DNA from: a bacterium | Lineage (GTDB): Archaea; Thermoplasmatota; E2; JACPAO01; JAHFTW01 | DNA length: 64,000 nucleotides | NCBI GenBank assembly: GCA_040390065.1 | Contig: JAZJZE010000010.1 | Location: 1 to 64,000 of the forward strand | Direction: 5' to 3' | Part shown: positions 1-64,000 of the stretch, piece by piece | Layout of the letters: the number at the start of each line of letters is the position of its first letter | Position numbering within the stretch: the stretch's first letter is position 1 | The notes under the pieces: generated by a model | Told to the model about the DNA's origin: nothing | Seen by the model: only the letters and a program-made list of their open reading frames with translations | Database searches by the model: none | Translations under genes and position numbers: made by a program

Positions 1-333
1 GCGGCAGCCGAAGCTCTTGAGGCCGTCGGAGACGCGGCGGTCGGGCTTGGCGACCTTGAACATGGCCTCCTTGCCGGTGTGGTCCGGGATCGCCTGGACG
101 GCGCCCTCGCGCAGGGCCTTGCGCAGGGCGTCGTCCTCGGCGTTGCGGAGCTCCTCGGCCGTGGACTCGCGCAGTTCGCGCGCGGAGACCTCGCCGCGCA
201 GGGCGCGCGGCAGGGTGGGGCGCACGAGGTCCACGACCGGGGAGTAGACGACCTCCCAGAGCAGGCGGTCGACCGCCGCGAGCAGCTCGCGGTAGTCGGA
301 CTCCTGCAGCTCCTGGCCCTCGAGCGTCTTCAT
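1..333 (-). CDS. Probable minor head (MuF/SPP1 gp7-like) protein, N-terminal part, runs off window start
   Basis: ATG at 333 gives MKTLEGQELQESDYRELLAAVDRLLWEVVY..., open to base 1. Product assigned only from its position after the portal. Confidence 0.5.
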   Translation of the reverse strand, partial: MKTLEGQELQESDYRELLAAVDRLLWEVVYSPVVDLVRPTLPRALRGEVSARELRESTAEELRNAEDDALRKALREGAVQAIPDHTGKEAMFKVAKPDRRVSDGLKSFGCR

Positions 334-336
334 GCT

Positions 337-549
337 TTACGGGCGGGGGGACCCGACGGCGATGGTGAACGTGAAGAAGCCGGCGGCGTTCGCGGCGCGC
401 GTCCTGTCCACCCAGGTCCCCTCGTACTCCCGGGCGAGCTTGTCCGCCAGGCGCTGCGCGGTGGCGCGCTCGGGCCCCGTGGCCCCGCTGCCCTCGGCCG
501 CCGTGGCCCGTAGCGCGCGCACTTTGCGGCGGGCGTTCTCGCTGGTCAG
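337..549 (-). CDS. Small DUF2786-like protein
   Basis: RRKVRALRATA...GATGPERATAQRLADKLAREY resembles the DUF2786 helical hairpin. Probable CTG start overlaps the upstream TGA. Confidence 0.4.
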   Translation of the reverse strand: MTSENARRKVRALRATAAEGSGATGPERATAQRLADKLAREYEGTWVDRTRAANAAGFFTFTIAVGSPRP

Positions 550-944
550 GCGCGCGCCCCGTTCGGCATTACGATGCGGGACTTGGCCGCCAGCCCCTGG
601 ATGCGCTGCATGACCTGGCTCTGGGTGAGCATCGAAATGGCCACGGCGAGGATGCCGCGGTGGACCATGGGCGGCGCGTCGGTGAGTACCGCGACGAGGT
701 CGGTCTCGAAGCTGTACTCGAGGTAGACGACGTGCTTGGCCGGGTCCTTCTGCGGCACGACGCACGGCTCGGCGACCGTCTGCGCGAGCGTCAGGACGCT
801 GGCCAGGACGATAGTGGGCGTGCGCGAGCGCATCACCAGGCTGCTCGTGGCCACGGTGTACTCGAGCTCGATGCTGACCGTCTTCTCAGGCGTCTCCGCC
901 GGCGTCGTCTCGCTTCCCGTCACCGTCTCCTTTGCCTGCTCCAT
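546..944 (-). CDS. Hypothetical protein
   Basis: 132-aa ORF with a G-rich RBS, overlapping the portal 3' end. Confidence 0.55.
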   Translation of the reverse strand: MEQAKETVTGSETTPAETPEKTVSIELEYTVATSSLVMRSRTPTIVLASVLTLAQTVAEPCVVPQKDPAKHVVYLEYSFETDLVAVLTDAPPMVHRGILAVAISMLTQSQVMQRIQGLAAKSRIVMPNGARA

Positions 945-2379
945 CGCTCTCCCCCCCTTCCGGCTTGTCGGCGAACATCTGCTCGGTCGTCGGGACCTCC
1001 GGATTCATCGGTAGGAGGCCCTGCTGCGCCTTGGTCTGGATCGAGATCAGCTTGTGCTTGTGGAGGAGTTCGCCGAGCTCCTTGCTGTCCAGGATCCGCT
1101 TGTCGTATAGCCGCTCGAAGCGGCTCTGCTTCTTGTCGTCGATGTCCTCCTGGTCCTTGGCCGACAGGATGCGCAGGGGCTTGAACTCGAAGGCGATGTC
1201 GTACTCGCGGCCCCAGACGGCGAACATCATGAGGCGGAGCATCTTGCGGATGATGGGGCGCGCGGGGCTGCGCACGCGCGAGGTGATCATGGCGTTGTAG
1301 TTCTCCATGTCGTCCTCGCCGGAGTTGGAGAGGCCGCCGCTGCCGGCGGTGGTGCCGAACAGCTTGGAGAAGGGCATGCGGGTGGCGCAGGAGATGCCGA
1401 TGCGGTTCTCGCGCATGACGTCGGCGAGGCCGGAGAAGCTGTTGGTGACGACCTTGTAGTCGTCCTCGCTGTCGAGGAGGAGGGCGTTCTGGAAGTTCTT
1501 GATCTGGTTGGTGGCCTGGACGCGGGAGGTCAGGGTCTGGAGGCCGCCGGGCACGGCGAGGGTGGAGGCGAAGCCCTTGATGGCGTAGACGTCGACCTTG
1601 GCCTCGTCGAGGATGGCGTAGAGGACGTTGCGGCCGCGCAGCCAGACGTTGAAGTCCTCGACGACGGACTCGATGGCGGAGAAGCCCCAGCCGTTGAGGG
1701 TGGCGCGCAGCAGGCGCGGGGCGCGCTCGCCGCTGAGGGTGAGCACGCGCGAGGCGTCGAGCTTGTGGCCGTAGAACAGGAACGATGGCGCGGAGCGGGA
1801 GGCGCCGGAGAACTCCCAGCGGTCGGCGTCGTACAGCTCGAGGTTGCCTTTCTTGAGGTCTTGCGGGTCGAGGGGCTTCTCGTCGTCCTGGCCGGAGTTG
1901 ATGACGAGGCCGCCGCCGCCGAAGAGGCGGGTCCAGCGCTGGCCGAACCGGACACTCTCCCAGATTCCCTTCTCCTCGAGGAAGTCCTCCAGCTCGCCGA
2001 TGCCTTCCTCGCCCAGCTCCTTGGACATCAGCTCGAGGCCGCCGCGCCAGGCGTCCTCGATGGGCTCGACGATGAGGGTGCGGATGATGCCGTGGGTCTT
2101 GAACAAGTAGGAGAGCAGGGTGAAGTTGACGGTGAGCGGGGCGTAGATGTTGGACGTGAACATCGGGGTCATGCTCGTGATGTTGTCCTGGCCCTGGCCT
2201 TGGCTCAGAGCGGCCGCCAGGCCCTCGAGGCTGTTCTCCATCTGGCCGCGGCGCTGGGCGAGCGACTCGCGCAGGAGGCCGACGCGCTCGCGCAGCTGGG
2301 CGTTGGACAGCTCGCCGACTGGAGCGCTACGCACGGGCTGGCCGTTGGGGCCGACGATCTGGGCGTGGACCTCTTTCAT
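886..2379 (-). CDS. Portal protein (DUF1073/HI1409 type)
   Basis: 497 aa downstream of terminase. Motifs WTRLFGGGGLVIN, ATRMPFSKLFG...GLSNSGEDDMENY and FEFKPL are typical of this portal family. Confidence 0.88.
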   Translation of the reverse strand: MKEVHAQIVGPNGQPVRSAPVGELSNAQLRERVGLLRESLAQRRGQMENSLEGLAAALSQGQGQDNITSMTPMFTSNIYAPLTVNFTLLSYLFKTHGIIRTLIVEPIEDAWRGGLELMSKELGEEGIGELEDFLEEKGIWESVRFGQRWTRLFGGGGLVINSGQDDEKPLDPQDLKKGNLELYDADRWEFSGASRSAPSFLFYGHKLDASRVLTLSGERAPRLLRATLNGWGFSAIESVVEDFNVWLRGRNVLYAILDEAKVDVYAIKGFASTLAVPGGLQTLTSRVQATNQIKNFQNALLLDSEDDYKVVTNSFSGLADVMRENRIGISCATRMPFSKLFGTTAGSGGLSNSGEDDMENYNAMITSRVRSPARPIIRKMLRLMMFAVWGREYDIAFEFKPLRILSAKDQEDIDDKKQSRFERLYDKRILDSKELGELLHKHKLISIQTKAQQGLLPMNPEVPTTEQMFADKPEGGESDGAGKGDGDGKRDDAGGDA

Positions 2380-2392
2380 GCGCCTCCGTAAC

Positions 2393-3244
2393 TCACGGCG
2401 CCACCGGGTAGAAGTAGGCCGCCGGCGAGAACGGGCCGCCCAGGCCCTGCAGCGGGCTCGTGCTGTTGACGACGCAGGCCTGGTTCCTGCTGCAGCCGCC
2501 GTTGGCCCAGCCGGCGAAGCGATATCCGGCGGCGGCGGCGGTCGTGAGGGTGACGGCGCCGAGCGGGGTGAAGGTGGAGCGGCAGACGCCTGGGCAGGCG
2601 ATGCCGGCCGGGATGCTCGTGACGGTGCCGCCGCCGTTGGGGATCAGCACGGCGAGCGTGAAGGTGCTGCCAGCGGCCGGGACGAAGGTGGCCGTGATCG
2701 CCTCGTAGGAGTTGAGCGTGACCGTGCAGGTGCTGGCGGTGTCGCATCCGCCGTCGCCGGACCAGCCCGTGAAGGACGAGGCGGTGCCGGTGCTCTCGCG
2801 CATAATGATCGTGCTGCCGGTCGGGTAGACGTAGGAGCGCGTCGCGGCGCTGCCCGAGCTGGCGAAGACCGGCTGGCTCAATATGCTCACGGCGCCGAGG
2901 CCGGTGCCGGCGATGGCGACGTCGAGCAGCGGGGCGAATGTCGCCGACATGGACGTGTTGGCTGACAGGCGGATCGTGCAGGAGCGGAGGTTGCTGCGGC
3001 ACGGCGCGCTCCAGCCGATGAAGGTCATTGTGCTCGGGGCGACCTCGCCCACGGTCACGGTCGAGCCAGCGGCGAAGGCGGCGGAGCATGTGCCGGGGCA
3101 GACGATGCCGCTGGGGGTGCTGGTGACGATGGCGGACGGCGTGACGGGGCCCGCGGTCGAGATCGTGAGCGTGAATGTGGCGCGAGCCGGCGCGGCGAGC
3201 AGGAGCAGGGCGACGAAATTGAGCACGCTGTCCCGGGCTTTCAC
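2393..3244 (-). CDS. Exported protein with three InlB-B-like (Flg_new_2) repeats
   Basis: GTG start overlaps the upstream TGA. Signal-like FVALLLLAAPARA. Three repeats with V-T-L...F-x-G-W-S...C...C-T-V...ATF (two preceded by S-x-P-x-GI-x-C-PG-x-C). Confidence 0.7.
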   Translation of the reverse strand: MKARDSVLNFVALLLLAAPARATFTLTISTAGPVTPSAIVTSTPSGIVCPGTCSAAFAAGSTVTVGEVAPSTMTFIGWSAPCRSNLRSCTIRLSANTSMSATFAPLLDVAIAGTGLGAVSILSQPVFASSGSAATRSYVYPTGSTIIMRESTGTASSFTGWSGDGGCDTASTCTVTLNSYEAITATFVPAAGSTFTLAVLIPNGGGTVTSIPAGIACPGVCRSTFTPLGAVTLTTAAAAGYRFAGWANGGCSRNQACVVNSTSPLQGLGGPFSPAAYFYPVAP

Positions 3245-3525
3245 CGGGGCCTCCGTGGCGCGTGTCCCACGGTGCTGTCTTTGCCGGAGTCGGTGACATC
3301 GGCGCTCTCGCGCCTTGTACACGGCCTTTCCGACAACGGCAAATATGCGGACGTTCGCTCCGTATAGGCGATGGCGTCCCAGTGGTAGATCGGCTCGGGC
3401 GCGAAGCCGGCGACCTTGACCGCGAACTCGGCGCGCTGGATCACGGGCTTGGCCGCCTCGCCGGGCGGGACGAGCACGCCGGCGTCGTTGGCCTTCCAGT
3501 CGTCGCCGGGCTTGGCGTCGCTCAT
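3241..3525 (-). CDS. Hypothetical protein
   Basis: 94-aa ORF coupled by 4-bp overlaps to both neighbours. Confidence 0.5.
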   Translation of the reverse strand: MSDAKPGDDWKANDAGVLVPPGEAAKPVIQRAEFAVKVAGFAPEPIYHWDAIAYTERTSAYLPLSERPCTRRESADVTDSGKDSTVGHAPRRPR

Positions 3526-5153
3526 GCGCGCACCCGCGGCGCGGCCTTGACCCAGGAGGCCATGCTGGGGCCGCCGTCGTCGAGGCCGAGGAAGATGGCG
3601 TCGCGGCCGTCGTCGTGGGTGGGCTTGTTGGTGGTCAGCTGGTACTCGATCTGCTCGAGCGTCAGGCGGTCGATCTCCTGGTTGATGAAGACGCGGCCGT
3701 TCTGGAAGTAGACCTGGTGGCGCTCGAGGTTGAGCATCTTGTCGGCGACGTGGTCGACGGAGTCCACCGGCACGCCGACGGCGGCCTTGAGCAGCGTGGC
3801 GAAGTCGTCAAAGCCGGCGATGCCCTCGGCGGTGAGGCGTCGCACGCGGCGATCAGGGCGGCTCGTCGTCACGAACTCCTTGGCGGTGTTGATGCGCTCC
3901 TGCAGGCCGAGGCGCTCCATGAGTAGGGAGTCGATGAAGTAGACGGGCAGGGCGCCCGGGAGGTTGCGCGGCTGCAGCTTCCAGATGCGCACGAATCCGG
4001 CGGGGTCGCCGGTGCCGGCCTTCTTGGCGGGGCCGGCGCCCTGCTGCTTCTTGCCGAGGCTGGGGTCGATGCAGACGCGGACGTCGAGCAGGCTGTACGG
4101 ATCGGCGGCGTTGTCGCAGCGGAAGTCGGAGGCGGGGCGGCGCCAGCTGGCGAGCCAGGCCCGCTTGATGATGCTCTCCTTGTCGGAGCCGCGCTTCATC
4201 TCCATCTCGCGCTCGTAGGAGGCGTCGCCCATGCTGGCGCGCTCGCGGGCGAGGTCGATGGCGCTGTTCAGCTCGGGCCAGAGCGGGGTGCCGTCCTCGT
4301 TGGTGGCGGTGAAGCGCTTGAACGTGAAGTTCGGGTCCTTCTCGAGGCGGTAGAGGGCGTCCTGCTCGTTGATGGCGGTGCCCTGGACGTTGAACTTCGA
4401 CAGCGGGCGCGTCTTGTTGCGGGCGGGAAAGAGGGTCGACCAGAACCACTCGGTCTTCTTGCGGGCGGCCTCGGGGTTGTAGATGTCGTCCTCGTCGTAG
4501 AGGTCGTCGAGGTTGATCCAGTCGGGGCGGACGGTGCGGTACTGGATGCCGCGGATGCTGGTGCCGGCGCCGACGGCGGTGAAGCAGACGCCGTTGCGCA
4601 GGACGAACTGGGAGTTGTTCCAGACGACGGCGCCGCGCTGGTCGCCGTAGATCGCGCGGATGACCTGGTTCTCCTCGATCTCGAGCTTGATGGCGATGTT
4701 GACGGCGTCGGCCTTGGTGCCGTTGGACTGGATGATGAGGTAGTGGCGGTAGGTGTCGGGCTCGACGAGCGACTGGTAGAGCGGGATCCCGATGAGGCCG
4801 ACGGTGGTCTTGGAGTGGCCGCGCGGGGCCTCGAGGGCGGTCCACGGGACGTGGCGCTGCGCGACCTGCCAGCGGTGCATGTCGCAGAAGGCCAGCGGGA
4901 AGCTGTCGGGCATGACGGCCGCGAGCCAGCCTAGGACGTCTCCGGCGGCCGCGCAGGCACGCGCCTTGGCGATGCGCGCGTGGAGGTTCGCCTCGAGGAC
5001 CTGCTCGAGCGTCCAGGTGCTGGGGTCGGGGAAGGCGGGCAGCGCGGCCGCGGCGGCCTCGGCCTTCGGGCGCGGCGTCGGTGCCGGATCCTCGGCGCGG
5101 ACGCTGCCGGTCAGAGAGAGCGCGGCCAGGGCGGCTAGGAGGGCGGCTCTCAT
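3522..5153 (-). CDS. terL: Terminase large subunit
   Basis: Walker A-like APRGHSKTT, Walker B WINLDD, coupling motif QGT, nuclease motifs CIDPS and HDDGRDA; lies between TerS and portal. Confidence 0.93.
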   Translation of the reverse strand: MRAALLAALAALSLTGSVRAEDPAPTPRPKAEAAAAALPAFPDPSTWTLEQVLEANLHARIAKARACAAAGDVLGWLAAVMPDSFPLAFCDMHRWQVAQRHVPWTALEAPRGHSKTTVGLIGIPLYQSLVEPDTYRHYLIIQSNGTKADAVNIAIKLEIEENQVIRAIYGDQRGAVVWNNSQFVLRNGVCFTAVGAGTSIRGIQYRTVRPDWINLDDLYDEDDIYNPEAARKKTEWFWSTLFPARNKTRPLSKFNVQGTAINEQDALYRLEKDPNFTFKRFTATNEDGTPLWPELNSAIDLARERASMGDASYEREMEMKRGSDKESIIKRAWLASWRRPASDFRCDNAADPYSLLDVRVCIDPSLGKKQQGAGPAKKAGTGDPAGFVRIWKLQPRNLPGALPVYFIDSLLMERLGLQERINTAKEFVTTSRPDRRVRRLTAEGIAGFDDFATLLKAAVGVPVDSVDHVADKMLNLERHQVYFQNGRVFINQEIDRLTLEQIEYQLTTNKPTHDDGRDAIFLGLDDGGPSMASWVKAAPRVRA

Positions 5154-5566
5154 GCCGGCTTCTTGAGCGCCTGGGCGGTCGCCTTGATGAACTCGTCGAG
5201 GCGCTCCGGCGTCCAGAGCGGGCCGGAGAAGTCGATGGGTGGCAGCGCCGGCGGGGGAGGCGTCGGGATGAGGGGCTTGCCCTCGGCGCCGGTCAGCACC
5301 GTCGCGGTCTTTCCGAGGAATCGGTTGACGGCCTCGACGGCGTGCTCGTGCAGGTACTTGGCGGCGAGCATCTCGGCGCCGGTGGGGTTGGAGGCGAGGA
5401 GCGCATGGAGGTCGTTCTTGTCCATCACGAGCAGGCGTGGGATCGCCTCGCGCAGCTTGTCCTCGGCCTGCTTCCAGCTCACCGACTTCTTGGGGCGGCC
5501 GCCCTTGGCGCGGCGCGGATCGTTCTTCGTAAACGGTTTTCCGGCTCCCCTGGGCTTATCGGCCAT
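5150..5566 (-). CDS. terS: Terminase small subunit
   Basis: N-terminal GKPFTKNDPR...GGRPKK and late LTGAEGKPL motif; ATGA-coupled to TerL. Confidence 0.75.
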   Translation of the reverse strand: MADKPRGAGKPFTKNDPRRAKGGRPKKSVSWKQAEDKLREAIPRLLVMDKNDLHALLASNPTGAEMLAAKYLHEHAVEAVNRFLGKTATVLTGAEGKPLIPTPPPPALPPIDFSGPLWTPERLDEFIKATAQALKKPA

Positions 5567-5606
5567 CGCTCGTTTTGCCGCTCGTTTTGTGCCAGGTCAC
5601 GCGGTG

Positions 5607-5635
5607 AGGATAGCATCCGGTCAAGCGGTCGTCAA
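5607..5635 (-). promoter_or_regulatory. Sigma70-type promoter for the packaging operon
   Basis: TTGACG-17 nt-TATCCT upstream of terS. Confidence 0.6.
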
Positions 5636-5647
5636 TAGACCGTCACG

Positions 5648-5848
5648 AAAGAACGAAGGCCGCCCGCTTCCCCCACCGAGAGAGTGCGCTGCGGCCCTTC
5701 TCGCCGTTGTCCCATACACTATGGGCGCGTCCACCTAAGCCAGTCATCGCCTTAGCGCCCGAGCCGCAGGCGTCTTCGCTTTCGCGTGTGCTGTGTCGCT
5801 CTTGGGGTCTTAACTGCCTTCGACCTGTTTCCAACCACGACGAGATCG
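5648..5848 (-). ncRNA. Putative structured ncRNA directly 3' of the tRNA
   Basis: Nested helices (5816-22/5654-60, 5761-69/5689-97, 5755-60/5723-28), a GAAA tetraloop hairpin at 5777-86 and a U-rich end; no convincing ORF. Confidence 0.5.
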
Positions 5849-5922
5849 GTGCGGAGGCTGGATTCGAACCAGCGACCTTCACGTTATGAGCGTGACGAGC
5901 TGCCTGGCTGCTCTACTCCGCG
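5849..5922 (-). tRNA. tRNA-Met(CAT), initiator-like acceptor stem, CCA not encoded
   Basis: Cloverleaf: CGCGGAG/CTCCGCA acceptor, GAGC/GCTC D stem, TCACG-CTCATAA-CGTGA anticodon arm, GCTGG-TTCGAAT-CCAGC T arm. Confidence 0.9.
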
Positions 5923-5927
5923 GCAGG

Positions 5928-5956
5928 ATGATATCAGACCGTCGAGCGCGCGTCAA
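5928..5956 (-). promoter_or_regulatory. Sigma70-type promoter for the tRNA
   Basis: TTGACG-17 nt-TATCAT; the -10 ends 5 nt before the tRNA 5' end. Confidence 0.65.
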
Positions 5957-7124
5957 TAGTGCGAACCCGGCCTCCAGCCAAAGCTTCCCTCTTTGCGGAT
6001 CATGATGGCCGGCTTCGCAGGCGGTGGGGGCGGGCCGAATATAATCTCGCTCTCGATCCGTCGATTAATCTTCTCGACCGTCTCGGCCATTGTAGGCTGG
6101 CGGGCCGCTGGTGGAATGGGGCAGCCGTCGGCGATGAACCGCGCCTCCGCTTCGGTGAGCGGCACGTCGCCGGGCCCGCCGACCATTGGCCTGCGAGCCT
6201 CGGCGCGCTCGAGCGCCCCGGGCAGGGGCTCGTCATCCGGCCGCTGGACGCGGCCGCTGGTGACGTAGCAGGCCCAGTCGAGCTGGGCGCCGTGCCAGAC
6301 CCAGCAGATGAGCGTGTGCGCCAGATAGCCGGCGACGAACGCGAGAGCGGTGCTCACAGCGGCTCCTCGTGGTCCTTGCTCGCGCCCCACCAGATGAACG
6401 TGCCGCAGACGACGACGGCGAGCAAGTACAGCGCGCCGGCGCAGAGCCATAAGATGGCTGGCGCGTGGGCGATAGTGAAGATGTGCTGGGCCCTCATCGC
6501 TCGCTCATGCGCCTGACCTGGGCCGTCAGGCGGGCGTTCTCGGCGCGGGTGGCGAGGTGCAGGCGGCGCTCCTCGTGCAGAGCGGTGACGGCCTCCTCGA
6601 TCGTGCTCGTGGTCCGGTCCAGCTCCCGCTCGGCCTTGAGCGCGCGAAGCAGGCGGCGGCGCGACTCGGCGAATGCATAGCCGTTAATTGCGAGCAGTCC
6701 GAGAGTTGTGATCAGGTTCACGATGGGCATTTGCTCGCGGCCTCCTCGAAGCAGGTGTTGCAGATGGAATTGGTCAGGCCCTCTCCTGCCGGGTCGCAGG
6801 CATGAACGCAGACGTATCGGCCGCGGCAGCGCACGCAGCGGTGGGCGTGAGCCTGGCCGGGGAAGAATGGCTTTGGAGCGGAGCCATGCCGGCGCTCGTA
6901 CCATCGCGCCGCGATCATCTTGGAGCGGCCCGGGTTCTTGCGACGCCAGGCGGTGACGCGGTGGACCTGGCGGCGGCGGTGCGCGGCGGTCGTCACGGCT
7001 TGTTCCGGTCCCGGCACACCTCTCTGTGGTTTGGATCGATCTCCTCGCTGAAGTATTCGCCACAGAGCTGGCAGAACTTCTTGATGGAGTCCTGCTCGGG
7101 CTGCTTCGCGGGTTGCTCGGCCAT

Positions 7125-8552
7125 TTACTCCTCGCGGGTCGCGGTGCGTTCGGTCGCGGTCTGCCAGCGGTGGACGATGGCGTCGACGTACTTGGGGTCC
7201 AGCTCCATGAGGCGCGCGCGGCGGCCGCTGGCCTCGGCGGCCATGAGCGTGGATCCCGAGCCGCCGAACAGATCGAGTACGATCTCTCCTGGCTTGGTGC
7301 TGTTGCGCAGCGCGATCGCAGCCAGCTCGACGGGCTTCTGGGTGGGATGGACGTAGTCCGCGCCGTTCTCGCGCGCGACCTCCCAGACGTCTGCCTCGGG
7401 CATGCCGACCTCGACGTGCAGCGTCTGGCCGGCGTCGAGGCGCACGCTGCGCGCCTTCTTGCCCTTGGCCAGGCTGGGCGTCAGCGCCAGCGTTCCGCTG
7501 CGGCCGTCGGTCACCACGAGGCCGGTGCCGAGCGTGGTGGCGACGCCGGTGCGCTTGCGCAGGCTCGCGCGCCAGACGGTGGGCTGGGCGCGATCGCCGT
7601 GCCACTTGGGCGCGTGGCCGGTCTTGGCGGCGTAGAAGCACGGCTCGTGGGACCATTGGTAGTCGGCGCGGCCGAGCACGAGCGCGTTCTTGACCCAGAG
7701 GATGTACTGGCGCTCGGAGAGGCCCGCGGCGCGCAGCGCGTCCTCGAACTCGCGGCGGGTGCTGCTGGCGTGCCAGACGTAGAAGGCGGCGGTGTCGTCG
7801 CTGAAGGCGACGGCCTGCTTGAGCGCGCCGGCGACCAGCTCGTAGAGCGCGTCGTCGCGCTTTCTGTCGCCCATGATGACGTCGTGGTTGTCGCCCTGGT
7901 AGCTCACGCCGTAGGGCGGATCCGTGAAGCACATCTGGGCGCGGTCGTGGCCCATGAGGCGATGGACGTCGGCAGCGCTCGTGCTGTCGCCGCACATGAG
8001 GCGGTGCTCGCCGAGGATCCAGACGTCGCCGCGCTTGGCCGTCGCCTTTCCTCCGGCGGTCGGGCTGCCGACGTCGTCCGCGGCGCCGCCCTCGGGCGTG
8101 GCCAGGATCGCCTCGACGTCCTCGAGGCCGAGCAGGTCGAGGTCGAAGCCTTTGACGTCGAGGCCTTTGACCAGGCGCAGGAGCGCGTCCTCCTGGAAGG
8201 CACCGCCGGCGGCGTTGGCCGCGACCATGGCGGCGGCCTCGGTCTTCTCGTCCCAGTCCACCACTCGGTAAGGCCAGGCGTTCTTGCCGCTGAGGATGCG
8301 ACCGACCGCGACCGTGCCGACGTCGTCGGCGTGCGGCTTGGTCTCGATCTTGGCGTTGGGCTGCAGGTGCTTGACGCGCTGGTGGCCGCTGACCAGGTGG
8401 CCGCTGCGGCGGTTCATCGTGATGCTCGAGAGGTCGCCGAAGGCGGCCATGGTCTTGGCCAGCTGCGCGGCGCGGCGCTCGCTGATGCTACGCGGGTTAT
8501 TCGGTGACGGCTTGAGGTCGCGCACGACGGCCGGATCCTTCTGCTTGCTCAT
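7125..8552 (-). CDS. ParB-N-domain / N6-N4 DNA methyltransferase fusion
   Basis: N-terminal LKPSPNNPR...LVSGHQRVK (ParB-like), catalytic TDPPY, HPTQKPVEL, SAM-binding LDLFGGSGSTL. Confidence 0.9.
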   Translation of the reverse strand: MSKQKDPAVVRDLKPSPNNPRSISERRAAQLAKTMAAFGDLSSITMNRRSGHLVSGHQRVKHLQPNAKIETKPHADDVGTVAVGRILSGKNAWPYRVVDWDEKTEAAAMVAANAAGGAFQEDALLRLVKGLDVKGFDLDLLGLEDVEAILATPEGGAADDVGSPTAGGKATAKRGDVWILGEHRLMCGDSTSAADVHRLMGHDRAQMCFTDPPYGVSYQGDNHDVIMGDRKRDDALYELVAGALKQAVAFSDDTAAFYVWHASSTRREFEDALRAAGLSERQYILWVKNALVLGRADYQWSHEPCFYAAKTGHAPKWHGDRAQPTVWRASLRKRTGVATTLGTGLVVTDGRSGTLALTPSLAKGKKARSVRLDAGQTLHVEVGMPEADVWEVARENGADYVHPTQKPVELAAIALRNSTKPGEIVLDLFGGSGSTLMAAEASGRRARLMELDPKYVDAIVHRWQTATERTATREE

Positions 8553-8902
8553 CGGCTCTGGCTCCTGGGTCAGTAGAACGCCGCGTATGCTGCCACGACG
8601 ATTACGGCGACGGCGAAGACGAGGACGCGCCTCATCGGATCATCCCCCTGCAGAGAGCGTACAGCGCGAGGCCGGCCACGAGCGCCGCGCAGGCGATAAA
8701 GCAGGCGACGACGCAGCCTAACTCCTCGGTCGCGTCCATGGGCTCTCTCACGCGCGAACCGCCTCGGCCGCGCGGCGCTCATCGGCTGCCTTCTTGTCGC
8801 GGATGTCCTGGGCGCGGTTGCAGTCGCGCACGATCTGCAGGCGCCTCCGCCGGTTCGCCTGGCGGCGCCTGTGGGCCAGCTGGGACGGCGTCGGCTCCGG
8901 GG

Positions 8903-9217
8903 TCACTTTCCGGCCGCGGCCCGGCGCTGCGCACGGCGCTTGCGGGCGATGGCCGCGTCGATCTCGCGGTCGATCTTGGCGAACGTCTCGGCGGCGGGAG
9001 GAACCGCGACGGGCGCTACGGCCGGCGGCGCGGGCGGGAGCACGCGCAGGACGTAGGTCAGCGCCCCGTCGCGCTGGAAGCAGACGTGGATGCCGATCTC
9101 GCGCTTGAGGCTGTCGGTGGTCGTCCACTGGGGCCGCTCGGTGCAGTCGGCCGCGCGGCGCGGCGCTCCGGCGCAGCCGGTCAGTATCGCGGCGATGATG
9201 GCGAGGTAGGATCTCAT
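8903..9217 (-). CDS. Putative lipoprotein
   Basis: MRSYLAIIAAILTG-C lipobox; first gene behind the 9245-9273 promoter. Confidence 0.6.
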   Translation of the reverse strand: MRSYLAIIAAILTGCAGAPRRAADCTERPQWTTTDSLKREIGIHVCFQRDGALTYVLRVLPPAPPAVAPVAVPPAAETFAKIDREIDAAIARKRRAQRRAAAGK

Positions 9218-9244
9218 GCGGTGCTCTCCGTTGCGTCCTAGTGG

Positions 9245-9273
9245 ATTTTATGTCAACGTCAAAAAATTGTCAA
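9245..9273 (-). promoter_or_regulatory. Near-consensus sigma70 promoter
   Basis: TTGACA-17 nt-TAAAAT with two extra TTGAC copies in the spacer. Confidence 0.7.
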
Positions 9274-10130
9274 GACTTCTTCGCAGCGCACGTCGTGCAG
9301 ATGATCCCGTCGCGTCCGGTCTGAAACTTTCGCGTGCCGTCGGCCTTCGCCTCACATACGCTGCATGCGGTGCAAGGCCGGCAGTATGGCCACGCATCCG
9401 AGGCTCGCGGGCGGTCGTGGCACTTCCGGCACGCCGTTCGCTTCCGCTCCCGGTCGACGCTCTCGTTCCAGGTGGCCGTGAGTGCGTCACGCGTCTTGAA
9501 CCCGAGCCGACCAAAGTCGGGGGCGCCTTCCGGCGGAAGGTCCGGGTGGCCCATGTTCGCCCGGTTCCTGGCCGTGTCGTTGGTCACGTTTGGAAGATCG
9601 GAAGAATGCGCGGCGCTCGCCGCGCCCCTATCTTTCTTTCTTTCCCTTTCTTTCTCCATATAGCGTTGCTTCCCAGCAACGCGCCGTTGCTTGCACGCAC
9701 GCTTTTCGTTGCTTCCAAGCAACGTGTATCCGTTGCTTGCAAGCAACCGTTGCTTCCCAGCAACGATGCTAAGAGGAAGCTCTGGGGTGTTTCCCCAGGC
9801 GTTGTAGTTCTTGACCAGGACCCACCCGCCGTTCTCACCGCGCTGCAGCACGCCGATCTTGAGCAGCTGCGCGAAGGCTCGGAAGACGCTGGTGCGCTCC
9901 GCGTTGATCTCCTCCGCGACCTTCGGGAACGCGTAGCCACGCGTCTCCTTTCGCTTCCATCCGTAGGAGTCGCGGACGACGAACCAGATGACGCGCGACT
10001 GGACGCCGGTGAACGGGTAGGCGTAGATGGCCTCGAGGAGTTCGTTCGATATCTCGGTGTGGCCGTGCCCTTTTCCGGTCTGCGGCGAGGCGTCCTGGTT
10101 GCCGGTCGCAGTCGGCTGGATCTTCTTCAC
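9270..10130 (-). CDS. Lambda O-like replication initiator with C-terminal Cys cluster
   Basis: GHTEISNELLEAI...QSRVIWFVVRDSYGWKRKE...KNYNAW (Phage_rep_O-like); four C-terminal CxxC pairs; internal iterons. Confidence 0.8.
   Translation of the reverse strand: MKKIQPTATGNQDASPQTGKGHGHTEISNELLEAIYAYPFTGVQSRVIWFVVRDSYGWKRKETRGYAFPKVAEEINAERTSVFRAFAQLLKIGVLQRGENGGWVLVKNYNAWGNTPELPLSIVAGKQRLLASNGYTLLGSNEKRACKQRRVAGKQRYMEKERERKKDRGAASAAHSSDLPNVTNDTARNRANMGHPDLPPEGAPDFGRLGFKTRDALTATWNESVDRERKRTACRKCHDRPRASDAWPYCRPCTACSVCEAKADGTRKFQTGRDGIICTTCAAKKS
9629..9765. repeat. Putative replication origin: five palindromic iterons plus a strand-biased tract
   Basis: CGTTGCTT(C/G)C(C/A)AGCAAC at 9664, 9707, 9731 and 9748, a degenerate copy at 9685, and an adjacent T/C tract at 9629-9662. 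Confidence 0.75.
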
Positions 10131-10253
10131 CTGCTCGCTCGCTGTAACGGACCCGCCGCCCCGGCGGCACCAGGTAGGTGTGAGCCCAGCGCGGCGCTCA
10201 CCGGGGCGACGGTCAAGAGTTCAGAATGTTTCATGCGCTAGGCTCACGCGCAC

Positions 10254-10282
10254 ACTCTACCACGCGCGGGCGGCGATGTCAA
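10254..10282 (-). promoter_or_regulatory. Sigma70 promoter for the initiator gene
   Basis: TTGACA-17 nt-TAGAGT. Confidence 0.6.
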
Positions 10283-10333
10283 ATGAAGACAATATTTTTG
10301 TCGCAGGAAGGAGACCCGGGTGTTGGCTGGGCC

Positions 10334-10828
10334 TTAAGGGTCGAGGAAGTGCCGGACGGCCTTCTCGACGTGCGCGGAGGTGAGGCCGCGCCGGCGATCA
10401 ACGTGGAGGAAGTCGTCGCCAAGTTGGTGCATGTCGTGGGTGTCGTCGTCGAGTGCGAGGAATCGGTTGACTTTGAAGGGCGCGTTCTCGATCCAGGCGC
10501 GGATCTCCTCGAAGCGCAGGCGGCTCTCTAGCGACGGCGTGACTCCGATGACGCGCGACGTCCAAACTGATTTTGAGAGAAGTTCGCGGAGTTGCGGGAC
10601 CGAGCGGCCCTTGCGCCAGCTGCTCGAGACGACCACCTGCAGGCCCGGGACGCGCTCCAGGAGGTCCTTGAGGCTGGCCAGGTTCTCTGGGTCGAGGTCG
10701 TCGCGCTCGTTGTAGGGCGTGTCGAGCTTTGGCAGCTTGCCGTCGTGCACCCACTCCGCGTGGCGAGCCTCGAACCACGCGGTGTTGTTGAGGACGCCGT
10801 CGAAGTCAAGGAAGAGGATCCTGATCAT
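10334..10828 (-). CDS. HAD-superfamily phosphatase (Swiss-army-knife RNA-repair-like HAD)
   Basis: ILFLDFDGVLN, VVVSSSWR and LALDDD motifs. Confidence 0.85.
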   Translation of the reverse strand: MIRILFLDFDGVLNNTAWFEARHAEWVHDGKLPKLDTPYNERDDLDPENLASLKDLLERVPGLQVVVSSSWRKGRSVPQLRELLSKSVWTSRVIGVTPSLESRLRFEEIRAWIENAPFKVNRFLALDDDTHDMHQLGDDFLHVDRRRGLTSAHVEKAVRHFLDP

Positions 10829-11166
10829 GGTCGCTCCGCGCACGCGGCGGCCGCTTCGGCGCGGCCAGCGGCCATCTCGGCCAGGACCGCAGCGCGGAGC
10901 GCGGCCTGGGCGCGGCGCAGCGTCTCGTCCGCCAACGGGTCGCGCGAGTAGGATCCCGGTGGCTTGGCCCCGAAGCGGTCGACCTCGGCGCGGGCGATGC
11001 GCCGGCGGAACCAGGCACCGGTGCTGCGCAGCTGGCCGCCGCGGATGAGGCGGTAGACGTGGGTCCAGTGGTATCCGAGTTCGGCGGCTGCCTCGCGCAC
11101 GGTCAGGCCGGAACGCGCGTATCCGGCGTTCCACTCGCGGATGCGGCGGTTGATCTCGTCGCTCAC
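10825..11166 (-). CDS. Excisionase-like HTH DNA-binding protein
   Basis: LTVREAAAELGYHWTHVYRLIRGGQLRS. Confidence 0.7.
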   Translation of the reverse strand: MSDEINRRIREWNAGYARSGLTVREAAAELGYHWTHVYRLIRGGQLRSTGAWFRRRIARAEVDRFGAKPPGSYSRDPLADETLRRAQAALRAAVLAEMAAGRAEAAAACAERP

Positions 11167-11456
11167 GGCCACTCGCCTCGTGCGATCTTGATGAGCCTGC
11201 GGCCCCACTCGGTCTTCGGCGTCATCGTCACGGTCACAACAGGAGCGCGGCGGACTTGGTCCTCTGGTCGTGGCTCGCAGCTCACGCGGATGTTGACGTG
11301 ATCTCCGATTGGATCATTGGAGATGAATGGAGCGATGGCGGACGAGAGACGGCGCTTGATCTCGGTGAAATCGACGGGGATGGTCGGAGAGTCCGCGATC
11401 GCCTTTTCGATCGCAGTGCGAAGCTCGGGCCAGTCCTTCTTCTTTTCTTCGCTCAT
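11163..11456 (-). CDS. Hypothetical protein
   Basis: MSEEKKKDWPEL... coupled to neighbours by 4-bp overlaps. Confidence 0.5.
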   Translation of the reverse strand: MSEEKKKDWPELRTAIEKAIADSPTIPVDFTEIKRRLSSAIAPFISNDPIGDHVNIRVSCEPRPEDQVRRAPVVTVTMTPKTEWGRRLIKIARGEWP

Positions 11457-13587
11457 GGACGCGGTCCTCGCTCCACCGCCTCGAGCCACGGGCCGAGGCC
11501 GTGCTCCTCTGGCTCCGCCATGGGATACGGGGATTCGAGCATCGCCGCGCGCCGCGCCGGCCAGGTCCGCTCCGCCTCGGCCTCCCACGCGGCCAGCGCG
11601 GCGGCCGTCTCGGGCCGGCGGTTGTGCGCCTCGATCCTGGCGAAGATGCGCTTCATGGCCTTCTTCCGCTGCCGCTTGTTCACGGCCGCGGTCCTCGAGC
11701 GGCCAGGCTCCGCCAGCGGATCCTCGCTCGGCGCGTGATCGCCTCGCGGGTGGCGTCGGTGACGGCGCGCGTCTTGGCGCGCTCGTCGATGGCGCGGCCG
11801 AGCTGGTTCAAGCGGCGGACCCAGTGCGCGACGGGGTCGTGCTTCATGTAGAGCTGCCGTCCTTTAGGTCGTATGGGCATTCGCACCAGACGCGATGGAT
11901 GGCGCATCTGCAGCACCAATCGGCGTCGTCGTCGCAGTTCGACGCCATCTCGCCGCAGCATGGCCGGCGCTGGACGCCGGTCGCCACCGGGACGAGGACG
12001 GCCTCCGGAGGCGGCGCCTTGATCCGCTTCGCGGAGGCGCGGTCCTGCGGGGCGCGGCGACCCATCATGCGCTTCATCGGATGTAGGTGTGCGCGCTCTG
12101 CTCGCCGCCGCGGCGCCGGCGGATGGCGCGGATGGCCGCGAGCGCGCCGGTCTTCGTTCGGTAGAGGTTGTCGAAGCCGGGCCGGATCGGCAGCGCGCGG
12201 CCCTTGCGCGCGATCCTGTACCAGCCGTCCTTGTCGATCTTCACGTGGAGCATCGAGCCTCCGGGCACTCGAGGCAGACGTAGCGGCCGCCGCCGACGCC
12301 GTGCTTGGTCAGGCCCTTGCAGCGGAAGCAGTAGGCGCGGTGCTTGGCCTTGCGCAGGCCGGTGATGCGGAGGAGCTGGCGGCTGCGCCTCGAGCGGGCC
12401 GAGCCCTTGCTGTTCACGCAGGGAACCTCTCGGCCAGGAAGCGGGCGACCCAGCCAGCGGGGAGCGGCGGCGGCTCCCAGAGGATACCGCGCTGCGACCC
12501 GCAGTGCTGGCATCGGCCACCATTCTCAATGCCGCGGTTGTGCGCCTGCATGGCCCGGACGGCGCGGTCGATCCAGGCGCCGCGCTTGCTGGCCACGGCG
12601 GCGCGCGCCTCCGCGATGCAGGCCGGCGGCATGGCCTCGTCAATCATCGGGCCGCTGATCGCGCCGGCGGTCATCGTGGCGGCTCCTGGGGCGCGGGCTT
12701 CGGGGACCCCCCTCCCCCATTCCTGGAGCGGCGGGGCTTGCGGGTGATGGCGGTCAGGCAAATGATCTCCCCGCTGTGACGCCTAAAAAAGTCTTTCTCG
12801 GGGACAGCGAGTCCGATCTTCGCCAGCGCTTCGGTGACTGAAAAATAGTGCCGATCAAAGACATCATCTCGGATGGGTCCGAACGCTACGATGTTCTTCA
12901 TCCTCTCTCTCCTTGCCCGGTCAGCGGGCGGCGGGGCCGACGGCGGGCGCATCGCAGACAGACCGGCTTCGCGTCAGCGTGCTGAACGCGGAGCATCGCT
13001 ATTCCCATGAGCCCACAAGCCGTATCGCCATCAAGAGCGACGTGAACGACGCGGCCCTGCGGCTTGTGGATGTATCCCCACTGAGTTACCTTCATGGTTG
13101 ACCCTCCGCTTCGGCGGCTACAGGGGCGGGGCCCCAGTTGCGAGACTTCTGCTTTTCCTTCAACTCGGCCTCGGTCACGGTGCCGCTGTTGAGGCGAGCC
13201 GCGAACGCCTGCCTGCCAGCCCAACACGACGCGCAGATGTCTGGACGCAATCGCTCCTTCTGCCGATCCCTCGGGCCCTTACAGTCGCGGCACTTCACTT
13301 CTTCCCTCCCGAAGGAGAGGGGGAGGCGGGGGCGGGCACAATCCGCATCTCTGTCTCGGTTGTCGTCCACTCCGTACAGGCGGACAAGCGCATAGAAATC
13401 CCTGCCGACTGTTGAGCCCTGTCCGCTAGGGCACAGCCGTTCTCGATGGCATAGCAGGATGAAATTCCGCCGTGCGTCCACTCGAATAATTGCCCGGTTG
13501 GGCGACTCTCGATGTACTTACATGCGGCTGTCGCGTCGGTGAACCCAACGGGAGCGGCGGTTCCGATCAGAACGACAAAGAACGATG

Positions 13588-14067
13588 TCAGCATGGCTTC
13601 TCCTTGGGCTCGGCCTTCGGGGCGCACTTCGGGCAGGGGAAGCACTCGCATGGCTTTGGATAGTGAGCCGCGCATTCTCCGGTAGCCGTGACGCCGCCGC
13701 ACTCCGCGCACGGCTCCTCGGCCTTCACGACCGGGGCATCAAGAGCGGCCCTGGCGATGTTGACCCCGAAGTTCGGGTCCAGCGTCATCGTCGTTTTGTA
13801 ATTGGAGATTCGCACCAACGCTTCTCGATATAGAGCGCACCTTTGCTCGTAAAGATTGAGTGCCGACTTCGCGCAAAGGTGGGCGGTGAGATTCTGCTTA
13901 GCGGGGCCATCGTTTGCGATGTCGTCTTGAAGTCCGCGGATCGTCGCTTCCAGCCCAGCGATCCTCTCGTCCTTCTCCGCGCAGGAGGCGACAAGGCGTT
14001 CCCCGATTGAAGACATCGAGGGATTGTCCATACCACCAAGGACTTCTAGCCACTTTTTAATCGTCAC
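13588..14067 (-). CDS. Hypothetical protein with Cys-rich C-terminus
   Basis: 159 aa; coiled segment followed by CxxC clusters. Confidence 0.5.
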   Translation of the reverse strand: MTIKKWLEVLGGMDNPSMSSIGERLVASCAEKDERIAGLEATIRGLQDDIANDGPAKQNLTAHLCAKSALNLYEQRCALYREALVRISNYKTTMTLDPNFGVNIARAALDAPVVKAEEPCAECGGVTATGECAAHYPKPCECFPCPKCAPKAEPKEKPC

Positions 14068-15006
14068 GGCTTCCTCCGGTCCTCGAAGTTCTTTTTTAAC
14101 CCGTCATGGAGCCCGCAACGATAGCCTTCCTTGGCTGCGATATAGGCAACAACGACGGCTCCAAACCAAATTATGGTTGCGCTCACGGCTTCGGCTCCTG
14201 CGCCGAGGCGTTGTCGGCGGCTGCCTGGCAGCGTCTGCAATCGCTCAATCCGTGACGGCCACACGCCGGTTGGCCGCCGCTCCCGGCGTCCTTGAATGCC
14301 TTGATGATCTTGGCGGGGTTGGGTTCCTGCGCCTTCTTCTGACGACAAATATGACAATCCGACGGATGACAGTCGGTCTTGTCCCCACATGAGGGCTTCT
14401 GCGCTGAGGCGTGGGAGGAGAGGGCGGCGCGTAGGATTTCAAACGCTTGCTTGAATTGTTTTTTAGTGAACTGGCCAGGGTCCTCGTACTTATACTTCCA
14501 GTCAGCCTCGTCCATAAACACGCTTGCCGCCTCCACCACCCGCTCCGCCGACGCCAGGCGGGCGCGGAGAGAGGCGCGTTCGTCCAAGACCTTTCGCATG
14601 GCATCCTTGACGGCTTGAAGTCGCCCAGTCGCCTCAAGCACGACGGCTGCGCCTTTGATGGCGCCAAGTAATTCGAGATCGTCGATATGGCTCACGCCCT
14701 GCCTCCCGCTCCGGCCGCGACCGGCGGCGCCCAGATGAGCGCTGGCCGGTGCTCGCATAGGCCGACGACGATCTGCCGGCGGATCGCCGCGAGCCGGACC
14801 GCCGCCTCGAAGGCGCGCTGCAGGCTCAAGCCGTCCGTGCCTGCTGTCCTCATCGCGCTCCCTGCCGCATGATCCTGGCGCGCAGCCGCGCGCGGGTGCG
14901 GTCGTTGGACACCTGCCCGAGCGCCTCCTCGCGCATGCGGTCGGGCAGAGACGACGGCAGGGTGCGGGCGAGCTTGCGCATCTTCGATCGTTGCATGGTC
15001 TTCTCC

Positions 15007-15264
15007 TTACGCCTTCTTCTCTCGCTTGGCCAGCTCGGCGGCTATGGCCTTGAGCCCGATGCGGATCGCCGTCTCGGGGCCGAATCGGATAATGTGCGAG
15101 TCTCGCCCGTCGGCCTCGCGGATGACGAGCCCGTTGTTGCGTCCCAGCTCGGACATGCGGCCGTCGCGACTCTCGATGAGGGCGTTCTCGACGGCCCGTC
15201 GACCGACCTCTAGCAGGCTCGCGTCTCCGATGATCTCAGACAGCGATGCGTCTCGGTCTTTCAT
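15007..15264 (-). CDS. Hypothetical protein
   Basis: MKDRDASLSEIIG... with GGAGG RBS. Confidence 0.55.
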   Translation of the reverse strand: MKDRDASLSEIIGDASLLEVGRRAVENALIESRDGRMSELGRNNGLVIREADGRDSHIIRFGPETAIRIGLKAIAAELAKREKKA

Positions 15265-15642
15265 AGTCCTCCGGTTCCTGCCGCGCCGTTCGAAGGCGGG
15301 GCCGTTGGTAGCAGCCGCTTGGCGAGGCAGCGCGGGCAGGTGACGTCGTTCCAGTCGTCGACGCCGGAGCCGCTGCGGCGGTCCTTGTAGCGAAAGGCGG
15401 TGGTGCCGCACTCGCCGAGATAGACGCCGCTCGTGGCCTTGTGCAGACGCACTTTTTTCGGCTGGTTGGTGGTCAGCGCCGGGTCGCTCGGGTCGATGAC
15501 GCCGAAGGCTCCGGCGGCAATGCAGTGGGGGCAGTGCGGGCAGCTCAAGCAATCCCCATGGCCATCGCCCAGAGCTGGTCGCGGATCTGCTCGTAGTTCT
15601 CCATCAGGTCGGACGCATAGATGGAGCAGTGGGTCACGAGCT

Positions 15643-15963
15643 TCATCGCGGCACCATCCTGACGCCTGCGGCCTTGGCGGTCTCGTAGGCGTAGGCTCCC
15701 AGGATCGCATCGACCGCGGCCGCGCGGGCCTCGGCCGTCGTGGGATGGGCGACGTCGTAGAATCGGTCGCCGGCCTTCTCGGCGGGGAAGACGATGAACG
15801 GGCCGTCCTCGTCGCCCTGCAGGATCCTGATGCTCTTGATCACGAATGCGCCGGCGACGGTCAGCTCGGCGAAGGCGAGGAGGCGGATGCCGGTGTCATC
15901 CGGCGCCGCGTCGTCGTGGTGGAGGCGGACGCGGGCCTCGAGCGCTGGGAGCGGGCTAGTCAT
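15643..15963 (-). CDS. spoVG: SpoVG-family nucleic-acid-binding protein
   Basis: LLAFAELT...FVIKSIRILQG...FIVFP...FYDVAHPTTAEAR...ILGAY follows the SpoVG pattern. Confidence 0.8.
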   Translation of the reverse strand: MTSPLPALEARVRLHHDDAAPDDTGIRLLAFAELTVAGAFVIKSIRILQGDEDGPFIVFPAEKAGDRFYDVAHPTTAEARAAAVDAILGAYAYETAKAAGVRMVPR

Positions 15964-16186
15964 TGTAGACCCGCACGCGCAGCAGCGTGTTCGGGACCTC
16001 GTAGGCGACCCAGTGCAGGTCGCCGTGCTCGCCGTGGGCCTCGCCGCGCACGAACGTTCCGAGGCCGGCGACCTCGAAGCGCTCGGGCCAGACGCCTGGA
16101 GCGAAGCCAAGCTCGGCGGCCTCGGCGGAGTAGCCCCCGGGCAGGCCGTCTCGCATCTCCTGCAGTTGCGTGATCGCGATGTCCAT
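15956..16186 (-). CDS. Hypothetical protein
   Basis: MDIAITQLQE... in operon. Confidence 0.5.
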   Translation of the reverse strand: MDIAITQLQEMRDGLPGGYSAEAAELGFAPGVWPERFEVAGLGTFVRGEAHGEHGDLHWVAYEVPNTLLRVRVYND

Positions 16187-16188
16187 GG

Positions 16189-16515
16189 TCAGCGGCCCTC
16201 CGCGCGGGCGATGGCGGCGACTTCCTGACGATTCGCGGCCTCCCGATAAAGCTCGTAGTTCTTCTTCTTGAGGAAGTCGCGGCACTCGTTCAGGACGCGC
16301 CCGAGGACTTCGGCCAATTCGTCGCGCTCGGCGGCGGTCTCCGGCGCGGCGGCGATGAGGCGGGCGTTCGCACGCTGTTCGCTGTGGTCGTTATATGGCG
16401 CGTTGACGGGAAGATGCGAGCCATCTGGCTTCGTCAACCTGTAGTCGTGCGCGTGGTTGCTGGTGTCCACGCATCCCCACGGCCCAGGCGTGTGCGGCGT
16501 GGTCTTGGTCGCCAT
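16189..16515 (-). CDS. Conserved phage hypothetical protein
   Basis: HTPGPW...ANARLIAAAPE motif common in phage early proteins. Confidence 0.65.
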   Translation of the reverse strand: MATKTTPHTPGPWGCVDTSNHAHDYRLTKPDGSHLPVNAPYNDHSEQRANARLIAAAPETAAERDELAEVLGRVLNECRDFLKKKNYELYREAANRQEVAAIARAEGR

Positions 16516-16516
16516 G

Positions 16517-17296
16517 TTAGCGGACCTCCTCGCCGCAGACCGCGGCGAGCCCGTCGGCCATGAGGTGGTAGACGCCGTTCTTGAAGAAGGCGTCGGCGCC
16601 ATCGATGTCATCGGCAGTCCGGCTCTTGAAGCAGGCGCGGCAGAGCGACGCGGCCTTGATGGCCGGCTTCGCGTCGTGCGCCGCGGCCGCCTTGAGGCTG
16701 GCGAGCGCGCTGCGCGCCTGGTCGAGGCGGGCGACCTTCATGTCGAGATCGTTGCCAAGGCCCTGGACGATGCCGCAGGCGCTGGGCATGCGCCCGGCGT
16801 TGATCGCCTCCTCGGCATCAGCGAGCCGGCGGCCGAGGCTCTCGATGCCGCTCAGGATCGCGCGCTCGATCGTCTTGATCTCGCGCTCGAGGCCTCCGAT
16901 GACCAGGTCGGTGTCGGTGAGGTCCTTCGGTGCCGGCCGCAGCTTGGCGCTGTGGGTGTCGGCTCGCGGGTCGGCGGCGTGCTGGGGCGGCTGCTCGGTC
17001 GCCGGCGCCGGAATGGCGATGTAGCGGGCGTACTCGTAGCCCTCCGTGTTGATGAGCATCGTGTCGCCGTTCGGGGCGCGGTACTCGTTCCAGCCGCGCG
17101 CGCCGCGCAGGACCCAGTGGTTGCCGCCCGGGTTGTTCCAGAGCGCGTTGAAGGAGACCTGATCCAGGTCGACGGTGCGCTTGACCAGGATGTCCTGCGG
17201 CTCGCGGGTCGGCGCGGCGGCGAGCGCTTCGGACCAGAGTGTCTTGCAGAAAACTGCGGCGCGGATCGTGCGGGCTCCGGCGTTCTTGGTGGTCAT
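16517..17296 (-). CDS. Hypothetical early protein
   Basis: First gene behind the duplicated promoter; starts MTTKN; contains INTEGYEYARY. Confidence 0.6.
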   Translation of the reverse strand: MTTKNAGARTIRAAVFCKTLWSEALAAAPTREPQDILVKRTVDLDQVSFNALWNNPGGNHWVLRGARGWNEYRAPNGDTMLINTEGYEYARYIAIPAPATEQPPQHAADPRADTHSAKLRPAPKDLTDTDLVIGGLEREIKTIERAILSGIESLGRRLADAEEAINAGRMPSACGIVQGLGNDLDMKVARLDQARSALASLKAAAAHDAKPAIKAASLCRACFKSRTADDIDGADAFFKNGVYHLMADGLAAVCGEEVR

Positions 17297-17370
17297 CGTT
17301 GTGGCCTCTCTAGTTGCGGCGTTGTCCTTCCTCGTTAGTATAGCAGATGGCATGCCATCTGTCAAGGCCT
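17289..17370 (-). repeat. Promoter/operator/leader cassette, copy 1
   Basis: About 82 bp identical, apart from one indel, to 38120-38200. TTGACA-17-TATACT with palindrome CAGATGGCATGCCATCTG. Confidence 0.92.
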
Positions 17371-17743
17371 AATTTCCCTGGTTCTTCGTCGCGCATCCTC
17401 CTGGCCCGTCGCAGCCACAGGTCGCCGGGTGCGGATCCCCGGGCAGCCACGCGCCGTCGCTGTCCTTGTGGAGCTTGTCCTTGAGCCAGCAGGGGTAGCA
17501 GAGGAGCAGGCGATTGAGCTGCCGCATCTGCTTGCACATCTTGCAGGGCCCTTCGGCCGGCGGCTTGCGCGCGCGGCGCTTGATGTCCTCGGGCGTCTCC
17601 TTCTCCTCGGACTTGGGCTTGTCCGCCGGCGGCGCGGCTGGAGCGGCAGCGGGCTCGGCGACCTCGGTCTCGGCGTATACGGGGATGTCGACGCAGCCGA
17701 ACATTTGCGAGCCATCGGAGAGCGTCCAGATGCGCGGCGTCAT
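17369..17743 (-). CDS. Hypothetical Zn-finger protein
   Basis: CKMC...CYPC...HPATCGC. Confidence 0.5.
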   Translation of the reverse strand: MTPRIWTLSDGSQMFGCVDIPVYAETEVAEPAAAPAAPPADKPKSEEKETPEDIKRRARKPPAEGPCKMCKQMRQLNRLLLCYPCWLKDKLHKDSDGAWLPGDPHPATCGCDGPGGCATKNQGN

Positions 17744-18414
17744 CGCGTCCTCCAGGCCTTCACGAAGTCGCGCACGGGGCCGCTGCGGGCGCGCCGGGCG
17801 GGTCCGTGCAGGCGCAACCATCCGGCGCGGCGGCACCAGGCGGCGGCGGCCTGCGGCTCGGGCGGGGCGTCCTCGCCCTCGATGCGGATGCCATAGGTCG
17901 GGTCGTAGCTTACGGCGGCGCTGGGAGCGCCCACGCGGCGCAGCTTGCCGACCGGGACGACGTCGTCTTCGTCAGAGCCCACGGTCACTCCGGTCCTCGG
18001 CGCGCTCGGCCGCTATCTCGGCCGGCGTCGGGCATGTGCAGTCGGCCGGCTCGCCGTCGTGGTTGTCCTCGTGGCGCGGGCAGGTCTTGACGTGCTCGGG
18101 CTCGTCGTCCCACGGCGTGGCCGTGCGCCAGGCGTCGTAGCTGGCCGGCAGGAGTCCGCCGCTCATCGGCGCCGCGACGGGAGGATGAGCGCGGCCGGGA
18201 TGCGCACGCTCATGAAGGCGACCAGGGGCAGCGCGGCGCGAGCGCGGACCTGGGCCATGAGGTCGACGTTCAGCAGAAGGCAGGTGCCGCACGGCTTCTC
18301 GGGGAGACCGCCGAGCTTGCGGTAGGCGCACTTGAGGCAGATCTTGGAGGACGGCGAGATCGGGTCCGGCGTGGTCCGGCGGGCTGCGGCGCGGCGGCAT
18401 CTTTTCATGGGGTC

Positions 18415-18443
18415 AGCGTATCATGTAGCATGGCATCTGTCAA
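18415..18443 (-). promoter_or_regulatory. Promoter with degenerate operator
   Basis: TTGACA-GATGCCATGCTACATGA-TACGCT. Confidence 0.65.
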
Positions 18444-18450
18444 GTAATCG

Positions 18451-18849
18451 TCACGAGGCCGTCACCTGTCCCGGCGGTAGCCACGGAACTTCGTAGAGCC
18501 CGAGCGCGCCCTTGACCGGCACGGGCTCGTTGAGCATGCGGACCTCGGACAGCCAGAAGCCGTAGCCGTCGTAGAGCGGGCAGAGCGCCTGCGGCACGAG
18601 CGCCTGCGTGAAGCGGACGCACTCGTCGAGCCTGGCCGTGGCGATGATCTTGCCGTACTCGAAGTCGGCCGGCTTGGGCATCTGGATGCCGATCGACTTG
18701 AGGTAGTCGTAGTGAGGCTTGTGGAGGCGCTTGGACGCCGCGATCAGCAGCGGGCCGCGGTAGGAGGTAGCCCACGTTCTTGTCTCCAAAGTTTTGAGGC
18801 CCACAGCGACGGCCCAGGCGTACGGCTGCAGCAGGCTTAGGCACTTCAT
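18451..18849 (-). CDS. ASCH-domain protein
   Basis: LSLLQPYA...GLKTLETRTWATSYRGPLLIAASK...PVKGALGL. Confidence 0.88.
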   Translation of the reverse strand: MKCLSLLQPYAWAVAVGLKTLETRTWATSYRGPLLIAASKRLHKPHYDYLKSIGIQMPKPADFEYGKIIATARLDECVRFTQALVPQALCPLYDGYGFWLSEVRMLNEPVPVKGALGLYEVPWLPPGQVTAS

Positions 18850-19565
18850 GCGGCCGCTCCGTCCGCCTCGGGGTCGTCGTCATGCGGCGCTGGCGGCGGC
18901 GTCTCCGGCGCGCGCCCGCAGGTCGTCGACTTGTGGCCGGGCTTCCGGCACTTGCCGCAGAGGCGCTTGGCGGGCGCGCCGGGGGCGGCAGGCCGCTCGG
19001 TCTCCTCGGCGCGCTTCATCGATCCGGCCATCTCGCCGAAGTAGGCGTCCAGCTCCTCGCGGATGAGCGTGCGGATGGGCCCGGTGTTCTCCGGGTCGAG
19101 CAGGGCGCGCTTGAGGCGGGCGTCGGCGATCCCCTCGACGACCTCGCGGATGTTCTTCATATCCTGCCTCCTCACGACTCCGTCTAGAAATATCAGCGCG
19201 GCGATGTGGTCCCACGCCCCCGCCTCGGGCACGGCCTGCGCGACGCGCTCGAGCGTCCACGGCTTGTCCGGGCGCGGCGAGACGCGTATCAGGCCGTCTG
19301 GCCGCATCCGGCCCCCGGAGCGCCAGGAGTTCTCCTTGCGGCGGTACCAGGCGTCGACTCCGCGCCGCGCGCCGGCCGTGCAGACGCCGACGCCGCTCGT
19401 CCCGAAGTCGCCGCGGGACTTGTGCCGCTGCCGGGTGCCCCGCGCGCGGCGCGCATTCCGGTAGCGCTGGTTGGCGTAGCCCTCGCTCGTGTCGCCGCGG
19501 TCGCGCAGCCAGATCAAGTAGTCGTGCAGGGCGTTGCGGGCGCGCTCGTGGAGGTCGCCTTGCAT
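18846..19565 (-). CDS. Hypothetical protein with CCHC zinc knuckle (start uncertain)
   Basis: CGKCRKPGHKSTTC near the C-terminus. Confidence 0.45.
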   Translation of the reverse strand: MQGDLHERARNALHDYLIWLRDRGDTSEGYANQRYRNARRARGTRQRHKSRGDFGTSGVGVCTAGARRGVDAWYRRKENSWRSGGRMRPDGLIRVSPRPDKPWTLERVAQAVPEAGAWDHIAALIFLDGVVRRQDMKNIREVVEGIADARLKRALLDPENTGPIRTLIREELDAYFGEMAGSMKRAEETERPAAPGAPAKRLCGKCRKPGHKSTTCGRAPETPPPAPHDDDPEADGAAA

Positions 19566-19571
19566 GGGCCG

Positions 19572-19955
19572 TTATAGCATTCTCGGCGTCGGGTTCTTCG
19601 CGTCGCGCGTCTTGGCCGCGTTGACGGCGTGCATTGCGGCGTCATAACGAAGGTGGCATCTGCTGCACATGTGCTTCAGGTGGTCGTCGCGCCCGCAGAG
19701 CGGGTCGCAGGCGCATGGGCCGCCGGCGGCGTTGAGGTGCGCGGTCGTCAGGACGATCATGCCCTTGGCGAAGTGCGCCTTGCGCCCTGCCCGCTCGACG
19801 CAGCGGCCCCAGGGGTGGAGGCGGCACTCGCCGACGCACTCGCAACGGCCTTCGGCGCGCTCTTTGATGCGCGCCACGACGTCCTTCCAGTCCTTCGGGT
19901 AGCGCGCCAGGCGGGCCTTGAGCGCCGCCTTCGACGCCTCACTGCGGATCGGCAT
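19572..19955 (-). CDS. HNH-like Zn-binding endonuclease
   Basis: YPKDW...IKERAEGRCEC...VLTTAHL...CSRCHLRYD. Confidence 0.65.
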   Translation of the reverse strand: MPIRSEASKAALKARLARYPKDWKDVVARIKERAEGRCECVGECRLHPWGRCVERAGRKAHFAKGMIVLTTAHLNAAGGPCACDPLCGRDDHLKHMCSRCHLRYDAAMHAVNAAKTRDAKNPTPRML

Positions 19956-19958
19956 CGG

Positions 19959-21752
19959 CTATCGCGGCTTCACGAACAGGATCTCGGCCGCGCGCAGTTC
20001 GCCCTTGGACGGATAGGTCAGGACGCCCATCGTCTTCAGCTCGCCGACCACGCGCGCGTAGTAGCCGCCGGCGGCGTCCATCTGGGAGAGGTCTGCGGCC
20101 GCGCCGCGCGCCAGGCTCTGCGGGTAGGTCTGGATGAGGTTGCGCAGCAGGCGCTGGTGCGACGGCCCCAGGCGCGCCAGGACGTCGGCCTGGATCTCCT
20201 CGTTCGTCTGGTGCGCCTTCCCGGGGTCCGCCTGCGCCTCGCCGGCGTCGGTCAGCAGGAGCGCGCCGCCGGAGGGGTAGTCGACGAGGCCGGCCGTCTT
20301 CAGCTCGCCCACGATCCTGGCGTAGTAGCCGCCGCTCGGGGTCATGCCGGCGAGCACGGCTACCTGCGGCCGTTCAGGCTCCATCACGCCCAGCTGCGCG
20401 AGCCAGGCGAGCGTGTTGAGGACGCGCCGGTGGGACGGGCCGAGCTTTACGTCGCCGACCATCTCTCCGACGGCTCGGTGCTGCGCCGCGAGGGCGGCGG
20501 CCATCTTCTTGCCAGCAGGCGTTTCGGCCACCGTCTTCGGGAGATTCACAGCGTCGAGACCCATCTTCCAATTCTCCATCGCCGCGCGCACGGACGCTCC
20601 CTGGGCTGGCGGCATGGACGCCGGCCGGAAACGGTCGAGGACCTTCGTGACGACCAGGATGGCCCCGACGGCCGCTTCCTGCACCTTGCGCGCCTTCTCC
20701 AGCGCGACCTCGAGGCGCTTGACCTGGGTCTCCCTGAGGACTGGGACCTCGACGGGAACGATCTTGACGCCCGCGTCCTTCGGGATCTTCGCGCGCGCGG
20801 CGAGCTGCCGCTCGAGCGTCCTGACGCGCTCTTGCAGGAGCTTCGGGTCCTCAGCCTTCGCCTTCTCCACGGTCGCGGCCATGGCCTCCCTGAGCTGCGC
20901 GATGTCGATGGGGGCCAGCTCGCGCGCGGCGCGGTGCTCGCCGACCTTGGGGGTGGCGGAGGCGTCGAAGGTGCGCTTGGGCGCGATGCGGATCTGCTTG
21001 TTGACCTTGAGGAAGGCGGGGCTCCAGACGTGGCAGGTGCCGGTCTCGAGGCCCGGCAACCGCTCGATGACGCCCTGGTCGATGTCGTGGGCGGCGATCC
21101 ACTCGCGCATCGCCTTGCGCTCGTGGGCGCCGGTGAGGCGGAAGGCGAGGACGGTCTGGCAGCCGTTGAGCGCTTTTTTGTTAATTTCCTGGGGGCGGGG
21201 CGAAAGAATTACGACGCCCATGCCGAAGTTGCGGCCGATCTTGATCTGGCGCACGAGGCGGTGCAGCATCATCTGCTCGCCCGGCTGCGGGTTCTGCGGC
21301 ACGAACTCCTGGCCCTCGTCGAGGATCATGCAGATGACCGACGGGGCCCGCTTCTTGCGGGCAAAGAGTCGGTCGGAGAAGCCGGCGATGAAGCGCGCCT
21401 TGTCGGCGTCGGTGTCGAACTGGGAGACGTCGATCACGGCCGAGATGTTCTTGTCGACGACGACGTCGGCGATGAGCGCGCCGCCGCCGGGTTCAAGCGG
21501 CACGTCGCCATGCAGGCCCCCGAAGACGGGGACCGGCAGGCCGGGCCCATTGCCGTCGCGCGCCAGGCGCAGGCCGTAGGCCACGCCGACAGGGTCGAGC
21601 CAGACGACCTGGACGCCGGCGTCGTACAGCTCCTCGAAGAGCTTGCCGGCGGCGTGGGTCTTGCCGCTACCGCGGGCGCCGATGAAGGCGACGGCCTCGG
21701 TGGCGATGTCGGCGGGCACGGCGAGATCCTTCGACAGGTGCAGCATCTTCAT
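19959..21752 (-). CDS. HerA/FtsK-like (DUF87) ATPase with tandem C-terminal winged-helix-like repeats
   Basis: Walker A GARGSGKT, WLDPVG, Walker B MILDEGQEF, GRNFG; two LGPSH...GGYYAR(I/V)VGELKT repeats. Confidence 0.8.
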   Translation of the reverse strand: MKMLHLSKDLAVPADIATEAVAFIGARGSGKTHAAGKLFEELYDAGVQVVWLDPVGVAYGLRLARDGNGPGLPVPVFGGLHGDVPLEPGGGALIADVVVDKNISAVIDVSQFDTDADKARFIAGFSDRLFARKKRAPSVICMILDEGQEFVPQNPQPGEQMMLHRLVRQIKIGRNFGMGVVILSPRPQEINKKALNGCQTVLAFRLTGAHERKAMREWIAAHDIDQGVIERLPGLETGTCHVWSPAFLKVNKQIRIAPKRTFDASATPKVGEHRAARELAPIDIAQLREAMAATVEKAKAEDPKLLQERVRTLERQLAARAKIPKDAGVKIVPVEVPVLRETQVKRLEVALEKARKVQEAAVGAILVVTKVLDRFRPASMPPAQGASVRAAMENWKMGLDAVNLPKTVAETPAGKKMAAALAAQHRAVGEMVGDVKLGPSHRRVLNTLAWLAQLGVMEPERPQVAVLAGMTPSGGYYARIVGELKTAGLVDYPSGGALLLTDAGEAQADPGKAHQTNEEIQADVLARLGPSHQRLLRNLIQTYPQSLARGAAADLSQMDAAGGYYARVVGELKTMGVLTYPSKGELRAAEILFVKPR

Positions 21753-22117
21753 GGTGTGGCTCCTTCCGGCGGCGGCTCGTGCAGCTCCATCCCCTCGAGC
21801 CGGATCACGATGCGGTCCGCCTTCGCCGGGAACTTGCGGATGCGGGCGTCGATGATCTTGCAGTCGTCGGTGAGGATGCCGCGCTTGACGAGACAGTCTT
21901 GCGTCACCTTGAGACAATTGTCGTAATCGATCTGGGCGAAGTTCTTGAGATAAAAGTCGAAGCCGATGCGGTAGTAGGGCTTCCCGACGACGGCGACCTT
22001 CGGCAGCGAGAGGCGCAGGCGCGTCTCGTACTCGGTCTTCGCCGCCGTCGGGAAGTGTCTCCCGCGCCAGGCCGCATTCGTGGAGAGCGGCTTGACGTGG
22101 AGCGTCAGGATCAGCAC
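21749..22117 (-). CDS. rusA: RusA-like Holliday junction resolvase
   Basis: PLSTN...IDYDNCLKVTQDCL...GILTDDCKI. Confidence 0.8.
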   Translation of the reverse strand: MLILTLHVKPLSTNAAWRGRHFPTAAKTEYETRLRLSLPKVAVVGKPYYRIGFDFYLKNFAQIDYDNCLKVTQDCLVKRGILTDDCKIIDARIRKFPAKADRIVIRLEGMELHEPPPEGATP

Positions 22118-22120
22118 GGT

Positions 22121-22420
22121 TCAGTTCTGGCCGCCCCGGTCCGGCTTCTCGACCTTCTCGATGCGGACGGCCTGGAAGGCGGTGTGCTTGACCTTCACGT
22201 GCGCGTCGATGTCGAAGGTGTGCGTCCAGCCCTCGTCGTCGGTGAACTTGATCGTGGTGATCCCGAGCTTCTGGGCCGCGGCGATCATGTCCTCCTTGCG
22301 GTCCTTCGCGCGGTCCTTGAGCGTCCCGGACTCGCGCTCGGCGATGATGTAGGCCTCGGCGGCCTTCTGCACGACGTTGAGCTTCTGCTTCATCCCAGGC
22401 ATGATCGTCTGTTCGGCCAT
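22121..22420 (-). CDS. Hypothetical protein
   Basis: MAEQTIMPGM... with AGGAG RBS. Confidence 0.6.
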   Translation of the reverse strand: MAEQTIMPGMKQKLNVVQKAAEAYIIAERESGTLKDRAKDRKEDMIAAAQKLGITTIKFTDDEGWTHTFDIDAHVKVKHTAFQAVRIEKVEKPDRGGQN

Positions 22421-22642
22421 GGCGTTGTCTCTCCTTTTCGCGGCGTTCAAAGCTGGCGGCACGGGACGAGGCCGCGCGGGTCGGGAATGGCGGCGTCCGA
22501 GTGGACGATGGCCTCGGCGTTCCCGAAGCCGTCGTCAAGGCGGACGGTGTAGGCCTTGCCGTCCTTGTAGACGACGCGCGCGCGGATCAGGATGGTCTCG
22601 GGGTCCAAGGTCGGGCTCTCCTTGCGGCGGTGCGGCGGTGTC

Positions 22643-22672
22643 ATCATAGCATGCTATCTGTTATACGGTCAA
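22643..22672 (-). promoter_or_regulatory. Promoter with operator-like palindrome
   Basis: TTGACC-18 nt-TATGAT; ATAGCATGCTAT at 22646-22657. Confidence 0.55.
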
Positions 22673-22739
22673 ATATAATTCAATCCACCGTCGCAGGAAG
22701 GAGACCCGCCGCGCGGTTGGCCTTTAGGGTCTTGACTTG

Positions 22740-23567
22740 TTAGAGAAGGCGAGCACCGGCGCTCCACGCGGCCTGGTTGATCCAGAGGACTTCGGTGCGC
22801 TTGCTCGCGCCGTCCGCCAGGGCGCTACGCGCGACGCGGTTCCAGTCCGGGTACAGGTCCTCGTCGTAGAGAGGCGACGGGTAGCCGCTCAGGACTACCC
22901 CCCCCAGAACTGCTCGCAGCACGCGCGCGAGGTCGCGGTGGTCCGCGTCGGTCATCTCGTGCCGGTAGGATCCCGCCGAGCCGGCCTTGCGCGTCGAGAG
23001 CAAGTACGGCGGGTCGACGAAGTGGAGCGCGTCTGGCCGGTCCTGTGCCTCGATGACCTCGGCCGCCGGCCGGCACTCGACGAGCACGCCGCGCAGCCTC
23101 TCGGCGATCGCCTCGAGTGCGCTGGGGTAGTTCGTCCAGTCGCGGCTCGGCGCACGGCCTCCGTCGTGTCCGCCCTGGCGGAAGCCGACGCTCTTGTCGA
23201 TGCGCGGCGAGTCGCTGCCGTGGCCGAAGAATGACCGCACGATAAGGCGGCGCGCCTGCTCGAACGGCTCCTCGGTGAACTCGTAGGCCTGCTCGAATTC
23301 GGCACGTGAGAACGGAGTGAGGTCTACGCGCCGGCGCAGTTCGGCCGCCGCGGACGGCTCGCGCAGGAGGCGGAACAGGCCGACGACCTCCTGGTCGAGG
23401 TCGTTGTAGACCTCGGCATAGGCGCGCGGCTTGCGGAGCAGGACCGAGGCGGCGCCGCCGAAGGCCTCGGTGTAGACGCGATGGGGAGGAAAGTGGTCGA
23501 TGATCCACGGCGCGAGCATCCACTTCCCGCCGTGCCAGCGAAGGACGGGGCGCGCGGGCGTCGTCAC
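22740..23567 (-). CDS. Dam-family (D12) DNA adenine methyltransferase
   Basis: LRWHGGKW, YTEAFGGAASV, EVYNDLD, FVDPPY. Confidence 0.92.
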   Translation of the reverse strand: MTTPARPVLRWHGGKWMLAPWIIDHFPPHRVYTEAFGGAASVLLRKPRAYAEVYNDLDQEVVGLFRLLREPSAAAELRRRVDLTPFSRAEFEQAYEFTEEPFEQARRLIVRSFFGHGSDSPRIDKSVGFRQGGHDGGRAPSRDWTNYPSALEAIAERLRGVLVECRPAAEVIEAQDRPDALHFVDPPYLLSTRKAGSAGSYRHEMTDADHRDLARVLRAVLGGVVLSGYPSPLYDEDLYPDWNRVARSALADGASKRTEVLWINQAAWSAGARLL

Positions 23568-23760
23568 TGGGCCGCCGCGGCCGGCGCCTTCCAGAACGCG
23601 CATGAGCACATTCCGTCCGTGCGGTCCGGGTCCCAGGCGCGGCACGGTCGTCCGCCGACGCCGTCGTGGTAGGCAGGCGAGTGGCCGCAGCTGGCGCACC
23701 ACGGCTCCGGCGCCGGGATCTGGGCTGCGACCTCCGCGGCTTCCTCGTGGGTGTCGTCGC

Positions 23761-24453
23761 TCACAGGAGCTGCGCCTGCGCGGTCTGCTGGGCGATGCGT
23801 TCGCGCGTCGAGGCGGCCCAGCCCGGGTCGATCTCGATGCCGCACCAGTCCAGGCCGAGCTTCTGGGCGGCCACGAGGCCGGTGCCGCAGCCGGCGAACG
23901 GGTCCAGAAACGTCATGCCGGGCTTGGCGCCGCTGATCTCAAGCAGCCAGGCGATGAGGTTGACCGGCTTCTCGGCGGGATGCCCGTTCGGCTTCTGGCT
24001 CGACCAGGGGAACTCCTTGATGTCCGGGATGCCGCGGTCCTCGATGTTGAAGTCCTCGCCGGCGAACAGGCTCACCAGTTCATAGCTCGGGCGGAGGCCG
24101 CGCTGGCCTGGCCCGATCCAGGCCTTGTTCCAGACGAGCTGGCTGGTCACCTTCCAGCCCGACTCGTAGGCGGCCTTATGGACGACCGGCACCGTCTGCC
24201 AGTTGTGGAAGGACCAGAAGGCCCCGCTCGGCTTGAGGATCCGCTTGACGTCCCGGTACAGCTCCGTGAACCAGCGCGAGGCATTGAGCAAGTCGGCCCA
24301 CGGGTTGAGCTTGCCGCCGCCGCTCGAGGCGACCGAGATCGAGTAGGGCGGGTCGGCGACGATCATGTCAAAGCTCGCGGCCGGGATGAACTTGAGCACG
24401 TCGAGGCTGTCGCCCTCGATCACCTTGCCCATGAAGTCGGCGGGGTAGTTCAG
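23761..24453 (-). CDS. N6/N4 DNA methyltransferase (beta class)
   Basis: IEGDSL, VADPPY, HPAEKP, FLDPFAGCGT. Start is CTG 24453 or ATG 24432. Confidence 0.9.
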   Translation of the reverse strand: MNYPADFMGKVIEGDSLDVLKFIPAASFDMIVADPPYSISVASSGGGKLNPWADLLNASRWFTELYRDVKRILKPSGAFWSFHNWQTVPVVHKAAYESGWKVTSQLVWNKAWIGPGQRGLRPSYELVSLFAGEDFNIEDRGIPDIKEFPWSSQKPNGHPAEKPVNLIAWLLEISGAKPGMTFLDPFAGCGTGLVAAQKLGLDWCGIEIDPGWAASTRERIAQQTAQAQLL

Positions 24454-24634
24454 ATGCTCTCCTTGATCGATTCGAAATAGATGCCGGCGACCTTGGCGCG
24501 CGCGTGCGCTGGCGTCGACTTCAGCGTGCATCCGATCAGCAGGTTGACAGCCGTCAGCGTGTCGGCTGGCTCCGCGCCCTCGGCCGCCATCTTCGAGACG
24601 AACGCCACTGTGTGGGCCTTTATCTCCGGGATGG

Positions 24635-25072
24635 TCATGCAAACCTCGCCGTCTTGATGTTCTTGAGAGCGGCCCACTCGGCGCGCGTCATCTCGACGGT
24701 GACGCGCATGATCTGGATCGGCGAGAAAGCGGCGGGTCCGCCGACGCCTTCGAAGGCGACGATCTTGGCCTGGACGCCGCGCTTCTTGGCGGCGCGCTTC
24801 TCGCGCCAGAAGTCGACCTGCTCCGGAGGCGTGACGATCCAGACCGTCTGTCCGTCGCGCGTGTCGCCGCGCGGGCAGATGACGCCGGCCTCGGCCAGCT
24901 CGAAGATGCGGGCGCTCACCGTGGTGTGCGGCCACTCCTGCGCGGCCATGACCTCGCGGATGGTCTGGCCAACGCGGCCCTGCTGTCGGATCGTATCGAA
25001 GACGACGCCGCGCTTGTTGCGCATCATCGGCAGCTGCTGCTGGTACGCCTCGCGGCTCGCGGCGGTGCTCAT
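24635..25072 (-). CDS. Winged-helix DNA-binding protein
   Basis: GQTIREV...HTTVSARIFELAEAGVI. Confidence 0.55.
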   Translation of the reverse strand: MSTAASREAYQQQLPMMRNKRGVVFDTIRQQGRVGQTIREVMAAQEWPHTTVSARIFELAEAGVICPRGDTRDGQTVWIVTPPEQVDFWREKRAAKKRGVQAKIVAFEGVGGPAAFSPIQIMRVTVEMTRAEWAALKNIKTARFA

Positions 25073-25202
25073 GCGCGTTCTCCTGTCCGTCTCGTCCGAT
25101 CCGCGTCCCCGCGGTTCCAGTCGGTTCTGGTAGCGGGGCGCTCGATAAAGCTCCCCGGCTTGCATCCCGGCTGCCGCCTTTCGGGCGGTGTCGGAAATCT
25201 TC

Positions 25203-26735
25203 TCACGCTGCGACGGCGGCGACCTCCTCGAGGCGGTCCAGGATGCGGACCATGGCCATGGTGTCCTGCGCGCAATAGGCGCGGAGGTCGGCCATGATCT
25301 TGGCCCGCTCCTCGGGAGTGACGTCAGGCTCCATGAGGCGCGCGTAGGCCCGCATGGCCGCGGCGCCGTTCTGGATCGCCAGGCCCTCGTAGGTCGTGTC
25401 CGGGAAGAGCGTGGGGAGGACCGCCTTGATCGACCAGCGCCCCTTGAAGCCGGGGTGGGCGTAGAAGGCCTTGCGGAACGGATCGGCGACGTCGAATAGG
25501 CGCGCCTCGAGGTCGAGCATGCCCTGCGCCGCGCCGCTTCCCTCAAGGTAGGCCGCGAGGCCCTTGAGGATGCCGCCCTCGTAGCTCTTGGAGTAGGCGA
25601 TGACGGGCCCGGTGCGCCCGAGGCGACCGCTGAGGAAGTCGATGAGGTCTGCGCGCGGGTCCTTCGTCCCATCGCCCAGGAACTCGCGGTGCTCGAGCGG
25701 CGCGCCCGGCTCGCGGCGGACGTGGACGGAGGCCTGGAAGGGCAGCGCCTGGTAGGGGCGCAGGCCGTCGTAAGGCGGCACGGCGGGGTTGACCGCCTCG
25801 AAGTCGAGGAAGTAGCGCGGGTACTCGAGGTCGCGCAGCAGCTCGCCGATGGCCTTGGCGTCGATGTGGGGCTGCCCGCTCCTGGCGACCTGGCGCTGGA
25901 CGGCCTGGTAGTCGGTCAGCTTGTAGTCCTTCGTCGCCTCGTCCTTCTTGTCGAAGTCCGGGATCTCGGCGACGGTCTTGATGCCCTTGTTCCAGAGCGC
26001 AGTCTTCTTCTTCATGAGCGCGCCGGCGAGGTTGAAGACGGAGTAATCGGGGACGTCCTTCCAGCAGTGTCCGATCAGGCTACAGTCGTGCGGCTTGGTG
26101 CAGTGCGGCCCGATCGCCTGCGCGGGCGCCTCATCCGCGGCCGCGACCGTCTTCATGCGCCGAAGCTGCTCGGGAACGACGTCGAGCAGGCCCTCGGTGG
26201 CGCTGGTGACGTCGACCGGCAGGAACAGCTTGCGCAGGTCGAGCGGCCCCTGCCGGACGTAGCCGGGGTCGAGGTGGACGAGGTGCGCCGCGCCGAGCTG
26301 CACGCCGGCGCCCTGCAGGACGTAGCGCTGGATGGCGACGTCGCTCAGGTGGTAGTCCTCGAGCTTGGTCGTGCTCTTGACCTCAAAGAGATCCCAGCCG
26401 CCGCCGGGGCCCTTCGCCAGGATGTCGACGCGGACCAGGACGTCTTCGTAGAGGAAGGCGGCCTCGTAGAGGACCTGCGCGCCGTTGTGGATGGCGACCT
26501 CGGTCTGCTTGAGCGCGCGCTCCGGCTCGGTGTGCGGCGCGTCGATGAGCACGCCGCCGCCGATCCACTTCTGGGCCAGGATACCGACCTGAGTGCCTTG
26601 GTCGAAGATGGCCTGCAACTCGGGGCTGACGGGGTCCTGCAGCTCGGGGTGCTCGCGGTACAGCCACAGGCTCTTGACGCACTGCAGGGCGCGCGTGAAT
26701 TGGCTTTTGCTGAGGTATCTGGTCTTGGCGGTCAT
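25203..26735 (-). CDS. DUF2779 protein (PD-(D/E)xK nuclease plus RNase H-like domain)
   Basis: LSKSQF...QCVKSLWL, VRVDIL...EVKSTT, CTKPHDC...C, YFLDFE...PFQ.S.H, WSIKAVLP, YCAQDT. Confidence 0.85.
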   Translation of the reverse strand: MTAKTRYLSKSQFTRALQCVKSLWLYREHPELQDPVSPELQAIFDQGTQVGILAQKWIGGGVLIDAPHTEPERALKQTEVAIHNGAQVLYEAAFLYEDVLVRVDILAKGPGGGWDLFEVKSTTKLEDYHLSDVAIQRYVLQGAGVQLGAAHLVHLDPGYVRQGPLDLRKLFLPVDVTSATEGLLDVVPEQLRRMKTVAAADEAPAQAIGPHCTKPHDCSLIGHCWKDVPDYSVFNLAGALMKKKTALWNKGIKTVAEIPDFDKKDEATKDYKLTDYQAVQRQVARSGQPHIDAKAIGELLRDLEYPRYFLDFEAVNPAVPPYDGLRPYQALPFQASVHVRREPGAPLEHREFLGDGTKDPRADLIDFLSGRLGRTGPVIAYSKSYEGGILKGLAAYLEGSGAAQGMLDLEARLFDVADPFRKAFYAHPGFKGRWSIKAVLPTLFPDTTYEGLAIQNGAAAMRAYARLMEPDVTPEERAKIMADLRAYCAQDTMAMVRILDRLEEVAAVAA

Positions 26736-26919
26736 GGACGCGTCTCCTTTTTCGGCATCAAGCGGTCGATCTCCAGGCGGGCGGCGTGAAGTTCGTCTCG
26801 AAGATTGTCGATGACGTTGGCGTAGGCGTGGAAATCGTCCATCAGGTGGTCGATGATGCGCCATGCCTTTTGCCACGCCATGATGTGCCCGAGACGATAC
26901 GCCGCTCGATCTAATATTT

Positions 26920-27291
26920 TCATCGCAGCCACGGAGGCGTCTCGGGCTCGGGCGGCGCGGCCTTCTCGGCTGGGTCCAGCTCCGAGCCGGCCGGCGCGAC
27001 GGCGGTTCCCTTCTGGATCCGCAGAAGCTCCTCGATCGCCTTCCACGTCTCGGCGACGTGGATGAGCTTGAAGTCGCCCTCGTCGAGGCCGTCCTTGGGC
27101 AGCTCCTTCTCGCCGGTCACGCGGTTCGGCTTGTACATGCCGGCGCGGACCTGGACCTTGAAGCTCTTGCCGTCCTTCACGGTCTGAACGACCCAGACGC
27201 CGAATCCCTTGCCGTCGCGCCACTCCTTCTCGCGGAGCGTCTTGAGGACGATCTCGCGGTACTCGGGGGCTGCTCCATCGGCCATGGTCAT
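26920..27291 (-). CDS. Hypothetical protein, possibly ssDNA-binding
   Basis: Beta-rich core with acidic/Pro tail EPETPPW; lies in the recombination module. Confidence 0.45.
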   Translation of the reverse strand: MTMADGAAPEYREIVLKTLREKEWRDGKGFGVWVVQTVKDGKSFKVQVRAGMYKPNRVTGEKELPKDGLDEGDFKLIHVAETWKAIEELLRIQKGTAVAPAGSELDPAEKAAPPEPETPPWLR

Positions 27292-27765
27292 GCTTCCTTG
27301 GCGAGGCGCACGCAGTGGCTCGCGTTCACGTAACCCGCCTTTCCCTCGACCTTGATGACTGGATGCGGAAATCCAGGGAGTCCGTCTTGTATAACATCGA
27401 GGACCGCGCCGACGACGAGGAAATCGTTGTCGCCGAGGAGCGCCAGGTATCCCACGCGCTCTCCGATCTTCAATGAAGTGGCCACCGTCAGGCCTTCGGG
27501 GTGCCGACGGTGTCGGGGCGGGCGATTGGCCGCGGCTTCGGGCGCCGCATGCGGCGCAGCTCGCGCAGGGCGGCGCGCGGGTCATCGTGCGCCTCAGTCC
27601 AAGAGAGCCCATGGGCATAGACGCTCCACTTCAGAGAGGCCTCTACCGTCGGCTTTCCGCGCTCGTCTCCGTAGTAGATGTGCTCCACCTTGACGCTGAC
27701 CAGCAGGCTCCTCGGCGCGGCCCGCTTGGCCGCCTTGACGACCTCGGCGAACGTCATCGGCTTCT

Positions 27766-29028
27766 TCATTTTCGGCCTCCCACGGCGCGCCGCTTGAGCT
27801 GCTCGTCGACCTGCGGATAGGCCTTGATCCCAGGACAGGCGAAGCGGTCCTTCTTGTCGGTCACGTCCTCCTGAATCTTCGACGGCCTCCAGTCCTGCGG
27901 GCGCTTGCGGTTGTAGCCCACGTACTCGATGGGCGCCAGGCCGTCGAGGACGGCTTTGAGGATCGCCATGACGGCGGTGATGTCGCCCATCTCGCTCCCG
28001 TCAGAATCCAAGTCGTATTTCCAGCGGACGGTCCCGGTCGTCCCGGTGTCGTCCGCCTTGACGCTGGCCGTCGCGGCGGCGGCCGCAGCGGCGGCGGTCG
28101 CGGCCGAGGTGGCCGCGTCGGCCGCCTCGCGCGCGCGGAAGGCCTCGGCCTCGGCTTCCTTCCTCTTGCGCTCGGCCTCCTTGGCCTCGGCCTCCTCGCG
28201 CAGCAGCTTCTCCTCGGCGATGCGGGTGGCCTGCTCCTGCTCGAGGCGGACGGTCTCCAGGTCCTTGGACTGCTCGGCCTTACCCAGGACCGGGCTGATC
28301 GGCGTGGCGCTCTCGAGGATCGTGTCGACCTTGCCGGCGCCGTTGCCCTCGGCGTGCGCGACCTCGGCGTGCTTGATGCGCGCCTCCTCCTCCTCCTTGA
28401 GCTTCCTGGCCGTCTCGGCGGCGGCGGCCTCGCGGGCCTCCCGCTCGCGCCGCTCCTTGGCCTCCTTCTCGGCCTGGACCCGGCGCGCCTCGGCCGCGGC
28501 GGCCTCCTCCTGCCGGCGCTTCTCGTCCTCGGCCGCCTTCTTGGCGCGGCGCTCGGCCGCCTCCGCGTCGCGCTGCGCCTGCTCGGCCGCCTCCCGCTGG
28601 CGCCGGGCCTCCGCCTCGGCGCGCTCGCGCGCGAGCTTGGCCTCGCGCTCCTTGCGGGACTTGTAGTCGGACACGTGGCCGAGCAGGGCCTTCTTGAGCG
28701 CGGCGATGGGCTTGAGCCGGGAGTCGAAGACCTCGCGCCGCTCCTCGCCGGGGCGGTACCAGGCCTCCATGTAGAACTCCTCGCGCCACGCCTTGAGCAG
28801 GTCCTCGCCGTTGTCGCGCAGGCTCTCGGCCTCGCGGACCGCCAGGGCCATCGTCTCGTCGTCCTTGATGCCGGCGGCGAGCTTGGCGGTGACGGCGTCG
28901 GCGCGCGCGATCATCTTGTCGATGCTCGGGGCGAGTTGGGTGCGGATGACTTCGAAGTCGACGACCTCGGGGACGACGATGCGCTCGAGGGCGGTGGTGG
29001 CGGCGGCTGGCGTGCTCGGCTGATCCAT
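27766..29028 (-). CDS. Long coiled-coil protein in the recombination module
   Basis: 420 aa with an E/A/R/K-rich centre; first gene behind the 29060-29088 promoter. Confidence 0.65.
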   Translation of the reverse strand: MDQPSTPAAATTALERIVVPEVVDFEVIRTQLAPSIDKMIARADAVTAKLAAGIKDDETMALAVREAESLRDNGEDLLKAWREEFYMEAWYRPGEERREVFDSRLKPIAALKKALLGHVSDYKSRKEREAKLARERAEAEARRQREAAEQAQRDAEAAERRAKKAAEDEKRRQEEAAAAEARRVQAEKEAKERREREAREAAAAETARKLKEEEEARIKHAEVAHAEGNGAGKVDTILESATPISPVLGKAEQSKDLETVRLEQEQATRIAEEKLLREEAEAKEAERKRKEAEAEAFRAREAADAATSAATAAAAAAAATASVKADDTGTTGTVRWKYDLDSDGSEMGDITAVMAILKAVLDGLAPIEYVGYNRKRPQDWRPSKIQEDVTDKKDRFACPGIKAYPQVDEQLKRRAVGGRK

Positions 29029-29059
29029 GTCTCGGCTCCTTGACGGCTACGTGACGGTG

Positions 29060-29088
29060 ATTCTACTAGATGGCATGCGATCTGTAAA
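29060..29088 (-). promoter_or_regulatory. Promoter with operator
   Basis: TTTACA-GATCGCATGCCATCTAG-TAGAAT. Confidence 0.75.
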
Positions 29089-29091
29089 GGC

Positions 29092-29745
29092 TTATTTCTT
29101 GGGTCCGAAGGCGCGCTTGTCGCGCGCGGTTGTCAGGTGGGACAGGAAGTGGTTGGCGTCGTGGTGGTGCTCGACGTCGTTGTACGGAACGGGGTGCGCG
29201 CGACCGCCGTCGCGGTCCAGCTCGATCGCGGCGCGCTTGCGAGGCTTGCCGTTCGCGGTGGGTCCGCGGAGCATGTCGTAGGCCGCCAGCTTGAAGCGCG
29301 TCACCTTCGACGCCTTCCCGGTCTTGTAGTCGAATACCCACTCGTATCCGCGCCAGAGCATGGCGATATCGAGCGTGCCTGCGAATCGGTAGAGCGGGTG
29401 CCAGCGCATCTCCTCGACGCCCAGGATGACTGCGCCGTCGGCCAGCTTCTCGGCCAGCCAGTCGAGGCCGCTCTGCCGCCAGCCGAACAGATCCGGGTCG
29501 ATGAATGGATAGGGCTGGATGCCGCGCGCGGCGCTCGCCAGCTCGGCGTGGACGGCGATGCCGCGGCTGCTGTGCTCATCGGTGTACCAGTCGTCGTTCT
29601 CGAGGCCGACCTCGACCTCGACCTCGGTCGCGCCGATCAGGTTCTCGGGAGCCTTGGGCGGGTCGATCAGCCAGTACTTGTGATCGTCGTCGCGGGTGAG
29701 CAGGGGCTCGGCGGGGGCGCTCTGCGGGGGGGCGGCGGCTTCCAT
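29092..29745 (-). CDS. PD-(D/E)xK exonuclease, probable RecT partner
   Basis: RGIAVH, FAGTLD...VFDYKTG...LAAY. Confidence 0.8.
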   Translation of the reverse strand: MEAAAPPQSAPAEPLLTRDDDHKYWLIDPPKAPENLIGATEVEVEVGLENDDWYTDEHSSRGIAVHAELASAARGIQPYPFIDPDLFGWRQSGLDWLAEKLADGAVILGVEEMRWHPLYRFAGTLDIAMLWRGYEWVFDYKTGKASKVTRFKLAAYDMLRGPTANGKPRKRAAIELDRDGGRAHPVPYNDVEHHHDANHFLSHLTTARDKRAFGPKK

Positions 29746-29804
29746 GGGGATCCTCGTGGCCAGGCGCGCCGGTCGTCACGACCCCGGCGCGCCACGGCCT
29801 GGAA

Positions 29805-31070
29805 TCAGGCGATCGCGGCGATCCAGCGGTACTTCACGCCGTCCTTCTCGAGGTCGCGGCAGGTGCCGGCCAGGTCGGTGCCGGCCTTCTGCGCGGCCTT
29901 GGCCGCCTTGAAGATCGCCTCGTCCTGGGTGAAGTGCTTCTGCTGGTCGGGCTCGGCGCGGATCACGTAGGCGTCCTCGCCGAAGTATTCCGTGGAGGCG
30001 GCGGAGTAGACCTTGAACTTGAACGGGATGTCCTTGCTCGCCGGAGTCTCCTCCTTCACCTTGAAGACGTCGACGGCCTTGGCGGTCTTCGCGGCCACCG
30101 CCTTCCAGGCCTCCGTCGCCGCCTCGGCCTTCTCGAAGTCTCCGCCGGGCTGCTGCGCGACCCACGCGTCGAACTGCTCATGCGGGACGCCCTGCTTCTT
30201 GGCGGCGTCCTTGGCCCAGGCCAGCTTCTCGGCCGGCGTCGGCTGATGCCCGCTCGGGGTGGGCGGCGGGGTGTACTTCTTGGTAGTCTCGTCGGGATGC
30301 GCTTTCGCGGTGGGGTCGGCGAGCAGGTGCAGGTTCTGCGGCAGTTCCAGCTCGGCGCGCTCGTCGAGAGCCACAGCGCGGCTGAGGTCGTCCGACTCGA
30401 TGCCCGGGTTGAGCTTGGCGAGCGGGCGGATGACCGACTTCTTATACATCCAGTCGGGGTCGTTCTTCCACGGGCCATCGTTGGCGGCCATCGACTTCGC
30501 CTTGCTCGTCCGGTTGATCTCGTCGACCGTCTTGTAGATCACGCCCGTGAGCACTCCGGCCTTGTTCCACGAGGCCGAGACGTATCCTAGGACGGCGCCT
30601 CGGTCGCCCTTGGCCGGAGTCCACTCGAGGAACGGTCCGTTGGCCTTGACGCCGTAGGCGAATATGTCCTTTTCGCGCACGGCCTCGGCGACGACCGTCT
30701 CGACGCCGGCGTCGCGCTTCATCATGAGGATGATGGCGCGGTAATCGACGATCAACGTGCACTCCATCTGCTGGGTGTGACCGTTCTTGCGCGGGATGAG
30801 CCAGGTGCCGCCCGCGCCGGCGCCGGCCGGCAGGCGGAGCCGCGCCGACTCCATGACGCAGCCGAGCACCGATGCCGTAGTGCAGTCCTTCAGCTTCGGC
30901 ACGCGGCTGACGGCGGTCATGGCGATCTGGAACAGACGCTCGACGCTGATGTGCTTGCCGAGCAGGGCGGCCATCTGGCCTTTGTGCTGGGCGATCATCT
31001 GCTCCATGCGCGCGACGGCGGGGTCCTGCTTGACGATCTCTCCGGTCTTGGCTTCGGCTCCTGTGGTCAT
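29805..31070 (-). CDS. recT: RecT-family recombinase with C-terminal extension
   Basis: PKLKDCTTASVLGCVM...WLIP...VDYRA...VREKD.F...GPW...WMYKKSVIR. Confidence 0.88.
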   Translation of the reverse strand: MTTGAEAKTGEIVKQDPAVARMEQMIAQHKGQMAALLGKHISVERLFQIAMTAVSRVPKLKDCTTASVLGCVMESARLRLPAGAGAGGTWLIPRKNGHTQQMECTLIVDYRAIILMMKRDAGVETVVAEAVREKDIFAYGVKANGPFLEWTPAKGDRGAVLGYVSASWNKAGVLTGVIYKTVDEINRTSKAKSMAANDGPWKNDPDWMYKKSVIRPLAKLNPGIESDDLSRAVALDERAELELPQNLHLLADPTAKAHPDETTKKYTPPPTPSGHQPTPAEKLAWAKDAAKKQGVPHEQFDAWVAQQPGGDFEKAEAATEAWKAVAAKTAKAVDVFKVKEETPASKDIPFKFKVYSAASTEYFGEDAYVIRAEPDQQKHFTQDEAIFKAAKAAQKAGTDLAGTCRDLEKDGVKYRWIAAIA

Positions 31071-31717
31071 TGGTTGTCTCTCTCCCTTTGGTGCTTCCAA
31101 AAATGCCCGCCAGCCCGGATGCGCTGCCCCCTGATGACGCGGGAAATCGCGCTCGAATGGATCCCGGTGGCGCGTGCGGCATCGTTGACGGATTTAAAAT
31201 AGGCCGTGTTGTTCGCGGATCCATCCATCCGAATAACTGGCTTGAGCATGAAGTCTGGGTGCTCTTGGCGATATCGACGTCGGTCTGCGCCAGTCTTCTC
31301 TCGCCTCTCTGCAGACCACGGCTTCCGATTATCCTGCAGCCGCTTGACCGTTGCGACCCTCTGCTCGGGCGTCATCCTTGCCCACTGTTCTTTGCCTTTT
31401 ATCGATAGGTTCGCTCGCGCCGCGAGAGGGAATGTCTTTCCCTTGCCGCCGGTTCCTCCGGGCGTCATGTTGTATTCGGGCCGGAGCGTGGCGATATGAT
31501 GAATCTCTCGTGCGTCAAGGTCCTCGACGATGCATCGCTCTAAGACGGCGAATTCGAAGGCATCTTTGCCGTGCTTCCTGAAGGCGCGCCCGATCACGCT
31601 CCTGGCCTGGTGGGTCTTGGTGCGGTGTTGGATGAAGCGTTTGTGGAAGTTGCGCGTCTGCCCGATGTAGCGATTGCCGGTCTCGGTGTTGGTGATGATG
31701 TAAATCCCGCTCTCCAT
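31067..31717 (-). CDS. GIY-YIG homing endonuclease with NUMOD-type tail
   Basis: SGIYIITN...RYIGQT...R..QH; C-terminal YFKSVNDAARATGI...I; visibly lower GC. Confidence 0.88.
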   Translation of the reverse strand: MESGIYIITNTETGNRYIGQTRNFHKRFIQHRTKTHQARSVIGRAFRKHGKDAFEFAVLERCIVEDLDAREIHHIATLRPEYNMTPGGTGGKGKTFPLAARANLSIKGKEQWARMTPEQRVATVKRLQDNRKPWSAERREKTGADRRRYRQEHPDFMLKPVIRMDGSANNTAYFKSVNDAARATGIHSSAISRVIRGQRIRAGGHFWKHQRERDNQ

Positions 31718-31734
31718 CCCTTCGCCCCTCTCTC

Positions 31735-31774
31735 AAAATCGGCTGGCCAGCCCCTAGAAGGCTGGCCAGCTTTT
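31735..31774. terminator. Bidirectional intrinsic terminator after the Cro-like gene
   Basis: 11-bp stem GCTGGCCAGCC/GGCTGGCCAGC flanked by AAAA and TTTT. Confidence 0.65.
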
Positions 31775-31827
31775 GCCGCCGTGCGTTGCAGCGGCTCCCC
31801 TCGCCAGGGGTACGCCTTTCCTTGCGT

Positions 31828-32025
31828 TCAGATGCGGTCGACGATCCCGTGCTCGACGAGCTTCTCGACGAGCAGCGGGCTGGGTCCGGTGCGCCGGTTG
31901 AGGGAGCGGCTTACGGTGCCGGGGGAGACGCCGAGGATCCCCGCCACCTTGACCTCTCCGCCGGTCTTGTCGATGAACAGCTCGAAGCGCTTGGCCTCGG
32001 CGGGCGTCAGCTTCCTTTTCTTCAT
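31828..32025 (-). CDS. Cro-like HTH repressor
   Basis: 65 aa, GGEVKVAGILGVSPGTVSRSLNRRTGP; its own promoter carries the operator. Confidence 0.75.
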   Translation of the reverse strand: MKKRKLTPAEAKRFELFIDKTGGEVKVAGILGVSPGTVSRSLNRRTGPSPLLVEKLVEHGIVDRI

Positions 32026-32059
32026 TGGTCTCCTCGTGGCGTTGCGTCGCTCCTGCGGT

Positions 32060-32088
32060 ATTGTAGCAGATGGCATGTCATCTAGCAA
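32060..32088 (-). promoter_or_regulatory. Promoter with operator for the Cro-like gene
   Basis: TTGCTA-GATGACATGCCATCTGC-TACAAT. Confidence 0.78.
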
Positions 32089-32259
32089 TGGTGGATCGGC
32101 TCCGCCGGCGCCACTTCGGCTCGATGGGCGTGACCTCGAACCACTTGCGAGCGCGCGCGACGTGCTTGGAGCAGACGTCGAAGGTCGCGCCCCAGTGGTG
32201 TCCGCGGTAGCGGACCTTGAGGCGGCAGTTCCGCGCCCAGCGGCAGGCGCTTGTGCTGC

Positions 32260-32826
32260 TCATGTCGTCTTGACCTCCGCGTCGACGACGGTGCCCGCGA
32301 GCGCCGCCGCGCAGATGCTGCAGTCCGGGCGGCACGGGCCGTCCACGGCAGGGCGGTGGACGCTCTTGCCGCGAAGCGCCTGCAGGTCCTTCTCGTAGCC
32401 GTCGGCCCAGCGCGTCGCGCTCTCGGCCTTCGACCGCTCCTCGCGGATCATGCGCTCGAGGCGCGCGACCTGGCGCTGGTAGTTCGGGCGCGCGGTCTCG
32501 CGGACGTAGTAGACGGGGCTGCTTCCGCCCATCGGTATGTAGGCGCGGTCCTCGTCGGCGTAGACGTCGTACTCGTCCTGGTGGCTGCGCCGGGCGGTGC
32601 CGAGGTCGAGCATGAAGGTCAGGCGCTCCTTGAGCGCCGGCGTGATCGGGTAAAAGTTTATCTCGAGCGCGCCGAAGTTGGGCGCCCCCCAGTATGTATC
32701 AACGGCGACGAGGTCGGGCTTCTCCTTGCTCCCGATGTTGCGGATGTGGACGATGCCGTGCCGGCACCAGCCTCCGCCGCCCTCGAGGCGGTACAGCTCG
32801 TCTTCCTTCGGCTCGCGCGTGCTCAT
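32260..32826 (-). CDS. Hypothetical protein
   Basis: MSTREPKEDEL...WCRHG...DTYW; coupled ORF. Confidence 0.6.
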   Translation of the reverse strand: MSTREPKEDELYRLEGGGGWCRHGIVHIRNIGSKEKPDLVAVDTYWGAPNFGALEINFYPITPALKERLTFMLDLGTARRSHQDEYDVYADEDRAYIPMGGSSPVYYVRETARPNYQRQVARLERMIREERSKAESATRWADGYEKDLQALRGKSVHRPAVDGPCRPDCSICAAALAGTVVDAEVKTT

Positions 32827-33068
32827 CCTCTCCTCCCGGGTCCAATTTCGAATCCGGCGAAGCGGCTGGCCTCGACGCGCAGCTCGGCGGTCTCGCCTTC
32901 CGAGTCGACGTAGTAGAGCCGCCGCGCGCCGAGGCCTGACCTCACCATCTGCTCGACGACCCACTCGGCGTCGTTGGTGATGGTCGGGTGGATCGTCCAC
33001 GGCCCCTGGTCGAGGAGCGTGATCGACGAGTCGTCCTGCTTGAGGATGGCGAAGTTAGCGTGCCTCAC
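32823..33068 (-). CDS. Conserved hypothetical protein
   Basis: TITNDAEWVV...RLYYVDSEG. Confidence 0.6.
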   Translation of the reverse strand: MRHANFAILKQDDSSITLLDQGPWTIHPTITNDAEWVVEQMVRSGLGARRLYYVDSEGETAELRVEASRFAGFEIGPGRRG

Positions 33069-33310
33069 GGTTCCCTCCTCGGGCGGTTCGGAATGTCACC
33101 GAAGATGACGACCTCGCGCACCATCTTCTTGGCCTCGTCCTCGGGGATCATCGTGGCTTGGCCTTGACGGCAGATGTCCCTCGCCGAGCACGCATCGTAG
33201 CGGCCGGCCTTGTCGACGTCGATCGTGTAGCCGGCCGCCTTCGGCGCCCACCAGAGCGCCAGGTCCTTGTTGAACGTCGGCCGGTGATGGCTCAGGAGGA
33301 GGTAGCGCAC
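33065..33310 (-). CDS. Conserved phage hypothetical protein
   Basis: LWWAPKAAGYTIDVDKAGRY. Confidence 0.6.
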   Translation of the reverse strand: MRYLLLSHHRPTFNKDLALWWAPKAAGYTIDVDKAGRYDACSARDICRQGQATMIPEDEAKKMVREVVIFGDIPNRPRREP

Positions 33311-33834
33311 GCGGCCTCCCAGGCGACGGGCTTGAAGATGCGCTCGCCGCGCATCTCCGCCTTCACGAAAACGTAGACGCCCTTGCCGAGGTCAGTGAAA
33401 AGTCCGTAGACCTTCCAGTCGCAGACCTTCCCCTTCGACATCTCCTTGCCGGAGTCGCAGGTGTAGGGGCTCTTGGAGACTCCGTCGCAGGCGGGGCAGC
33501 GGAACGCTGGCGTGCCGATCGCCTTCAACATGTCGGCCGTCGTCTCGAAGACACGGACGCCATCGCCCTCGATCAGGGGCTGGTTGCAGTCCTGGTAGTA
33601 GTTCATGTACCAGTAGTCGCGCCCCTTCTCCCAGGCGTTGAGGATGTCGGTCTCCGTCAGCCCGGTCTTCTCGGCGTAGTGCTTGGCGCGCTCAACGGCC
33701 CACGCGACCTTCGCGTAGTAGTCGTGGAATAGCGGCCTGTTGTGCTTACGGTCTCTGGCCGCGTCTTCGTCGGCGGCAACCTTCAGCTTTCGGTAGCCGT
33801 CACAGTCCAGCGGCTCCGTGGTCGTGGCGGTCAT
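33292..33834 (-). CDS. Conserved phage Zn-binding protein
   Basis: WEKGRDYWYMNYYQDCNQP, FRCPAC, CDWKVYGLF. Confidence 0.7.
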   Translation of the reverse strand: MTATTTEPLDCDGYRKLKVAADEDAARDRKHNRPLFHDYYAKVAWAVERAKHYAEKTGLTETDILNAWEKGRDYWYMNYYQDCNQPLIEGDGVRVFETTADMLKAIGTPAFRCPACDGVSKSPYTCDSGKEMSKGKVCDWKVYGLFTDLGKGVYVFVKAEMRGERIFKPVAWEAACATSS

Positions 33835-34142
33835 GGCTCTCTCCTTGCTGGTCCGACGTCCTCGGCTCCCCGGTTCCTGACGTTGTGGGTGGCGCACGGC
33901 TCGCACATCGGGTAGACCTTCTGGCCGCGCTCCGATAGGACGAATCGCGCGGCCGGCGCGCCGCACGCGATGAACGTCTCGCGCGAGGCGGGGCTGGCTT
34001 CCTGGCAGGTCAGCGGGGCGTCTCCTGGCTGCGCCTTGAGCGCCTCGACGATCAAGATGGTATTCCGCGCCATCACCTTCTCGCGCATGCGCCCAGCCTC
34101 GGCCGCGCTCCACGGCTTGTTGCCGATCGGGTTGAAGGTCAT
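33831..34142 (-). CDS. Hypothetical Cys-rich protein
   Basis: 103 aa coupled ORF. Confidence 0.55.
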   Translation of the reverse strand: MTFNPIGNKPWSAAEAGRMREKVMARNTILIVEALKAQPGDAPLTCQEASPASRETFIACGAPAARFVLSERGQKVYPMCEPCATHNVRNRGAEDVGPARREP

Positions 34143-34417
34143 CGCCGTCTCTCCGGCTCCGGCTCTGGGTCGTCGAGCAGAAAGACGAAGTCGATGCCCG
34201 AGAACTCGACGCCGATGGTCTGCTTCTGGCCGTCTGGCCGCGGCCCGGCCTTGGCGTACTGTGCCAGCAGCGCCTTGCCGATGCGCTGCAGAGCCGGCCC
34301 GAGCTTGTGCTGCTCGACGATCTCCGCATCGAGATTGGCCGTCAGCGCCGGGAACGTGAAGCTCCGCGCGGCGCCGCTCTTGGGCTTGCGGCCCTTCCTG
34401 TAGACCTCGTAGCCCAT
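34139..34417 (-). CDS. Hypothetical protein
   Basis: 92 aa coupled ORF. Confidence 0.5.
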   Translation of the reverse strand: MGYEVYRKGRKPKSGAARSFTFPALTANLDAEIVEQHKLGPALQRIGKALLAQYAKAGPRPDGQKQTIGVEFSGIDFVFLLDDPEPEPERRR

Positions 34418-34418
34418 G

Positions 34419-34970
34419 CTAGATGGCCCTCGTCTCGGCGTCGGCCTCGGTGCCTTCGCAGCTGTGGAAGCCGTCGGAGGTGTCCTCCTGGCAGTGCTTG
34501 CACGGCGTCTCCGGCGGCGGCGCGCAGACCCCGCGCTCGAGCGTGGCGACGATGAACTCGAGCAGGTCCGGGTTCTTGATCTCGTAGAAGTCCGTGGCCT
34601 TCCCGTCTCTGACGCTGACAGTCGTCTGCGGCGCGTTGATCGCCTTCGCCTGCTCGATCTGGGAGCGGACCCAGTATGGCTTGCTGCGGCCGTGCCGGCA
34701 GTAGGCGATGATGTTCGGGTAGTCGACCGGCTCCTTCGTGTGCGGGTTGACGTAGTACGGCGCGACGGCCTTTGTCGGTGCGGCCTTCTTCTTGGTCATG
34801 GCGTTCTCCTTGTGGTCTCCTCCGCAGCGGCCGCAGAGGCCGAATCCTTTGCCGTCAGGCTCGTGTTCGTGGTCTGCGGTCAGCGTCTTCTTGTGCTGCT
34901 CGTGTCGACGTCGGTGCTCGGCATCGCTCCACGGCTTCTGGCCGATCGGGTTGTAGTCGCTGGCGCTCAT
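34419..34970 (-). CDS. Hypothetical protein
   Basis: 183 aa with CxxC motifs; possible internal start at MTKKK. Confidence 0.5.
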   Translation of the reverse strand: MSASDYNPIGQKPWSDAEHRRRHEQHKKTLTADHEHEPDGKGFGLCGRCGGDHKENAMTKKKAAPTKAVAPYYVNPHTKEPVDYPNIIAYCRHGRSKPYWVRSQIEQAKAINAPQTTVSVRDGKATDFYEIKNPDLLEFIVATLERGVCAPPPETPCKHCQEDTSDGFHSCEGTEADAETRAI

Positions 34971-35175
34971 CGGCTCGGCCCTCCGCGCTTCTCATCGGCG
35001 CAGTCGAAGTGTACTGGCCCGTTCTCTTGCTTCAGCCACGGCGTGGCGTATCCGATGCGCTTGCTGCAGATGAAGCAGAGCGCCGCGGCGTCGGCGTGGT
35101 GCTGGGCGCAGTCCTTGTGGCGGCATAGGCAGTCGCAGAGGTATTCGGTGCCCGGGATCGGGACGGTGATGGCGC

Positions 35176-36687
35176 TCACTTGGTCGCCGCCCGAAGCGCG
35201 CGGCGCTCGCGCCGCACGGCCTCCTGAACGGCCGCGTCGCCCTGGCCAGCCCGCTCGGCCTGCCGGAGGGCGTCGGCGGCCTCCTTTAAACGGCCCGCGG
35301 CGGCGTGGGTCCGGGCCATCTTGACCCAGGCCGCCCCCGCGTTGGCGCGCGCGGCGGCGGGATCCGACTCCTCCTGCGCCATGTAGACCATGAGGGCGTC
35401 GCCGAAGTGGCCGCCCTCCTGCAGGGCGCGTCCGTAGCGGGCGACGAAGTCGCGCGAGCTGGGGTCGATCCCCCAGGCGTGCTCCCACAGTGCGGTCGTG
35501 TCGTGCCAGGGCCGCGCCTCGCGGCGCGCCGCGGTGCCGATGAGGAGCGGCATGGCCATGGCGAGGAGCGCGAGGCGGCTGCGCTCGAGCGCGATGGCCA
35601 GGCCAGCGGCGGCTGCGACCGCGACGCCCAGGCCGGCAAAATAGGCGTGGAAGTCGTGGGTGTAGACCGGCTGGCCGGGCGCCGCGAGCAGGCAGACCGG
35701 CAGGAGCGACGCGACTGCGAAGGCCCAGGCGACGAGCAGGGCCGGGGCGGTTCGCCGCAGGACGACGAAGCCGGCGGTCAGGCCGGCGACGCCGGCGGTG
35801 GCGGCGGCTGGCGCCCAGCCCATCGGGTTCGCGGCGCCGGCGAAGGAGTAGACGGGCAGGAGGTTCATGGGCCCGATCCACTTGGCGGCGAAGAAGAGGA
35901 GCACGGTGGCGGCGTCCATTGGGCGCGGGCTCATGGCGTAGCCGTAGGCCTGGCGCTTGGCGATCGCGTTCGCCGCGACGACGAGCGCGGCTATAAGAAG
36001 GAGCGGGATCTTCTCGAGGATCGTCCGCCGCGCTTCGGGCTCGCCCCAGGCCAGCGGGCTCGCTGGCAGGCGCCGGAGCGGGTAGACGTCCAGGAGCATG
36101 GCCAGCGGGAGGAAGCAGGCCCCCTTCCAGCGGCAGAGGCCGCTCAGGATGGCCAGCGCCCAGGCGACGGCGAGGGCTCGGCCGGTGCGCTCGGGGCGGA
36201 GGTAGGCCAGCGTCGCTCCCAGGAGGAAGCAGGCCGCGAGCAGGTCGCCCTTGGCCGAGGCCCACGCGACGGCCTGGGCCTGGAGCGGGTGCATGGCGAA
36301 CAGCAGCGCGCCGAAGGCGGCGGCCGCGGCGTGGTGCCGGCCTCCGGGTCGGGCGAGGTCGAGCAGGCGCGCGGCGACCAGGCAGAGCAGCGCGGCTGCG
36401 GTCGCGTGGAGCGCCAGGACGACCGCGTGGTGGCCGAACGGAACGGCGCCGTGCTGCGCGGCGTCCAGGGCCGCGTCCACGATCCAGCCGACTGGTTGGT
36501 AGGTGCCCGCCTGGGTCGTCGTCAGCGCCCAGCGCAGGGTCGCCGCGAGCCCGTGCGGGCGCGCCGCCAGCGTCTGGAGCATGATGTCGTCGTCGTAGCG
36601 GACGAAGTGGAAGCCGAGGACGGGCCAGTGGTAGGCGGCCGTGACGGCGGCGGTCGAGGCGGCTGCGATGGCGTTCTTGGTGTTCAT
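35176..36687 (-). CDS. TMTC-like GT-C glycosyltransferase (putative protein O-mannosyltransferase) with C-terminal TPR
   Basis: FVRYDD after TM1, YQPV, FGHH, LFAMHPLQAQAVAWASAKGDLL, many hydrophobic segments, WHDTTALW and then TPR-like helices. Confidence 0.78.
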   Translation of the reverse strand: MNTKNAIAAASTAAVTAAYHWPVLGFHFVRYDDDIMLQTLAARPHGLAATLRWALTTTQAGTYQPVGWIVDAALDAAQHGAVPFGHHAVVLALHATAAALLCLVAARLLDLARPGGRHHAAAAAFGALLFAMHPLQAQAVAWASAKGDLLAACFLLGATLAYLRPERTGRALAVAWALAILSGLCRWKGACFLPLAMLLDVYPLRRLPASPLAWGEPEARRTILEKIPLLLIAALVVAANAIAKRQAYGYAMSPRPMDAATVLLFFAAKWIGPMNLLPVYSFAGAANPMGWAPAAATAGVAGLTAGFVVLRRTAPALLVAWAFAVASLLPVCLLAAPGQPVYTHDFHAYFAGLGVAVAAAAGLAIALERSRLALLAMAMPLLIGTAARREARPWHDTTALWEHAWGIDPSSRDFVARYGRALQEGGHFGDALMVYMAQEESDPAAARANAGAAWVKMARTHAAAGRLKEAADALRQAERAGQGDAAVQEAVRRERRALRAATK

Positions 36688-36688
36688 G

Positions 36689-37036
36689 TTAGCGCGCCTC
36701 CCGCTCGTCGGTTATCTTGCGGACGGTGTTGATGTTGACCGGGTAGCCGCGCTCGAAGGCGCCGGCCTTGAGCTTCTCCATCTGCTTGGCGAGCGCGCGC
36801 TGCTTGGCCTTGAGCCGCTTGTAGCGCTGCTCGTCGAGGTCGGTCATCTGGCGGGGCTCGTAGATCCGGCTCCACTGGGCCTTGCCATGGACCTCGAAGG
36901 CGGCGAGGAGACCGAGCGGCCGCTCCGCCAGGCCGCCGGCGATCTTGCCGACGCAGATGGCCGGCCACTTCTTCTTCGCCCACTCCTCGCGGGCGAGCAT
37001 GTTGTCGAGCAGCTTGACGCCTGTTCGCTGGGCCAT
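36689..37036 (-). CDS. Hypothetical protein
   Basis: 115 aa with GGAGG RBS. Confidence 0.6.
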   Translation of the reverse strand: MAQRTGVKLLDNMLAREEWAKKKWPAICVGKIAGGLAERPLGLLAAFEVHGKAQWSRIYEPRQMTDLDEQRYKRLKAKQRALAKQMEKLKAGAFERGYPVNINTVRKITDEREAR

Positions 37037-37037
37037 G

Positions 37038-37754
37038 TCAGCGGACCTCCTCGAGCGCGACCTTGATCAGCTTCTCGACGCCCATGAGGCCCTGGTCGCC
37101 GGCATTCTTGAGCATCCAGACGGCCCAGTCGTAGGCGTTCTTCTCGGCGAACCCGTTCGGGTGTTTGCGGTGGGTCAGGCCAGGCTTGGCGCGCTCGAGG
37201 TTCTCCGTGATCCAGAGTCGGCGCGCCTTCGCCAGCGCATGGTTGCGCTCCCTGTTCCGCTGGTTGATCGCCTTGCGCGTCGTCTTGATCAGGCCCTTGT
37301 CGCCGGTCTTGTTGACGCAGACGTTGCCGACGATGAACCGCTTGCCGTCGGCGCTCTCGATCGTGCAGCAGACCGCGATGCCGGTGCCGCAGTGGGCGCA
37401 GGTGCCCATAGGCTGGCCGGGCGCGCCGGCCCACATCTCGACGCCGTTCTTGACGCCGAGGAGCATCGGCCCGCGCCGCTCCTCGCAGCCGATGAACTTG
37501 AAGGGCGCGCGCCCGAGCCCGGACTTCTCGAAGGCGTGAAGGACGGACGGCTGCTCGAGTCGTTCGATGAGCGTCAGGCCGGGATACTTCGTGGCGTTGG
37601 TCTGCAGCTGGGCCTCGTGCCCGGAGCAGACGGCCGCGCCCGGCTTCCCCTTGTAGTTGAAGGGGACGCCGTCCCAGCTGTAGGCCGCGACCGTGGTGCG
37701 GTCGCAGTAGAAGGTTCCGTCGTCGTTGATCTTCTGCCCGGTGCAGGTCGCCAT
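37038..37754 (-). CDS. Hypothetical Zn-binding protein
   Basis: GTCAHCGTGI...FIVGNVCV; GGAGG RBS. Confidence 0.65.
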   Translation of the reverse strand: MATCTGQKINDDGTFYCDRTTVAAYSWDGVPFNYKGKPGAAVCSGHEAQLQTNATKYPGLTLIERLEQPSVLHAFEKSGLGRAPFKFIGCEERRGPMLLGVKNGVEMWAGAPGQPMGTCAHCGTGIAVCCTIESADGKRFIVGNVCVNKTGDKGLIKTTRKAINQRNRERNHALAKARRLWITENLERAKPGLTHRKHPNGFAEKNAYDWAVWMLKNAGDQGLMGVEKLIKVALEEVR

Positions 37755-37755
37755 G

Positions 37756-38127
37756 TTAGCGGACCTCCGCGCGAGCGATGGCGGCGCGGGCGATGTCCAT
37801 CGGTCCCTTCATGCGCGAGGGGAGGTCGACGTCATCCGCTTCGACCAAGAGGCGAAGCGCCTGCAGAATCGAGGACTTCTTGGCCTCGGCCTTCTCGAAG
37901 CTCCGGCCGCCAGCGAAGGCGTTCCAGAGCCAGCCGCGGATGCGCTTGGCCTCGTCCGCGTCGTTGCAGGTGATGTAGTCCAGGATCAGGTTGTTGTCGA
38001 CCGGCGTGCCGCGCAGCAGCGCGTAGTTGCGGACGATCTTGGCGCCTTCGAGCAGGTATGGGGAGTTCTCCGTCTCGTACTCGTCGTGGTGGTCCGGCGT
38101 CGCTTTCGTCGCCTTCTTCGTGGTCAT
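37756..38127 (-). CDS. Hypothetical early protein
   Basis: First gene behind promoter copy 2; starts MTTKK. Confidence 0.6.
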   Translation of the reverse strand: MTTKKATKATPDHHDEYETENSPYLLEGAKIVRNYALLRGTPVDNNLILDYITCNDADEAKRIRGWLWNAFAGGRSFEKAEAKKSSILQALRLLVEADDVDLPSRMKGPMDIARAAIARAEVR

Positions 38128-38200
38128 CGTTGTGGCCTCTCTAGTTGCGGCGTGTCCTTCCTCGTTAGTATAGCAGATGGCATGCCATCTGTCAAGGCCT
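38120..38200 (-). repeat. Promoter/operator/leader cassette, copy 2
   Basis: Direct repeat of 17289-17370. Confidence 0.92.
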
Positions 38201-38337
38201 GAGATTGGCGCAGAACCACCCCCGGGGGAAGGGCCCGGAGGTGGCGGCACGCGGGGAGGGCGCGCGCCCGTTAGGACTGGGTGCGGAAGATGCGCGTGAT
38301 GGTGTCTTGGACGAAGTCGATCAGGTAGGCGGCGACC

Positions 38338-38856
38338 CTATTTCGCCTTCTCGGCGGCCGGATCGGCTCCAGCCGCTGGCGGCGCGCCGCTGCCAGGAGC
38401 CGGCGCAGGAGGAGTCTTCGGTCCATCGGGTTGGCCTCCGGGTCCGTCGCCGGCCTCCGTCTTCGCCTCGTCCTTGACGGCGTCGTAGGCCGCCTGCAGG
38501 ACCTCCTGCGCGCCGGCGCGGTCGGCGCGGATGAGCAGGCCCAGGTAGGGCACGGCCGCGAGGCGGTCGAGGACGGCCGCCATCTTCTCGGGCCCGGGCT
38601 TGTCGGGCAGCTCCTGGTCGGCCCAGGCGAAGGTGGCGCGGCCGTAGGCGGCGAGCAGGCGCATGGTCGGCGCGTCGATCTTGCCGGCCGCCTGGAGGGC
38701 CTGGATGCGCGCCTTGAGGACTCCCACGGCCAGGCGCGGCAGCGGGCGGATGGCGCGGACCGCGGCCGCCTCGAGCGTCCTGGCGCCGACCGCGCCCGCG
38801 AGGAGCGAGGCCGGGTCGAGGTGCTGCGCCTGCGCGACGAGGGCTTGGAGGTCCAT
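38338..38856 (-). CDS. Putative holin-like or lysis accessory protein
   Basis: KPGPEKMAAVL...AQEVLQAAY resembles LL-H-type holins; last gene of the late operon. Confidence 0.4.
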   Translation of the reverse strand: MDLQALVAQAQHLDPASLLAGAVGARTLEAAAVRAIRPLPRLAVGVLKARIQALQAAGKIDAPTMRLLAAYGRATFAWADQELPDKPGPEKMAAVLDRLAAVPYLGLLIRADRAGAQEVLQAAYDAVKDEAKTEAGDGPGGQPDGPKTPPAPAPGSGAPPAAGADPAAEKAK

Positions 38857-38858
38857 GG

Positions 38859-39485
38859 TCAGAGCCCCAGGAGAGCGCGCAGGTCGCCCAGCGGCAGGTC
38901 CATCTTGAGCTGCGGGCCGTGGTCGAAGCGGCCGCCCACGATGCCGGCCATGTAGTCGAGCGTGGTGATCTTGCCGAGGTAGGCGAGCGGGGCGGGCGCC
39001 TGCCAGTCGGTCGCGGCCTCGAGGTAGGGCACCTTGCTGGCGACGTCCTCGAGCAGGCTCTTGGCCGCGGGGCCGACGTTGAAGCCCAGGCGGCCGACGT
39101 AGCCGGGGGTGTGGCTCGCGCTGTAGAGCGCGGCGCCGCCCAGGTGGAAGATCGGCAGCTTGTCCTTGGCCAGGATGAGGACGTCGCGGCACGGCCCCGC
39201 CATGAGGAACTTGGCGTTGACGGCGTAGGCCGCGCAGGAGCCCACCGTCGCGCTCTTGTCGAAGCCGACCTGCCACTGGCCGCGGCTGCCGAAGGGGCCG
39301 CCGATCTTGACCCAGTCGGCCGGCGTGAGCGTGCCCGGCGCTGGCGCCTTCGCGGCGGCGACCGCGTCGGCCCCGGCCTTCACGAAGGCGACCTCCTCCG
39401 GCGTCATGGCCGGCGGCGCGGCGTCCTGGGCGCGGGCGAGCGAGCTGCCGAAGCAGACGAGGGCGGCGAGCATCCAGTGCTTCAT
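38859..39485 (-). CDS. Exported protein in the lysis cassette
   Basis: Signal peptide MKHWMLAALVCFGSSLARA-QD; amphipathic beta-like segments. Confidence 0.6.
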   Translation of the reverse strand: MKHWMLAALVCFGSSLARAQDAAPPAMTPEEVAFVKAGADAVAAAKAPAPGTLTPADWVKIGGPFGSRGQWQVGFDKSATVGSCAAYAVNAKFLMAGPCRDVLILAKDKLPIFHLGGAALYSASHTPGYVGRLGFNVGPAAKSLLEDVASKVPYLEAATDWQAPAPLAYLGKITTLDYMAGIVGGRFDHGPQLKMDLPLGDLRALLGL

Positions 39486-39784
39486 GGGGTGGTCTCCTTG
39501 AACGTCGGGGCGGTGGGCCAGTCGACGAGCGGTGGGCCGACCTCGGCCCCGTCGGTCACGACGTACATCTGGGCGGGCTTGCCGAGCGCGGCGACGCGCG
39601 CGCGGGCCTCGCCGGCGCGGGCGGGGTCGTACAGCTCGAGCGCTGGCCGCGCCTGGCAGACACCGACTAGGGCCAGGGCCGGCTTGGCGCTCTCCGGCAG
39701 GCGCGCGAGCTGGATCTGGAAGCCCAGCAGCGTCAGCGCGCCGGGGCAGAGGTAGGCGGTGAAGGCGACGGCGAGGTGGGTCAT
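39482..39784 (-). CDS. Hypothetical protein
   Basis: Coupled ORF MTHLAVAF... Confidence 0.5.
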   Translation of the reverse strand: MTHLAVAFTAYLCPGALTLLGFQIQLARLPESAKPALALVGVCQARPALELYDPARAGEARARVAALGKPAQMYVVTDGAEVGPPLVDWPTAPTFKETTP

Positions 39785-40350
39785 GCCGCGACGAGCCTCC
39801 ACTCGCGCAGCCAGCCGTGCCAGCGGGACGTGGCGATCGACGGCGAGACCGTGAGGTTGGGCGGCGCGCCGCTGCGCTTCCAGCAGCGGTGGGCGGGGTC
39901 GCTCGGGCAGGCGCAGTTGTTCGCCTTGCCCTCGGTCATCCAGTCGGAGCCGTCGGGCAGCTTGACGGCCCAGGCGTGGCCGTCCGCGCCCTTGTCGGGC
40001 CACCAGGAGGCGTCGCGGACGGCGCCGGCGGGGGCCTCATCCCACGTAAAGACCGCGCCGGTGTCGTGCCTGTAGAGGCCATCGGCCCAGACCTGCCACT
40101 GGTCTGCGGCCTCGAAGGCGTACCCGCAGGCGCAGCGCTTCGGCCAGCGAGGGTCCGCACGGGCGACCTCTGGCGGGTTGCTCCCGGTGTAGTCCTTCGC
40201 CGGGTCCTCGGGGCGCTCCTCGATCACCACGCTCCTCGCGTTGTGGTAGCCGGGAGACAGGACGCATCGTGCCTCGCTGTAGCGGCGCAGCGAGTAGCGC
40301 GCGCGGCGCATGTCCTCGAGCAGGAAGCAGACGCTCGTGTTGGGGGTCAC
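39781..40350 (-). CDS. DUF6527-like protein
   Basis: W...PPNLTVSPSI...WHGWLR. Confidence 0.6.
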   Translation of the reverse strand: MTPNTSVCFLLEDMRRARYSLRRYSEARCVLSPGYHNARSVVIEERPEDPAKDYTGSNPPEVARADPRWPKRCACGYAFEAADQWQVWADGLYRHDTGAVFTWDEAPAGAVRDASWWPDKGADGHAWAVKLPDGSDWMTEGKANNCACPSDPAHRCWKRSGAPPNLTVSPSIATSRWHGWLREWRLVAA

Positions 40351-40919
40351 GCGGTCGCCTCCGGCTTGTAGAGGTAGAAGCGGATGAGCGGGCGCTGGTG
40401 CTCGAGGAAGCCGCCGGAGAGCTTGCAGCGCTTATTGGCGTGGCCGACGTTGGCGATCACTGGGACGAGCGCGCCGCCCCAGCTGTCGCTCGCCTCCATC
40501 GGGTCCGGGTATCCGGCGGCCAGGTGGCCGTGCGGGTACTCCTCGAGCGTGGCGAAGCCGAGGCCGCCGCGCTGGGCGTGCTCGGAGAGCCGCTCCATCG
40601 TGTCCTCGCGCCAGTCCGGGTCGCCGCGGATGATGGCGATCTGCTTGTCGGCCAGGTGGCCGGCGAGCTTGCCGTAGCCGGCGGCGGCCGCGGCGATCTC
40701 GGCCGCGGCGCCGTTGCAGTGGGTGTCGGCCGGCCCCGGCTGGCCCGGGGCCCAGGCGGGGTTGCCGATGGCGGCGTCGCAGGCGGCGCGCAGGCGCGCG
40801 GCGGCCGCGGCGCGATCGGCCTCGACCGAGTAGCCCGAGCCGAGCGGGATGGTGACGTCGGCGCCGGGGCCGGCGGGCTTGTAGAGCAGCAGGCCCAGGA
40901 GGTCCTCGAGGAGGCTCAC
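40347..40919 (-). CDS. Putative endolysin (CHAP/NlpC-like Cys-His peptidase)
   Basis: DTHCN...HGHLA...IANVG catalytic-like pattern; follows a membrane protein after the tail genes. Confidence 0.5.
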   Translation of the reverse strand: MSLLEDLLGLLLYKPAGPGADVTIPLGSGYSVEADRAAAAARLRAACDAAIGNPAWAPGQPGPADTHCNGAAAEIAAAAAGYGKLAGHLADKQIAIIRGDPDWREDTMERLSEHAQRGGLGFATLEEYPHGHLAAGYPDPMEASDSWGGALVPVIANVGHANKRCKLSGGFLEHQRPLIRFYLYKPEATA

Positions 40920-41404
40920 AGGGCCTTCTTCCCGGCGAGCTGGACGGCGAGGTCGTTGAGGCGCTCGTGGATCTTGGTGCGCCCCTCGCTGGAGGCGGTG
41001 CGGTTGGCCTCGAGGGTGATCTGCAGGCTCCTGAGCGTCTCGACGTGAGCGCGGTTCTCCTCGTGGATGCTGGACAGGACCTTGGACAGGTCCTCGCGCT
41101 CCTGGCGGTCGTGGGCGAGGTGGTTCTCCATGAGCTTGAAGGTCTGCTCGCGGGCGGCGCGGATCTCGTTGATGAGGGCCTGGCGCTCCTGCTCGCGCGC
41201 GGCGGTCTCGCGGGCGCGCTCGGAGGCGGCGCTGGCGGCGTCGCTGCGGGCGTTGGTCGCCTCGGTGCGCCAGCCGTCGACCTTGGCCTTGGCGGCGTAG
41301 GCGGCGATCACCACGGCGGCGAAGGCGGCGAGGGCCAGCAGCGCGGTCACCGGGCCGCTGCGCTGGAGGGTCTGGCCGAAGACGGCGGACAGGATGTATT
41401 CCAT
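40916..41404 (-). CDS. Putative holin/membrane protein with coiled coil
   Basis: N-terminal TM VTALLALAAFAAVVIAAYA followed by a coiled coil. Confidence 0.5.
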   Translation of the reverse strand: MEYILSAVFGQTLQRSGPVTALLALAAFAAVVIAAYAAKAKVDGWRTEATNARSDAASAASERARETAAREQERQALINEIRAAREQTFKLMENHLAHDRQEREDLSKVLSSIHEENRAHVETLRSLQITLEANRTASSEGRTKIHERLNDLAVQLAGKKAL

Positions 41405-41417
41405 GCTCGCTCTCCCC

Positions 41418-41876
41418 CTAGTCGATGTTCGCGCCCACGCGGAAGCGCGCGCGCCGCGTGCTCTGCGTCTTGCCGGCGAGGACGTACTCGGCCTGGACCT
41501 GGTAGGTGCCGACCTGGGCGAGGTCGGCGGGGGCGGCCGCGAGGGCGAGCGCGCCGTCGACGCCGCTGGTCAGGAAGGCGGCGTCGCGCTCGACCGTCGT
41601 GCCGTCGGGGCGCAGGAGCCGGATCTTCATGGCGCTGGCCGCGCGCAGGTTGACGGGCGCGCCGGCCTGGTCGACCGCGTACACGACGATCTGGATGCCG
41701 CCGTTGGAGCGCTGGCACTCCTGCGGCGCGTTGTCGATGTCGGCGGTGACGGGGCCGGCCACGGGCAGGGTGAAGTTGAGCGGGATCATGGGGCTCCTGG
41801 AGAGCAGGCCGAGCGGGCCCCCTGGGAGGCCGTTCGCGCAGATGCCCGAGACGCGGAGAACGCCGGCGATGAACAC
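41418..41876 (-). CDS. BppU-N-like Ig-fold virion protein
   Basis: PVNL...IRLLRPDGT...DLAQVGTYQVQAE. Confidence 0.55.
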   Translation of the reverse strand: MFIAGVLRVSGICANGLPGGPLGLLSRSPMIPLNFTLPVAGPVTADIDNAPQECQRSNGGIQIVVYAVDQAGAPVNLRAASAMKIRLLRPDGTTVERDAAFLTSGVDGALALAAAPADLAQVGTYQVQAEYVLAGKTQSTRRARFRVGANID

Positions 41877-41886
41877 ATATTCTCCT

Positions 41887-42483
41887 TTAAGCGATGATGA
41901 AAACGTCGTCCGCCGACGGCGCGCCGGTGAAGGCGCCAGCGACGGTGATGGTGCCGCTGTCCGGGTCGTATCCGGTGATGGTGCTGCCCTGGCCGGCGAG
42001 GTCGCCGGTGGTGAAGTAGAGCGATCGACCGGCGTAGGCGTTGACGTTGGAGTTGGTGACGTCGGTCGTGAAGGCGGCCGCCTCGAGCGTTCCGGCGATG
42101 ACGGCGCCCAGGACCATGCTCGAGAGGGAGGCCTGCATCTTGGCCGGGACCGCAGCGTCGCCGGCGACGGCGGCGACGTTCGCGCCCTGGGACTGCGCGG
42201 GTCCGGCGTACGGCGCGTCGCCCAGCGTCGGGGTCCCGTTGGCGTATATGACCTCGCTGGTCAGCACGCCGGAGATCGCGGCCGGGTAGGTGCCCCGGTA
42301 GTAGCCGCTGGTGCCCTGCTCGGTGAGCGCGATCGCGTACTGCGCCCAGTGGCCGCCGTTGTAGGCCTCCCAGCCGCCGAGGCCGGAGTTCAGCGTCGTG
42401 TTCCACACGCGGCCGTCTGGGTGGTGGGAGACGGCGTAGAGCGAGAGGCCCGTCGCGCCCGTCGTCTCGATGGGGGTGGGCAT
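41887..42483 (-). CDS. Putative virion structural protein
   Basis: T/G/A-rich; YAGRSLYFTTG.LAGQ..TITGYD...FTGAPSADDVFII. Confidence 0.6.
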   Translation of the reverse strand: MPTPIETTGATGLSLYAVSHHPDGRVWNTTLNSGLGGWEAYNGGHWAQYAIALTEQGTSGYYRGTYPAAISGVLTSEVIYANGTPTLGDAPYAGPAQSQGANVAAVAGDAAVPAKMQASLSSMVLGAVIAGTLEAAAFTTDVTNSNVNAYAGRSLYFTTGDLAGQGSTITGYDPDSGTITVAGAFTGAPSADDVFIIA

Positions 42484-42490
42484 TGGTCTC

Positions 42491-45400
42491 CTAGAATGGC
42501 CACGGCTCCGCTTTGAGGCGATACCATCCCGTGTACGTTCCCGCCGAAGGGATGAAGGTCATGCTCGACAGCTCTACGCCCGAGTAGGTTCCGCCCAGCT
42601 TGCAGGTCTCCAGGTGTGGTCCGGAGTATGGAGCCGACGCGGTCCCCTCCCGGATGACCACCTTCGTCCCGTTGTTGCGGACCGTCTCTAGCACGATCCG
42701 AACCGTCTGCGTCTGCCCGACGGCGCATGTGTCCCGGTTGAAGGCCCAGTATCCATTCGACTCGCTGTTGGCGATGATCGTGCCCCCCAGCGAGTCGTTG
42801 CACGGCGTTGTGTACTGGTGGCGCCCAGAGGTCGTGTCATTATTGATCGTCAGCCGGAATTCGGACGCCGACGTGTTGCACATGGCATCCATTTCCAGCA
42901 CGTACGTGTACGACGAGCGGAGATTCGTGAACGTGACACCGCTCGCCGTCGTCATGACCCCGCTCGCCACCAGGGTCTCAGCTCCGTAGACGACCCTGGA
43001 ATAGTTGGCCGTCGAGGTCTGCGTCTGGTACCCGAGCGTCACGGTCGAGTTGAAAATTTCAGTTCCCGCATGCGTGTTGTTCCCGGTGAAGGCGATGTTG
43101 CCCGTGAGGCTCGTGATGTCGGCGTTCGTGCCGGACGACGCCTTGGCCGCGAACGCGGCCGTGACGGTCGACAGGTCCACGTTCGCGGCGGGGACGGCGG
43201 CGGTCGCGCTCTGCTTCGTGGCCAGCGCCGCGGTCACCGTAGAGAGGTCTATATAAGCGACGGGGACGGGCGTGATGAGGCTGATCGTGTTGCCCGACTT
43301 CGACAGTCCCGTGCCGGCCGTGACGTTGCCCAGGCCGGTGAACTGCACGAAGGAGACGGGGTCGGTCCCGACCGTGGTGACCGAGGACGTCGTGACCCAG
43401 CCGGTGTCGGAGTTGGTCGTCCCCGACGTGACGAACACGGCCACGCCGGAGGCCATCTCGTAGGCGACGTTGAAGTCGGTGGTGCGCGTGAGGACGAAGA
43501 AGGCGCCGACCCCGTTGACGGTGACGCCGTAGATCCCGTTGTGCGAGGGCGTGCCTTCATCCTTCACGAGGACGCGGTCGTTGACGTTCGGGGTCGCGCC
43601 GTCGACCGTCAGTAGGCCGAGCGACAGGCCGGTGATCGTCGCGTTGACGCCGGAGGACCCATTGTCGTAAGAGTTGGTCGGGAGCGCGGCCGCGGTCGCC
43701 AGCCGCCCGGCCGCCTTGAAGTCGAGGCCGTTGATGTTCGCGTCGACGTAGTTCTTCGTCGCGGCGTCCTGCGCGGACGCGGGGTCGGCGACGTTCGTGA
43801 CCCTGTGCGACCCGGCGTCGACGGACCCGTCGCCGAGGACGCCGAACATGGTGGTGGCGTCCTGGCTCGAGACTTTGAGGGTGTACTCCGACGGAGCATT
43901 ATTGGAGCGGACGTTGAGCTTGGCGGCCGGGTCGAAGACGCCGATGCCGACGTTGCCGCCGTTGCGGAAGACGAACTGGTTGCTGTTGCCGTCCTCGAGG
44001 ATGAAGGAGTTCGTGGCCTCGTCGGAGGCGAGGCCCATGCGCATGTTGTACGGGTTGCCGTCGCCGTGGTGGAAGTAGAAGTAGGCGGCCGCGTTGTCCT
44101 TCGCCTCGACGCGGAGGATCGTGCTGCCGTTGACGTTGTTGTCGCCGATGTCGAGCGCGATACCGTTGGCGGGGACGGTGCGCCCGATGGAGACGCTCTT
44201 GCCGTCGCGCGACAGGGAGACGCGCTGCAGGTCCTGCTCGCCGATGCTGATGAGGTTCTGGCCGCCGTTCTGGGAGTACTCGAACCAGTTCTTGGGGTTT
44301 CCGCCGGCGTCGATGTAGACGAGCTTCACCGGCACGCTCGCCGAGCCCATCGTCAGCGTGGCCGTGTTGCTCGAGTAGGAGAGCTTGTCGTCGCCGCCGA
44401 ATCCTGCGGTGTCTCTGAACTGCAGGTCCCCGATCGAGCCGCCCGGCGGGGCCGACGCGAACTGGCCCGTCGAGTAGATGACGGTCTGGTCCGGGAGGCG
44501 GATGACGCCGGCGGCCAAGGCGATGCCCGAGGAGGCCTGGATGGCGAAGACGTTGGCGCCCGACGTGGAGACCACCAGCGGCCCGGTCATGGTGCCGCCC
44601 GCCGACGGCACGAAGGCGAGGTCCTGCCAGTAGGCGTGGGTCGGGTCGGTGGCGACCAGCCCCTGGCCGGCGACGGGGGGCGAGGACAGGTTCACGATGA
44701 CCGCCGTGTAGGTCGAGGCCAGCGCGTAGGCGACGGCGGTGACGTCGCTCGGGAACTGCCCCGGGCCCATGTAGGACGGCCGCAGGCCCGTCAGGAACGA
44801 GCCGACGCCGTGGATCTCGCCGCCCACGGTCAGCGTGCCGACGACGACGGCGTCGTCGCGGACGGTCAGGCTCGACCCGGCGAGCATCGTCTGGGAGTGA
44901 CTCCAGGCGTTGTCGGCGTTGGAGAGCGCGACGCTGCTCGACAGGGCCGGGACCGAGAACTGGTGAACGTCCAGGACGCGGCCCTCGGTGCTCAGGACCA
45001 CCTGCAGGAGCTGGCCGCTGCCGCCCCAGGTGCCGCTCGAGACGCCGGTGGCGTTGAGCTTCTGCGCCACGACGCCCGCGCCGAGGAATCCGTCGTCGAC
45101 CTGCGACGCCGGGAGGACCACGCCGCTCGGCACGAGGCCGGCCGTCAGCTGGTCGGCGGGCAGGGCGATGTTCTGGGCGGTCAGGCTCGTGAGACGCCCG
45201 TCGCCGCGGCGCACGGCGGTCAGGGTCTGGGCGGGGCCGCCGACCGATCCGACGGCCAGGCCGGTCGCGTTGAGGCTCGAGACGCGCACGCTCGCGCCGA
45301 GCGCCCCAGCGAGGATCGTGACGGGGTCGATGGTGACGTAGGTGGGAAGCGTGCCGGTCCCGATCTGCGGGGGCGGCAGGGTAATGGTCGACTGGCTGAT

Positions 45401-46237
45401 TCCGTAGACGCGGCCGTCGCCGTGGAGGACCAGCTGCGGGATGGTGAGGTAGCCGCCCCAGGTGCCGGCCTGGACGCCCGTGGGCGTGATCGAGGACGCG
45501 GCGATGGTCGTGGGCAGCGTGCTCGGGATGAGGTTCGAGATCGGCATGGGCGCGGTGAGGAATGCCGCGCCGCCGCTGATGTTGCCGTGGATGGAGGCCG
45601 CCTGGACGTAGTCGATGGAGGTGCTCGAGACGGCGACGTCCTGGGGCAGGTCGCCGGCCAGGAGGTTGGCGGGGGGGATGTCGGTGATGTTGGTGCCGAG
45701 GACCTGCGGCGAGCCGGTCCAGGACGGCGCGGCGGCCGGCCCGTTGGTCTGAAGGACGCGCCCGGCCGTGCTCGGGGCCAGGACGGTCATGGTGCCGACG
45801 TTGGAGAAGTACGGGATGCTCCCGGTCGAGGCGGTGACGAAGTTCTGCCCGGTGCCGCCGTACTGCGTGCCCACGACCGTGCCGCGCCAGGCACCGGACG
45901 TGATGCTGCCCACGCCGGTGATCCCGGTGTAGCTCCCGGCCACGCGCGGGTTCGGGACCGTGCCGCTGGCCATGGCCGAGGCGTTCAGGCCCGTGATGCC
46001 GGCTCCGCCGCCGGCGAGGTCCGTCACGGTCAGGTTCGTGACGTGGAGGTTCACGACGGTGACCGTGCTCGCGGTGAGCGTGCCGCGGACGGTCCAGGTC
46101 CCGACGCTGGCCTCGGCGGCCTGCGGCGTCGATGTGTTGAGGATGCAGTTCGGGCAGCCGACAGGGGGAACCGGGCCAGCGACGGCCGTGCCGGCGGCCG
46201 CCAGAAGCAGCGCGACGAGCGCGGCGCGTGGTCTCAT
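42491..46237 (-). CDS. Long tail fibre-like protein with N-terminal signal peptide
   Basis: 1248 aa, G/T/S/V-rich. Fibre motifs QDAATKNYVD, DRVLVKDE...NGIY, GNVGIG, SGTNADITSL. N-terminus MRPRAALVALLLAAAGTAVA-GP. Confidence 0.8.
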   Translation of the reverse strand: MRPRAALVALLLAAAGTAVAGPVPPVGCPNCILNTSTPQAAEASVGTWTVRGTLTASTVTVVNLHVTNLTVTDLAGGGAGITGLNASAMASGTVPNPRVAGSYTGITGVGSITSGAWRGTVVGTQYGGTGQNFVTASTGSIPYFSNVGTMTVLAPSTAGRVLQTNGPAAAPSWTGSPQVLGTNITDIPPANLLAGDLPQDVAVSSTSIDYVQAASIHGNISGGAAFLTAPMPISNLIPSTLPTTIAASSITPTGVQAGTWGGYLTIPQLVLHGDGRVYGISQSTITLPPPQIGTGTLPTYVTIDPVTILAGALGASVRVSSLNATGLAVGSVGGPAQTLTAVRRGDGRLTSLTAQNIALPADQLTAGLVPSGVVLPASQVDDGFLGAGVVAQKLNATGVSSGTWGGSGQLLQVVLSTEGRVLDVHQFSVPALSSSVALSNADNAWSHSQTMLAGSSLTVRDDAVVVGTLTVGGEIHGVGSFLTGLRPSYMGPGQFPSDVTAVAYALASTYTAVIVNLSSPPVAGQGLVATDPTHAYWQDLAFVPSAGGTMTGPLVVSTSGANVFAIQASSGIALAAGVIRLPDQTVIYSTGQFASAPPGGSIGDLQFRDTAGFGGDDKLSYSSNTATLTMGSASVPVKLVYIDAGGNPKNWFEYSQNGGQNLISIGEQDLQRVSLSRDGKSVSIGRTVPANGIALDIGDNNVNGSTILRVEAKDNAAAYFYFHHGDGNPYNMRMGLASDEATNSFILEDGNSNQFVFRNGGNVGIGVFDPAAKLNVRSNNAPSEYTLKVSSQDATTMFGVLGDGSVDAGSHRVTNVADPASAQDAATKNYVDANINGLDFKAAGRLATAAALPTNSYDNGSSGVNATITGLSLGLLTVDGATPNVNDRVLVKDEGTPSHNGIYGVTVNGVGAFFVLTRTTDFNVAYEMASGVAVFVTSGTTNSDTGWVTTSSVTTVGTDPVSFVQFTGLGNVTAGTGLSKSGNTISLITPVPVAYIDLSTVTAALATKQSATAAVPAANVDLSTVTAAFAAKASSGTNADITSLTGNIAFTGNNTHAGTEIFNSTVTLGYQTQTSTANYSRVVYGAETLVASGVMTTASGVTFTNLRSSYTYVLEMDAMCNTSASEFRLTINNDTTSGRHQYTTPCNDSLGGTIIANSESNGYWAFNRDTCAVGQTQTVRIVLETVRNNGTKVVIREGTASAPYSGPHLETCKLGGTYSGVELSSMTFIPSAGTYTGWYRLKAEPWPF

Positions 46238-46268
46238 GGCCCGGTTCCCCCTTTCCTGTCTCAGGTCG

Positions 46269-47156
46269 TTACGGAATCGCCAGCCAGCTGTTGGCCGCGG
46301 CGGCAGCCGCGCCGGTGACCGCCTGGGTGCTCAGGTACAGCTTCGTCGGAGCGCTGTTGAGGTACAGGAGGCACCCCTGGGGGTAGTCCTGCGTGGGCAG
46401 CGCGTTGACGGTCCCGAGGAAGCACAGCGAGCGCGCGAGCGTGCCCGCGGCCCCGCCGACCATCGTCGGGTGCGGCGTGGTGATGGGCGAGCCCGACGTC
46501 GCCAGCGTGTAGGCGACCGGCGACAGCCGCGCGCGCAGGAAGACGACGGTGGACGCGCCGCCGAGCCAGACGGCCTCGACCTGCGTGTGCAGGACCGGGC
46601 TCAGGTTGATCGCCGCCGCGAGGTTGACCGCGGTGTTGGAGGCGACGTCCTGCTTGAACCAGTCCCGGCCCTGGACGAGCGCGACCGCGTTGATCTTGAC
46701 GAAGGCGTCGTTGAGCCCGCCGGTCAGGTGCGCGCCGCTGACGCTGATCTCTCCGGAGGCAGAGGTCACCAGGGTCGTTCCGTTGTACAAGGTCCCGGCC
46801 GAGACCGCCGTGAGCGCGATGGCGGCGTCGCCGGCGGCGTAGACCGCCGTCACCGGCGCCCCGCTCGCGTTGATCGCCGCCTTCAGGCTCGTCGCGGCCG
46901 TCGCGGTCGTGGTGCCGATGGAGAAGTCTCGGCCCGCGATGAACGTGTACTGGGCGATGGTGAGCTGCGTGCCCACGAGCGTCGTGGTTTCGACGACCGT
47001 CACCGTCCCCGTGGCCGAAGCGGCGGCGAGCGAGGAGTTCGTGGCGATCGTAAAGCTACCCGTCGACGGCGTGCCGTCGTAGGTCGCGTGCGCGTACTTC
47101 GGCGCGATGCCGAGCGTCAGCAGCGCGAGGACGGCGGCCAGCATGGTTTTCTTCAT
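46269..47156 (-). CDS. Thr/Ala-rich tail-region protein with signal peptide
   Basis: MKKTMLAAVLALLTLGIAPKYAHA-TY; two repeats GRD(F/W)...A..L.AAIN. Confidence 0.7.
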   Translation of the reverse strand: MKKTMLAAVLALLTLGIAPKYAHATYDGTPSTGSFTIATNSSLAAASATGTVTVVETTTLVGTQLTIAQYTFIAGRDFSIGTTTATAATSLKAAINASGAPVTAVYAAGDAAIALTAVSAGTLYNGTTLVTSASGEISVSGAHLTGGLNDAFVKINAVALVQGRDWFKQDVASNTAVNLAAAINLSPVLHTQVEAVWLGGASTVVFLRARLSPVAYTLATSGSPITTPHPTMVGGAAGTLARSLCFLGTVNALPTQDYPQGCLLYLNSAPTKLYLSTQAVTGAAAAAANSWLAIP

Positions 47157-47172
47157 ATCGTTTTATTTTCCC

Positions 47173-48039
47173 CTAGCGGTACTTGATGATCTTGTTGTAG
47201 ACGACGGACGGCTGCATGATGTTGTGCGGCTGGTCGCCGCCCGTCGGATCGGTGTTGCCGTTGGGGATGAGGGCCACGCTTGCCGACTGGGCGCCGGCGG
47301 AGCCGCGGCCGCCGCCGTGGGTGTGCGACGGCATCTCGGCGACGGTCAGCAGGTGCGTCTCCTCGCCGCCGATGCTGCCGACGGTGTTCCCCAATGTGGC
47401 CGAGGCCGCGCCGCCCGCGCCGACGGAGACGCGCCGCGCGCTCGGCGGCAGCTGGAAGGTGGTGACGCCGTCGCCGGCTCCGAAGGACACGCCGATGACG
47501 GCGAAGAGGGCTGCGTAGGTGGTCCGGCTCTTGAGGGAGGCGTCGGCGAACAGGTAGTCGGTCGGCAGGACGGGACCAGCGAAGTCGAGGACGGTCCCGA
47601 CCGGGACCGCCTGCGCCGGCGCGACCGGCGCGTTCACCCAGCTCCAGAAGGCGTTGCTCGCCCCGGCCGGCGGGGCGTTGCCGATGTTGTCGTCCTGCTC
47701 CGAGACGAACCACTGCCCGAGGCCGGCGGCGTCTTGACAGACCGAGGTCTTGTAGTACGTCGTTTCTGCGTTCCACTCGGGGATGCCCTGCTGCAGAAGA
47801 TAGCCGACCTGTGTGGAGTGCTCGAATCCGAACGAGTTGATGTCCTGCAGCAACAGGTCCTTGTTGTCGCCGTAGACCGAGGACTGAAAGCCCTCGTCCC
47901 ATGCCGGCAGGGACATGATCGTGGCCAGATCCTTGGTCTTGACCGGATCCCCGGCGACGAGCGAGCCGAACTTGGCGAAGTTGTCCGTGCTCCCGGTGCG
48001 CCCGAAAATCTTATGATTCTGGCGGGTGATCTTGGCCAT
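47173..48039 (-). CDS. Short tail fibre with tail-collar domain
   Basis: YLLQQGIPEW; PVGTVLDFAG...YAALFAVIG..FGAGDGVTTFQLP; GGEETHLLTVAEMPSHTH. Confidence 0.88.
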   Translation of the reverse strand: MAKITRQNHKIFGRTGSTDNFAKFGSLVAGDPVKTKDLATIMSLPAWDEGFQSSVYGDNKDLLLQDINSFGFEHSTQVGYLLQQGIPEWNAETTYYKTSVCQDAAGLGQWFVSEQDDNIGNAPPAGASNAFWSWVNAPVAPAQAVPVGTVLDFAGPVLPTDYLFADASLKSRTTYAALFAVIGVSFGAGDGVTTFQLPPSARRVSVGAGGAASATLGNTVGSIGGEETHLLTVAEMPSHTHGGGRGSAGAQSASVALIPNGNTDPTGGDQPHNIMQPSVVYNKIIKYR

Positions 48040-48042
48040 GGT

Positions 48043-48687
48043 CTAGAAGCTCCCCACTTCCGCGACGGTCACTCCGACGCCGGCGGGTGCCGGCAGGAAT
48101 CCCATGGCGTGGATGATCTTGAACAAGTCGTCGGTGTCGGATGTCAGGTGCTGGTACAAAATCTGCATGTTCCCCGTGACTTTCAAGTTCACATTTCCGC
48201 TAAATGAAGCATAGCAGATGGCGTCCAATGTCGCATAGGCATAGTCGCTGGATTGGACGGCCGCGAGGAACTGGATGACGCGGCGAAAGTCGCCGTCCTG
48301 CAGGACGGTGCCCACGAAGTCCTCGTAGGTCATCGTGTAGGTGGCGGGGGGCTGGACGGCGTCGTCGTAATTGGCGATGCCTGGGTAGGTGCCGGCGTCG
48401 GGGTCGTCGTAATCGACGAGCGGCAGGAAGACCTTGGACAGGTCGACCGAGAAAAATCTGCGGGTGACGCCTCGAAATTTTCCGAGCGTGTCGAGCTGCT
48501 TTCCGGCGGCCGTCTCGAGGTTGAAGGCATCGCGGACCTGGCCGTAGATGGCGTTGGCGATGACCCCGAAGTCGCCGTCTCCGACCATGAGAGCGCCGAT
48601 CGTGGCGTTGGCTCGCGGCTTGGTCACGTACTGCGAAATGAGCAGATTCGTGTAATAGGTCTGCAGGTCGGCGGCGGTCTGGTTCAT
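48043..48687 (-). CDS. Baseplate wedge protein (DUF2612-like)
   Basis: Y..LLISQY..KPRA; AFNLETAAGKQLDTLG; LPAPAGV. Confidence 0.82.
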   Translation of the reverse strand: MNQTAADLQTYYTNLLISQYVTKPRANATIGALMVGDGDFGVIANAIYGQVRDAFNLETAAGKQLDTLGKFRGVTRRFFSVDLSKVFLPLVDYDDPDAGTYPGIANYDDAVQPPATYTMTYEDFVGTVLQDGDFRRVIQFLAAVQSSDYAYATLDAICYASFSGNVNLKVTGNMQILYQHLTSDTDDLFKIIHAMGFLPAPAGVGVTVAEVGSF

Positions 48688-48690
48688 GGG

Positions 48691-49863
48691 CTAGGTGATG
48701 TCGATGTCGGCGGCGGCGAGCGTGAAGAAGTATTTATCCGAGGTCGTGTCGACGGTGTCGGTGTAGGACATGCCGTCGGTGGAGACGCCGACCGAGACGA
48801 GGATGGCGCGTGGCTCCACGGCGAACATGGCGCGGACGATGTCGCCGATGCTGGCGACCTGACTGAGCTTCCAGTGGTTGAGCAGGGCGGCGGCCAGCTC
48901 CTGCTTGAGGAGGGTGGTGTTGAAGGTCAGGCCGGCGACGGTGGGGATGATGCCGAACTGGACGTAGAGCCGCTGCTCGAGGCCGGCGTCCCAGGACATG
49001 GTGGCCAGCTGGCCGTTGGGGCGGGTGACGTCGTATGTGAGGGCGCCGCGCATGCCGCAGCCGGGGGCGAGCTTGCCGTAGAGAGCGGCGGCGATCTCGA
49101 CGTCCGTGCCGCCGACGACGATGGCCCAGATGCTGTGGGCGGGGGTGCCGTCGACGGTGCCGTTGGTGGCGTTGTTGATGACGAGCGCGTCGGTGACGTC
49201 GGTGATGGCCTGCAGAGCGGCCTCGACGGCGTCGGCGGGGCTCGTGGCGGCGAGTTGGAAGCTCTTGGCGCGGCGGATGCGCAGCTCGACGTCGGTCTCC
49301 TCTGCCTGTCCAAGGACGGCGCCGGCGACGGTCGGGTTGTTGACGTCGGTGACGCCGGACAGGGGGGTGGCCTGGATCGTGATCGTGTTGGGCAGGGGCG
49401 TGATCGGGCCCAGGGAGGCGGCCTGGAAGACGAGCGCCTGCGTGTCGGCGGCGCTGAAGGTGTAGCTCGAGATGAGGGTCCAGACGGTGTTGGCGTCTCG
49501 GACCTGGAACGGGATGAGGATGTCCTGGTCGAGGCCGGGAAGGGTGAGCGCGCGGTCGGTCGTGATCTCGACGGGGGTGGTCGTGAAGGTCCCGTTCTTG
49601 ATCGTCATGCCGTTGATGGCGCAGAGGCGCTGCAGGCTGATGCCGTAGGCGGTGTCCGGGTCGAACATGTTGTAGATGTCGACGAGCAGGTCCTCCACGT
49701 CGGAGACGGCCTGGGAGAAGATGCCGACCATCTGGCCGTCGGGCGACTCGCTATCGAGGTTGATGTCGGCGCCGTAGATGGCGAAGAGGGCGTTTTTGAG
49801 GCTCGTGGCGATCTCGTCGGTCGTGGCGACCTGCAGGCCGGTGGCGTTGATGAGGTTCGGCAT
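48691..49863 (-). CDS. Baseplate J/gp47-like protein
   Basis: YGADINLDSESPDGQ, FDPDTAYG..L..L, GQAEETDVELRIRR. Confidence 0.88.
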   Translation of the reverse strand: MPNLINATGLQVATTDEIATSLKNALFAIYGADINLDSESPDGQMVGIFSQAVSDVEDLLVDIYNMFDPDTAYGISLQRLCAINGMTIKNGTFTTTPVEITTDRALTLPGLDQDILIPFQVRDANTVWTLISSYTFSAADTQALVFQAASLGPITPLPNTITIQATPLSGVTDVNNPTVAGAVLGQAEETDVELRIRRAKSFQLAATSPADAVEAALQAITDVTDALVINNATNGTVDGTPAHSIWAIVVGGTDVEIAAALYGKLAPGCGMRGALTYDVTRPNGQLATMSWDAGLEQRLYVQFGIIPTVAGLTFNTTLLKQELAAALLNHWKLSQVASIGDIVRAMFAVEPRAILVSVGVSTDGMSYTDTVDTTSDKYFFTLAAADIDIT

Positions 49864-49866
49864 AAT

Positions 49867-50235
49867 TTAGCTCTGTGCTCCGGTGATGTTGTCGAGCGTC
49901 GCCTGGTAGGAGCGCGTGAAGACGGTCTGGATTTCGTAGGTCATCGACTCGGCGCGGGTGCGCGGGTCGAGGCGGAAGCTCATGGAGTTGATCTTGACGA
50001 CGCCGGGCGTCTGCATGATGCAGTTGCCCATGGCCAGCTCGAAGTCCTTGCGGCGCCCTTTCTCGAGGAGGTTGGTATAGTCGATGCCGTCGTCGGGCGC
50101 GAAGAAGCAGCCGCCAGCGCGGGAGCGGATGCGGGCCGCGATGTCGAGGGCGAGGGCGTCCTGGTCCTTGGCGTAGCTGCCAAGGCCCTGGCCTAGCAGC
50201 CAATCACCGTTGGAGTCAAGTCCTCGAAACTTCAT
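49867..50235 (-). CDS. Baseplate sheath-initiator (gp25/gp46-like)
   Basis: RGLDSNGDWLLGQG...FFAPDDGIDY...TPGV. Confidence 0.72.
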   Translation of the reverse strand: MKFRGLDSNGDWLLGQGLGSYAKDQDALALDIAARIRSRAGGCFFAPDDGIDYTNLLEKGRRKDFELAMGNCIMQTPGVVKINSMSFRLDPRTRAESMTYEIQTVFTRSYQATLDNITGAQS

Positions 50236-50256
50236 CGGGATATCCTCGTCATGGGG

Positions 50257-50961
50257 CTAGTATAGCAGGGCCTCGAGCCGCGCCTGCAGCAGCGCGAGCT
50301 GCGCGCTGGCCGTGACGGCGGCCGCGGCGGCGTTGGGGATGACGGCCGCGTCGGCCTGGATCCCGGTGTTCAGATCGGTCAGGATTGTCAGCAGGTCGGT
50401 CAGGATCGGCCCCAGGCTCTCGCCGGTGCCGCCCTGGATCGTCACGAGGTCGGTGTCGGCGTCGATGGCGACCTTGGCCAGGGCCGTCGCCAGGCCGCCC
50501 TCGCGGCCCTCCAGGGCCGTCGGCAGGGCATTGGCGATGCTGTTGGGGCCGACGATGGCGAAGCCGTCAGATATGTCGTGCTGGCGCTTGTCCGGAGGCG
50601 TCTGCTGGCCGCCGGCGGCGTGCCAGGCGTCGATGTTGAAGTCCGCGAAGACGACCAGGCACTCGTCGCCCTTGCCGTCTGGGCTCGTGTCGGACGCCTT
50701 GACCGGCAGGCCCAGGTGCAGGCCGCCGCCCTGCAGCGTGAGGACGGGGACGTCGAGCAGGGGGGCGGGGACCGTGAGGACGGTGCCGTCGTTGAGCACG
50801 AAGTTCTCGCCGATGACGACGGAGGCCGTGTGCTTGGCGGCGTCGTAGGTCTTGATGTAGCCGGGCATGCAGACGCGCAGCTTGGAGCCGACGTCGTCGG
50901 CGTGCAGCTCGAAGACCTCGGCCAGGGTCGGCGCCACGACGAATTTGCCGTTGATCCTCAT
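50257..50961 (-). CDS. Baseplate spike (Gp138-N-like OB fold)
   Basis: CMPGYI..YD...DVPV...GDECLVVFAD..ID.W...HDISDGFAI. Confidence 0.85.
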   Translation of the reverse strand: MRINGKFVVAPTLAEVFELHADDVGSKLRVCMPGYIKTYDAAKHTASVVIGENFVLNDGTVLTVPAPLLDVPVLTLQGGGLHLGLPVKASDTSPDGKGDECLVVFADFNIDAWHAAGGQQTPPDKRQHDISDGFAIVGPNSIANALPTALEGREGGLATALAKVAIDADTDLVTIQGGTGESLGPILTDLLTILTDLNTGIQADAAVIPNAAAAAVTASAQLALLQARLEALLY

Positions 50962-51872
50962 AGGGTCGGGACCGTTTCCAGGCCTTCCTTCGGGTGGAAC
51001 AGGCTAAATGCCGTCACGACCCCGCCGTCCTTGGCGCCCGAAATGATGCCGCGGTGGCTGACGGCGTCGACGCGGAAGTCGCCGTTGATGCTGGGCTCGA
51101 CCGTGCTGTCGACCTGCAGGCGCTGGCCGGCGTAGACGCGGGGCTCGAAGATCATCTCGGCGTCCACGGTCCAGCCGGAGCGGCGCGGGGTGCCCATGAG
51201 GCCGGTGCTGGCGTCGAGCTTGGGGATGGCGCCGGGGAAGAGGAGCGAGTCGGAGGCGCTCAGGAGGTAGACCTTCTCCATGTTGATGAAGGCGACGCCG
51301 TTGTTGGCGCCGGCCAGGCGCTTGAGGACGTCCCAGGTGGATCCCAGCCACGTCACGCCGCGGGTGCTCGTCAGGCCGTCGAAGAGGCTGCCGACCGCGC
51401 CCAGGGTCACGCCGTGCTGGTTCATCGTCTTGACGAGCTTGGCGACCTCCGCCTTGGCTCCCCACGGGTGCGCGCTGCTGCTGGCCACCTGCGACCGCTG
51501 AACGGCGTCCTGGCCGTCCATGACGCAGATGTCGGTGATGACGTCGGCGCTGCCGCTGTCGCGGTAGGAGAAGGCCTTGCTGATGTTGCCCTGGAAGATG
51601 ACGGGCTGGTAGCCCTCGGAGAGGTAGCCGGCGCTGAACTGGAAGGTGCGCCTGATGACGTGGCCGCCTCCGTCGATGTCGATGGCGCTGTCGAACTGGA
51701 TGTCTCGGCGCTTCTCGGCGCTGAGGTTGTAGATCATGAAGTGCGCCGAGTTGATGCCCTGGGTCAGGCGGCTGCTCGTCTCGAAGACGCAGGTGAGGGG
51801 ATCGGTGAAGGTGTAGAGCGTGCCGGAGCGGCCCTGGACCTCCATCTTGAACGTCCGCTGGAACTTGCTCAC
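50958..51872 (-). CDS. Baseplate hub protein
   Basis: IYNLS...SAGY...IFQGNI; TGLMGTP; V.HRG. Confidence 0.78.
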   Translation of the reverse strand: MSKFQRTFKMEVQGRSGTLYTFTDPLTCVFETSSRLTQGINSAHFMIYNLSAEKRRDIQFDSAIDIDGGGHVIRRTFQFSAGYLSEGYQPVIFQGNISKAFSYRDSGSADVITDICVMDGQDAVQRSQVASSSAHPWGAKAEVAKLVKTMNQHGVTLGAVGSLFDGLTSTRGVTWLGSTWDVLKRLAGANNGVAFINMEKVYLLSASDSLLFPGAIPKLDASTGLMGTPRRSGWTVDAEMIFEPRVYAGQRLQVDSTVEPSINGDFRVDAVSHRGIISGAKDGGVVTAFSLFHPKEGLETVPTL

Positions 51873-52222
51873 GCGATGGCCGCCTCGGCGTCCTCGAGGT
51901 CGGTGCGGCCGTTGGAGCCGTCGAGGACGGTGATGGTGACGCGCGGCGGCGTGCCGGCGAGGTCGTCGGCCATGAACGGGTCGGTGCCGTCGGCGGTCGA
52001 GACCTTGAGGCCGAAGGGGATGATATGGCGCCAGATGCGCAGGAGATTTGGGCCGCTCGAGAGGCCAACGCCGAGGGCCACGAATACGCCGCGCGTGACG
52101 TCGACGGTCCAGCGCTGGATGGCGGGCCGGTAGCGAAACGTCAGCGTGACCGTCGAGCCGTCCGCGAGCACGGCGAGGGAGGTCTGGTTGCCGGCGGTCG
52201 TCAGGTTGTTGATGGCGAACAT
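51869..52222 (-). CDS. Small baseplate protein
   Basis: Synteny between hub and Dit-like gene; LTFRYR...WTVDV. Confidence 0.6.
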   Translation of the reverse strand: MFAINNLTTAGNQTSLAVLADGSTVTLTFRYRPAIQRWTVDVTRGVFVALGVGLSSGPNLLRIWRHIIPFGLKVSTADGTDPFMADDLAGTPPRVTITVLDGSNGRTDLEDAEAAIA

Positions 52223-52227
52223 TGGGC

Positions 52228-53028
52228 CTACCCGCCGCTCGCCGCCACGGTGCCGTTGTGGGTCGGCAGCTGGCTGCCGCGGGCGTTGTCCTGGCTCGCG
52301 GCGACCAAGGACGGCGCGGTGCGGATCTCGACCAAGCGCACGATGATGTCGGCCCAGCCGCGGGTCTCGTCGGGGGAGACCATCACCAGGCTCTCGATGA
52401 ACATGGGGCCGTTGAGCCGGTTGCCGTCGAGGTCGATGCCGTTGTTGCCGCCGAACGTGGCCCACGGCGTGACGACGGCGAATGGGATCCCGCTCTGGCG
52501 CAGGGCGTTGAGCTTGTCGTAGGCCTGCTGGACCTTGGTCTTGGAGAAGAAGCCGATGAGCTTGACGACGCTGCCGCCGATGCTGGCGATCTGGGCGAGC
52601 TGGTTGATGATCTTGTCGGTCTGCGTCACGGCCTCCTGGAGCTTGACGGCGGTGCCTTTGGAATACTGGCCGATGTAGGGCTGGACGGGGGCCAGGGCCG
52701 AGGAGAGGGCGCGGATCGAGTTGATGATGCTCGTGCGCTTGAAGCTCGTCTCCGAGACGAAGCCGCGCATGACGATGACGACCGGCTTGAGGGCGCGGTG
52801 GTCCTGAAAAAATATATTGTCCTCGGAGTAGTGCGTCGTGATCTCGGCGCCCGCCTCGAGGCGCTCCTCGCCGATGTAGTCGAACTCGAAGCCGCCGATA
52901 TCCTTGGCCAGGATGGTGATGGCGTCGAGGCCTGCGATGCGGGGCACGAGGCCGGCCAGGATGTTCTTGACGATGCTCGCCGAGGCGACCGCTCCCTGGA
53001 CGCGGGGGATGAGGGTGACGAGGCTCAA
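52228..53028 (-). CDS. Dit-like tail tube initiator/baseplate protein
   Basis: TTG start overlaps the tape-measure stop; GFEFD...EITTHYSED...QDH...P; NMFIESL-like segment. Confidence 0.7.
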   Translation of the reverse strand: MSLVTLIPRVQGAVASASIVKNILAGLVPRIAGLDAITILAKDIGGFEFDYIGEERLEAGAEITTHYSEDNIFFQDHRALKPVVIVMRGFVSETSFKRTSIINSIRALSSALAPVQPYIGQYSKGTAVKLQEAVTQTDKIINQLAQIASIGGSVVKLIGFFSKTKVQQAYDKLNALRQSGIPFAVVTPWATFGGNNGIDLDGNRLNGPMFIESLVMVSPDETRGWADIIVRLVEIRTAPSLVAASQDNARGSQLPTHNGTVAASGG

Positions 53029-54095
53029 GGGGTATTCCCCCAGTTCTCGACGACGTCGCCGAAGTCGGCGTTGACCAGCTCGCGCTGGCGGAAGCTCTTG
53101 CTCTTGAGCGGCTTGCCGTTGTGCAGGAGGTTGACGGTCAGCTTGCCGTCCTTGTCGCGCTCGGCGCCGATGCGGTTGGCGTTGAACTTGGCGTCGAGGG
53201 CCGAGCCCAGGAGGGAGCCGACGCCGCCGGGGAAGAGCATGCCGCCGGCCAATGCCAGATTGTTCTTGCCGTGGATCGTGTCGGCCGCGGACTCGCCCAT
53301 GCGGTGCATCGACTTCTTCATTCCCGGCGAGTCGAGCAGGCGGTTGACGCCGTCGAGCAGGGACTTCATGGCGACCAGGATCTGGTCGACCATGGCGCCG
53401 CCGGAAAGCAGGCGGTCGAAGATGCCGACGACGTCCTGCTTGACGGCGATCCAGTCCATGTTGACCTTGTTCAGCTCGGAGGTCTGCTGGTCGCTGATCA
53501 CGTGCATCTTGTCGGGCCGGAAGGTGCCGGCGCGCATGGCCTTGATCTCGCGGAAGATGTCGGGGCCGGCGCCGCCGAAGAGCTGATCTAGCGCCGCCTC
53601 CTGCTGCTCCTTGTCGAGGGACTGGTATTGGCTGCCGTTCTTGGCCATCTCGCGCATGTAGTCCATCGCGTCCTTGAGGATCGCGTGGCCGCCCTTGTCG
53701 AAGCCCTTGGTCGTGGACATGCCCAGGAGGGTTCCGACGACGGCGGGCGTGCCGCCGCCGGCGGCGATGCGCTTGTTCATCTCGTGGACGGCCTCGATCG
53801 CCTTGATGATGCTGCCCGTGTGGCCGACGACCTGCGCCGCGGCCGCCTCCCACTGCTGGACGATCTTTGGGTCGGCGCCGGTGAGGTCGTGGAGGGCGGT
53901 CAGCTCGACGGCGGTGCTCGTGGCCGCCGAGGCCATGCCCATGAGCGCGGAGGTCACCTTGCTCAGGATGCCGACCGAGCCCAAGCTGACGACGTCGAGT
54001 TCGCCCAGGGCGCCGACGAGCTGGTGGACGGAGAGGTTGCCCGAGGCCGCATCGACGGCCAGCGAAATGAACATCTCCCCGACCTTGGTCGCCAC
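53025..54095 (-). CDS. Tape measure protein (short)
   Basis: Follows the chaperone pair; N-terminal VGEMFISL; helical Ala/Gly-rich. Confidence 0.7.
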   Translation of the reverse strand: MATKVGEMFISLAVDAASGNLSVHQLVGALGELDVVSLGSVGILSKVTSALMGMASAATSTAVELTALHDLTGADPKIVQQWEAAAAQVVGHTGSIIKAIEAVHEMNKRIAAGGGTPAVVGTLLGMSTTKGFDKGGHAILKDAMDYMREMAKNGSQYQSLDKEQQEAALDQLFGGAGPDIFREIKAMRAGTFRPDKMHVISDQQTSELNKVNMDWIAVKQDVVGIFDRLLSGGAMVDQILVAMKSLLDGVNRLLDSPGMKKSMHRMGESAADTIHGKNNLALAGGMLFPGGVGSLLGSALDAKFNANRIGAERDKDGKLTVNLLHNGKPLKSKSFRQRELVNADFGDVVENWGNTP

Positions 54096-54350
54096 TCAGC
54101 GCTCCTTGTTCATCTCGACGTAGACGCTTTCGTACTCGTTTTTCATCGCCTCGTACTGGACCGCTCGCATGACCCAGTCCGCCCTGCCCTTCATCACGCG
54201 CTCCGGGTCGCCGCCGTAGTAGCCCGCCGAGGCGAGCCGCAGGGCGACGACGTCGGCCTCTTTTAAGCCGGCGCCGAGTTCGACTTTGGGATGTCGGCGC
54301 TGATCCCCATGAGGGCCATGAACATGGAAAGCAGCGCCGGCCCAAAAGGG
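54096..54350 (-). CDS. Tail assembly chaperone C-terminal extension (gpT-like), reached by -1 frameshift
   Basis: The -1 frame is open from CCCTTTT (54344-54350) to LRLASAGYYGGDP...EMNKER*. Confidence 0.7.
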   Translation of the reverse strand, partial: PFWAGAAFHVHGPHGDQRRHPKVELGAGLKEADVVALRLASAGYYGGDPERVMKGRADWVMRAVQYEAMKNEYESVYVEMNKER

Positions 54351-54817
54351 CGAAGGTTCTCCTCCCCGATCGCCTTGCAGATGTCGTAGAAGTCGCCGCG
54401 CGCCTGGAGCATGCAGGCGGGGTTGTCGAAGACGCCGTAGCCGGGCGCGGCGGGGTCGAGCTGGATGGAGGACGCCTCGCTTCCGTTGGGGCGGTAGACC
54501 GCCTTGTCGGAGCACGCGAAGAGGGCGGACTTGACCGTCCTCGAGCCGATGACCGTGATGAGCTTGTCGACGATGAAGTTGAGGCCGGCGTCGCCCTCGC
54601 TGGTCTCCTCGACCGGCTTGCCGGCGGCCTTGGCCGCGCGCGCCTTGATGCCGACCACGAACGCCTTCTGGACGCTGGCGGCGTCGATGGCGCCGAGTCC
54701 CCCGCCGCGGGCCTCGGCGAAGAGCGCATCGTGAAGGGCCATCACCTTCTCGTACTCCGAGACGCTCACGTAGAGCGTGGCTCCGCTCGGCATCGGATAC
54801 AGCGTGCCGTTCTCCAT
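54263..54817 (-). CDS. Tail assembly chaperone (gpG-like)
   Basis: Between tube and tape measure; contains the slippery site near its 3' end. Confidence 0.72.
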   Translation of the reverse strand: MENGTLYPMPSGATLYVSVSEYEKVMALHDALFAEARGGGLGAIDAASVQKAFVVGIKARAAKAAGKPVEETSEGDAGLNFIVDKLITVIGSRTVKSALFACSDKAVYRPNGSEASSIQLDPAAPGYGVFDNPACMLQARGDFYDICKAIGEENLRPFGPALLSMFMALMGISADIPKSNSAPA

Positions 54818-54850
54818 CTCCCCCTCCCCCTGCCTGGTTCGGCTGCGGCG

Positions 54851-55309
54851 TTACTGCATGAGGCGCGCGTCGTTGCGGAAGAACAGCGTGTAGACGGTGA
54901 CGGCCTGCTCGGTGCTGCCGTCCATGTTCGAGTGGCCGGCGGGGATCGTCTCGAAGACGCCGCCGGCGAGCTGGTAGACCTCGTTGGTCGTCGCGCCCTT
55001 GCCGTCGCCGACGCGCTTGACGTAGGAGCCCGCCATGAGCGCGAAGGAGGCGGGGTCGGCGATCCACTGCTGGAGCTTGCCGTTGAGGACCTGGTCGTCG
55101 AAGCAGGCGCGCACGAGGCGCACGGAGAGCTTGACGAGGATGCCGGTGTACTGCAGGGCGACGATCGTGTTGCCGTCCTTGGAGACCTTGTACTGCGAGA
55201 TCGGCCCCTGGGGCTCGCACTTGATCGCGTCCCCGTCGGCGTAGCCGGTGAGGATCTGGCCGTCGAGGATCAGAACGTCCTTGCCGGCGATGGCGCTGAT
55301 TCCGTTCAT
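54851..55309 (-). CDS. Tail tube protein (DUF3277-like)
   Basis: 152 aa directly after the sheath; ILTGYADGDAI. Confidence 0.72.
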   Translation of the reverse strand: MNGISAIAGKDVLILDGQILTGYADGDAIKCEPQGPISQYKVSKDGNTIVALQYTGILVKLSVRLVRACFDDQVLNGKLQQWIADPASFALMAGSYVKRVGDGKGATTNEVYQLAGGVFETIPAGHSNMDGSTEQAVTVYTLFFRNDARLMQ

Positions 55310-55327
55310 GGTGGTGGTCTCCCTGGG

Positions 55328-56509
55328 TTACGGCTGCATCTGCACGAGCACGTCGGAGGACTGGATCGCGCCGGCGAGCTTGGCGGCGATCTGGACGAGC
55401 GGGGCCTTGCGCGCGACGCGGTCGGCCGGCGCCTGCAGAGCGACGGGCTGCGAGAAGACGAAGTAGCCGACGTTGGCGATGTTCGAGCGGAACAGCGCCT
55501 GGGGCACGCCGGCGGGAACGGCGCCGGTCCAGGCCCCGGGGGCGATGACGCCGGCGGCCTTGGCCTGCTCGCAGATGCCGCGGTAGGCGTCCTTGAGGCC
55601 GCTCATCCCTTCCTCGGTCTGGGGGATCTTGAAGTTGATGGGCAGGAGGAAGTTGAAGCCGGCGACCTGCAGCGCGCTGGCGAACCAGTCATCGTTGTAG
55701 ACCTCGTCGAACCACTTGTTGGCGCCCGAGCAGAAGACGGCGGGGACGCCGGCGATGCTCACGTAGACGTCGATGCCGGCGGTCAGGGCGAGGTTGAGCT
55801 GGGTCTGGCCGACGGTCTGGTCGGGCACGATGCCGACGAGCTGCTTGCCGTGCATGGTGATGGCGGTGCCGACGCCGGTGAAGTCGACGGAGAGGCCGCG
55901 GCCGAGGTAGGCGGCGGCGAACATCTGGGTCTGCTGGACGGCGGCGCCGTTGAGCAGGGCGGTGCCGTAGTAGAACATGCGGCCGCGGTACTCGCTCTCC
56001 TGGCGGATGATGTCGAGGGGGCTGCCGGGCTGGAGGTCGTTGACGTTGCTCGAGGCGTAGCCGAACAGCTTGCCGGCGGCCTGGAGGGCGGCGACCAGGA
56101 GGGCGAACTCGGCGCCGTCGGAGGCGGCCAGCTCGTTGTCGATGAGGACGCCGTAGTAGAAGACCGAGTTGCCGATGCGCACGATGGCCGCGCGCACGCT
56201 CTCGCCGCCGCCGCCGGGCAGCAGGGGGATGACGACCAGGTAGCCGCCGGTGCCGATCGGGTTGGGGGTCTGGGCGAAGAACTTGACGGCCATGGCGTAG
56301 GCGTTGGAGTTGACGCCGAAGTCGGTGGCGACGGGGGCGGGGTCCTTGTAGACGCCGTAGGTCTGGCCGTCGGCCCAGCCGCTGGGCTGGTCGGACGTGA
56401 AGAGGGCGACCGTGTTGATGATCGGCATGCCGAGCGTGGCGGGCGTGGGGAGCACGGTGACCGTGATCACGTTGACGAGGGGCAGCGTCTGGCCGTTCTG
56501 GATGCTCAT
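55328..56509 (-). CDS. Tail sheath protein (DUF3383-like)
   Basis: VATDFG..S..Y, TMHGKQLVGI, KIPQTEEG, GVIAPG.W, ARKAP...AGAI. Confidence 0.85.
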   Translation of the reverse strand: MSIQNGQTLPLVNVITVTVLPTPATLGMPIINTVALFTSDQPSGWADGQTYGVYKDPAPVATDFGVNSNAYAMAVKFFAQTPNPIGTGGYLVVIPLLPGGGGESVRAAIVRIGNSVFYYGVLIDNELAASDGAEFALLVAALQAAGKLFGYASSNVNDLQPGSPLDIIRQESEYRGRMFYYGTALLNGAAVQQTQMFAAAYLGRGLSVDFTGVGTAITMHGKQLVGIVPDQTVGQTQLNLALTAGIDVYVSIAGVPAVFCSGANKWFDEVYNDDWFASALQVAGFNFLLPINFKIPQTEEGMSGLKDAYRGICEQAKAAGVIAPGAWTGAVPAGVPQALFRSNIANVGYFVFSQPVALQAPADRVARKAPLVQIAAKLAGAIQSSDVLVQMQP

Positions 56510-56523
56510 GGGGGTGGTCTCCT

Positions 56524-57096
56524 CTATCCTTGCTCCGCCACCTGGGGCGGGTTGACGGCCGCGTCGAAGCCTGGGCGGATGTTGAACTTGTCGAAGTAAT
56601 CGGCTCGCGGCGGCTCCTTCACCTTCTGGTGCAGGGCGGTCACGTTCACGTGGACCACGAAGCGCTGCAGGCGCATCGTGACCTCGGTCTCGGAGGCGTC
56701 GACGGGAGTCTGGGCGCGGCCGATCTGGACGCCGTAGCGGGCGGCGGCCTGCTGGGCGAGGAAGGAGTTGAGCGCGAGGCCGATCTCCTCCTTGCGCAGT
56801 CGGGCCTCGGGGCCGAAGCTCATCAGCTCGACGCGGACGTCGTGGATGACGGTGCTCTGCTGGATCTCCTTGCCGAAGTTGGGGGAGGTCTCGTCGGTCT
56901 CGAGGTAGGTGACGCCGCCGATGGGCGGGGCGGCCTGGTCGAAGACGACGACGAAAAGCTGCCGATCGGGGGGGATGTCCCAGGCCTGGTTGCCCAGGAG
57001 GCAGTGGGCCTCGTCGAGGGCCAGCTCGGCCAGGAGGACGTCGGCGACGATCTTGGCGACCTCGCGCTCGAGCGTGCCGGAGGCGGGGGCGGTCAT
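56524..57096 (-). CDS. Neck/tail terminator protein
   Basis: Synteny immediately upstream of the sheath. Confidence 0.6.
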   Translation of the reverse strand: MTAPASGTLEREVAKIVADVLLAELALDEAHCLLGNQAWDIPPDRQLFVVVFDQAAPPIGGVTYLETDETSPNFGKEIQQSTVIHDVRVELMSFGPEARLRKEEIGLALNSFLAQQAAARYGVQIGRAQTPVDASETEVTMRLQRFVVHVNVTALHQKVKEPPRADYFDKFNIRPGFDAAVNPPQVAEQG

Positions 57097-57443
57097 GCGC
57101 TGGCCTCGCGCGGCGCCTCGGCGAACTGGTAAGCGTAGATGCGGGCCTGGCTGAGGTCGGAGACCTCCATGACCTCGTAGACCTTCCGCCGGTCCTTGTC
57201 GACGCGCAGGAACCAGCCCAGTTCGAGGCGGACGCTGCTGGTGCCCTCCCACCACTTCCAGGAGCGCTGGCCCTCGGGCTTGACCATGAGCTTTCGCGCC
57301 GGCATGGGCAGGAGGACGACGCTGGCGCGCAGGAGGTCGCGGTGGTCCTGGACGGCCTCGAAGTCGACGACCTTCTGCTTGATGACCTGGACCGAGACGC
57401 GGCGGCCCAGGCCCCGCAGCGCCTGGCGCATGTTGGGCATCAT
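57093..57443 (-). CDS. Head closure protein
   Basis: L..KPEGQRSWKW motif; synteny. Confidence 0.6.
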   Translation of the reverse strand: MMPNMRQALRGLGRRVSVQVIKQKVVDFEAVQDHRDLLRASVVLLPMPARKLMVKPEGQRSWKWWEGTSSVRLELGWFLRVDKDRRKVYEVMEVSDLSQARIYAYQFAEAPREASA

Positions 57444-57447
57444 GCGG

Positions 57448-57804
57448 TCAGCCTCCCACCACGCAGGTCAGCTTGCCGCCGATGGCGGTGCTGATCGTGA
57501 TGTCGGAGGCGAGCGCGTTGTAGAGAAAGAACGGCTGCCCGAGAGGGACGGCGTGGGTCTGGCCCTTGTAGGTCACGATGAGGTCGGCGAGCGTGGCCGC
57601 GTAGAGGGCGACGATCTTGCCGGTGGTCACGCCGGACGGGAAAGGCAGCGAGGCGCCGGCGGTCGCGGCCGGCAGGACGACGTCCTGGGCGAGCGCGCCG
57701 ACGGGGCAGACGACGCCGACGCCGGCGAAGGGGACCGGGTTGGGGTTGGGCGACAGGCTCGTGTCCTTGAGGGAGAGCGTGGCGGCCGGCGTGATCGTGG
57801 TCAT
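57448..57804 (-). CDS. Hypothetical virion protein
   Basis: 118 aa in the neck module. Confidence 0.55.
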   Translation of the reverse strand: MTTITPAATLSLKDTSLSPNPNPVPFAGVGVVCPVGALAQDVVLPAATAGASLPFPSGVTTGKIVALYAATLADLIVTYKGQTHAVPLGQPFFLYNALASDITISTAIGGKLTCVVGG

Positions 57805-58352
57805 GCGTTTCCTCGGACGGTGCGCGAGTCGATCGCCTGCCAGAGCTGCCCGGATCGGATGAGGGGCTTGGTGTGCGTCGCGCCCTCGAACAGGACCTCG
57901 GCGGCCATCTGCTGGCGCTTGAAGCGGCTGCCGAGCAGCTTGGCCATGATCGTGCGGTAGGAGTTCTGCGGCCAGGCGCCCCAGCCGCTGGTCTCGAAGG
58001 CCTCCTTTACCAGGTTCTTGCCGGCCTCGCCGACGAGCTTGAGGTACTCGTCGACCTTGCCCTTGAGGAACAGCTTCTCGGAGAACGGCTTGAGCTGCGC
58101 GATCATCTTGTCGCTGTGGAAGGCGAAGGTGTCCACAAGGAAGGAGCGGCGCGGGATCTTGCGCGAGACCGAGCCCAGCTCGTGGATGAGGCCGATCTCG
58201 GCGTTGGTCAGGCCCTTGTCAGCCTTGCCGCGGCGCGAGGTCTTGTCGCCGAAGACGCCGATCTGGACCGCCAGGTGGCCGTCGACGATCTTCTTGAGGC
58301 CGCTGGCGAAGACCTGAAGCCCGGTCATGTCGAACTTCCGTTCCTTGGCCAT
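57801..58352 (-). CDS. Neck protein (HK97 gp10-like)
   Basis: NAEIGLIHELGS...IPRRSFL; KPLIRSGQL. Confidence 0.75.
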   Translation of the reverse strand: MAKERKFDMTGLQVFASGLKKIVDGHLAVQIGVFGDKTSRRGKADKGLTNAEIGLIHELGSVSRKIPRRSFLVDTFAFHSDKMIAQLKPFSEKLFLKGKVDEYLKLVGEAGKNLVKEAFETSGWGAWPQNSYRTIMAKLLGSRFKRQQMAAEVLFEGATHTKPLIRSGQLWQAIDSRTVRGNA

Positions 58353-58354
58353 GG

Positions 58355-58870
58355 TCAGCTGTCCGTGAACGGGATGCTGGGCATCTTGCCGGGGACGCCG
58401 CCGGTGAAGTCGGAGCGGCCGACGACGCCGGCCATGGCGCCGACGAGCTTTGGCTGAACCATGGCGACGTACTTCTGGCCGTAGGTGGTGATCCAGAGCT
58501 GCTGGAGCAGGGGGATCTTCTTGACCCACTCGGGCGGTTCCTGGAAGTTCTGGCTGATGCCGTTGACGCCCGAGCCGGTCAGGACCTGCTCGGCCTGGTT
58601 CTCGACCCCCAGGCCCTCGGACTCCGGCGTGAGGCCGCCGGCGGCCTCGATGTTGATGCGGACGAAGTGGGCGGTGACGAACAGGAAGCCCAGCCAGCCG
58701 TCGGCGACGCTGAACAGCGCGGGGTTGAAGACGGCCATGGCGTCGATCATCGCGTTCTTGATGTCGGCGTCCATGACGGTCTCCGGGCCCGAGCCGTACT
58801 TGAAGTCGCGCGCGAAGCGCGCCTTGAAGTCGTCCAGCGTCGCCGGCGGCGTGGGCAGGGCGGGAGGCAT
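58355..58870 (-). CDS. Head-tail adaptor (DUF4054-like)
   Basis: DFKARF..DF; TAHF; TTYGQKY. Confidence 0.75.
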   Translation of the reverse strand: MPPALPTPPATLDDFKARFARDFKYGSGPETVMDADIKNAMIDAMAVFNPALFSVADGWLGFLFVTAHFVRINIEAAGGLTPESEGLGVENQAEQVLTGSGVNGISQNFQEPPEWVKKIPLLQQLWITTYGQKYVAMVQPKLVGAMAGVVGRSDFTGGVPGKMPSIPFTDS

Positions 58871-58877
58871 GCGGTCC

Positions 58878-59336
58878 TTAGGCGACGATGTCCTTGTGCT
58901 TCTCCTGCAGGGCCTCGAGCGCCTTCTTGCTGTCGGCGGCGAGGAAGTCCCGGACGACGCCCTGGAGGGCGGCCTTGTCTCCGGCGTCGGCCAGGGCGAG
59001 CTTCTGCTCGAGGTCGGCGATGGCCTTCGTCCCGTCGCCCTTGACCTCCTCGAGCTGCTTGGTCAGCTTCTCGACCTCGGCCTTGAGCTTGACGTTCTCG
59101 GCGACGGCGCGCGGGTCGCTGCCGGGGATGACGTCCTTGGCGAGGCGGATGTGCTTGTAGGCGCGGCAGAGCTTCTCGGCCAAGGCCACGGGCGCGTCGA
59201 TGGACTCGCCGGGGCGCAGCCAGCCGGCGGAGGTGCTCATGGGGCCGAAGCCCTTGCCGGTGTGGAACAGCTTGACGGTCTCGGGCGCGACGGGCGCGTC
59301 GGGGGCGGCGGGCGGCGGCGTCTGGACTTCGGTCAT
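58878..59336 (-). CDS. Hypothetical protein after the capsid gene
   Basis: 152 aa, GGAGG RBS, coiled C-terminus. Confidence 0.6.
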   Translation of the reverse strand: MTEVQTPPPAAPDAPVAPETVKLFHTGKGFGPMSTSAGWLRPGESIDAPVALAEKLCRAYKHIRLAKDVIPGSDPRAVAENVKLKAEVEKLTKQLEEVKGDGTKAIADLEQKLALADAGDKAALQGVVRDFLAADSKKALEALQEKHKDIVA

Positions 59337-59377
59337 GGGTGAATCCTCCCTGGGTGCGTCTGAGGCGTCTCGACATA

Positions 59378-59408
59378 CCCCCGGCCGGGCTGCGTCTCCG
59401 GCCGGGGG
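59378..59408 (-). terminator. GC hairpin after the major capsid gene (terminator or mRNA stabiliser)
   Basis: CCCCCGGCCGG-9 nt-CCGGCCGGGGG; weak U tract. Confidence 0.5.
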
Positions 59409-59430
59409 CCTTCTCGAGGCGCTCCGGGCG

Positions 59431-60561
59431 CTAGAGGCTCGACGCGTCGTCGAAGTACATGACCTCCGGGACGCGGTAGACGATCATGCCGCTGTACTGG
59501 CCGTAGCCCACGCCGGTGAAGTGGACGTTATTGGCGGTCGCCGGCGCGGCGATGGTCAGGTCGATCGGGATGTCCATGTGCAGGGTCTCCCGGTCGTTGT
59601 TGTAGAGGGCGTAGCGGTTGGTGCCGCCGGCCGCCCAGAAGCCCGCGTTGCGGACCTTGTTGCCGTAGGCCGTGGGGAGGATCTGGAAGTCTTTGCCGCA
59701 GATCCCCTGGAAGGCCTTCGTCAGGTACTCGAGCTTCGTCTGGCTGATCGGCACGCCGGCGATGGAGACGTTCACGCCGAGGCCGGTCCAGTCGGACATG
59801 GGGACGGTGAGCCGCTTGGGGAAGACGGTCTCGTTGGAGTTGGTGCGGAAGAGGCCGATGAGGCCGGCCACGACCGCGTCCATCTCCGCCGCGCTCATCG
59901 TCGACAGCGGCTTGTTGATGAACGAGTTGTTCACCGTGCAGGCGCTGTTGCTCAGGAGGCCGGGGTAGAGCGTGAGGTTGCTCTGCTTGCCGAGGAAGCC
60001 CACCTGCTGGATGCCGAGCTGCCAGTTCTTGGTCAGCGCCTTGAACTTGGCCTCGACGATGTCCCAGTTGTTGGACGCCAGGGCGCGCTCGACCTCCATG
60101 ATCGAGTAGGAGTAGCCCTTGTTCCAGCCCTTCAGCGCGGCCGTGATCGGCGAGAGGCCGACCTCGACGTTGGGGATCACGCTGCGCGTCCCGAGGTCCA
60201 TGTCGCCGTCCTCGAACGGGCCCGCGGCGTCGAACGTCAGGTTGGTCTTGATCGCGTCCATCCACGGCCCGCGACCCACGAGGACGCTGGCGAAGTCGGC
60301 GATCGCCTCCTCGTAGAAGCGCTGCATGATCACCTCGGCGGCGATCAGGGTCGTGGTCTGGGTGGCGTACTGGAAGCCCAAGGACGCCTGGTTGACGGCC
60401 CCGTTGGCGTTCTTCAGCTCCGCGGCGAGCCCGTGCTTCCACGGGATGGGGTTCTGCGCGATCGCCAGGAGGGTGTTGAGCAGTTCGGGGTGCGCCCCGA
60501 AGCGCGCCATCACGGCCTCGTCGCCCTTGCGCAGGGAGTTCAGCAGCTCGTTGTGTTTCAT
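59431..60561 (-). CDS. Major capsid protein (DUF2184/encapsulin-like HK97 fold)
   Basis: 376 aa after protease and decoration genes; YSYSIMEVERA, FLG...PGLL, YSGMIVYRVPEVMYFD. Confidence 0.85.
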   Translation of the reverse strand: MKHNELLNSLRKGDEAVMARFGAHPELLNTLLAIAQNPIPWKHGLAAELKNANGAVNQASLGFQYATQTTTLIAAEVIMQRFYEEAIADFASVLVGRGPWMDAIKTNLTFDAAGPFEDGDMDLGTRSVIPNVEVGLSPITAALKGWNKGYSYSIMEVERALASNNWDIVEAKFKALTKNWQLGIQQVGFLGKQSNLTLYPGLLSNSACTVNNSFINKPLSTMSAAEMDAVVAGLIGLFRTNSNETVFPKRLTVPMSDWTGLGVNVSIAGVPISQTKLEYLTKAFQGICGKDFQILPTAYGNKVRNAGFWAAGGTNRYALYNNDRETLHMDIPIDLTIAAPATANNVHFTGVGYGQYSGMIVYRVPEVMYFDDASSL

Positions 60562-60592
60562 GGTCTTTTCTTTTTTCTCCGTGTGCGGGGTT

Positions 60593-61048
60593 TTACGCGG
60601 CCACCCAGCCGACGATGACGCGTCCGACCGAGTTGACGACGACGTAGTCGAGCAGCAGACCCATCTGCAGGTGCGTGCCGTCGACGGCGACCAGGACGCC
60701 AGCGCCCATGGCGACGGGCGTGCCGGGGGTCAGCGTGCCGCCGCCGACCTGGTAGACGGCGAGGCCGCCCGAGAAGACGACCTCGAGCGTGTCGCCGGGC
60801 GCGAACGTGTCCTGCTTCACGTTGTACTTGATCGTGCCGAAGGCCGCTTCGTTGTCGGCCGCGGCCACGAACTGGATGAGGCCGGGGGTCGTGACCGAGT
60901 CGTCGATCTTGACGCGGTCGCCGGCGACGAGGTCGTCGGAGCCGCCGAGGACGCCGCTGAGGGCGCCGTCCTTGACGGACTCCGCGACCGCGCCGCGGGC
61001 GGGGTTGACGTTGTTGAAGGCATTGGTGGAGAACGTCGGGGCGCTCAT
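60593..61048 (-). CDS. Capsid decoration/cement protein
   Basis: 151 aa, G/V/A-rich, between protease and capsid. Confidence 0.65.
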   Translation of the reverse strand: MSAPTFSTNAFNNVNPARGAVAESVKDGALSGVLGGSDDLVAGDRVKIDDSVTTPGLIQFVAAADNEAAFGTIKYNVKQDTFAPGDTLEVVFSGGLAVYQVGGGTLTPGTPVAMGAGVLVAVDGTHLQMGLLLDYVVVNSVGRVIVGWVAA

Positions 61049-61105
61049 GGGTTAGTCCTCTCTGTGTGCGGTTTGGTACGGCTCTACGACCGGGGGGCGG
61101 TTCAT

Positions 61106-62368
61106 TTACTGGTGCGAGCCGTACCGCGCCCGTCCGAGATCCTCGCGCTCCTGCGCGGACACGATGCCGACGAACGGCGTGCCGACGGAGCCGCCGCGCT
61201 CCTCGGCCGACCTGCGCAGCGCGTTGAAGCGCTCGGTGCGCAGGGCCTCGGCCTTGGCCGCCTTCGCGGCCTCCGCCTTGACCTTGATGGCGTTCTGCTT
61301 CTCGGCCTCGTCCTTCTTCGCCTTCTCCTCGGCCGCCTTCTTCTTGGCGGCGTCGTCCTCGGCGTTCTTGAGCGCGGCCGCCTCGGCGGCCTTCTTCTCG
61401 CGCTCCTGGGCCTGCTCGGGCGTCTCCGGGGGCGCGGCGTTGGTGGGCGCGCCGGCGCCGCCGGGGGCCGGCATGGGCGGCATTCCTGGCTCGGGGATCA
61501 CGTCGCCGCCGCCCAGGGGCTGCGGGGGCAGATCGGCGGCGGGAGCGCCGCCCGGCGCGGCCGCGGGGTCGACGGGCGTGCTCGCCTCGGGCGCGTCGAT
61601 CTCGGCGTTCATCTTCTCGAAGGCCGCTTTGGCCTTCGTGCGGTCATCGTCGCTGGAGGCGTTCTTCATGGCGGCGTCGTAGGAGGCCTGGGCCGCGGCG
61701 CGCTTCTCGACGCGGGCGTTCTCCTTGGCGGCCTTCTCGTCGGCGGCCTTCTTCTTCTCGTCGTCCTCGATGGAGTTGAAGACCTCGCGCAGGTCCTTGA
61801 GCGGGACGAGCGAGAGCGCGGCTTTCAGGACCTTGTTCATGACGCCTCCGGGAAGTGAGTTGAGCAGCTGGATGGTCGCGCCGACGTATCTAGGATTCGG
61901 AACCACGGCGAAATGGGTGTACTCGCCGTTGAGGATGACGGCGTCGTAGTCGACGTTGTGCCACTTGCCCGGGGTCTCGTCGACCTCGGTGGGAACGTAG
62001 GCGCAGGAGAACTGGAAGCCCTTCTCGCAGGCCTGGGCGGTCTCGGCGTTGTCGAGCCCGAAGTTGATGCTCTCCCATCCGCTCTCGCCGTCCCAGAAGC
62101 CGTCTGTGACCTGTCCGTCGTACTTCTTGCCCGGCTGGACCTTGACGTGGTCGAAGCCGCCGGTCTTGCCGACGACTGGCTTGCCGGCCGCGGTGGGGCG
62201 CATCTTGTCGATCGCCTCGCGCGGTAGCAGGTAGGTGGTCTTCGAACCGTCATCGTTGTCGTATGAAACGATCCCGACTTCGAGATGCTTGCCGACGCCC
62301 TTTCTCGCCTTCGACGCCCAAGCGCCTGCGGAGGCGTTGACGAGAGGTCCGTAAATCGTCTTTCTCAC
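61106..62368 (-). CDS. Prohead protease/scaffold (DUF2213-like)
   Basis: GKPVV...H, FSCAY, G.W....YDAV...YTHFAVVPNPR, then a charged/Pro-rich scaffold tail. Confidence 0.85.
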   Translation of the reverse strand: MRKTIYGPLVNASAGAWASKARKGVGKHLEVGIVSYDNDDGSKTTYLLPREAIDKMRPTAAGKPVVGKTGGFDHVKVQPGKKYDGQVTDGFWDGESGWESINFGLDNAETAQACEKGFQFSCAYVPTEVDETPGKWHNVDYDAVILNGEYTHFAVVPNPRYVGATIQLLNSLPGGVMNKVLKAALSLVPLKDLREVFNSIEDDEKKKAADEKAAKENARVEKRAAAQASYDAAMKNASSDDDRTKAKAAFEKMNAEIDAPEASTPVDPAAAPGGAPAADLPPQPLGGGDVIPEPGMPPMPAPGGAGAPTNAAPPETPEQAQEREKKAAEAAALKNAEDDAAKKKAAEEKAKKDEAEKQNAIKVKAEAAKAAKAEALRTERFNALRRSAEERGGSVGTPFVGIVSAQEREDLGRARYGSHQ

Positions 62369-62991
62369 GCGAAGCTCCGCGTGAGCATGTTCGGCGTCAC
62401 CTTATCGAGCTTCATCTTGTTCGCCACGTCGAGGATGACGCGCAGGTTCCACGGAACATGGAGACCGCTGAATGCCCGGCTGCGCGGCCGCATCGGATAG
62501 AAGTGGTCCACGACGTGCTTGATGCCGCTCTCGCGCGTCGCTTGCGCTGCGATGGTATACGGCTTCTGCAGTTCCACTCTGTCGGCCCACCGAGGCATGG
62601 CGTTCATCTTCTGCGCGTAGCGAGCCGCGCCGTACGCGCGGAATCGATGAAGGATCGTCTTCTGGCGGGCCCGTGCCTTTGCGTTCAATTCTTCCCGGTG
62701 CGCTTCGTGATATGACCTCTCGCCCGCTCTGCGCTTTTCGATGTGCTTGAGACGGCTATTTCTCGAAGAGGCGTTCCGCAGGATCCTGTTCTTGGCGTAT
62801 CGAGCGCGCTCCTCGGCCCTGACCTTCTCGGGGTCCTCGATGCGATACCGCTTCTTGCGCAGGCGGCCTTGCTCGAGCGCCTTCGCCTTGTTGGCGAGGT
62901 AGTACGCACGATAATAGTCCTTGTGCTCGGCGTTCCACTTCCGCTTGTACTCGCGGGCGTGTTCGGTAAGCGGAGCGCGCTTCCTGGTCAC
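62365..62991 (-). CDS. HNH homing endonuclease
   Basis: Basic helical N-terminus; PRWAD...HVVDHFYP...GLHVPWNLRVI...N; lower GC; 4-bp overlaps on both sides. Confidence 0.85.
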   Translation of the reverse strand: MTRKRAPLTEHAREYKRKWNAEHKDYYRAYYLANKAKALEQGRLRKKRYRIEDPEKVRAEERARYAKNRILRNASSRNSRLKHIEKRRAGERSYHEAHREELNAKARARQKTILHRFRAYGAARYAQKMNAMPRWADRVELQKPYTIAAQATRESGIKHVVDHFYPMRPRSRAFSGLHVPWNLRVILDVANKMKLDKVTPNMLTRSFA

Positions 62992-64000
62992 GCGCCGCTC
63001 CCGAATCGCGCGGCGCCGATGGCCTCGCGCGAGAAGGCGGTCATGGGGGCGGCGTTCTTCATGTCCTTCATGCTCGAGGCCGTCTCGACGCCGCTGCCCT
63101 TGCACTTCGCGCACTTGACGTCGTTGCCATTGGCGTCCTCGACGTAGCCGGAGGCGTCGCACGTCTGGCACGGGCGCTCGAAGATGGCATTGTGGACGAC
63201 GTCGTCGATGGGCTTCGGCCGCGGGTTCGGCGTGCCGCAGTGGGGGCAGCGCTCCTCGCGGACGGCGGCGCTGAACTCGTAGCCGCAGGGGCAGGAGGGG
63301 CCGATGGCGTTCTCCTTGGCGGCCCACTGCTTCTCGAAGCTCGCGCCGCAGCCGCTCGCGCAGCAGTAGGCCGCCTTGCCGTTCTCGTCGACGACGACGG
63401 GCACGTTGTCGCGGCCGCAGCCGGGGCAGGGGGCGATGTAGTCGCCGAGACTGTTCTTGAACACCTTGGTCGGGTGGTAGCGGGTCGGGCCGGGGGAGTC
63501 GGCGTCGAGCTGAACCATGACCTCCGCGCCGTATGCGTAAGTCACGACGCCGGGATGGCCCTCGATCGTCTTGACGCGGTCTCCCTTCTTGAACTCGTCC
63601 TCGGCTCGGCTCTCGCCGGCGTTCTCTTTCGGCTTCGGCGGGATCTTCTTGCCGGGAGTCTCTTTGCCCGGCGCGACGCCTCCGTCCCAGCCGAAGCCGA
63701 CGCTGACGGGCTCCGTGGGCGGCTCCCCGTTCTCGAGGTCGGCGACGAGCAGCTGCGCGCCGGTGGGGCAGAGGTTCTTGGCGTCGGCCTGGTCGGAGCC
63801 GGCGGGCGCGTGGCGCACGGGGCCGCAGGTCGGGCAGGTCTTGCAGTGGGCCTCGAAGGCGGCGATGGTCTTCTCGAAGTCGGGGCGGACGTTGGCGCGC
63901 TCCTTGCGCTGGACCCAAAGCTCGATGACGTTGCCCTTCGTGACGAGCTTGCACTTGGATCCGCGGCTCTCGTACTGCTTCTTGACGTCATGCGCCTCGT
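62988..64000 (-). CDS. Multi-module (Zn-ribbon/KOW-SH3-like) head-module protein, 5' end beyond window
   Basis: Frame open to the window end; several CxxC modules plus FKKGDRVKT...GVV; C-terminus resembles the scaffold C-terminus. Confidence 0.7.
   Translation of the reverse strand, partial: EAHDVKKQYESRGSKCKLVTKGNVIELWVQRKERANVRPDFEKTIAAFEAHCKTCPTCGPVRHAPAGSDQADAKNLCPTGAQLLVADLENGEPPTEPVSVGFGWDGGVAPGKETPGKKIPPKPKENAGESRAEDEFKKGDRVKTIEGHPGVVTYAYGAEVMVQLDADSPGPTRYHPTKVFKNSLGDYIAPCPGCGRDNVPVVVDENGKAAYCCASGCGASFEKQWAAKENAIGPSCPCGYEFSAAVREERCPHCGTPNPRPKPIDDVVHNAIFERPCQTCDASGYVEDANGNDVKCAKCKGSGVETASSMKDMKNAAPMTAFSREAIGAARFGSGA

Follow-up and report, generated by a model that had tools for sequence, protein, structure and literature searches.

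Sequence comparison supports real, conserved signal peptides, predicted to be of the Sec/SPase-I type, at the N-termini of two proteins encoded in a myovirus tail region: a 1248-residue fibre and a 295-residue companion. Because both families carry a conserved, putatively cleavable secretion signal, both proteins probably leave the cytoplasm before folding. Textbook accounts keep tailed-phage assembly, fibres included, entirely in the cytoplasm; the 1248-residue fibre, with its conserved signal, departs from cytoplasmic fibre assembly without an export signal. Either virion maturation would include an unrecognised extracytoplasmic step, or a late tail operon would serve to place fibres on the infected cell's envelope. 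Either reading would change the annotation of fibre genes, since a signal on such a gene is usually taken to mark a moron or a mis-start, and would affect the engineered expression of receptor-binding proteins, because an oxidising compartment may be required for such fibres. The window is the whole 64,000-nt stretch of contig JAZJZE010000010.1 that we analysed, and the features discussed here are as follows.

41887–42483, minus strand: 198-residue signal-less protein, next after the fibre gene with a gap of 7 nt (ORF list)
42491–46237, minus strand: gene of the 1248-residue signal-bearing fibre, stop codon at 42491–42493 (ORF list; 232 homologues of residues 1–500)
42494–43108, minus strand: C-terminal tip of the fibre, residues 1044–1248, with four cysteines (1120, 1146, 1171 and 1212)
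43109–43858, minus strand: common phage fibre or "head decoration" module, residues ~794–1043 (Pfam, PHROG, tblastn)
45488–46012, minus strand: conserved proximal shaft, residues 76–250, with nearly invariant columns in the motifs NAS..SGTVP, YTGITGVG, QYGGTGQN and LQTNG..APSW
46013–46177, minus strand: family-specific first mature domain, residues 21–75, with C28-P-N-C31 and the motif PQ..A....GT.T.RGTLT
46178–46237, minus strand: predicted fibre signal peptide, residues 1–20 (MRPRAALVALLLAAAGTAVA), n/h/c layout, predicted cleavage between AVA and GP
46269–47156, minus strand: gene of the 295-residue signal-bearing companion (38 homologues, all with a signal; conserved mature start DGTPSTGSF)
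47085–47156, minus strand: predicted signal peptide of the companion, residues 1–24, predicted cleavage between AHA and TY
47173–48039, minus strand: 288-residue signal-less short fibre with a collar domain, directly upstream (Pfam Collar, 3e-13; PHROG tail proteins)
48043–49863, minus strand: baseplate wedge, DUF2612 (48043–48687) and Baseplate_J (48691–49863) (Pfam; syntenic in five related loci)

Predicted signal peptides and their conservation

The sequence-only reading had placed the two ORFs at these coordinates and had quoted their N-termini; both were confirmed, with the ORFs on the minus strand. GC3 is coding-like (0.94 for the fibre and 0.96 for the companion, on a contig of 68% GC), and SD-like purine-rich stretches precede both ATG codons (AGGAAAGGGGGAA at 46257–46245 for the fibre, GGGGA at 47173–47169 for the companion). 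Fibre codons 1–46 hold no in-frame ATG, GTG or TTG beyond the initial ATG, and the sole other early start in the companion ORF is Met5, upstream of the hydrophobic core. Since neither ORF has an early alternative start past the h-region, the hydrophobic segment cannot be skipped; we looked for a true start downstream of it and found none in either ORF.

A Sec-type signal with n-, h- and c-regions and an AxA site had been proposed for both N-termini, and this was borne out, with the feature kept across homologues. Positive charge in the n-region comes from R2 and R4 in the fibre and from K2 and K3 in the companion. At least one K or R lies ahead of the hydrophobic core in 87/87 fibre homologues; the net n-region charge is zero in three of these (P0008, P0018 and P0062), whose annotated starts are long. 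The best 10-mer of the fibre h-region has a Kyte–Doolittle mean of 2.84. Conservation of the signal in homologues had been suggested as a check, and when it was run, an N-terminal hydrophobic 10-mer with a mean of at least 2.0 was present in 86 of the 87 fibre homologues and a signal-like segment ending in an AxA-type site in 38/38 homologues of the companion. A hydrophobic core was also found in 58 of 62 further, newly listed members of the fibre family. Both proteins have small residues at −3 and −1 and a residue other than Pro at +1 (AVA before G in the fibre, AHA before T in the companion). The usual cleavage sites among fibre homologues are A-x-A before Q, or A before GP or AP, and Ala24 (−1) does not vary across the 36 aligned companion-family sequences.

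Neither of the two signals contains a Cys, and with no lipobox Cys at +1 the two proteins are not predicted to be lipoproteins; in the many companion homologues with an LLCG Cys, Leu at −1 leaves no lipobox. The Tat twin arginine is absent too, the fibre n-region reading RPR and not RR. Pairwise identity in a 16-sequence fibre alignment was 41% over the signal columns versus 73% over the next ~30 residues, and homology within the fibre family begins at the predicted AxA cleavage site. The predicted signal is kept as a feature, not as a sequence.

One could instead put the hydrophobic N-termini down to a wrongly called start, to compositional bias from high GC or to an uncleaved helix with another role. 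Our own crude n/h/c scan of the window gave its top scores to the fibre (5.51) and the companion (5.57), and the terminase ORF (3522–5153), with a family match that begins only at residue 105, scored 5.13 through an N-terminal extension that is probably spurious. Because this extension was flagged as well, the scan is weak alone, and conservation decides. The signal is retained in relatives on contigs of 54–68% GC and in 125 of the 129 sequence clusters described below, the small residues at −3 and −1 are conserved, and the cysteine counts show a parity that also speaks against an artefact. Together with the lack of starts past the hydrophobic segment, these observations leave this explanation with hardly any credence.

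Fibre family, companion protein and tail operon

The sequence-only reading had drawn attention to a CPNC right after the fibre cleavage site (Cys 28 and Cys 31) and to the cysteines of the tip, all of which we found. A CxxC lies just behind the hydrophobic segment in 78/87 fibre homologues. The mature part has an even number of cysteines in 75 of the 87 fibres (binomial p 3e-12, which overstates the case because the sequences are related) and in 36/37 members of the companion family, where Cys 245 and Cys 262 are invariant; in a control set of weaker, mostly signal-less matches the count was even in 19/33. By sequence, this pattern fits disulfide formation outside the cytoplasm. The Ser/Thr richness reported earlier was also upheld, at 21.4% S+T for the fibre and 22.0% for the companion; nine further structural proteins encoded in the window have 10–17%, and the neighbouring 198-residue protein has 19.2%.

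Within the first mature domain, substitutions are rare or absent at C28, C31, N34, Q39, R51 and G52. A profile of the signal plus this domain matched 129 clusters among 1.84 billion (1.84e9) proteins, and in 125 of them the match lies at the extreme N-terminus. The family is adequately defined by motif and synteny, and its predicted members number over a hundred, from uncultivated phages. Homologues are 805–1777 aa long, with a conserved N-terminal part and a C-terminal part of varying length and domains, including Peptidase_S74 (in P0069 and P0142), collagen and Chlorovirus-repeat domains. The proximal shaft is common to ordinary signal-less fibres of IMG/VR contigs, where it lies 140–560 residues into the protein. 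In the more distal module of the window fibre, residues 794–836 matched Pfam Phage_T7_tail at 24.4 bits, slightly below the 25.2 cut-off; the PHROG matches were phrog_30390, phrog_27782 and phrog_2647 (E 6e-34 to 2e-19), and tail fibre genes of 26 GenBank phages matched residues ~794–1043 only (tblastn). The N-terminal 240 aa gave zero tblastn matches against 50,697 GenBank phages. Three ~75-aa TGV..GT.GG...DGR units can be made out in the alignment consensus alone, and BLAST of the fibre against itself found no significant internal repeats. An AlphaFold monomer of residues 21–330 was extended (pLDDT 73.5). Foldseek with this model returned nothing at E ≤ 0.001, and the only match of the fibre alignment profile among PDB sequences was UspA1, in the Gly-rich variable part.

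The structure model of the companion (pLDDT 82.8) is not fibre-shaped; its predicted alpha/beta domains recall the outer domains of tail sheath proteins and of FliD/flagellin. A fold match in BFVD was an uncharacterized 737-aa protein of Rhodobacter phage RcTitan (E 7e-14), and a PDB match reached E 6e-4 over 83 columns. The likeness to the RcTitan protein, to the outer domains of the cyanophage A-1(L) tail sheath (8kee) and to FliD is one of fold, at the level of domains only. The companion had zero tblastn matches in the same 50,697 GenBank phages, and its family profile matched nothing meaningful among PDB sequences. A complex prediction for fibre residues 21–260 with the mature companion returned no answer (score 0.00) and carries no weight either way. 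The sequence-only reading had spoken of two signal-bearing tail-module proteins, one of them a fibre; the signals and the tail-module setting hold for both.

By gene context the two signal genes belong to the late tail operon of a myovirus, where they follow the genes for baseplate J, DUF2612 and the collar fibre. Spacing to the adjoining genes is tight (16, 31 and 7 nt) and their GC is like that of their neighbours. A crude consensus scan of 38–52 kb, covering sigma-70-type promoters only, gave one promoter-like and five terminator-like matches, and the stretch from the collar gene to the stop codon of the fibre held none of them. At loci L002, L003, L082, L085 and L086 the genes are again arranged as plug, hub, spike, W, J, DUF2612, collar fibre, (signal protein), signal fibre, and L083 and L084 keep part of this arrangement. 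Scanning with the N-terminal family alignment yielded two loci each in genome, metagenome and viral contigs; with so few from contig scans, gene context rests on seven loci. The N-terminal ~140 aa of the collar fibre are conserved at L002, L003, L082, L083, L085 and L086. The 198-residue protein is 44% identical to the protein downstream of the fibre in L082 and has no family match in Pfam or PHROG. No tyrosine integrase was found on the contig, and the longest contig with any of P0002–P0087 is 97 kb. Pfam, PHROG and a lipobox regular expression identified no endolysin, holin or spanin in the window; the ORFs at 38859–41404 had no match in Pfam or PHROG, and the regular expression gave no o-spanin candidates over 36–42.6 kb.

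Possible roles of the putatively exported proteins

We lean towards fibres of the virion that mature beyond the cytoplasm and are attached when the cell lyses, a good possibility that stops short of being probable. Sec would translocate both proteins across the cytoplasmic membrane late in infection, SPase I would process them at the two predicted sites, AVA before GP and AHA before TY, and folding, with disulfide bonds forming, would then take place beyond the cytoplasm. In the fibre, the CxxC pair at the N-terminus created by cleavage may be among the bonded cysteines, possibly tying the trimer together. The 1248-residue protein would be the long, host-range-determining fibre of this myovirus lineage, maturing in the periplasm or wall zone and docking onto finished, cytoplasm-built particles at or just before lysis; docking would become possible once the holin has opened the membrane, letting the contents of the two compartments meet. 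We infer export, for which support is good, disulfides, trimer, and virion attachment with its timing, and the kinetic feasibility of attachment at lysis is an estimate. More tentative still, and somewhat doubtful, is the broader picture of a tailed-phage lineage that splits virion assembly, with heads, tails and short fibres made in the cytoplasm and long fibres, often with the companion, passing through Sec, being oxidised and trimerised outside and joining at lysis. We know of no tailed phage that adds an exported fibre.

Signal conservation, cysteine parity, a place in the tail operon, synteny, fibre hallmarks and the lack of any sign of lysogeny all speak for virion fibres. Against them, the signal-less collar fibre could already serve as receptor-binding protein, no lysis gene (endolysin, holin or spanin) was identified in the window, and the signal plus CxxC domain stands where ordinary fibres sharing the shaft have a different N-terminal anchor domain. 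The first domain was never seen without a signal, which would be expected of an envelope anchor as well. The main rival, which we think rather unlikely, is one of exported fibres displayed on the envelope outside the virion; their N-domain would hold on to some component of the infected cell's envelope, with the variable tip facing outward, and such fibres could serve cell–cell contact or the capture of new hosts. The N-domain is tied to the signal and replaces the usual fibre anchor, and the phage has its second, signal-less fibre. The closest architectural parallel is the mosaic adhesive trimer (MAT) of Bdellovibrio bacteriovorus, described in the available text of PMC10769870 as a cell-surface fibre and not a virion part: it likewise combines a signal, a conserved domain (invariable over ~130 aa in MATs), a trimeric phage-fibre-like shaft and interchangeable tips, and some members carry a Peptidase_S74 chaperone. 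MATs are encoded by chromosomal genes of the predator and shown on its surface (PMC10769870), whereas the genes here lie inside a phage tail operon; the likeness is drawn from architecture and not from N-domain sequence, and the CxxC that follows the signal here is not noted for MATs in that text. PblA and PblB of streptococcal prophages are a further precedent, being tail-fibre-like proteins that reach the surface of the bacterium; from the sections available of PMC4508584, SMART predicts a putative signal peptide on pneumococcal PblB, and S. mitis PblB is released by phage-induced permeabilisation and needed for tail morphogenesis. These belong to temperate siphoviruses of Gram-positive cocci, however, and those sections describe no conserved signal-plus-CxxC family (PMC4508584). 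Envelope display is also hard to square with genes inside a late tail operon for which no promoter of their own was found. Without an integrase, and with no contig above 97 kb among the members listed, expression would be limited to cells about to lyse. A cleaved Sec substrate, moreover, stays in the periplasm of a diderm unless another secretion system takes it further, and none was seen.

Export and a variable, receptor-binding-like tip, expressed late with the tail genes, would also suit a factor that masks the receptor, sparing progeny from adsorption to debris and excluding superinfection. T5 Llp has a comparable receptor-blocking role. We consider this improbable: a protein of 1248 aa (up to 1777 aa in the family) is a costly blocker, it does not resemble the collar fibre, with which it would share a receptor (best E 0.23), and the outer face of a receptor is out of reach from a diderm periplasm. 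Less credible again is cargo for lysogenic conversion that happens to lie in the fibre region. Lambda Lom, an outer-membrane protein with a signal whose gene lies between those for tail tip and fibre (PMC12309495, in the part available), offers the model, and a signal-bearing PagL-like protein adjoins the collar fibre in the distant relatives L115–L117. Lom, however, is a moron, a small beta-barrel made in lysogens (PMC12309495), whereas the proteins here have fibre-type domains, are tightly coupled to late genes and are co-inherited in a conserved position with the baseplate module at seven loci. Tight spacing, GC matching that of the neighbours, no flanking promoter or terminator in the crude sigma-70-type scan and no integrase on the contig also count against a moron, which we regard as very improbable.

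Two further systems are close comparisons. Ordinary myovirus long tail fibres are of the P2 gpH and T4 gp34–37 type. Like the fibre here, they and the signal-less fibres of IMG/VR contigs L004–L081 follow the baseplate wedge and have a conserved N-part and a variable tip, and they share shaft modules with it (residues ~84–180 and ~800–990); they differ in that they begin with a cytoplasmic anchor domain, lack a signal, have fewer cysteines and, in the control set, show no parity bias. The filamentous-phage receptor-binding protein pIII does have a Sec signal and is disulfide-bonded in the periplasm. Inovirus virions assemble at the membrane, where pIII keeps a membrane anchor, whereas the particle here is tailed and assembled in the cytoplasm and no C-terminal anchor was seen. 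In the openly accessible literature we found no account of a conserved fibre family with Sec signals encoded in the tail operon of a tailed phage; what comes closest in print, going by the accessible text of PMC4508584, is the SMART-predicted signal on pneumococcal PblB.

Origin of the contig

The contig is entirely phage, and its binning into an archaeal (Thermoplasmatota) MAG is probably wrong, because two relatives encode peptidoglycan hydrolases (Amidase_2, E 3e-30, and Peptidase_M15_3). This bears on the interpretation of exported tail appendages offered by the sequence-only reading: the conserved Sec/SPase-I-type predicted signals and a cysteine pattern that fits disulfides stand, whereas a periplasm, for an archaeal-binned contig with bacterial hydrolases seen only in relatives, and glycosylation are conjectural. 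The sequence data fit both of the fates it offered, joining the virion at lysis or display on the infected cell. If the phage were instead a tailed virus of the Thermoplasmatota, the signals would route the fibres to the S-layer or a pseudo-periplasm. The MAG itself looks archaeal, its SecY being 79–80% identical to that of named Thermoplasmatota MAGs, with Omp85, LpxC and DsbA not found in it, and GC is close (0.682 for the contig, ~0.667 for the MAG). Beyond the hydrolases, much disagrees with an archaeal virus: the tetranucleotide correlation with the MAG is 0.957, versus at least 0.995 in 13/15 other contigs over 20 kb; the phage contig (C10) shares no sequence of at least 18 nt with the other MAG contigs; 300 other genomes of Thermoplasmatota gave one weak partial match only; relatives are located in MAGs labelled Elusimicrobia and Patescibacteria; and the ORF at 8903–9217 has a bacterial-type lipobox. 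We find an archaeal host scarcely believable on this evidence.

A sample of the phylum Elusimicrobia gave matches in 13/301 genomes; outside the query locus's own genome, these consisted of the generic shaft repeat only. Within the Thermoplasmatota MAG, contig C34 is likewise a tetranucleotide outlier, with a correlation of 0.938.

Two signal-bearing genes in a phage tail operon

The N-termini that the sequence-only reading had taken for Sec-type signal peptides were recovered exactly in two minus-strand ORFs:

42491-46237, minus strand: ORF of 1248 aa, signal-bearing fibre gene
46269-47156, minus strand: ORF of 295 aa, signal-bearing companion gene

Both are coding-like by GC3 (0.94 for the fibre, 0.96 for the 295-aa protein), and a purine-rich stretch lies ahead of the ATG in each. 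True starts downstream of the hydrophobic segment, which the sequence-only reading had named as a refutation, are ruled against: in neither ORF could translation begin in frame past that segment. The fibre carries Cys28-x-x-Cys31 (the CPNC described earlier) after predicted cleavage between AVA and GP, and the several cysteines ascribed to its tip proved to be four more within the final 130 residues; two occur in the 295-aa protein, at positions 245 and 262. Ser/Thr-richness also held, S+T making up 21-22% of both proteins versus 10-17% of nine further structural proteins encoded in the window; the figure for the 198-aa neighbor is 19.2%.

The entire 67,444-bp contig is phage, with neither host flank nor tyrosine integrase on it. 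Its genes include:

886-2379: portal
3522-5153, minus strand: terminase (PHROG 38)
beyond the window: Mu-F-like protein

A series runs from protease-like and capsid genes through a DUF3383 sheath, a Pam3-type plug, an E217-type hub, a spike, Baseplate_J and DUF2612 to a collar-domain fibre of 288 aa; the two signal-bearing genes follow, then the 198-aa protein and an Ig-like one of 152 aa. In ORF 52228-54729, matches to a Dit-like family and to the relatives are confined to the C-terminal ~260 aa, and what lies upstream is a probable spurious extension. The gaps around the two signal genes measure 16, 31 and 7 nt, GC shows no deviation there, and a crude consensus scan of 38-52 kb (sigma-70-type) gave no promoter- or terminator-like site from the collar gene to the fibre stop. 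The last part of the contig (65894-67444), with a second, partial portal gene at the contig end, is 79-82% identical to its start (window 1-1457). This resemblance points to a genome unit of ~65.9 kb, the assembly continuing into a diverged second copy that represents tandem relatives or else two variants joined in a chimeric assembly.

A 91-bp repeat (96.7% identity; 38111-38200 and 17280-17370) may be a repeated regulatory element; its 38-kb copy holds the sole strong sigma-70-like promoter match of 38-52 kb (TTGACA-17-TATACT with TG, 38195-38167, minus strand). A 162-aa protein (40916-41404, minus strand) with one N-terminal TM-like segment and a long charged helical part recalls a holin or i-spanin; it has no family match in Pfam or PHROG and no o-spanin-like lipoprotein nearby, and the same databases identified no endolysin for this phage in the window. 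Also present, all on the minus strand, are a tRNA-Met (5848-5922), a GIY-YIG/NUMOD homing-endonuclease-like gene adjoining RecT (31067-31717) and an ORF of 859 aa that gives a second terminase-like/AAA_10 match (19959-22538).

Conservation of the signals and cysteines

Signals were scored with our own crude n/h/c scan. It ranks the fibre and the 295-aa protein highest in the window, and is not decisive because a probably spurious extension at the N-terminus of the terminase large-subunit ORF is flagged as well. This extension (3522-5153, minus strand; ~100 aa, MRAALLAALAALSLTGSVRA...) looks signal-like, while the family match begins only at residue 105, so that the start is probably mis-called. 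It is a warning that high-GC DNA often yields N-termini resembling signals. Two further ORFs look secreted, a 208-aa protein just past the putative lysis region (38859-39485, minus strand; signal MKHWMLAALVCFGSSLARA, followed by QD) and a 104-aa ORF with a bacterial-type lipobox, ILTGC (8903-9217, minus strand); neither has a family match in Pfam or PHROG.

We regard conservation as the decisive evidence for the predicted signals. A homologue search gave 232 matches to fibre residues 1-500. Among the first 87, a strongly hydrophobic N-terminal 10-mer with at least one K/R before it is present in 86, and CxxC stands immediately behind the hydrophobic segment in 78. Mature N-termini fall into two subtypes, QFCPxC and (G/A)P(I/V)PPxGCPxC, each after a cleavage-site Ala, with a third subtype lacking the cysteines. 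Homology within the fibre family (…CIQNSAAPQNAQxNIGTATIRGTLT…) begins at the cleavage site; in 16 aligned sequences, identity is 41% in the signal columns versus 73% in the next ~30 residues. A profile of the signal and first domain found 129 clusters among 1.84 billion representative proteins, the match beginning within the first 32 residues in 125 (the other four are repetitive or low-complexity matches). The hydrophobic core is present in 58 of 62 newly listed family proteins, and one of the four below the hydrophobicity threshold (P0335) nevertheless begins, on visual inspection, much like a signal. Some phages of the lineage may encode two exported fibres: the homologue P0107 (1014 aa) is a further signal-bearing, Cys-containing fibre-like protein whose longest contig equals that of the homologue P0005 in size (94,088 bp).

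All 38 homologues of the 295-aa companion begin MKK…(h-region)…A-x-A followed by a conserved DGTPSTGSF. Conservation of the signal in homologues, a check proposed by the sequence-only reading, holds for both families; the 36 aligned companion sequences do not vary at the -1 Ala or at either of the two C-terminal Cys. The mature part has an even Cys count in 75/87 fibres and 36/37 companions, compared with 19/33 weaker, mostly signal-less matches, and sequential Cys pairs lie at most 35 residues apart in 291 of 347 cases. The binomial p for the parity in fibres (3e-12) overstates it, the sequences being related; the tips nevertheless differ widely in architecture. We take export and disulfide bonding to be well supported as predictions from sequence.

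Relatives and host

By tblastn of the window's tail proteins, the order plug, hub, spike, W, J, DUF2612, collar fibre, signal fibre is common to two IMG/VR loci (L002, L003) and to L082, L085 and L086; L083 and L084 are fragments with the same arrangement. A second signal-bearing protein (295 to 543 aa, distant kin of the 295-aa family at E 1e-9 to 1e-13) lies between collar fibre and signal fibre in the window, L082, L084 and L086, and is missing from L002, L003, L083 and L085. Thirteen of the 38 companion homologues have a longest contig of the same size as that of a fibre homologue, and therefore probably share its contig. In 15 more distant loci with the same collar fibre, signal-less proteins occupy the corresponding position, and ordinary fibres sharing shaft modules have a different N-terminal domain and no signal; the signal and CxxC domain thus stand, as a derived feature, in place of the usual anchor. 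In 50,697 GenBank phage records there is no match to the first 240 aa of the fibre or to the 295-aa protein, and the lineage is known only from metagenomes. Three distant IMG/VR relatives with the same collar fibre (L115-L117; e.g. L116:9075-10002) encode a PagL-like outer-membrane protein that bears a signal (E 8e-8), with an Amidase_2 endolysin next after it; the PagL-like gene looks like a Lom-style moron and implies LPS-bearing hosts for those phages.

The MAG holding the contig is an archaeon, its SecY being 79-80% identical to those of named Thermoplasmatota MAGs. No Omp85, LpxC, DsbA, sortase or S26 was found in it, with SecY recovered as positive control. An archaeal host is nonetheless very hard to credit. 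The contig is a tetranucleotide outlier (0.957, where 13 of the other 15 contigs above 20 kb reach at least 0.995; contig C34 is one too), and no stretch as long as 18 nt is common to it and the other contigs of the MAG. Relatives are located in MAGs titled Elusimicrobia and Patescibacteria, and peptidoglycan hydrolases lie near the fibre in two relatives (L082, Amidase_2, E 3e-30; L085, Peptidase_M15_3, 25.3 bits against a cut-off of 23.2). Among 300 other genomes of the MAG's phylum, the fibre N-terminus found only one weak partial match. These observations argue that the contig does not belong to the archaeal MAG. Our conclusion is that bacteria are the hosts and that the contig was probably mis-binned.

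Where the proteins would act

Judged by their sequences, the proteins behave as Sec substrates do and resemble phage fibres. They share this resemblance with classical virion fibres and differ from them in carrying an export signal, the classical kind being made and assembled in the cytoplasm. With the signals and how they are conserved, the pattern of cysteines and the place in a tail operon taken as shown, we tentatively favor virion fibres made outside the cytoplasm. Both proteins would be translocated by Sec late in infection; signal cleavage, oxidative folding and trimerisation would follow outside the cytoplasm, the N-terminal CxxC possibly forming a covalent knot, and the products would dock onto finished particles after holin merges cytoplasm and periplasm. 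By our rough estimate this would be feasible: ~600 fibres in 1 fL would be ~1 uM, and an on-rate near 1e6 per M per s would allow attachment in ~1 second, with the contents still confined by the envelope.

This reading is favored by the operon position and tight coupling to structural genes on either side, by a conserved proximal and variable distal part, by fibre domains in homologues (S74 chaperones included) and by the absence of lysogeny signs. It is weakened by the lack of precedent, by the signal-less collar fibre already present, and by the replaced anchor domain and an N-domain that always comes with a signal. These final two points agree equally well with the main rival, a fibre displayed on the envelope as Bdellovibrio MAT proteins are, which we consider somewhat unlikely. 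As described in PMC10769870, MAT proteins comprise a signal, an invariable ~130-aa domain and a variable trimeric fibre with or without S74, a layout that appears the same as in the signal fibre family when described architectures are compared. Phage PblB on streptococcal surfaces (PMC4508584) is a further precedent. A receptor-masking role seems improbable, and morons like lambda Lom (PMC12309495) very improbable; given the conservation, a non-functional signal is scarcely believable.

In the literature covered, which excluded supplements and subscription journals, no tail operon of a tailed phage was found to be described as encoding a conserved family of Sec-signalled fibres; the nearest printed item is a SMART-predicted signal on pneumococcal PblB (PMC4508584). 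The observation is robust and surprising, and the signal-fibre family is well delimited and testable.

The 295-aa model (pLDDT 82.8) is a string of alpha/beta domains. Its closest PDB hit is to the outer domain in the tail sheath of cyanophage A-1(L) (E 6e-4, 83 columns), with D2-D3 of FliD and the outer domains of flagellin ranking next; among viral proteins it comes closest to one of 737 aa from Rhodobacter phage RcTitan, which is uncharacterised (E 7e-14). On this model, its domains are of a surface-exposed decoration type, not a fibre type. The model of the first 310 mature fibre residues (pLDDT 73.5) has no fold match and shows an extended chain bearing two small hairpin units, the form that a single strand of an intertwined trimer would be expected to take. 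Residues ~794-1043 form a widespread phage fibre or 'head decoration' module. Many tandem copies of the module at fibre ~110-205 occur in ORFs of 1716 and 3251 aa in two genomes from the phylum of L082 (G572:C90 and G516:C11), indicating that this shaft module is also used in large cellular proteins.

What the first reader, a model, noticed from the sequence alone, without database searches (positions are those of the whole stretch)
61106..64000. Candidate capsid-targeted polyprotein cargo system: scaffold-like C-terminal tag plus Asn-Ala/Ser processing sites
Seen: the protein at 62988->64000 ends SREAIGAARFGSGA and the protease/scaffold ends EREDLGRARYGSHQ, sharing RE-x-[LI]-G-x-AR-[YF]-GS. 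The protein is a string of small unrelated modules (at least four Cys/His Zn-ribbons, a KOW/SH3-like domain, a Pro-rich segment). Module boundaries fall at KERAN-V, DLEN-G, PKEN-A, VFKN-S, AKEN-A, VVHN-A and DMKN-A. Known: scaffold C-termini bind the coat in HK97-fold phages, and prohead proteases cleave internal proteins (T4 gp21). Inference: the protein is loaded into the prohead through the shared tag and cut into many mini-effectors that could be delivered with the DNA.
Basis: partly seen in the sequence, partly recalled or inferred. Interest (0 to 1): 0.88.

Follow-up and report, generated by a model that had tools for sequence, protein, structure and literature searches.

The report
Scaffold-tagged polyprotein cargo of phage head
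An uncultured phage encodes, next to its head protease, a string of small swappable protein modules that ends in the same short tail as the capsid scaffold and is punctuated by asparagine sites, so it is probably loaded into the young capsid and cut into pieces there, though no experiment has tested this.

Summary
The full gene (553 aa, window 62988 to 64649 on the contig) lies between a MuF-like gene and a protease/scaffold gene. Its last residues (REAIGAARFGS) match the scaffold's end (REDLGRARYGS). It is the best non-self tail match among 23,885 ORF tails of the genome. In 29 of 35 family proteins a G-x3-[YFW]-G tail sits in the last 30 residues. Relatives are shuffled strings of mini-modules: 55 recurring module families and 240 singletons. 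Asn-[Ala/Gly/Ser] is the only dipeptide class enriched at similarity breakpoints, and it has an extended context E-x-x-N|A. The same site occurs at a near-invariant Asn51 of the capsid protein, behind a variable N-terminal leader. It also occurs 38 residues before the scaffold's end.

The protease domain has the herpesvirus assemblin / T4 gp21 fold, with invariant His74, Ser121 and His152. A co-fold places the tag on the capsid protein (score 0.77, best control 0.08).

Cleavage, packaging and delivery are inferred, not shown. I found no description in print. The scan has noted analogous tag-plus-cut-site systems, with other motifs, in other phages. Verdict: a real feature and a new variant of the T4-type capsid cargo principle.

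The parts
62988..64000 (-). ORF-X polyprotein, C-terminal 336 residues. The full gene is 553 aa and continues to contig position 64649, beyond the window.
   Evidence: 14 homologues. 27 representatives at E<1e-10 among 1.84 billion.
62991..63053 (-). Terminal 21-residue tag module AAPMTAFSREAIGAARFGSGA (residues 533-553), preceded by DMKN532|A.
   Evidence: Predicted helix 538-549. Residues 538, 541-542 and 544-552 contact the capsid protein in the co-fold. 29 of 35 family proteins carry the motif in their last 30 residues.
63054..63893 (-). Span holding the seven candidate cut sites in the window: Asn codons N532 63054-63056, N487 63189-63191, N447 63309-63311, N399 63453-63455, N343 63621-63623, N307 63729-63731, N253 63891-63893.
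   Evidence: Each lies in or at the edge of a low-pLDDT segment of the model. N253 and N307 are invariant in A2.
62365..62985 (-). HNH-like endonuclease gene inserted between the polyprotein and the protease. It is not part of the mechanism.
   Evidence: phrog_26577 E 7e-17. L087 has a gene in the same place.
61844..62368 (-). Protease domain of the protease/scaffold protein (residues 1-175). Candidate triad: His74 (62147-62149), Ser121 (62006-62008), His152 (61913-61915).
   Evidence: Invariant in 13 aligned proteins. Model pLDDT 83-95. VZV protease Z 10.9 and T4 gp21 Z 9.1. phrog_530 head maturation protease E 3e-8.
61226..61843 (-). Helical and Pro-rich scaffold region with N|A sites, including AAKEN|A, AMKN|A, EKMN|A, APTN|A, ALKN|A, EKQN|A and ERFN382|A.
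   Evidence: 9 N-A dipeptides in the whole 420-aa protein against 2.9 expected. Long helices 190-258 and 317-391.
61109..61222 (-). Scaffold tail released by the conserved F-x-x-L-[RK]-N|A site (38 residues), ending REDLGRARYGSHQ.
   Evidence: F381, G412 and G417 are invariant in A3.
60409..60561 (-). N-terminal 51 residues of the major capsid protein, a putative propeptide ending AELKN51|ANG.
   Evidence: Asn51 is present in 29 of 31 aligned capsid proteins. The next residue is A in 21, T in 4, S in 3 and K in 1. The preceding part varies from 13 to 54 residues.
59431..60408 (-). Body of the major capsid protein (PF09950). It holds the predicted docking surface for the tag: residues 83, 86-89, 92-97, 181, 184 and 324-334.

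Best explanation
ORF-X belongs to a small family of head-module polyproteins of an uncultured phage lineage. Each member is a string of small, mostly zinc-binding, freely shuffled modules.

Proposed mechanism:
1. The last ~21 residues copy the C-terminal tail of the phage's own protease/scaffold protein. This tail docks on the major capsid protein, so the polyprotein is co-assembled into the procapsid alongside the scaffold (inferred from sequence and a co-fold).
2. The assemblin-like serine protease fused to the scaffold then cuts after Asn in E-x-x-N|[A/G/S] sites. It trims the capsid protein's N-terminal leader at Asn51, dismantles the scaffold, removes the tails, and cuts the polyprotein into about ten free mini-proteins (inferred from motif statistics and conservation).
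3. What the pieces do is open. The shuffling, and the presence of an InPase domain of virion-packaged polyvalent proteins in one relative, favour cargo that stays in the head and enters the host with the DNA. This last step is the weakest.
For: Gene order: portal, MuF, ORF-X, (HNH), protease/scaffold, 151-aa protein, capsid protein. Two IMG/VR relatives, L087 and L009, keep a polyprotein in that slot: 1344 aa directly upstream of the HNH-like and protease/scaffold genes in L087, and 1591 aa directly upstream of the protease/scaffold in L009.

Tail:
- It is the best non-self match of 23,885 ORF tails.
- 29 of 35 family proteins carry it at the end, and 3 more carry it internally.
- The tail is usually a separate last module, 12-13 residues after an N|[A/S].

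Sites:
- N[AGS] is the only one of 20 X[AGS] classes enriched at 1663 similarity breakpoints (0.286 against 0.157, ratio 1.82; the next class is 1.17).
- Context at 358 N-A sites: P4 Glu 35% (x4.4), P3 Leu 22% (x4.0).
- E..N[AGS] occurs 4 times in the 553 aa of ORF-X and 4 times in the 420 aa of the scaffold, against 0.26 per 1000 aa in the rest of the genome.
- Capsid protein Asn51 is present in 29 of 31 homologues, behind a leader of variable length.
- The site F..L[RK]N|A is conserved in 13 scaffolds, down to 25% identity.
- Phage phi1422 gp48 shows the same tail and 13 N[AGS].

Structure:
- The low-pLDDT linkers of the ORF-X model (131-140, 171-253, 307-331, 339-393, 436-449, 479-492, 518-532) hold or abut the sites.
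- Protease fold: VZV protease Z 10.9 (rmsd 3.0, 111 aligned) and T4 gp21 Z 9.1 (rmsd 3.2, 119 aligned). H74, S121 and H152 are invariant.

Co-fold of the capsid protein with ORF-X 505-553: score 0.77, best of 3 controls 0.08. That mark was reached by 58 of 80 solved complexes and 2 of 110 mismatched pairs. The runs agree in at least 84% of contacts, and the partner's pLDDT is at least 50. The contacts fall on the tag itself.

The L009 polyprotein carries InPase PF18823, E 2.5e-32. Iyer et al. 2017 (PMC5512222, passages read) assign that domain to virion-packaged polyvalent proteins.
Against: - No experiment exists, and no cultured phage carries the polyprotein: 0 matches in 50,697 phage records.
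- A PSSM built from 12 other scaffold tails did not place the ORF-X tail among the top 12 of 23,899 ORF tails. The BLOSUM margin is small (37 against 34). The likeness is therefore to the lineage's own scaffold and is short.
- Only three polyprotein/scaffold pairs could be compared, and they show no covariation.
- Not every N[AGS] is a boundary: only 25% of 1385 piece-to-piece hits cover at least 80% of both pieces.
- The ORF-X model is weak overall: mean pLDDT 61.8, pTM 0.28, 233 residues under 50.
- ORF-X is acidic (net -11) and its pieces are 2-9 kDa. That would equally suit scaffold-like material expelled on DNA packaging.
- The co-fold used my own alignments. It supports binding but does not show it.
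- The conserved Asn51-Ala of the capsid protein could be structural rather than a cut site.
Confidence: 0.55

Rival explanations
1. Auxiliary scaffold or core filler. ORF-X is loaded through the shared tail and cut at the Asn sites, but the fragments leave the capsid with the scaffold debris when DNA enters. The modules then serve assembly (bulk, nucleation, metal binding), not the next infection.
For: The tail and site logic are the same as in the scaffold. ORF-X has net charge -11 and small pieces. Its N-terminal module (1-46) is one that other phages fuse to S78, S49 and DUF2213-type head proteases and to portals (structure hits are leads only).
Against: A filler would not be expected to be a hypervariable set of folded mini-domains: 55 recurring families and 240 singletons, with a different architecture in each of 36 proteins. 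One relative carries an InPase enzyme domain. Phi1422 assembles with the same protease/scaffold type without any such gene.
Confidence: 0.25
2. Relic of gene fission. ORF-X took its N-terminal module and its tail from an ancestral protease/scaffold gene. The likeness is inherited rather than functional. The Asn-Ala dipeptides are linker or helix-cap preferences, and the protein acts uncut in the cytoplasm, for example as a zinc-finger regulator.
For: DUF2213 proteins P0016-P0019 carry the same N-terminal module and a related tail in one protein. The tag is short. No cleavage data exist.
Against: The tail is kept in 29 of 35 proteins whose other modules are freely exchanged. The tail is set off by its own Asn site. 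The site context E-x-x-N|A is shared with the capsid leader and the scaffold. The co-fold stands above controls.
Confidence: 0.1
3. The tail addresses a partner other than the coat, such as the protease domain, the scaffold helices or the portal. ORF-X would then enter the core through scaffold-scaffold contacts, as T4 internal proteins do, rather than by coat binding.
For: In T4 the targeting sequence directs proteins to the scaffold core (recalled knowledge; reviews PMC3012670 and PMC9958956 seen only in a search listing). Only one partner, the capsid protein, could be tested here.
Against: The co-fold with the capsid protein scored 0.77 against 0.08 for the best control. The aromatic residue of the tag (F549) touches MCP residues 86, 88, 93, 181, 184 and 331, next to conserved columns V93, W180 and G183.
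Confidence: 0.1

Closest known systems
Phage T4 internal proteins IPI-III and Alt, with their capsid-targeting sequence, processed by prohead protease gp21 (and the related inner-body or ejection proteins of phiKZ/SPN3US-type giant phages)
   Same: Extra proteins are addressed to the procapsid interior by a short shared peptide. A head protease of the assemblin/gp21 fold trims them at a simple consensus site that also occurs in scaffold and coat. The protease fold match to gp21 (5jbl) is Z 9.1.
   Different: - The address here is C-terminal and copies the scaffold's coat-binding tail. In T4 it is an N-terminal leader that targets the core.
- The predicted P1 residue is Asn, not Glu.
- The cargo is one polyprotein of about ten shuffled mini-modules, not separate genes.
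- The T4 details are recalled, not tested here.
Scaffold C-terminal coat-binding tails shared between proteins: lambda C/Nu3, phage 80alpha scaffold and SaPI1 CpmB, HK97 protease C-terminus, P22 scaffold helix-turn-helix
   Same: A short C-terminal helix is the coat-binding handle, and a second protein that carries the same tail gains entry to the procapsid. Here the predicted helix 538-549 docks on the capsid protein in the co-fold.
   Different: In the known cases the second protein is a nested product, a protease or a size-redirecting scaffold. It is not a modular cargo string. These examples are recalled; no sequence likeness to them was tested.
Polyvalent proteins of phages and conjugative elements (Iyer, Burroughs, Anand, de Souza, Aravind 2017, PMC5512222; passages read)
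   Same: These are multi-domain, highly variable proteins encoded among virion genes and predicted to be packaged and injected. The L009 relative carries their InPase domain.
   Different: ORF-X has no recognisable enzyme or embedded peptidase domain. Its modules are 20-85 residues long. Processing is predicted to be by the separate head protease at Asn sites, and loading by a scaffold-like tail rather than by fusion to MuF or portal.
Encapsulin cargo-loading peptides
   Same: A short C-terminal peptide on cargo binds the inner face of an HK97-fold shell.
   Different: This is a tailed phage with portal, MuF, protease and tail genes. The peptide is unrelated in sequence, as far as I recall the encapsulin motif. 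Cleavage is not part of the encapsulin system.
Herpesvirus assemblin precursor (protease fused to scaffold, cut at R and M sites)
   Same: An N-terminal His/Ser/His protease of the same fold (VZV protease Z 10.9) is fused to a helical scaffold, and a site near the C-terminus releases the coat-binding tail.
   Different: The cut site differs: Ala|Ser in herpesviruses (recalled) against predicted Asn|Ala here. No cargo polyprotein is known there.

Membership tests
Pfam DUF2213 (PF09979) protease/scaffold proteins | Match to the Pfam model | tested here: not met
   The window protein has no Pfam hit at E <= 0.1 or <= 0.01. 11 of 13 aligned relatives do match (best E 2.6e-11). I therefore call it DUF2213-like, not a member by the model.
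Pfam DUF2213 (PF09979) protease/scaffold proteins | Alignable with members over the protease domain, with shared invariant residues and tail | tested here: met
   A3: 25-48% identity. Invariant residues include H74, S121, H152, NPRY, F381, G412 and G417.
Assemblin / prohead serine proteases (herpesvirus S21, T4 gp21 type) | Shared fold | tested here: met
   1vzv_A Z 10.9, rmsd 3.0, 111 aligned. 5jbl_A Z 9.1, rmsd 3.2, 119 aligned. 8j3s_A Z 7.6. Foldseek is only weak: E 0.02-0.05, prob 0.90-0.96.
Assemblin / prohead serine proteases (herpesvirus S21, T4 gp21 type) | Catalytic Ser with His partners in the active-site geometry | tested here: inconclusive
   H74, S121 and H152 are invariant in 13 sequences. 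Their geometry in the model and their equivalence to the known triads were not examined.
T4-type capsid-targeted internal proteins | Short shared address peptide on cargo | tested here: met
   The tail is shared with the scaffold and kept in 29 of 35 family proteins. It is C-terminal, not N-terminal as in T4.
T4-type capsid-targeted internal proteins | Presence in proheads or virions, and removal of the address by the head protease | not testable with these tools
   Needs proteomics or in vitro cleavage.
Polyvalent proteins (Iyer et al. 2017) | Several effector or enzyme domains in one polypeptide in a virion-gene context | tested here: inconclusive
   The context is met. ORF-X itself has no domain above Pfam cut-offs. 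The relative L009 has InPase, E 2.5e-32.
Polyvalent proteins (Iyer et al. 2017) | Embedded peptidase (for example MPTase) or fusion to MuF or portal | tested here: not met
   No such Pfam or PHROG hit in ORF-X. MuF is a separate upstream gene.
MuF polymorphic toxins | N-terminal MuF domain with a variable C-terminal toxin | tested here: not met
   ORF-X has no MuF match. The MuF-like protein (contig 65132-66226) ends at its MuF domain.
Scaffold-tail mimics (coat-binding C-terminal helix) | C-terminal helix that binds the coat protein | tested here: met
   By prediction only: helix 538-549; co-fold score 0.77 against 0.08 for the best control.

The most novel reading that the evidence does not exclude
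A 21-residue C-terminal address copied from the scaffold, together with an Asn-specific assemblin-like protease, forms a general cargo-loading system of this phage lineage. It lets the phage load any string of mini-proteins into its capsid and release them as free units. The phage uses this to deliver a hypervariable arsenal of zinc-finger-sized effectors, for example anti-defence factors, into the host ahead of gene expression. The tag alone would then suffice to load foreign proteins into an HK97-fold capsid.
Probability: 0.25. Interest if true: 0.9.

Novelty: new variant of a known kind. Interest (0 to 1): 0.78.

Why it matters
Three things would follow if the reading is right.

1. It would give the DUF2213-type head proteases, which are widespread and uncharacterised, a predicted fold, a triad and a cut-site rule (after Asn, E-x-x-N|A/G/S). 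That rule can be tested at once in a cultured phage, Bdellovibrio phage phi1422.

2. It would show a second, independent way for tailed phages to load extra proteins into the capsid: copying the scaffold's coat-binding tail onto a cleavable polyprotein. T4 uses an N-terminal leader instead.

3. The shuffled mini-modules would be a reservoir of unknown small proteins that may act at the first moments of infection. The 21-residue tag would also be a candidate handle for loading foreign cargo into phage capsids.

Tried and rejected
- Related loci searched with the protease as a single protein in IMG/VR: 44 pattern hits, none confirmed.
- Related loci searched with alignment A2 in JGI metagenome contigs: 248 pattern hits, none confirmed. 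In GTDB genome contigs with A1, only 2 loci shared the N-terminal module alone.
- The IMG/VR search with A1 gave 80 loci. Nearly all share only the N-terminal module (1-46), which sits on many kinds of head protease. It is therefore not specific to this system. Only L009, and from A2 L087, are true relatives.
- tblastn against 50,697 phage records: ORF-X no match; P0016 no match at 1e-5; the protease domain matched only phi1422 (36% identity) and one weak Hafnia phage hit.
- Class-level genome searches: ORF-X gave 1 weak, 59-residue hit in 196 other genomes. The capsid protein gave 0 of 196. The host assignment therefore gains no support.
- The PSSM of other scaffolds' tails did not pick out the ORF-X tail.
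- Foldseek against PDB gave no hit at E <= 0.001. The fold call rests on VIA-align.
- A PDB sequence search with the capsid profile found only 8hdt_A, which has no leader and does not inform on cleavage.
- Literature. Six searches and passages of three papers (the bioRxiv phi24B preprint 10.64898/2026.04.10.717836, PMC5512222, PMC8004638) gave no description of the DUF2213 protease's specificity, of Asn-specific prohead cleavage, or of this polyprotein family. Supplements were not available.
- ESM Atlas gave no named family for module 254-307.
Synteny therefore rests on the window, L087 and L009. In addition, four homologues share their longest-contig length with close capsid-protein relatives: P0014/P0120 46617, P0012/P0121 14919, P0007/P0128 25720, P0008/P0131 35994. 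This is suggestive only.
Full report
**What is there.** The window is the first 64,000 bases of a 67,444-base contig. On the minus strand the contig's right end carries a phage head module, in this order:
- a portal (cut by the contig end; phrog_146)
- a MuF-like head-morphogenesis gene (contig 65132-66226)
- ORF-X (62988-64649, 553 aa)
- an HNH-like gene (62365-62985; phrog_26577)
- a 420-aa protease/scaffold protein (61106-62368; phrog_530 'head maturation protease', E 3e-8)
- a 151-aa protein
- a PF09950 major capsid protein (59431-60561)

**The observation.** Both quoted C-termini and all seven quoted Asn boundaries are in the sequence. I compared the scaffold's last 15 residues with the last 22 residues of all 23,885 stop-to-stop ORFs of at least 60 aa in the genome. 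The ORF-X tail is the best non-self match: BLOSUM62 score 37, next best 34, mean 12.6, sd 3.6. The margin is small. A position matrix built from 12 other scaffolds' tails did not lift the ORF-X tail into the top 12. The likeness is therefore short and is specific to this lineage's scaffold. What makes it convincing is conservation.

**The family.** ORF-X has 14 homologues in the 5.8-billion-protein collection. In 1.84 billion cluster representatives it has 107 hits at E <= 0.001, 27 at E <= 1e-10 and 13 at E <= 1e-30. Most of the weak hits share only the first 46 residues. I analysed 35 family proteins: 33 from the two searches plus the polyproteins of IMG/VR loci L087 and L009.
- 29 of 35 carry G-x3-[Y/F/W]-G within the last 30 residues, typically as ..REAxGAxRYGSxx.
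- Three more (P0004, P0038, P0041) carry the motif internally, followed by further modules.
- Three lack a tag: P0032 and P0047 have no such motif, and the only match in P0015 lies inside another module (GGDEFG), not in a tag.
- The tail is usually its own last module, beginning 12-13 residues after an N|[A/S].

No cultured phage has a homologue: 0 of 50,697 records.

**Modularity.** I cut the 36 proteins (the 35 plus a second polyprotein-like ORF of L009) at every N|[AGS]. This gives 495 pieces with a median length of 46 aa. They fall into 55 families with two or more members and 240 singletons, and the architecture strings all differ. The cut rule is imperfect: only 25% of 1385 piece-to-piece hits cover at least 80% of both pieces.

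A fairer test used 1663 unique endpoints of local similarity at which both proteins continue for more than 15 residues. N[AGS] lies within 3 residues of 28.6% of them, against 15.7% of random positions (ratio 1.82). None of the other 19 X[AGS] classes exceeds 1.17.

The sites have an extended context. At 358 N-A sites, P4 is Glu in 35% (4.4-fold enrichment), P3 is Leu in 22% (4.0-fold), P2 is Glu or Lys, and P3' is Pro in 20%. The context is much weaker for Asn followed by other residues. Boundary Asn residues are invariant in otherwise variable alignments: N46 and N253 in A1; N131, N253 and N307 in A2; N131 and N253 at 90% or more in A4.

In the AlphaFold model of ORF-X (mean pLDDT 61.8, pTM 0.28), confident beads are residues 1-46, 47-130 and 254-306, with weaker ones at 400-435, 450-478 and 493-517. 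They are separated by low-confidence stretches: 131-140, 171-253, 307-331, 339-393, 436-449, 479-492 and 518-532. These stretches hold or abut the candidate sites.

**The same sites in the other head proteins.**
- Scaffold: 9 N-A dipeptides against 2.9 expected. E..N[AGS] occurs 4 times in its 420 aa and 4 times in the 553 aa of ORF-X. The rest of the genome has 0.26 per 1000 aa, and there Asn is followed by Ala at the frequency of Ala itself (0.119 against 0.126).
- In 13 aligned protease/scaffold proteins, down to 25% identity, a site F-x-x-L-[R/K]-N|A lies about 35 residues before the end. It is followed by [D/E]-[R/K/Q]-[L/I/V]-x-x-G-x-x-[R/K]-Y-G-[S/K/A/T].
- Capsid protein: in 31 aligned capsid proteins down to 33% identity, Asn51 (AELKN|ANG) is present in 29. 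The next residue is Ala in 21, Thr in 4, Ser in 3 and Lys in 1. The part before it varies from 13 to 54 residues. This is the usual picture of a leader removed at maturation.
- MuF: both MuF-like copies on the contig keep E-L-x-N|A near residue 63.
- Bdellovibrio phage phi1422, the only cultured phage with a related protease (36% identity), has a gp48 that ends ..VARGKSRYGSK and holds 13 N[AGS]. It has no polyprotein gene.

**The enzyme.** The window's protein misses the Pfam DUF2213 model, but 11 of its 13 aligned relatives match it. Residues 20-170 fold with pLDDT 83-95. They match varicella-zoster virus protease (Z 10.9, rmsd 3.0, 111 aligned), T4 gp21 (Z 9.1, rmsd 3.2, 119 aligned) and cytomegalovirus protease (Z 7.6) above unrelated rows. 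Foldseek alone was weak. His74, Ser121 and His152 are invariant. This is the pattern of a His/Ser/His assemblin-type protease, but I did not check the geometry. The rest of the protein is long helices, a Pro-rich stretch and a short terminal helix, as expected of a scaffold.

**Does the tail bind the coat?** I co-folded the capsid protein (alignment of 31) with ORF-X residues 505-553 (alignment of 30).
- Score 0.77; best of 3 controls 0.08.
- That mark was reached by 58 of 80 solved complexes and 2 of 110 mismatched pairs.
- The runs agree in at least 84% of contacts, and the partner's pLDDT is at least 50.
- My own alignments were used, so the counts hold only roughly.
- Confident contacts are ORF-X 538, 541-542 and 544-552, which is the tag itself. 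They touch capsid residues 19-23, 83-97, 181, 184 and 324-334, several of which lie in conserved columns.

The model supports binding; it does not show it. The scaffold's own tail could not be tested, because only one job was allowed.

**Relatives and context.** L087 and L009 (IMG/VR) share the capsid protein, the 157-aa protein and the protease/scaffold. In L087 a 1344-aa polyprotein follows MuF directly and is separated from the protease/scaffold only by the HNH-like gene. In L009 a 1591-aa polyprotein lies directly upstream of the protease/scaffold, with several other ORFs between it and MuF. Their tails are ..KEAAGNAIYGS.. and ..EEDGARKYGS.., beside scaffolds ending ..DLGRARYGS and ..DLGRSRYGS.

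L009 also has a separate 214-aa ORF ending ..RKESLGNSRYGGRLC. Its polyprotein begins with an InPase domain (PF18823, E 2.5e-32). Iyer et al. 2017 (PMC5512222, passages read) place this domain in phage polyvalent proteins that they predict to be packaged and injected. This is the only link to a known effector class.

The first 46 residues of ORF-X form a confident three-helix module. The same module is found at the N-termini of many kinds of head protease and scaffold proteins, and as small stand-alone proteins. Atlas structure hits include S78 and S49 proteases and a portal (leads only). ORF-X thus carries, at both ends, pieces that other phages put on the protease/scaffold itself.

**Interpretation.**
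- Best-supported reading (confidence 0.55): co-assembly into the procapsid through a scaffold-mimicking tail, then cutting after Asn by the assemblin-like protease. That protease also matures the coat and dismantles the scaffold.
- The idea that the released modules stay in the head and act in the next host is an inference from their variability and from the InPase relative. Acidic charge (net -11) and small size fit equally with expulsion.
- Rivals: an expelled auxiliary scaffold (0.25), a functionless relic of gene fission (0.1), and a tail that addresses a partner other than the coat (0.1).

**Novelty.** The principle of an address peptide plus head-protease trimming of internal proteins is known from T4 and the giant phages. 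Shared scaffold tails are known from lambda, 80alpha/SaPI1 and HK97 (all recalled). New here are:
- the combination of a C-terminal scaffold mimic with a polyprotein of about ten shuffled mini-modules;
- a predicted Asn-specific cut rule for an uncharacterised protease family.

Six literature searches found nothing on these points. Supplements were closed. The scan's own notes list analogous tag-plus-cut-site systems with other motifs in other phage genomes. I did not test those notes. They suggest the theme is general and do not show that this case is already described.

**Caveats on origin.** Earlier notes call the genome a Thermoplasmatota archaeon. The contig is viral from end to end. Its GC is 0.682, against 0.668 for the rest of the genome. 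Its tetranucleotide correlation to the rest is 0.960, the third lowest among contigs of at least 10 kb. Neither ORF-X nor the capsid protein has a real relative in 196 other genomes of the class. The host is therefore unknown, and mis-binning is possible.

Noticed in passing
window 1-2379 and contig 65132-67442 (L004 5132-7442): The two ends of the contig carry different copies of the same genes. The portal at 886-2379 is 66-70% identical to the portal fragment at the right end. The MuF N-terminus at 1-333 is 71% identical to the MuF at 65132-66226. The contig is therefore either one phage genome plus the start of a second, related one (tandem or mixed population), or a chimeric assembly.
   Followed up: partly
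window 62365-62985 (-); L087 6977-7546: An HNH-like endonuclease gene sits between the polyprotein and the protease/scaffold gene, both in the window and in L087. L009 has none there. It looks like a mobile insertion within the head module.
   Followed up: no
contig 64512-64649 (ORF-X residues 1-46), just beyond the window: A confident three-helix module with the motif ..RFM.S.EA..D[FY]PD[EQ]KQR.AVAYS.. recurs at the N-termini of DUF2213-type, S78 and S49 head proteases and of portals. It also occurs as 50-130-aa stand-alone proteins. 80 IMG/VR loci carry it, and most of the 107 hits in the representative search share only this module. Its role is unknown.
   Followed up: partly
L009 9227-14002 and 6098-6742: The relative's polyprotein starts with an InPase domain (PF18823, E 2.5e-32). 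A separate 214-aa ORF after MuF ends in a tag-like ..RKESLGNSRYGGRLC. L009 also has a 1076-aa polyprotein-like ORF upstream of its portal.
   Followed up: partly
whole contig C10 against the rest of genome G000: Earlier notes call the bin a Thermoplasmatota archaeon. The phage contig has similar GC (0.682 against 0.668) but one of the lowest tetranucleotide correlations (0.960). It has no capsid or polyprotein relatives in 196 genomes of the class. The gene at 8903-9217 begins with a lipobox-like LTGC signal. The host is uncertain.
   Followed up: partly
P0041 (2270 aa) and P0038 (670 aa): Two large family members carry tag-like G-x3-Y-G motifs near the N-terminus as well as near the C-terminus, each followed by further modules. 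The tag can therefore be internal, and possibly repeated.
   Followed up: no
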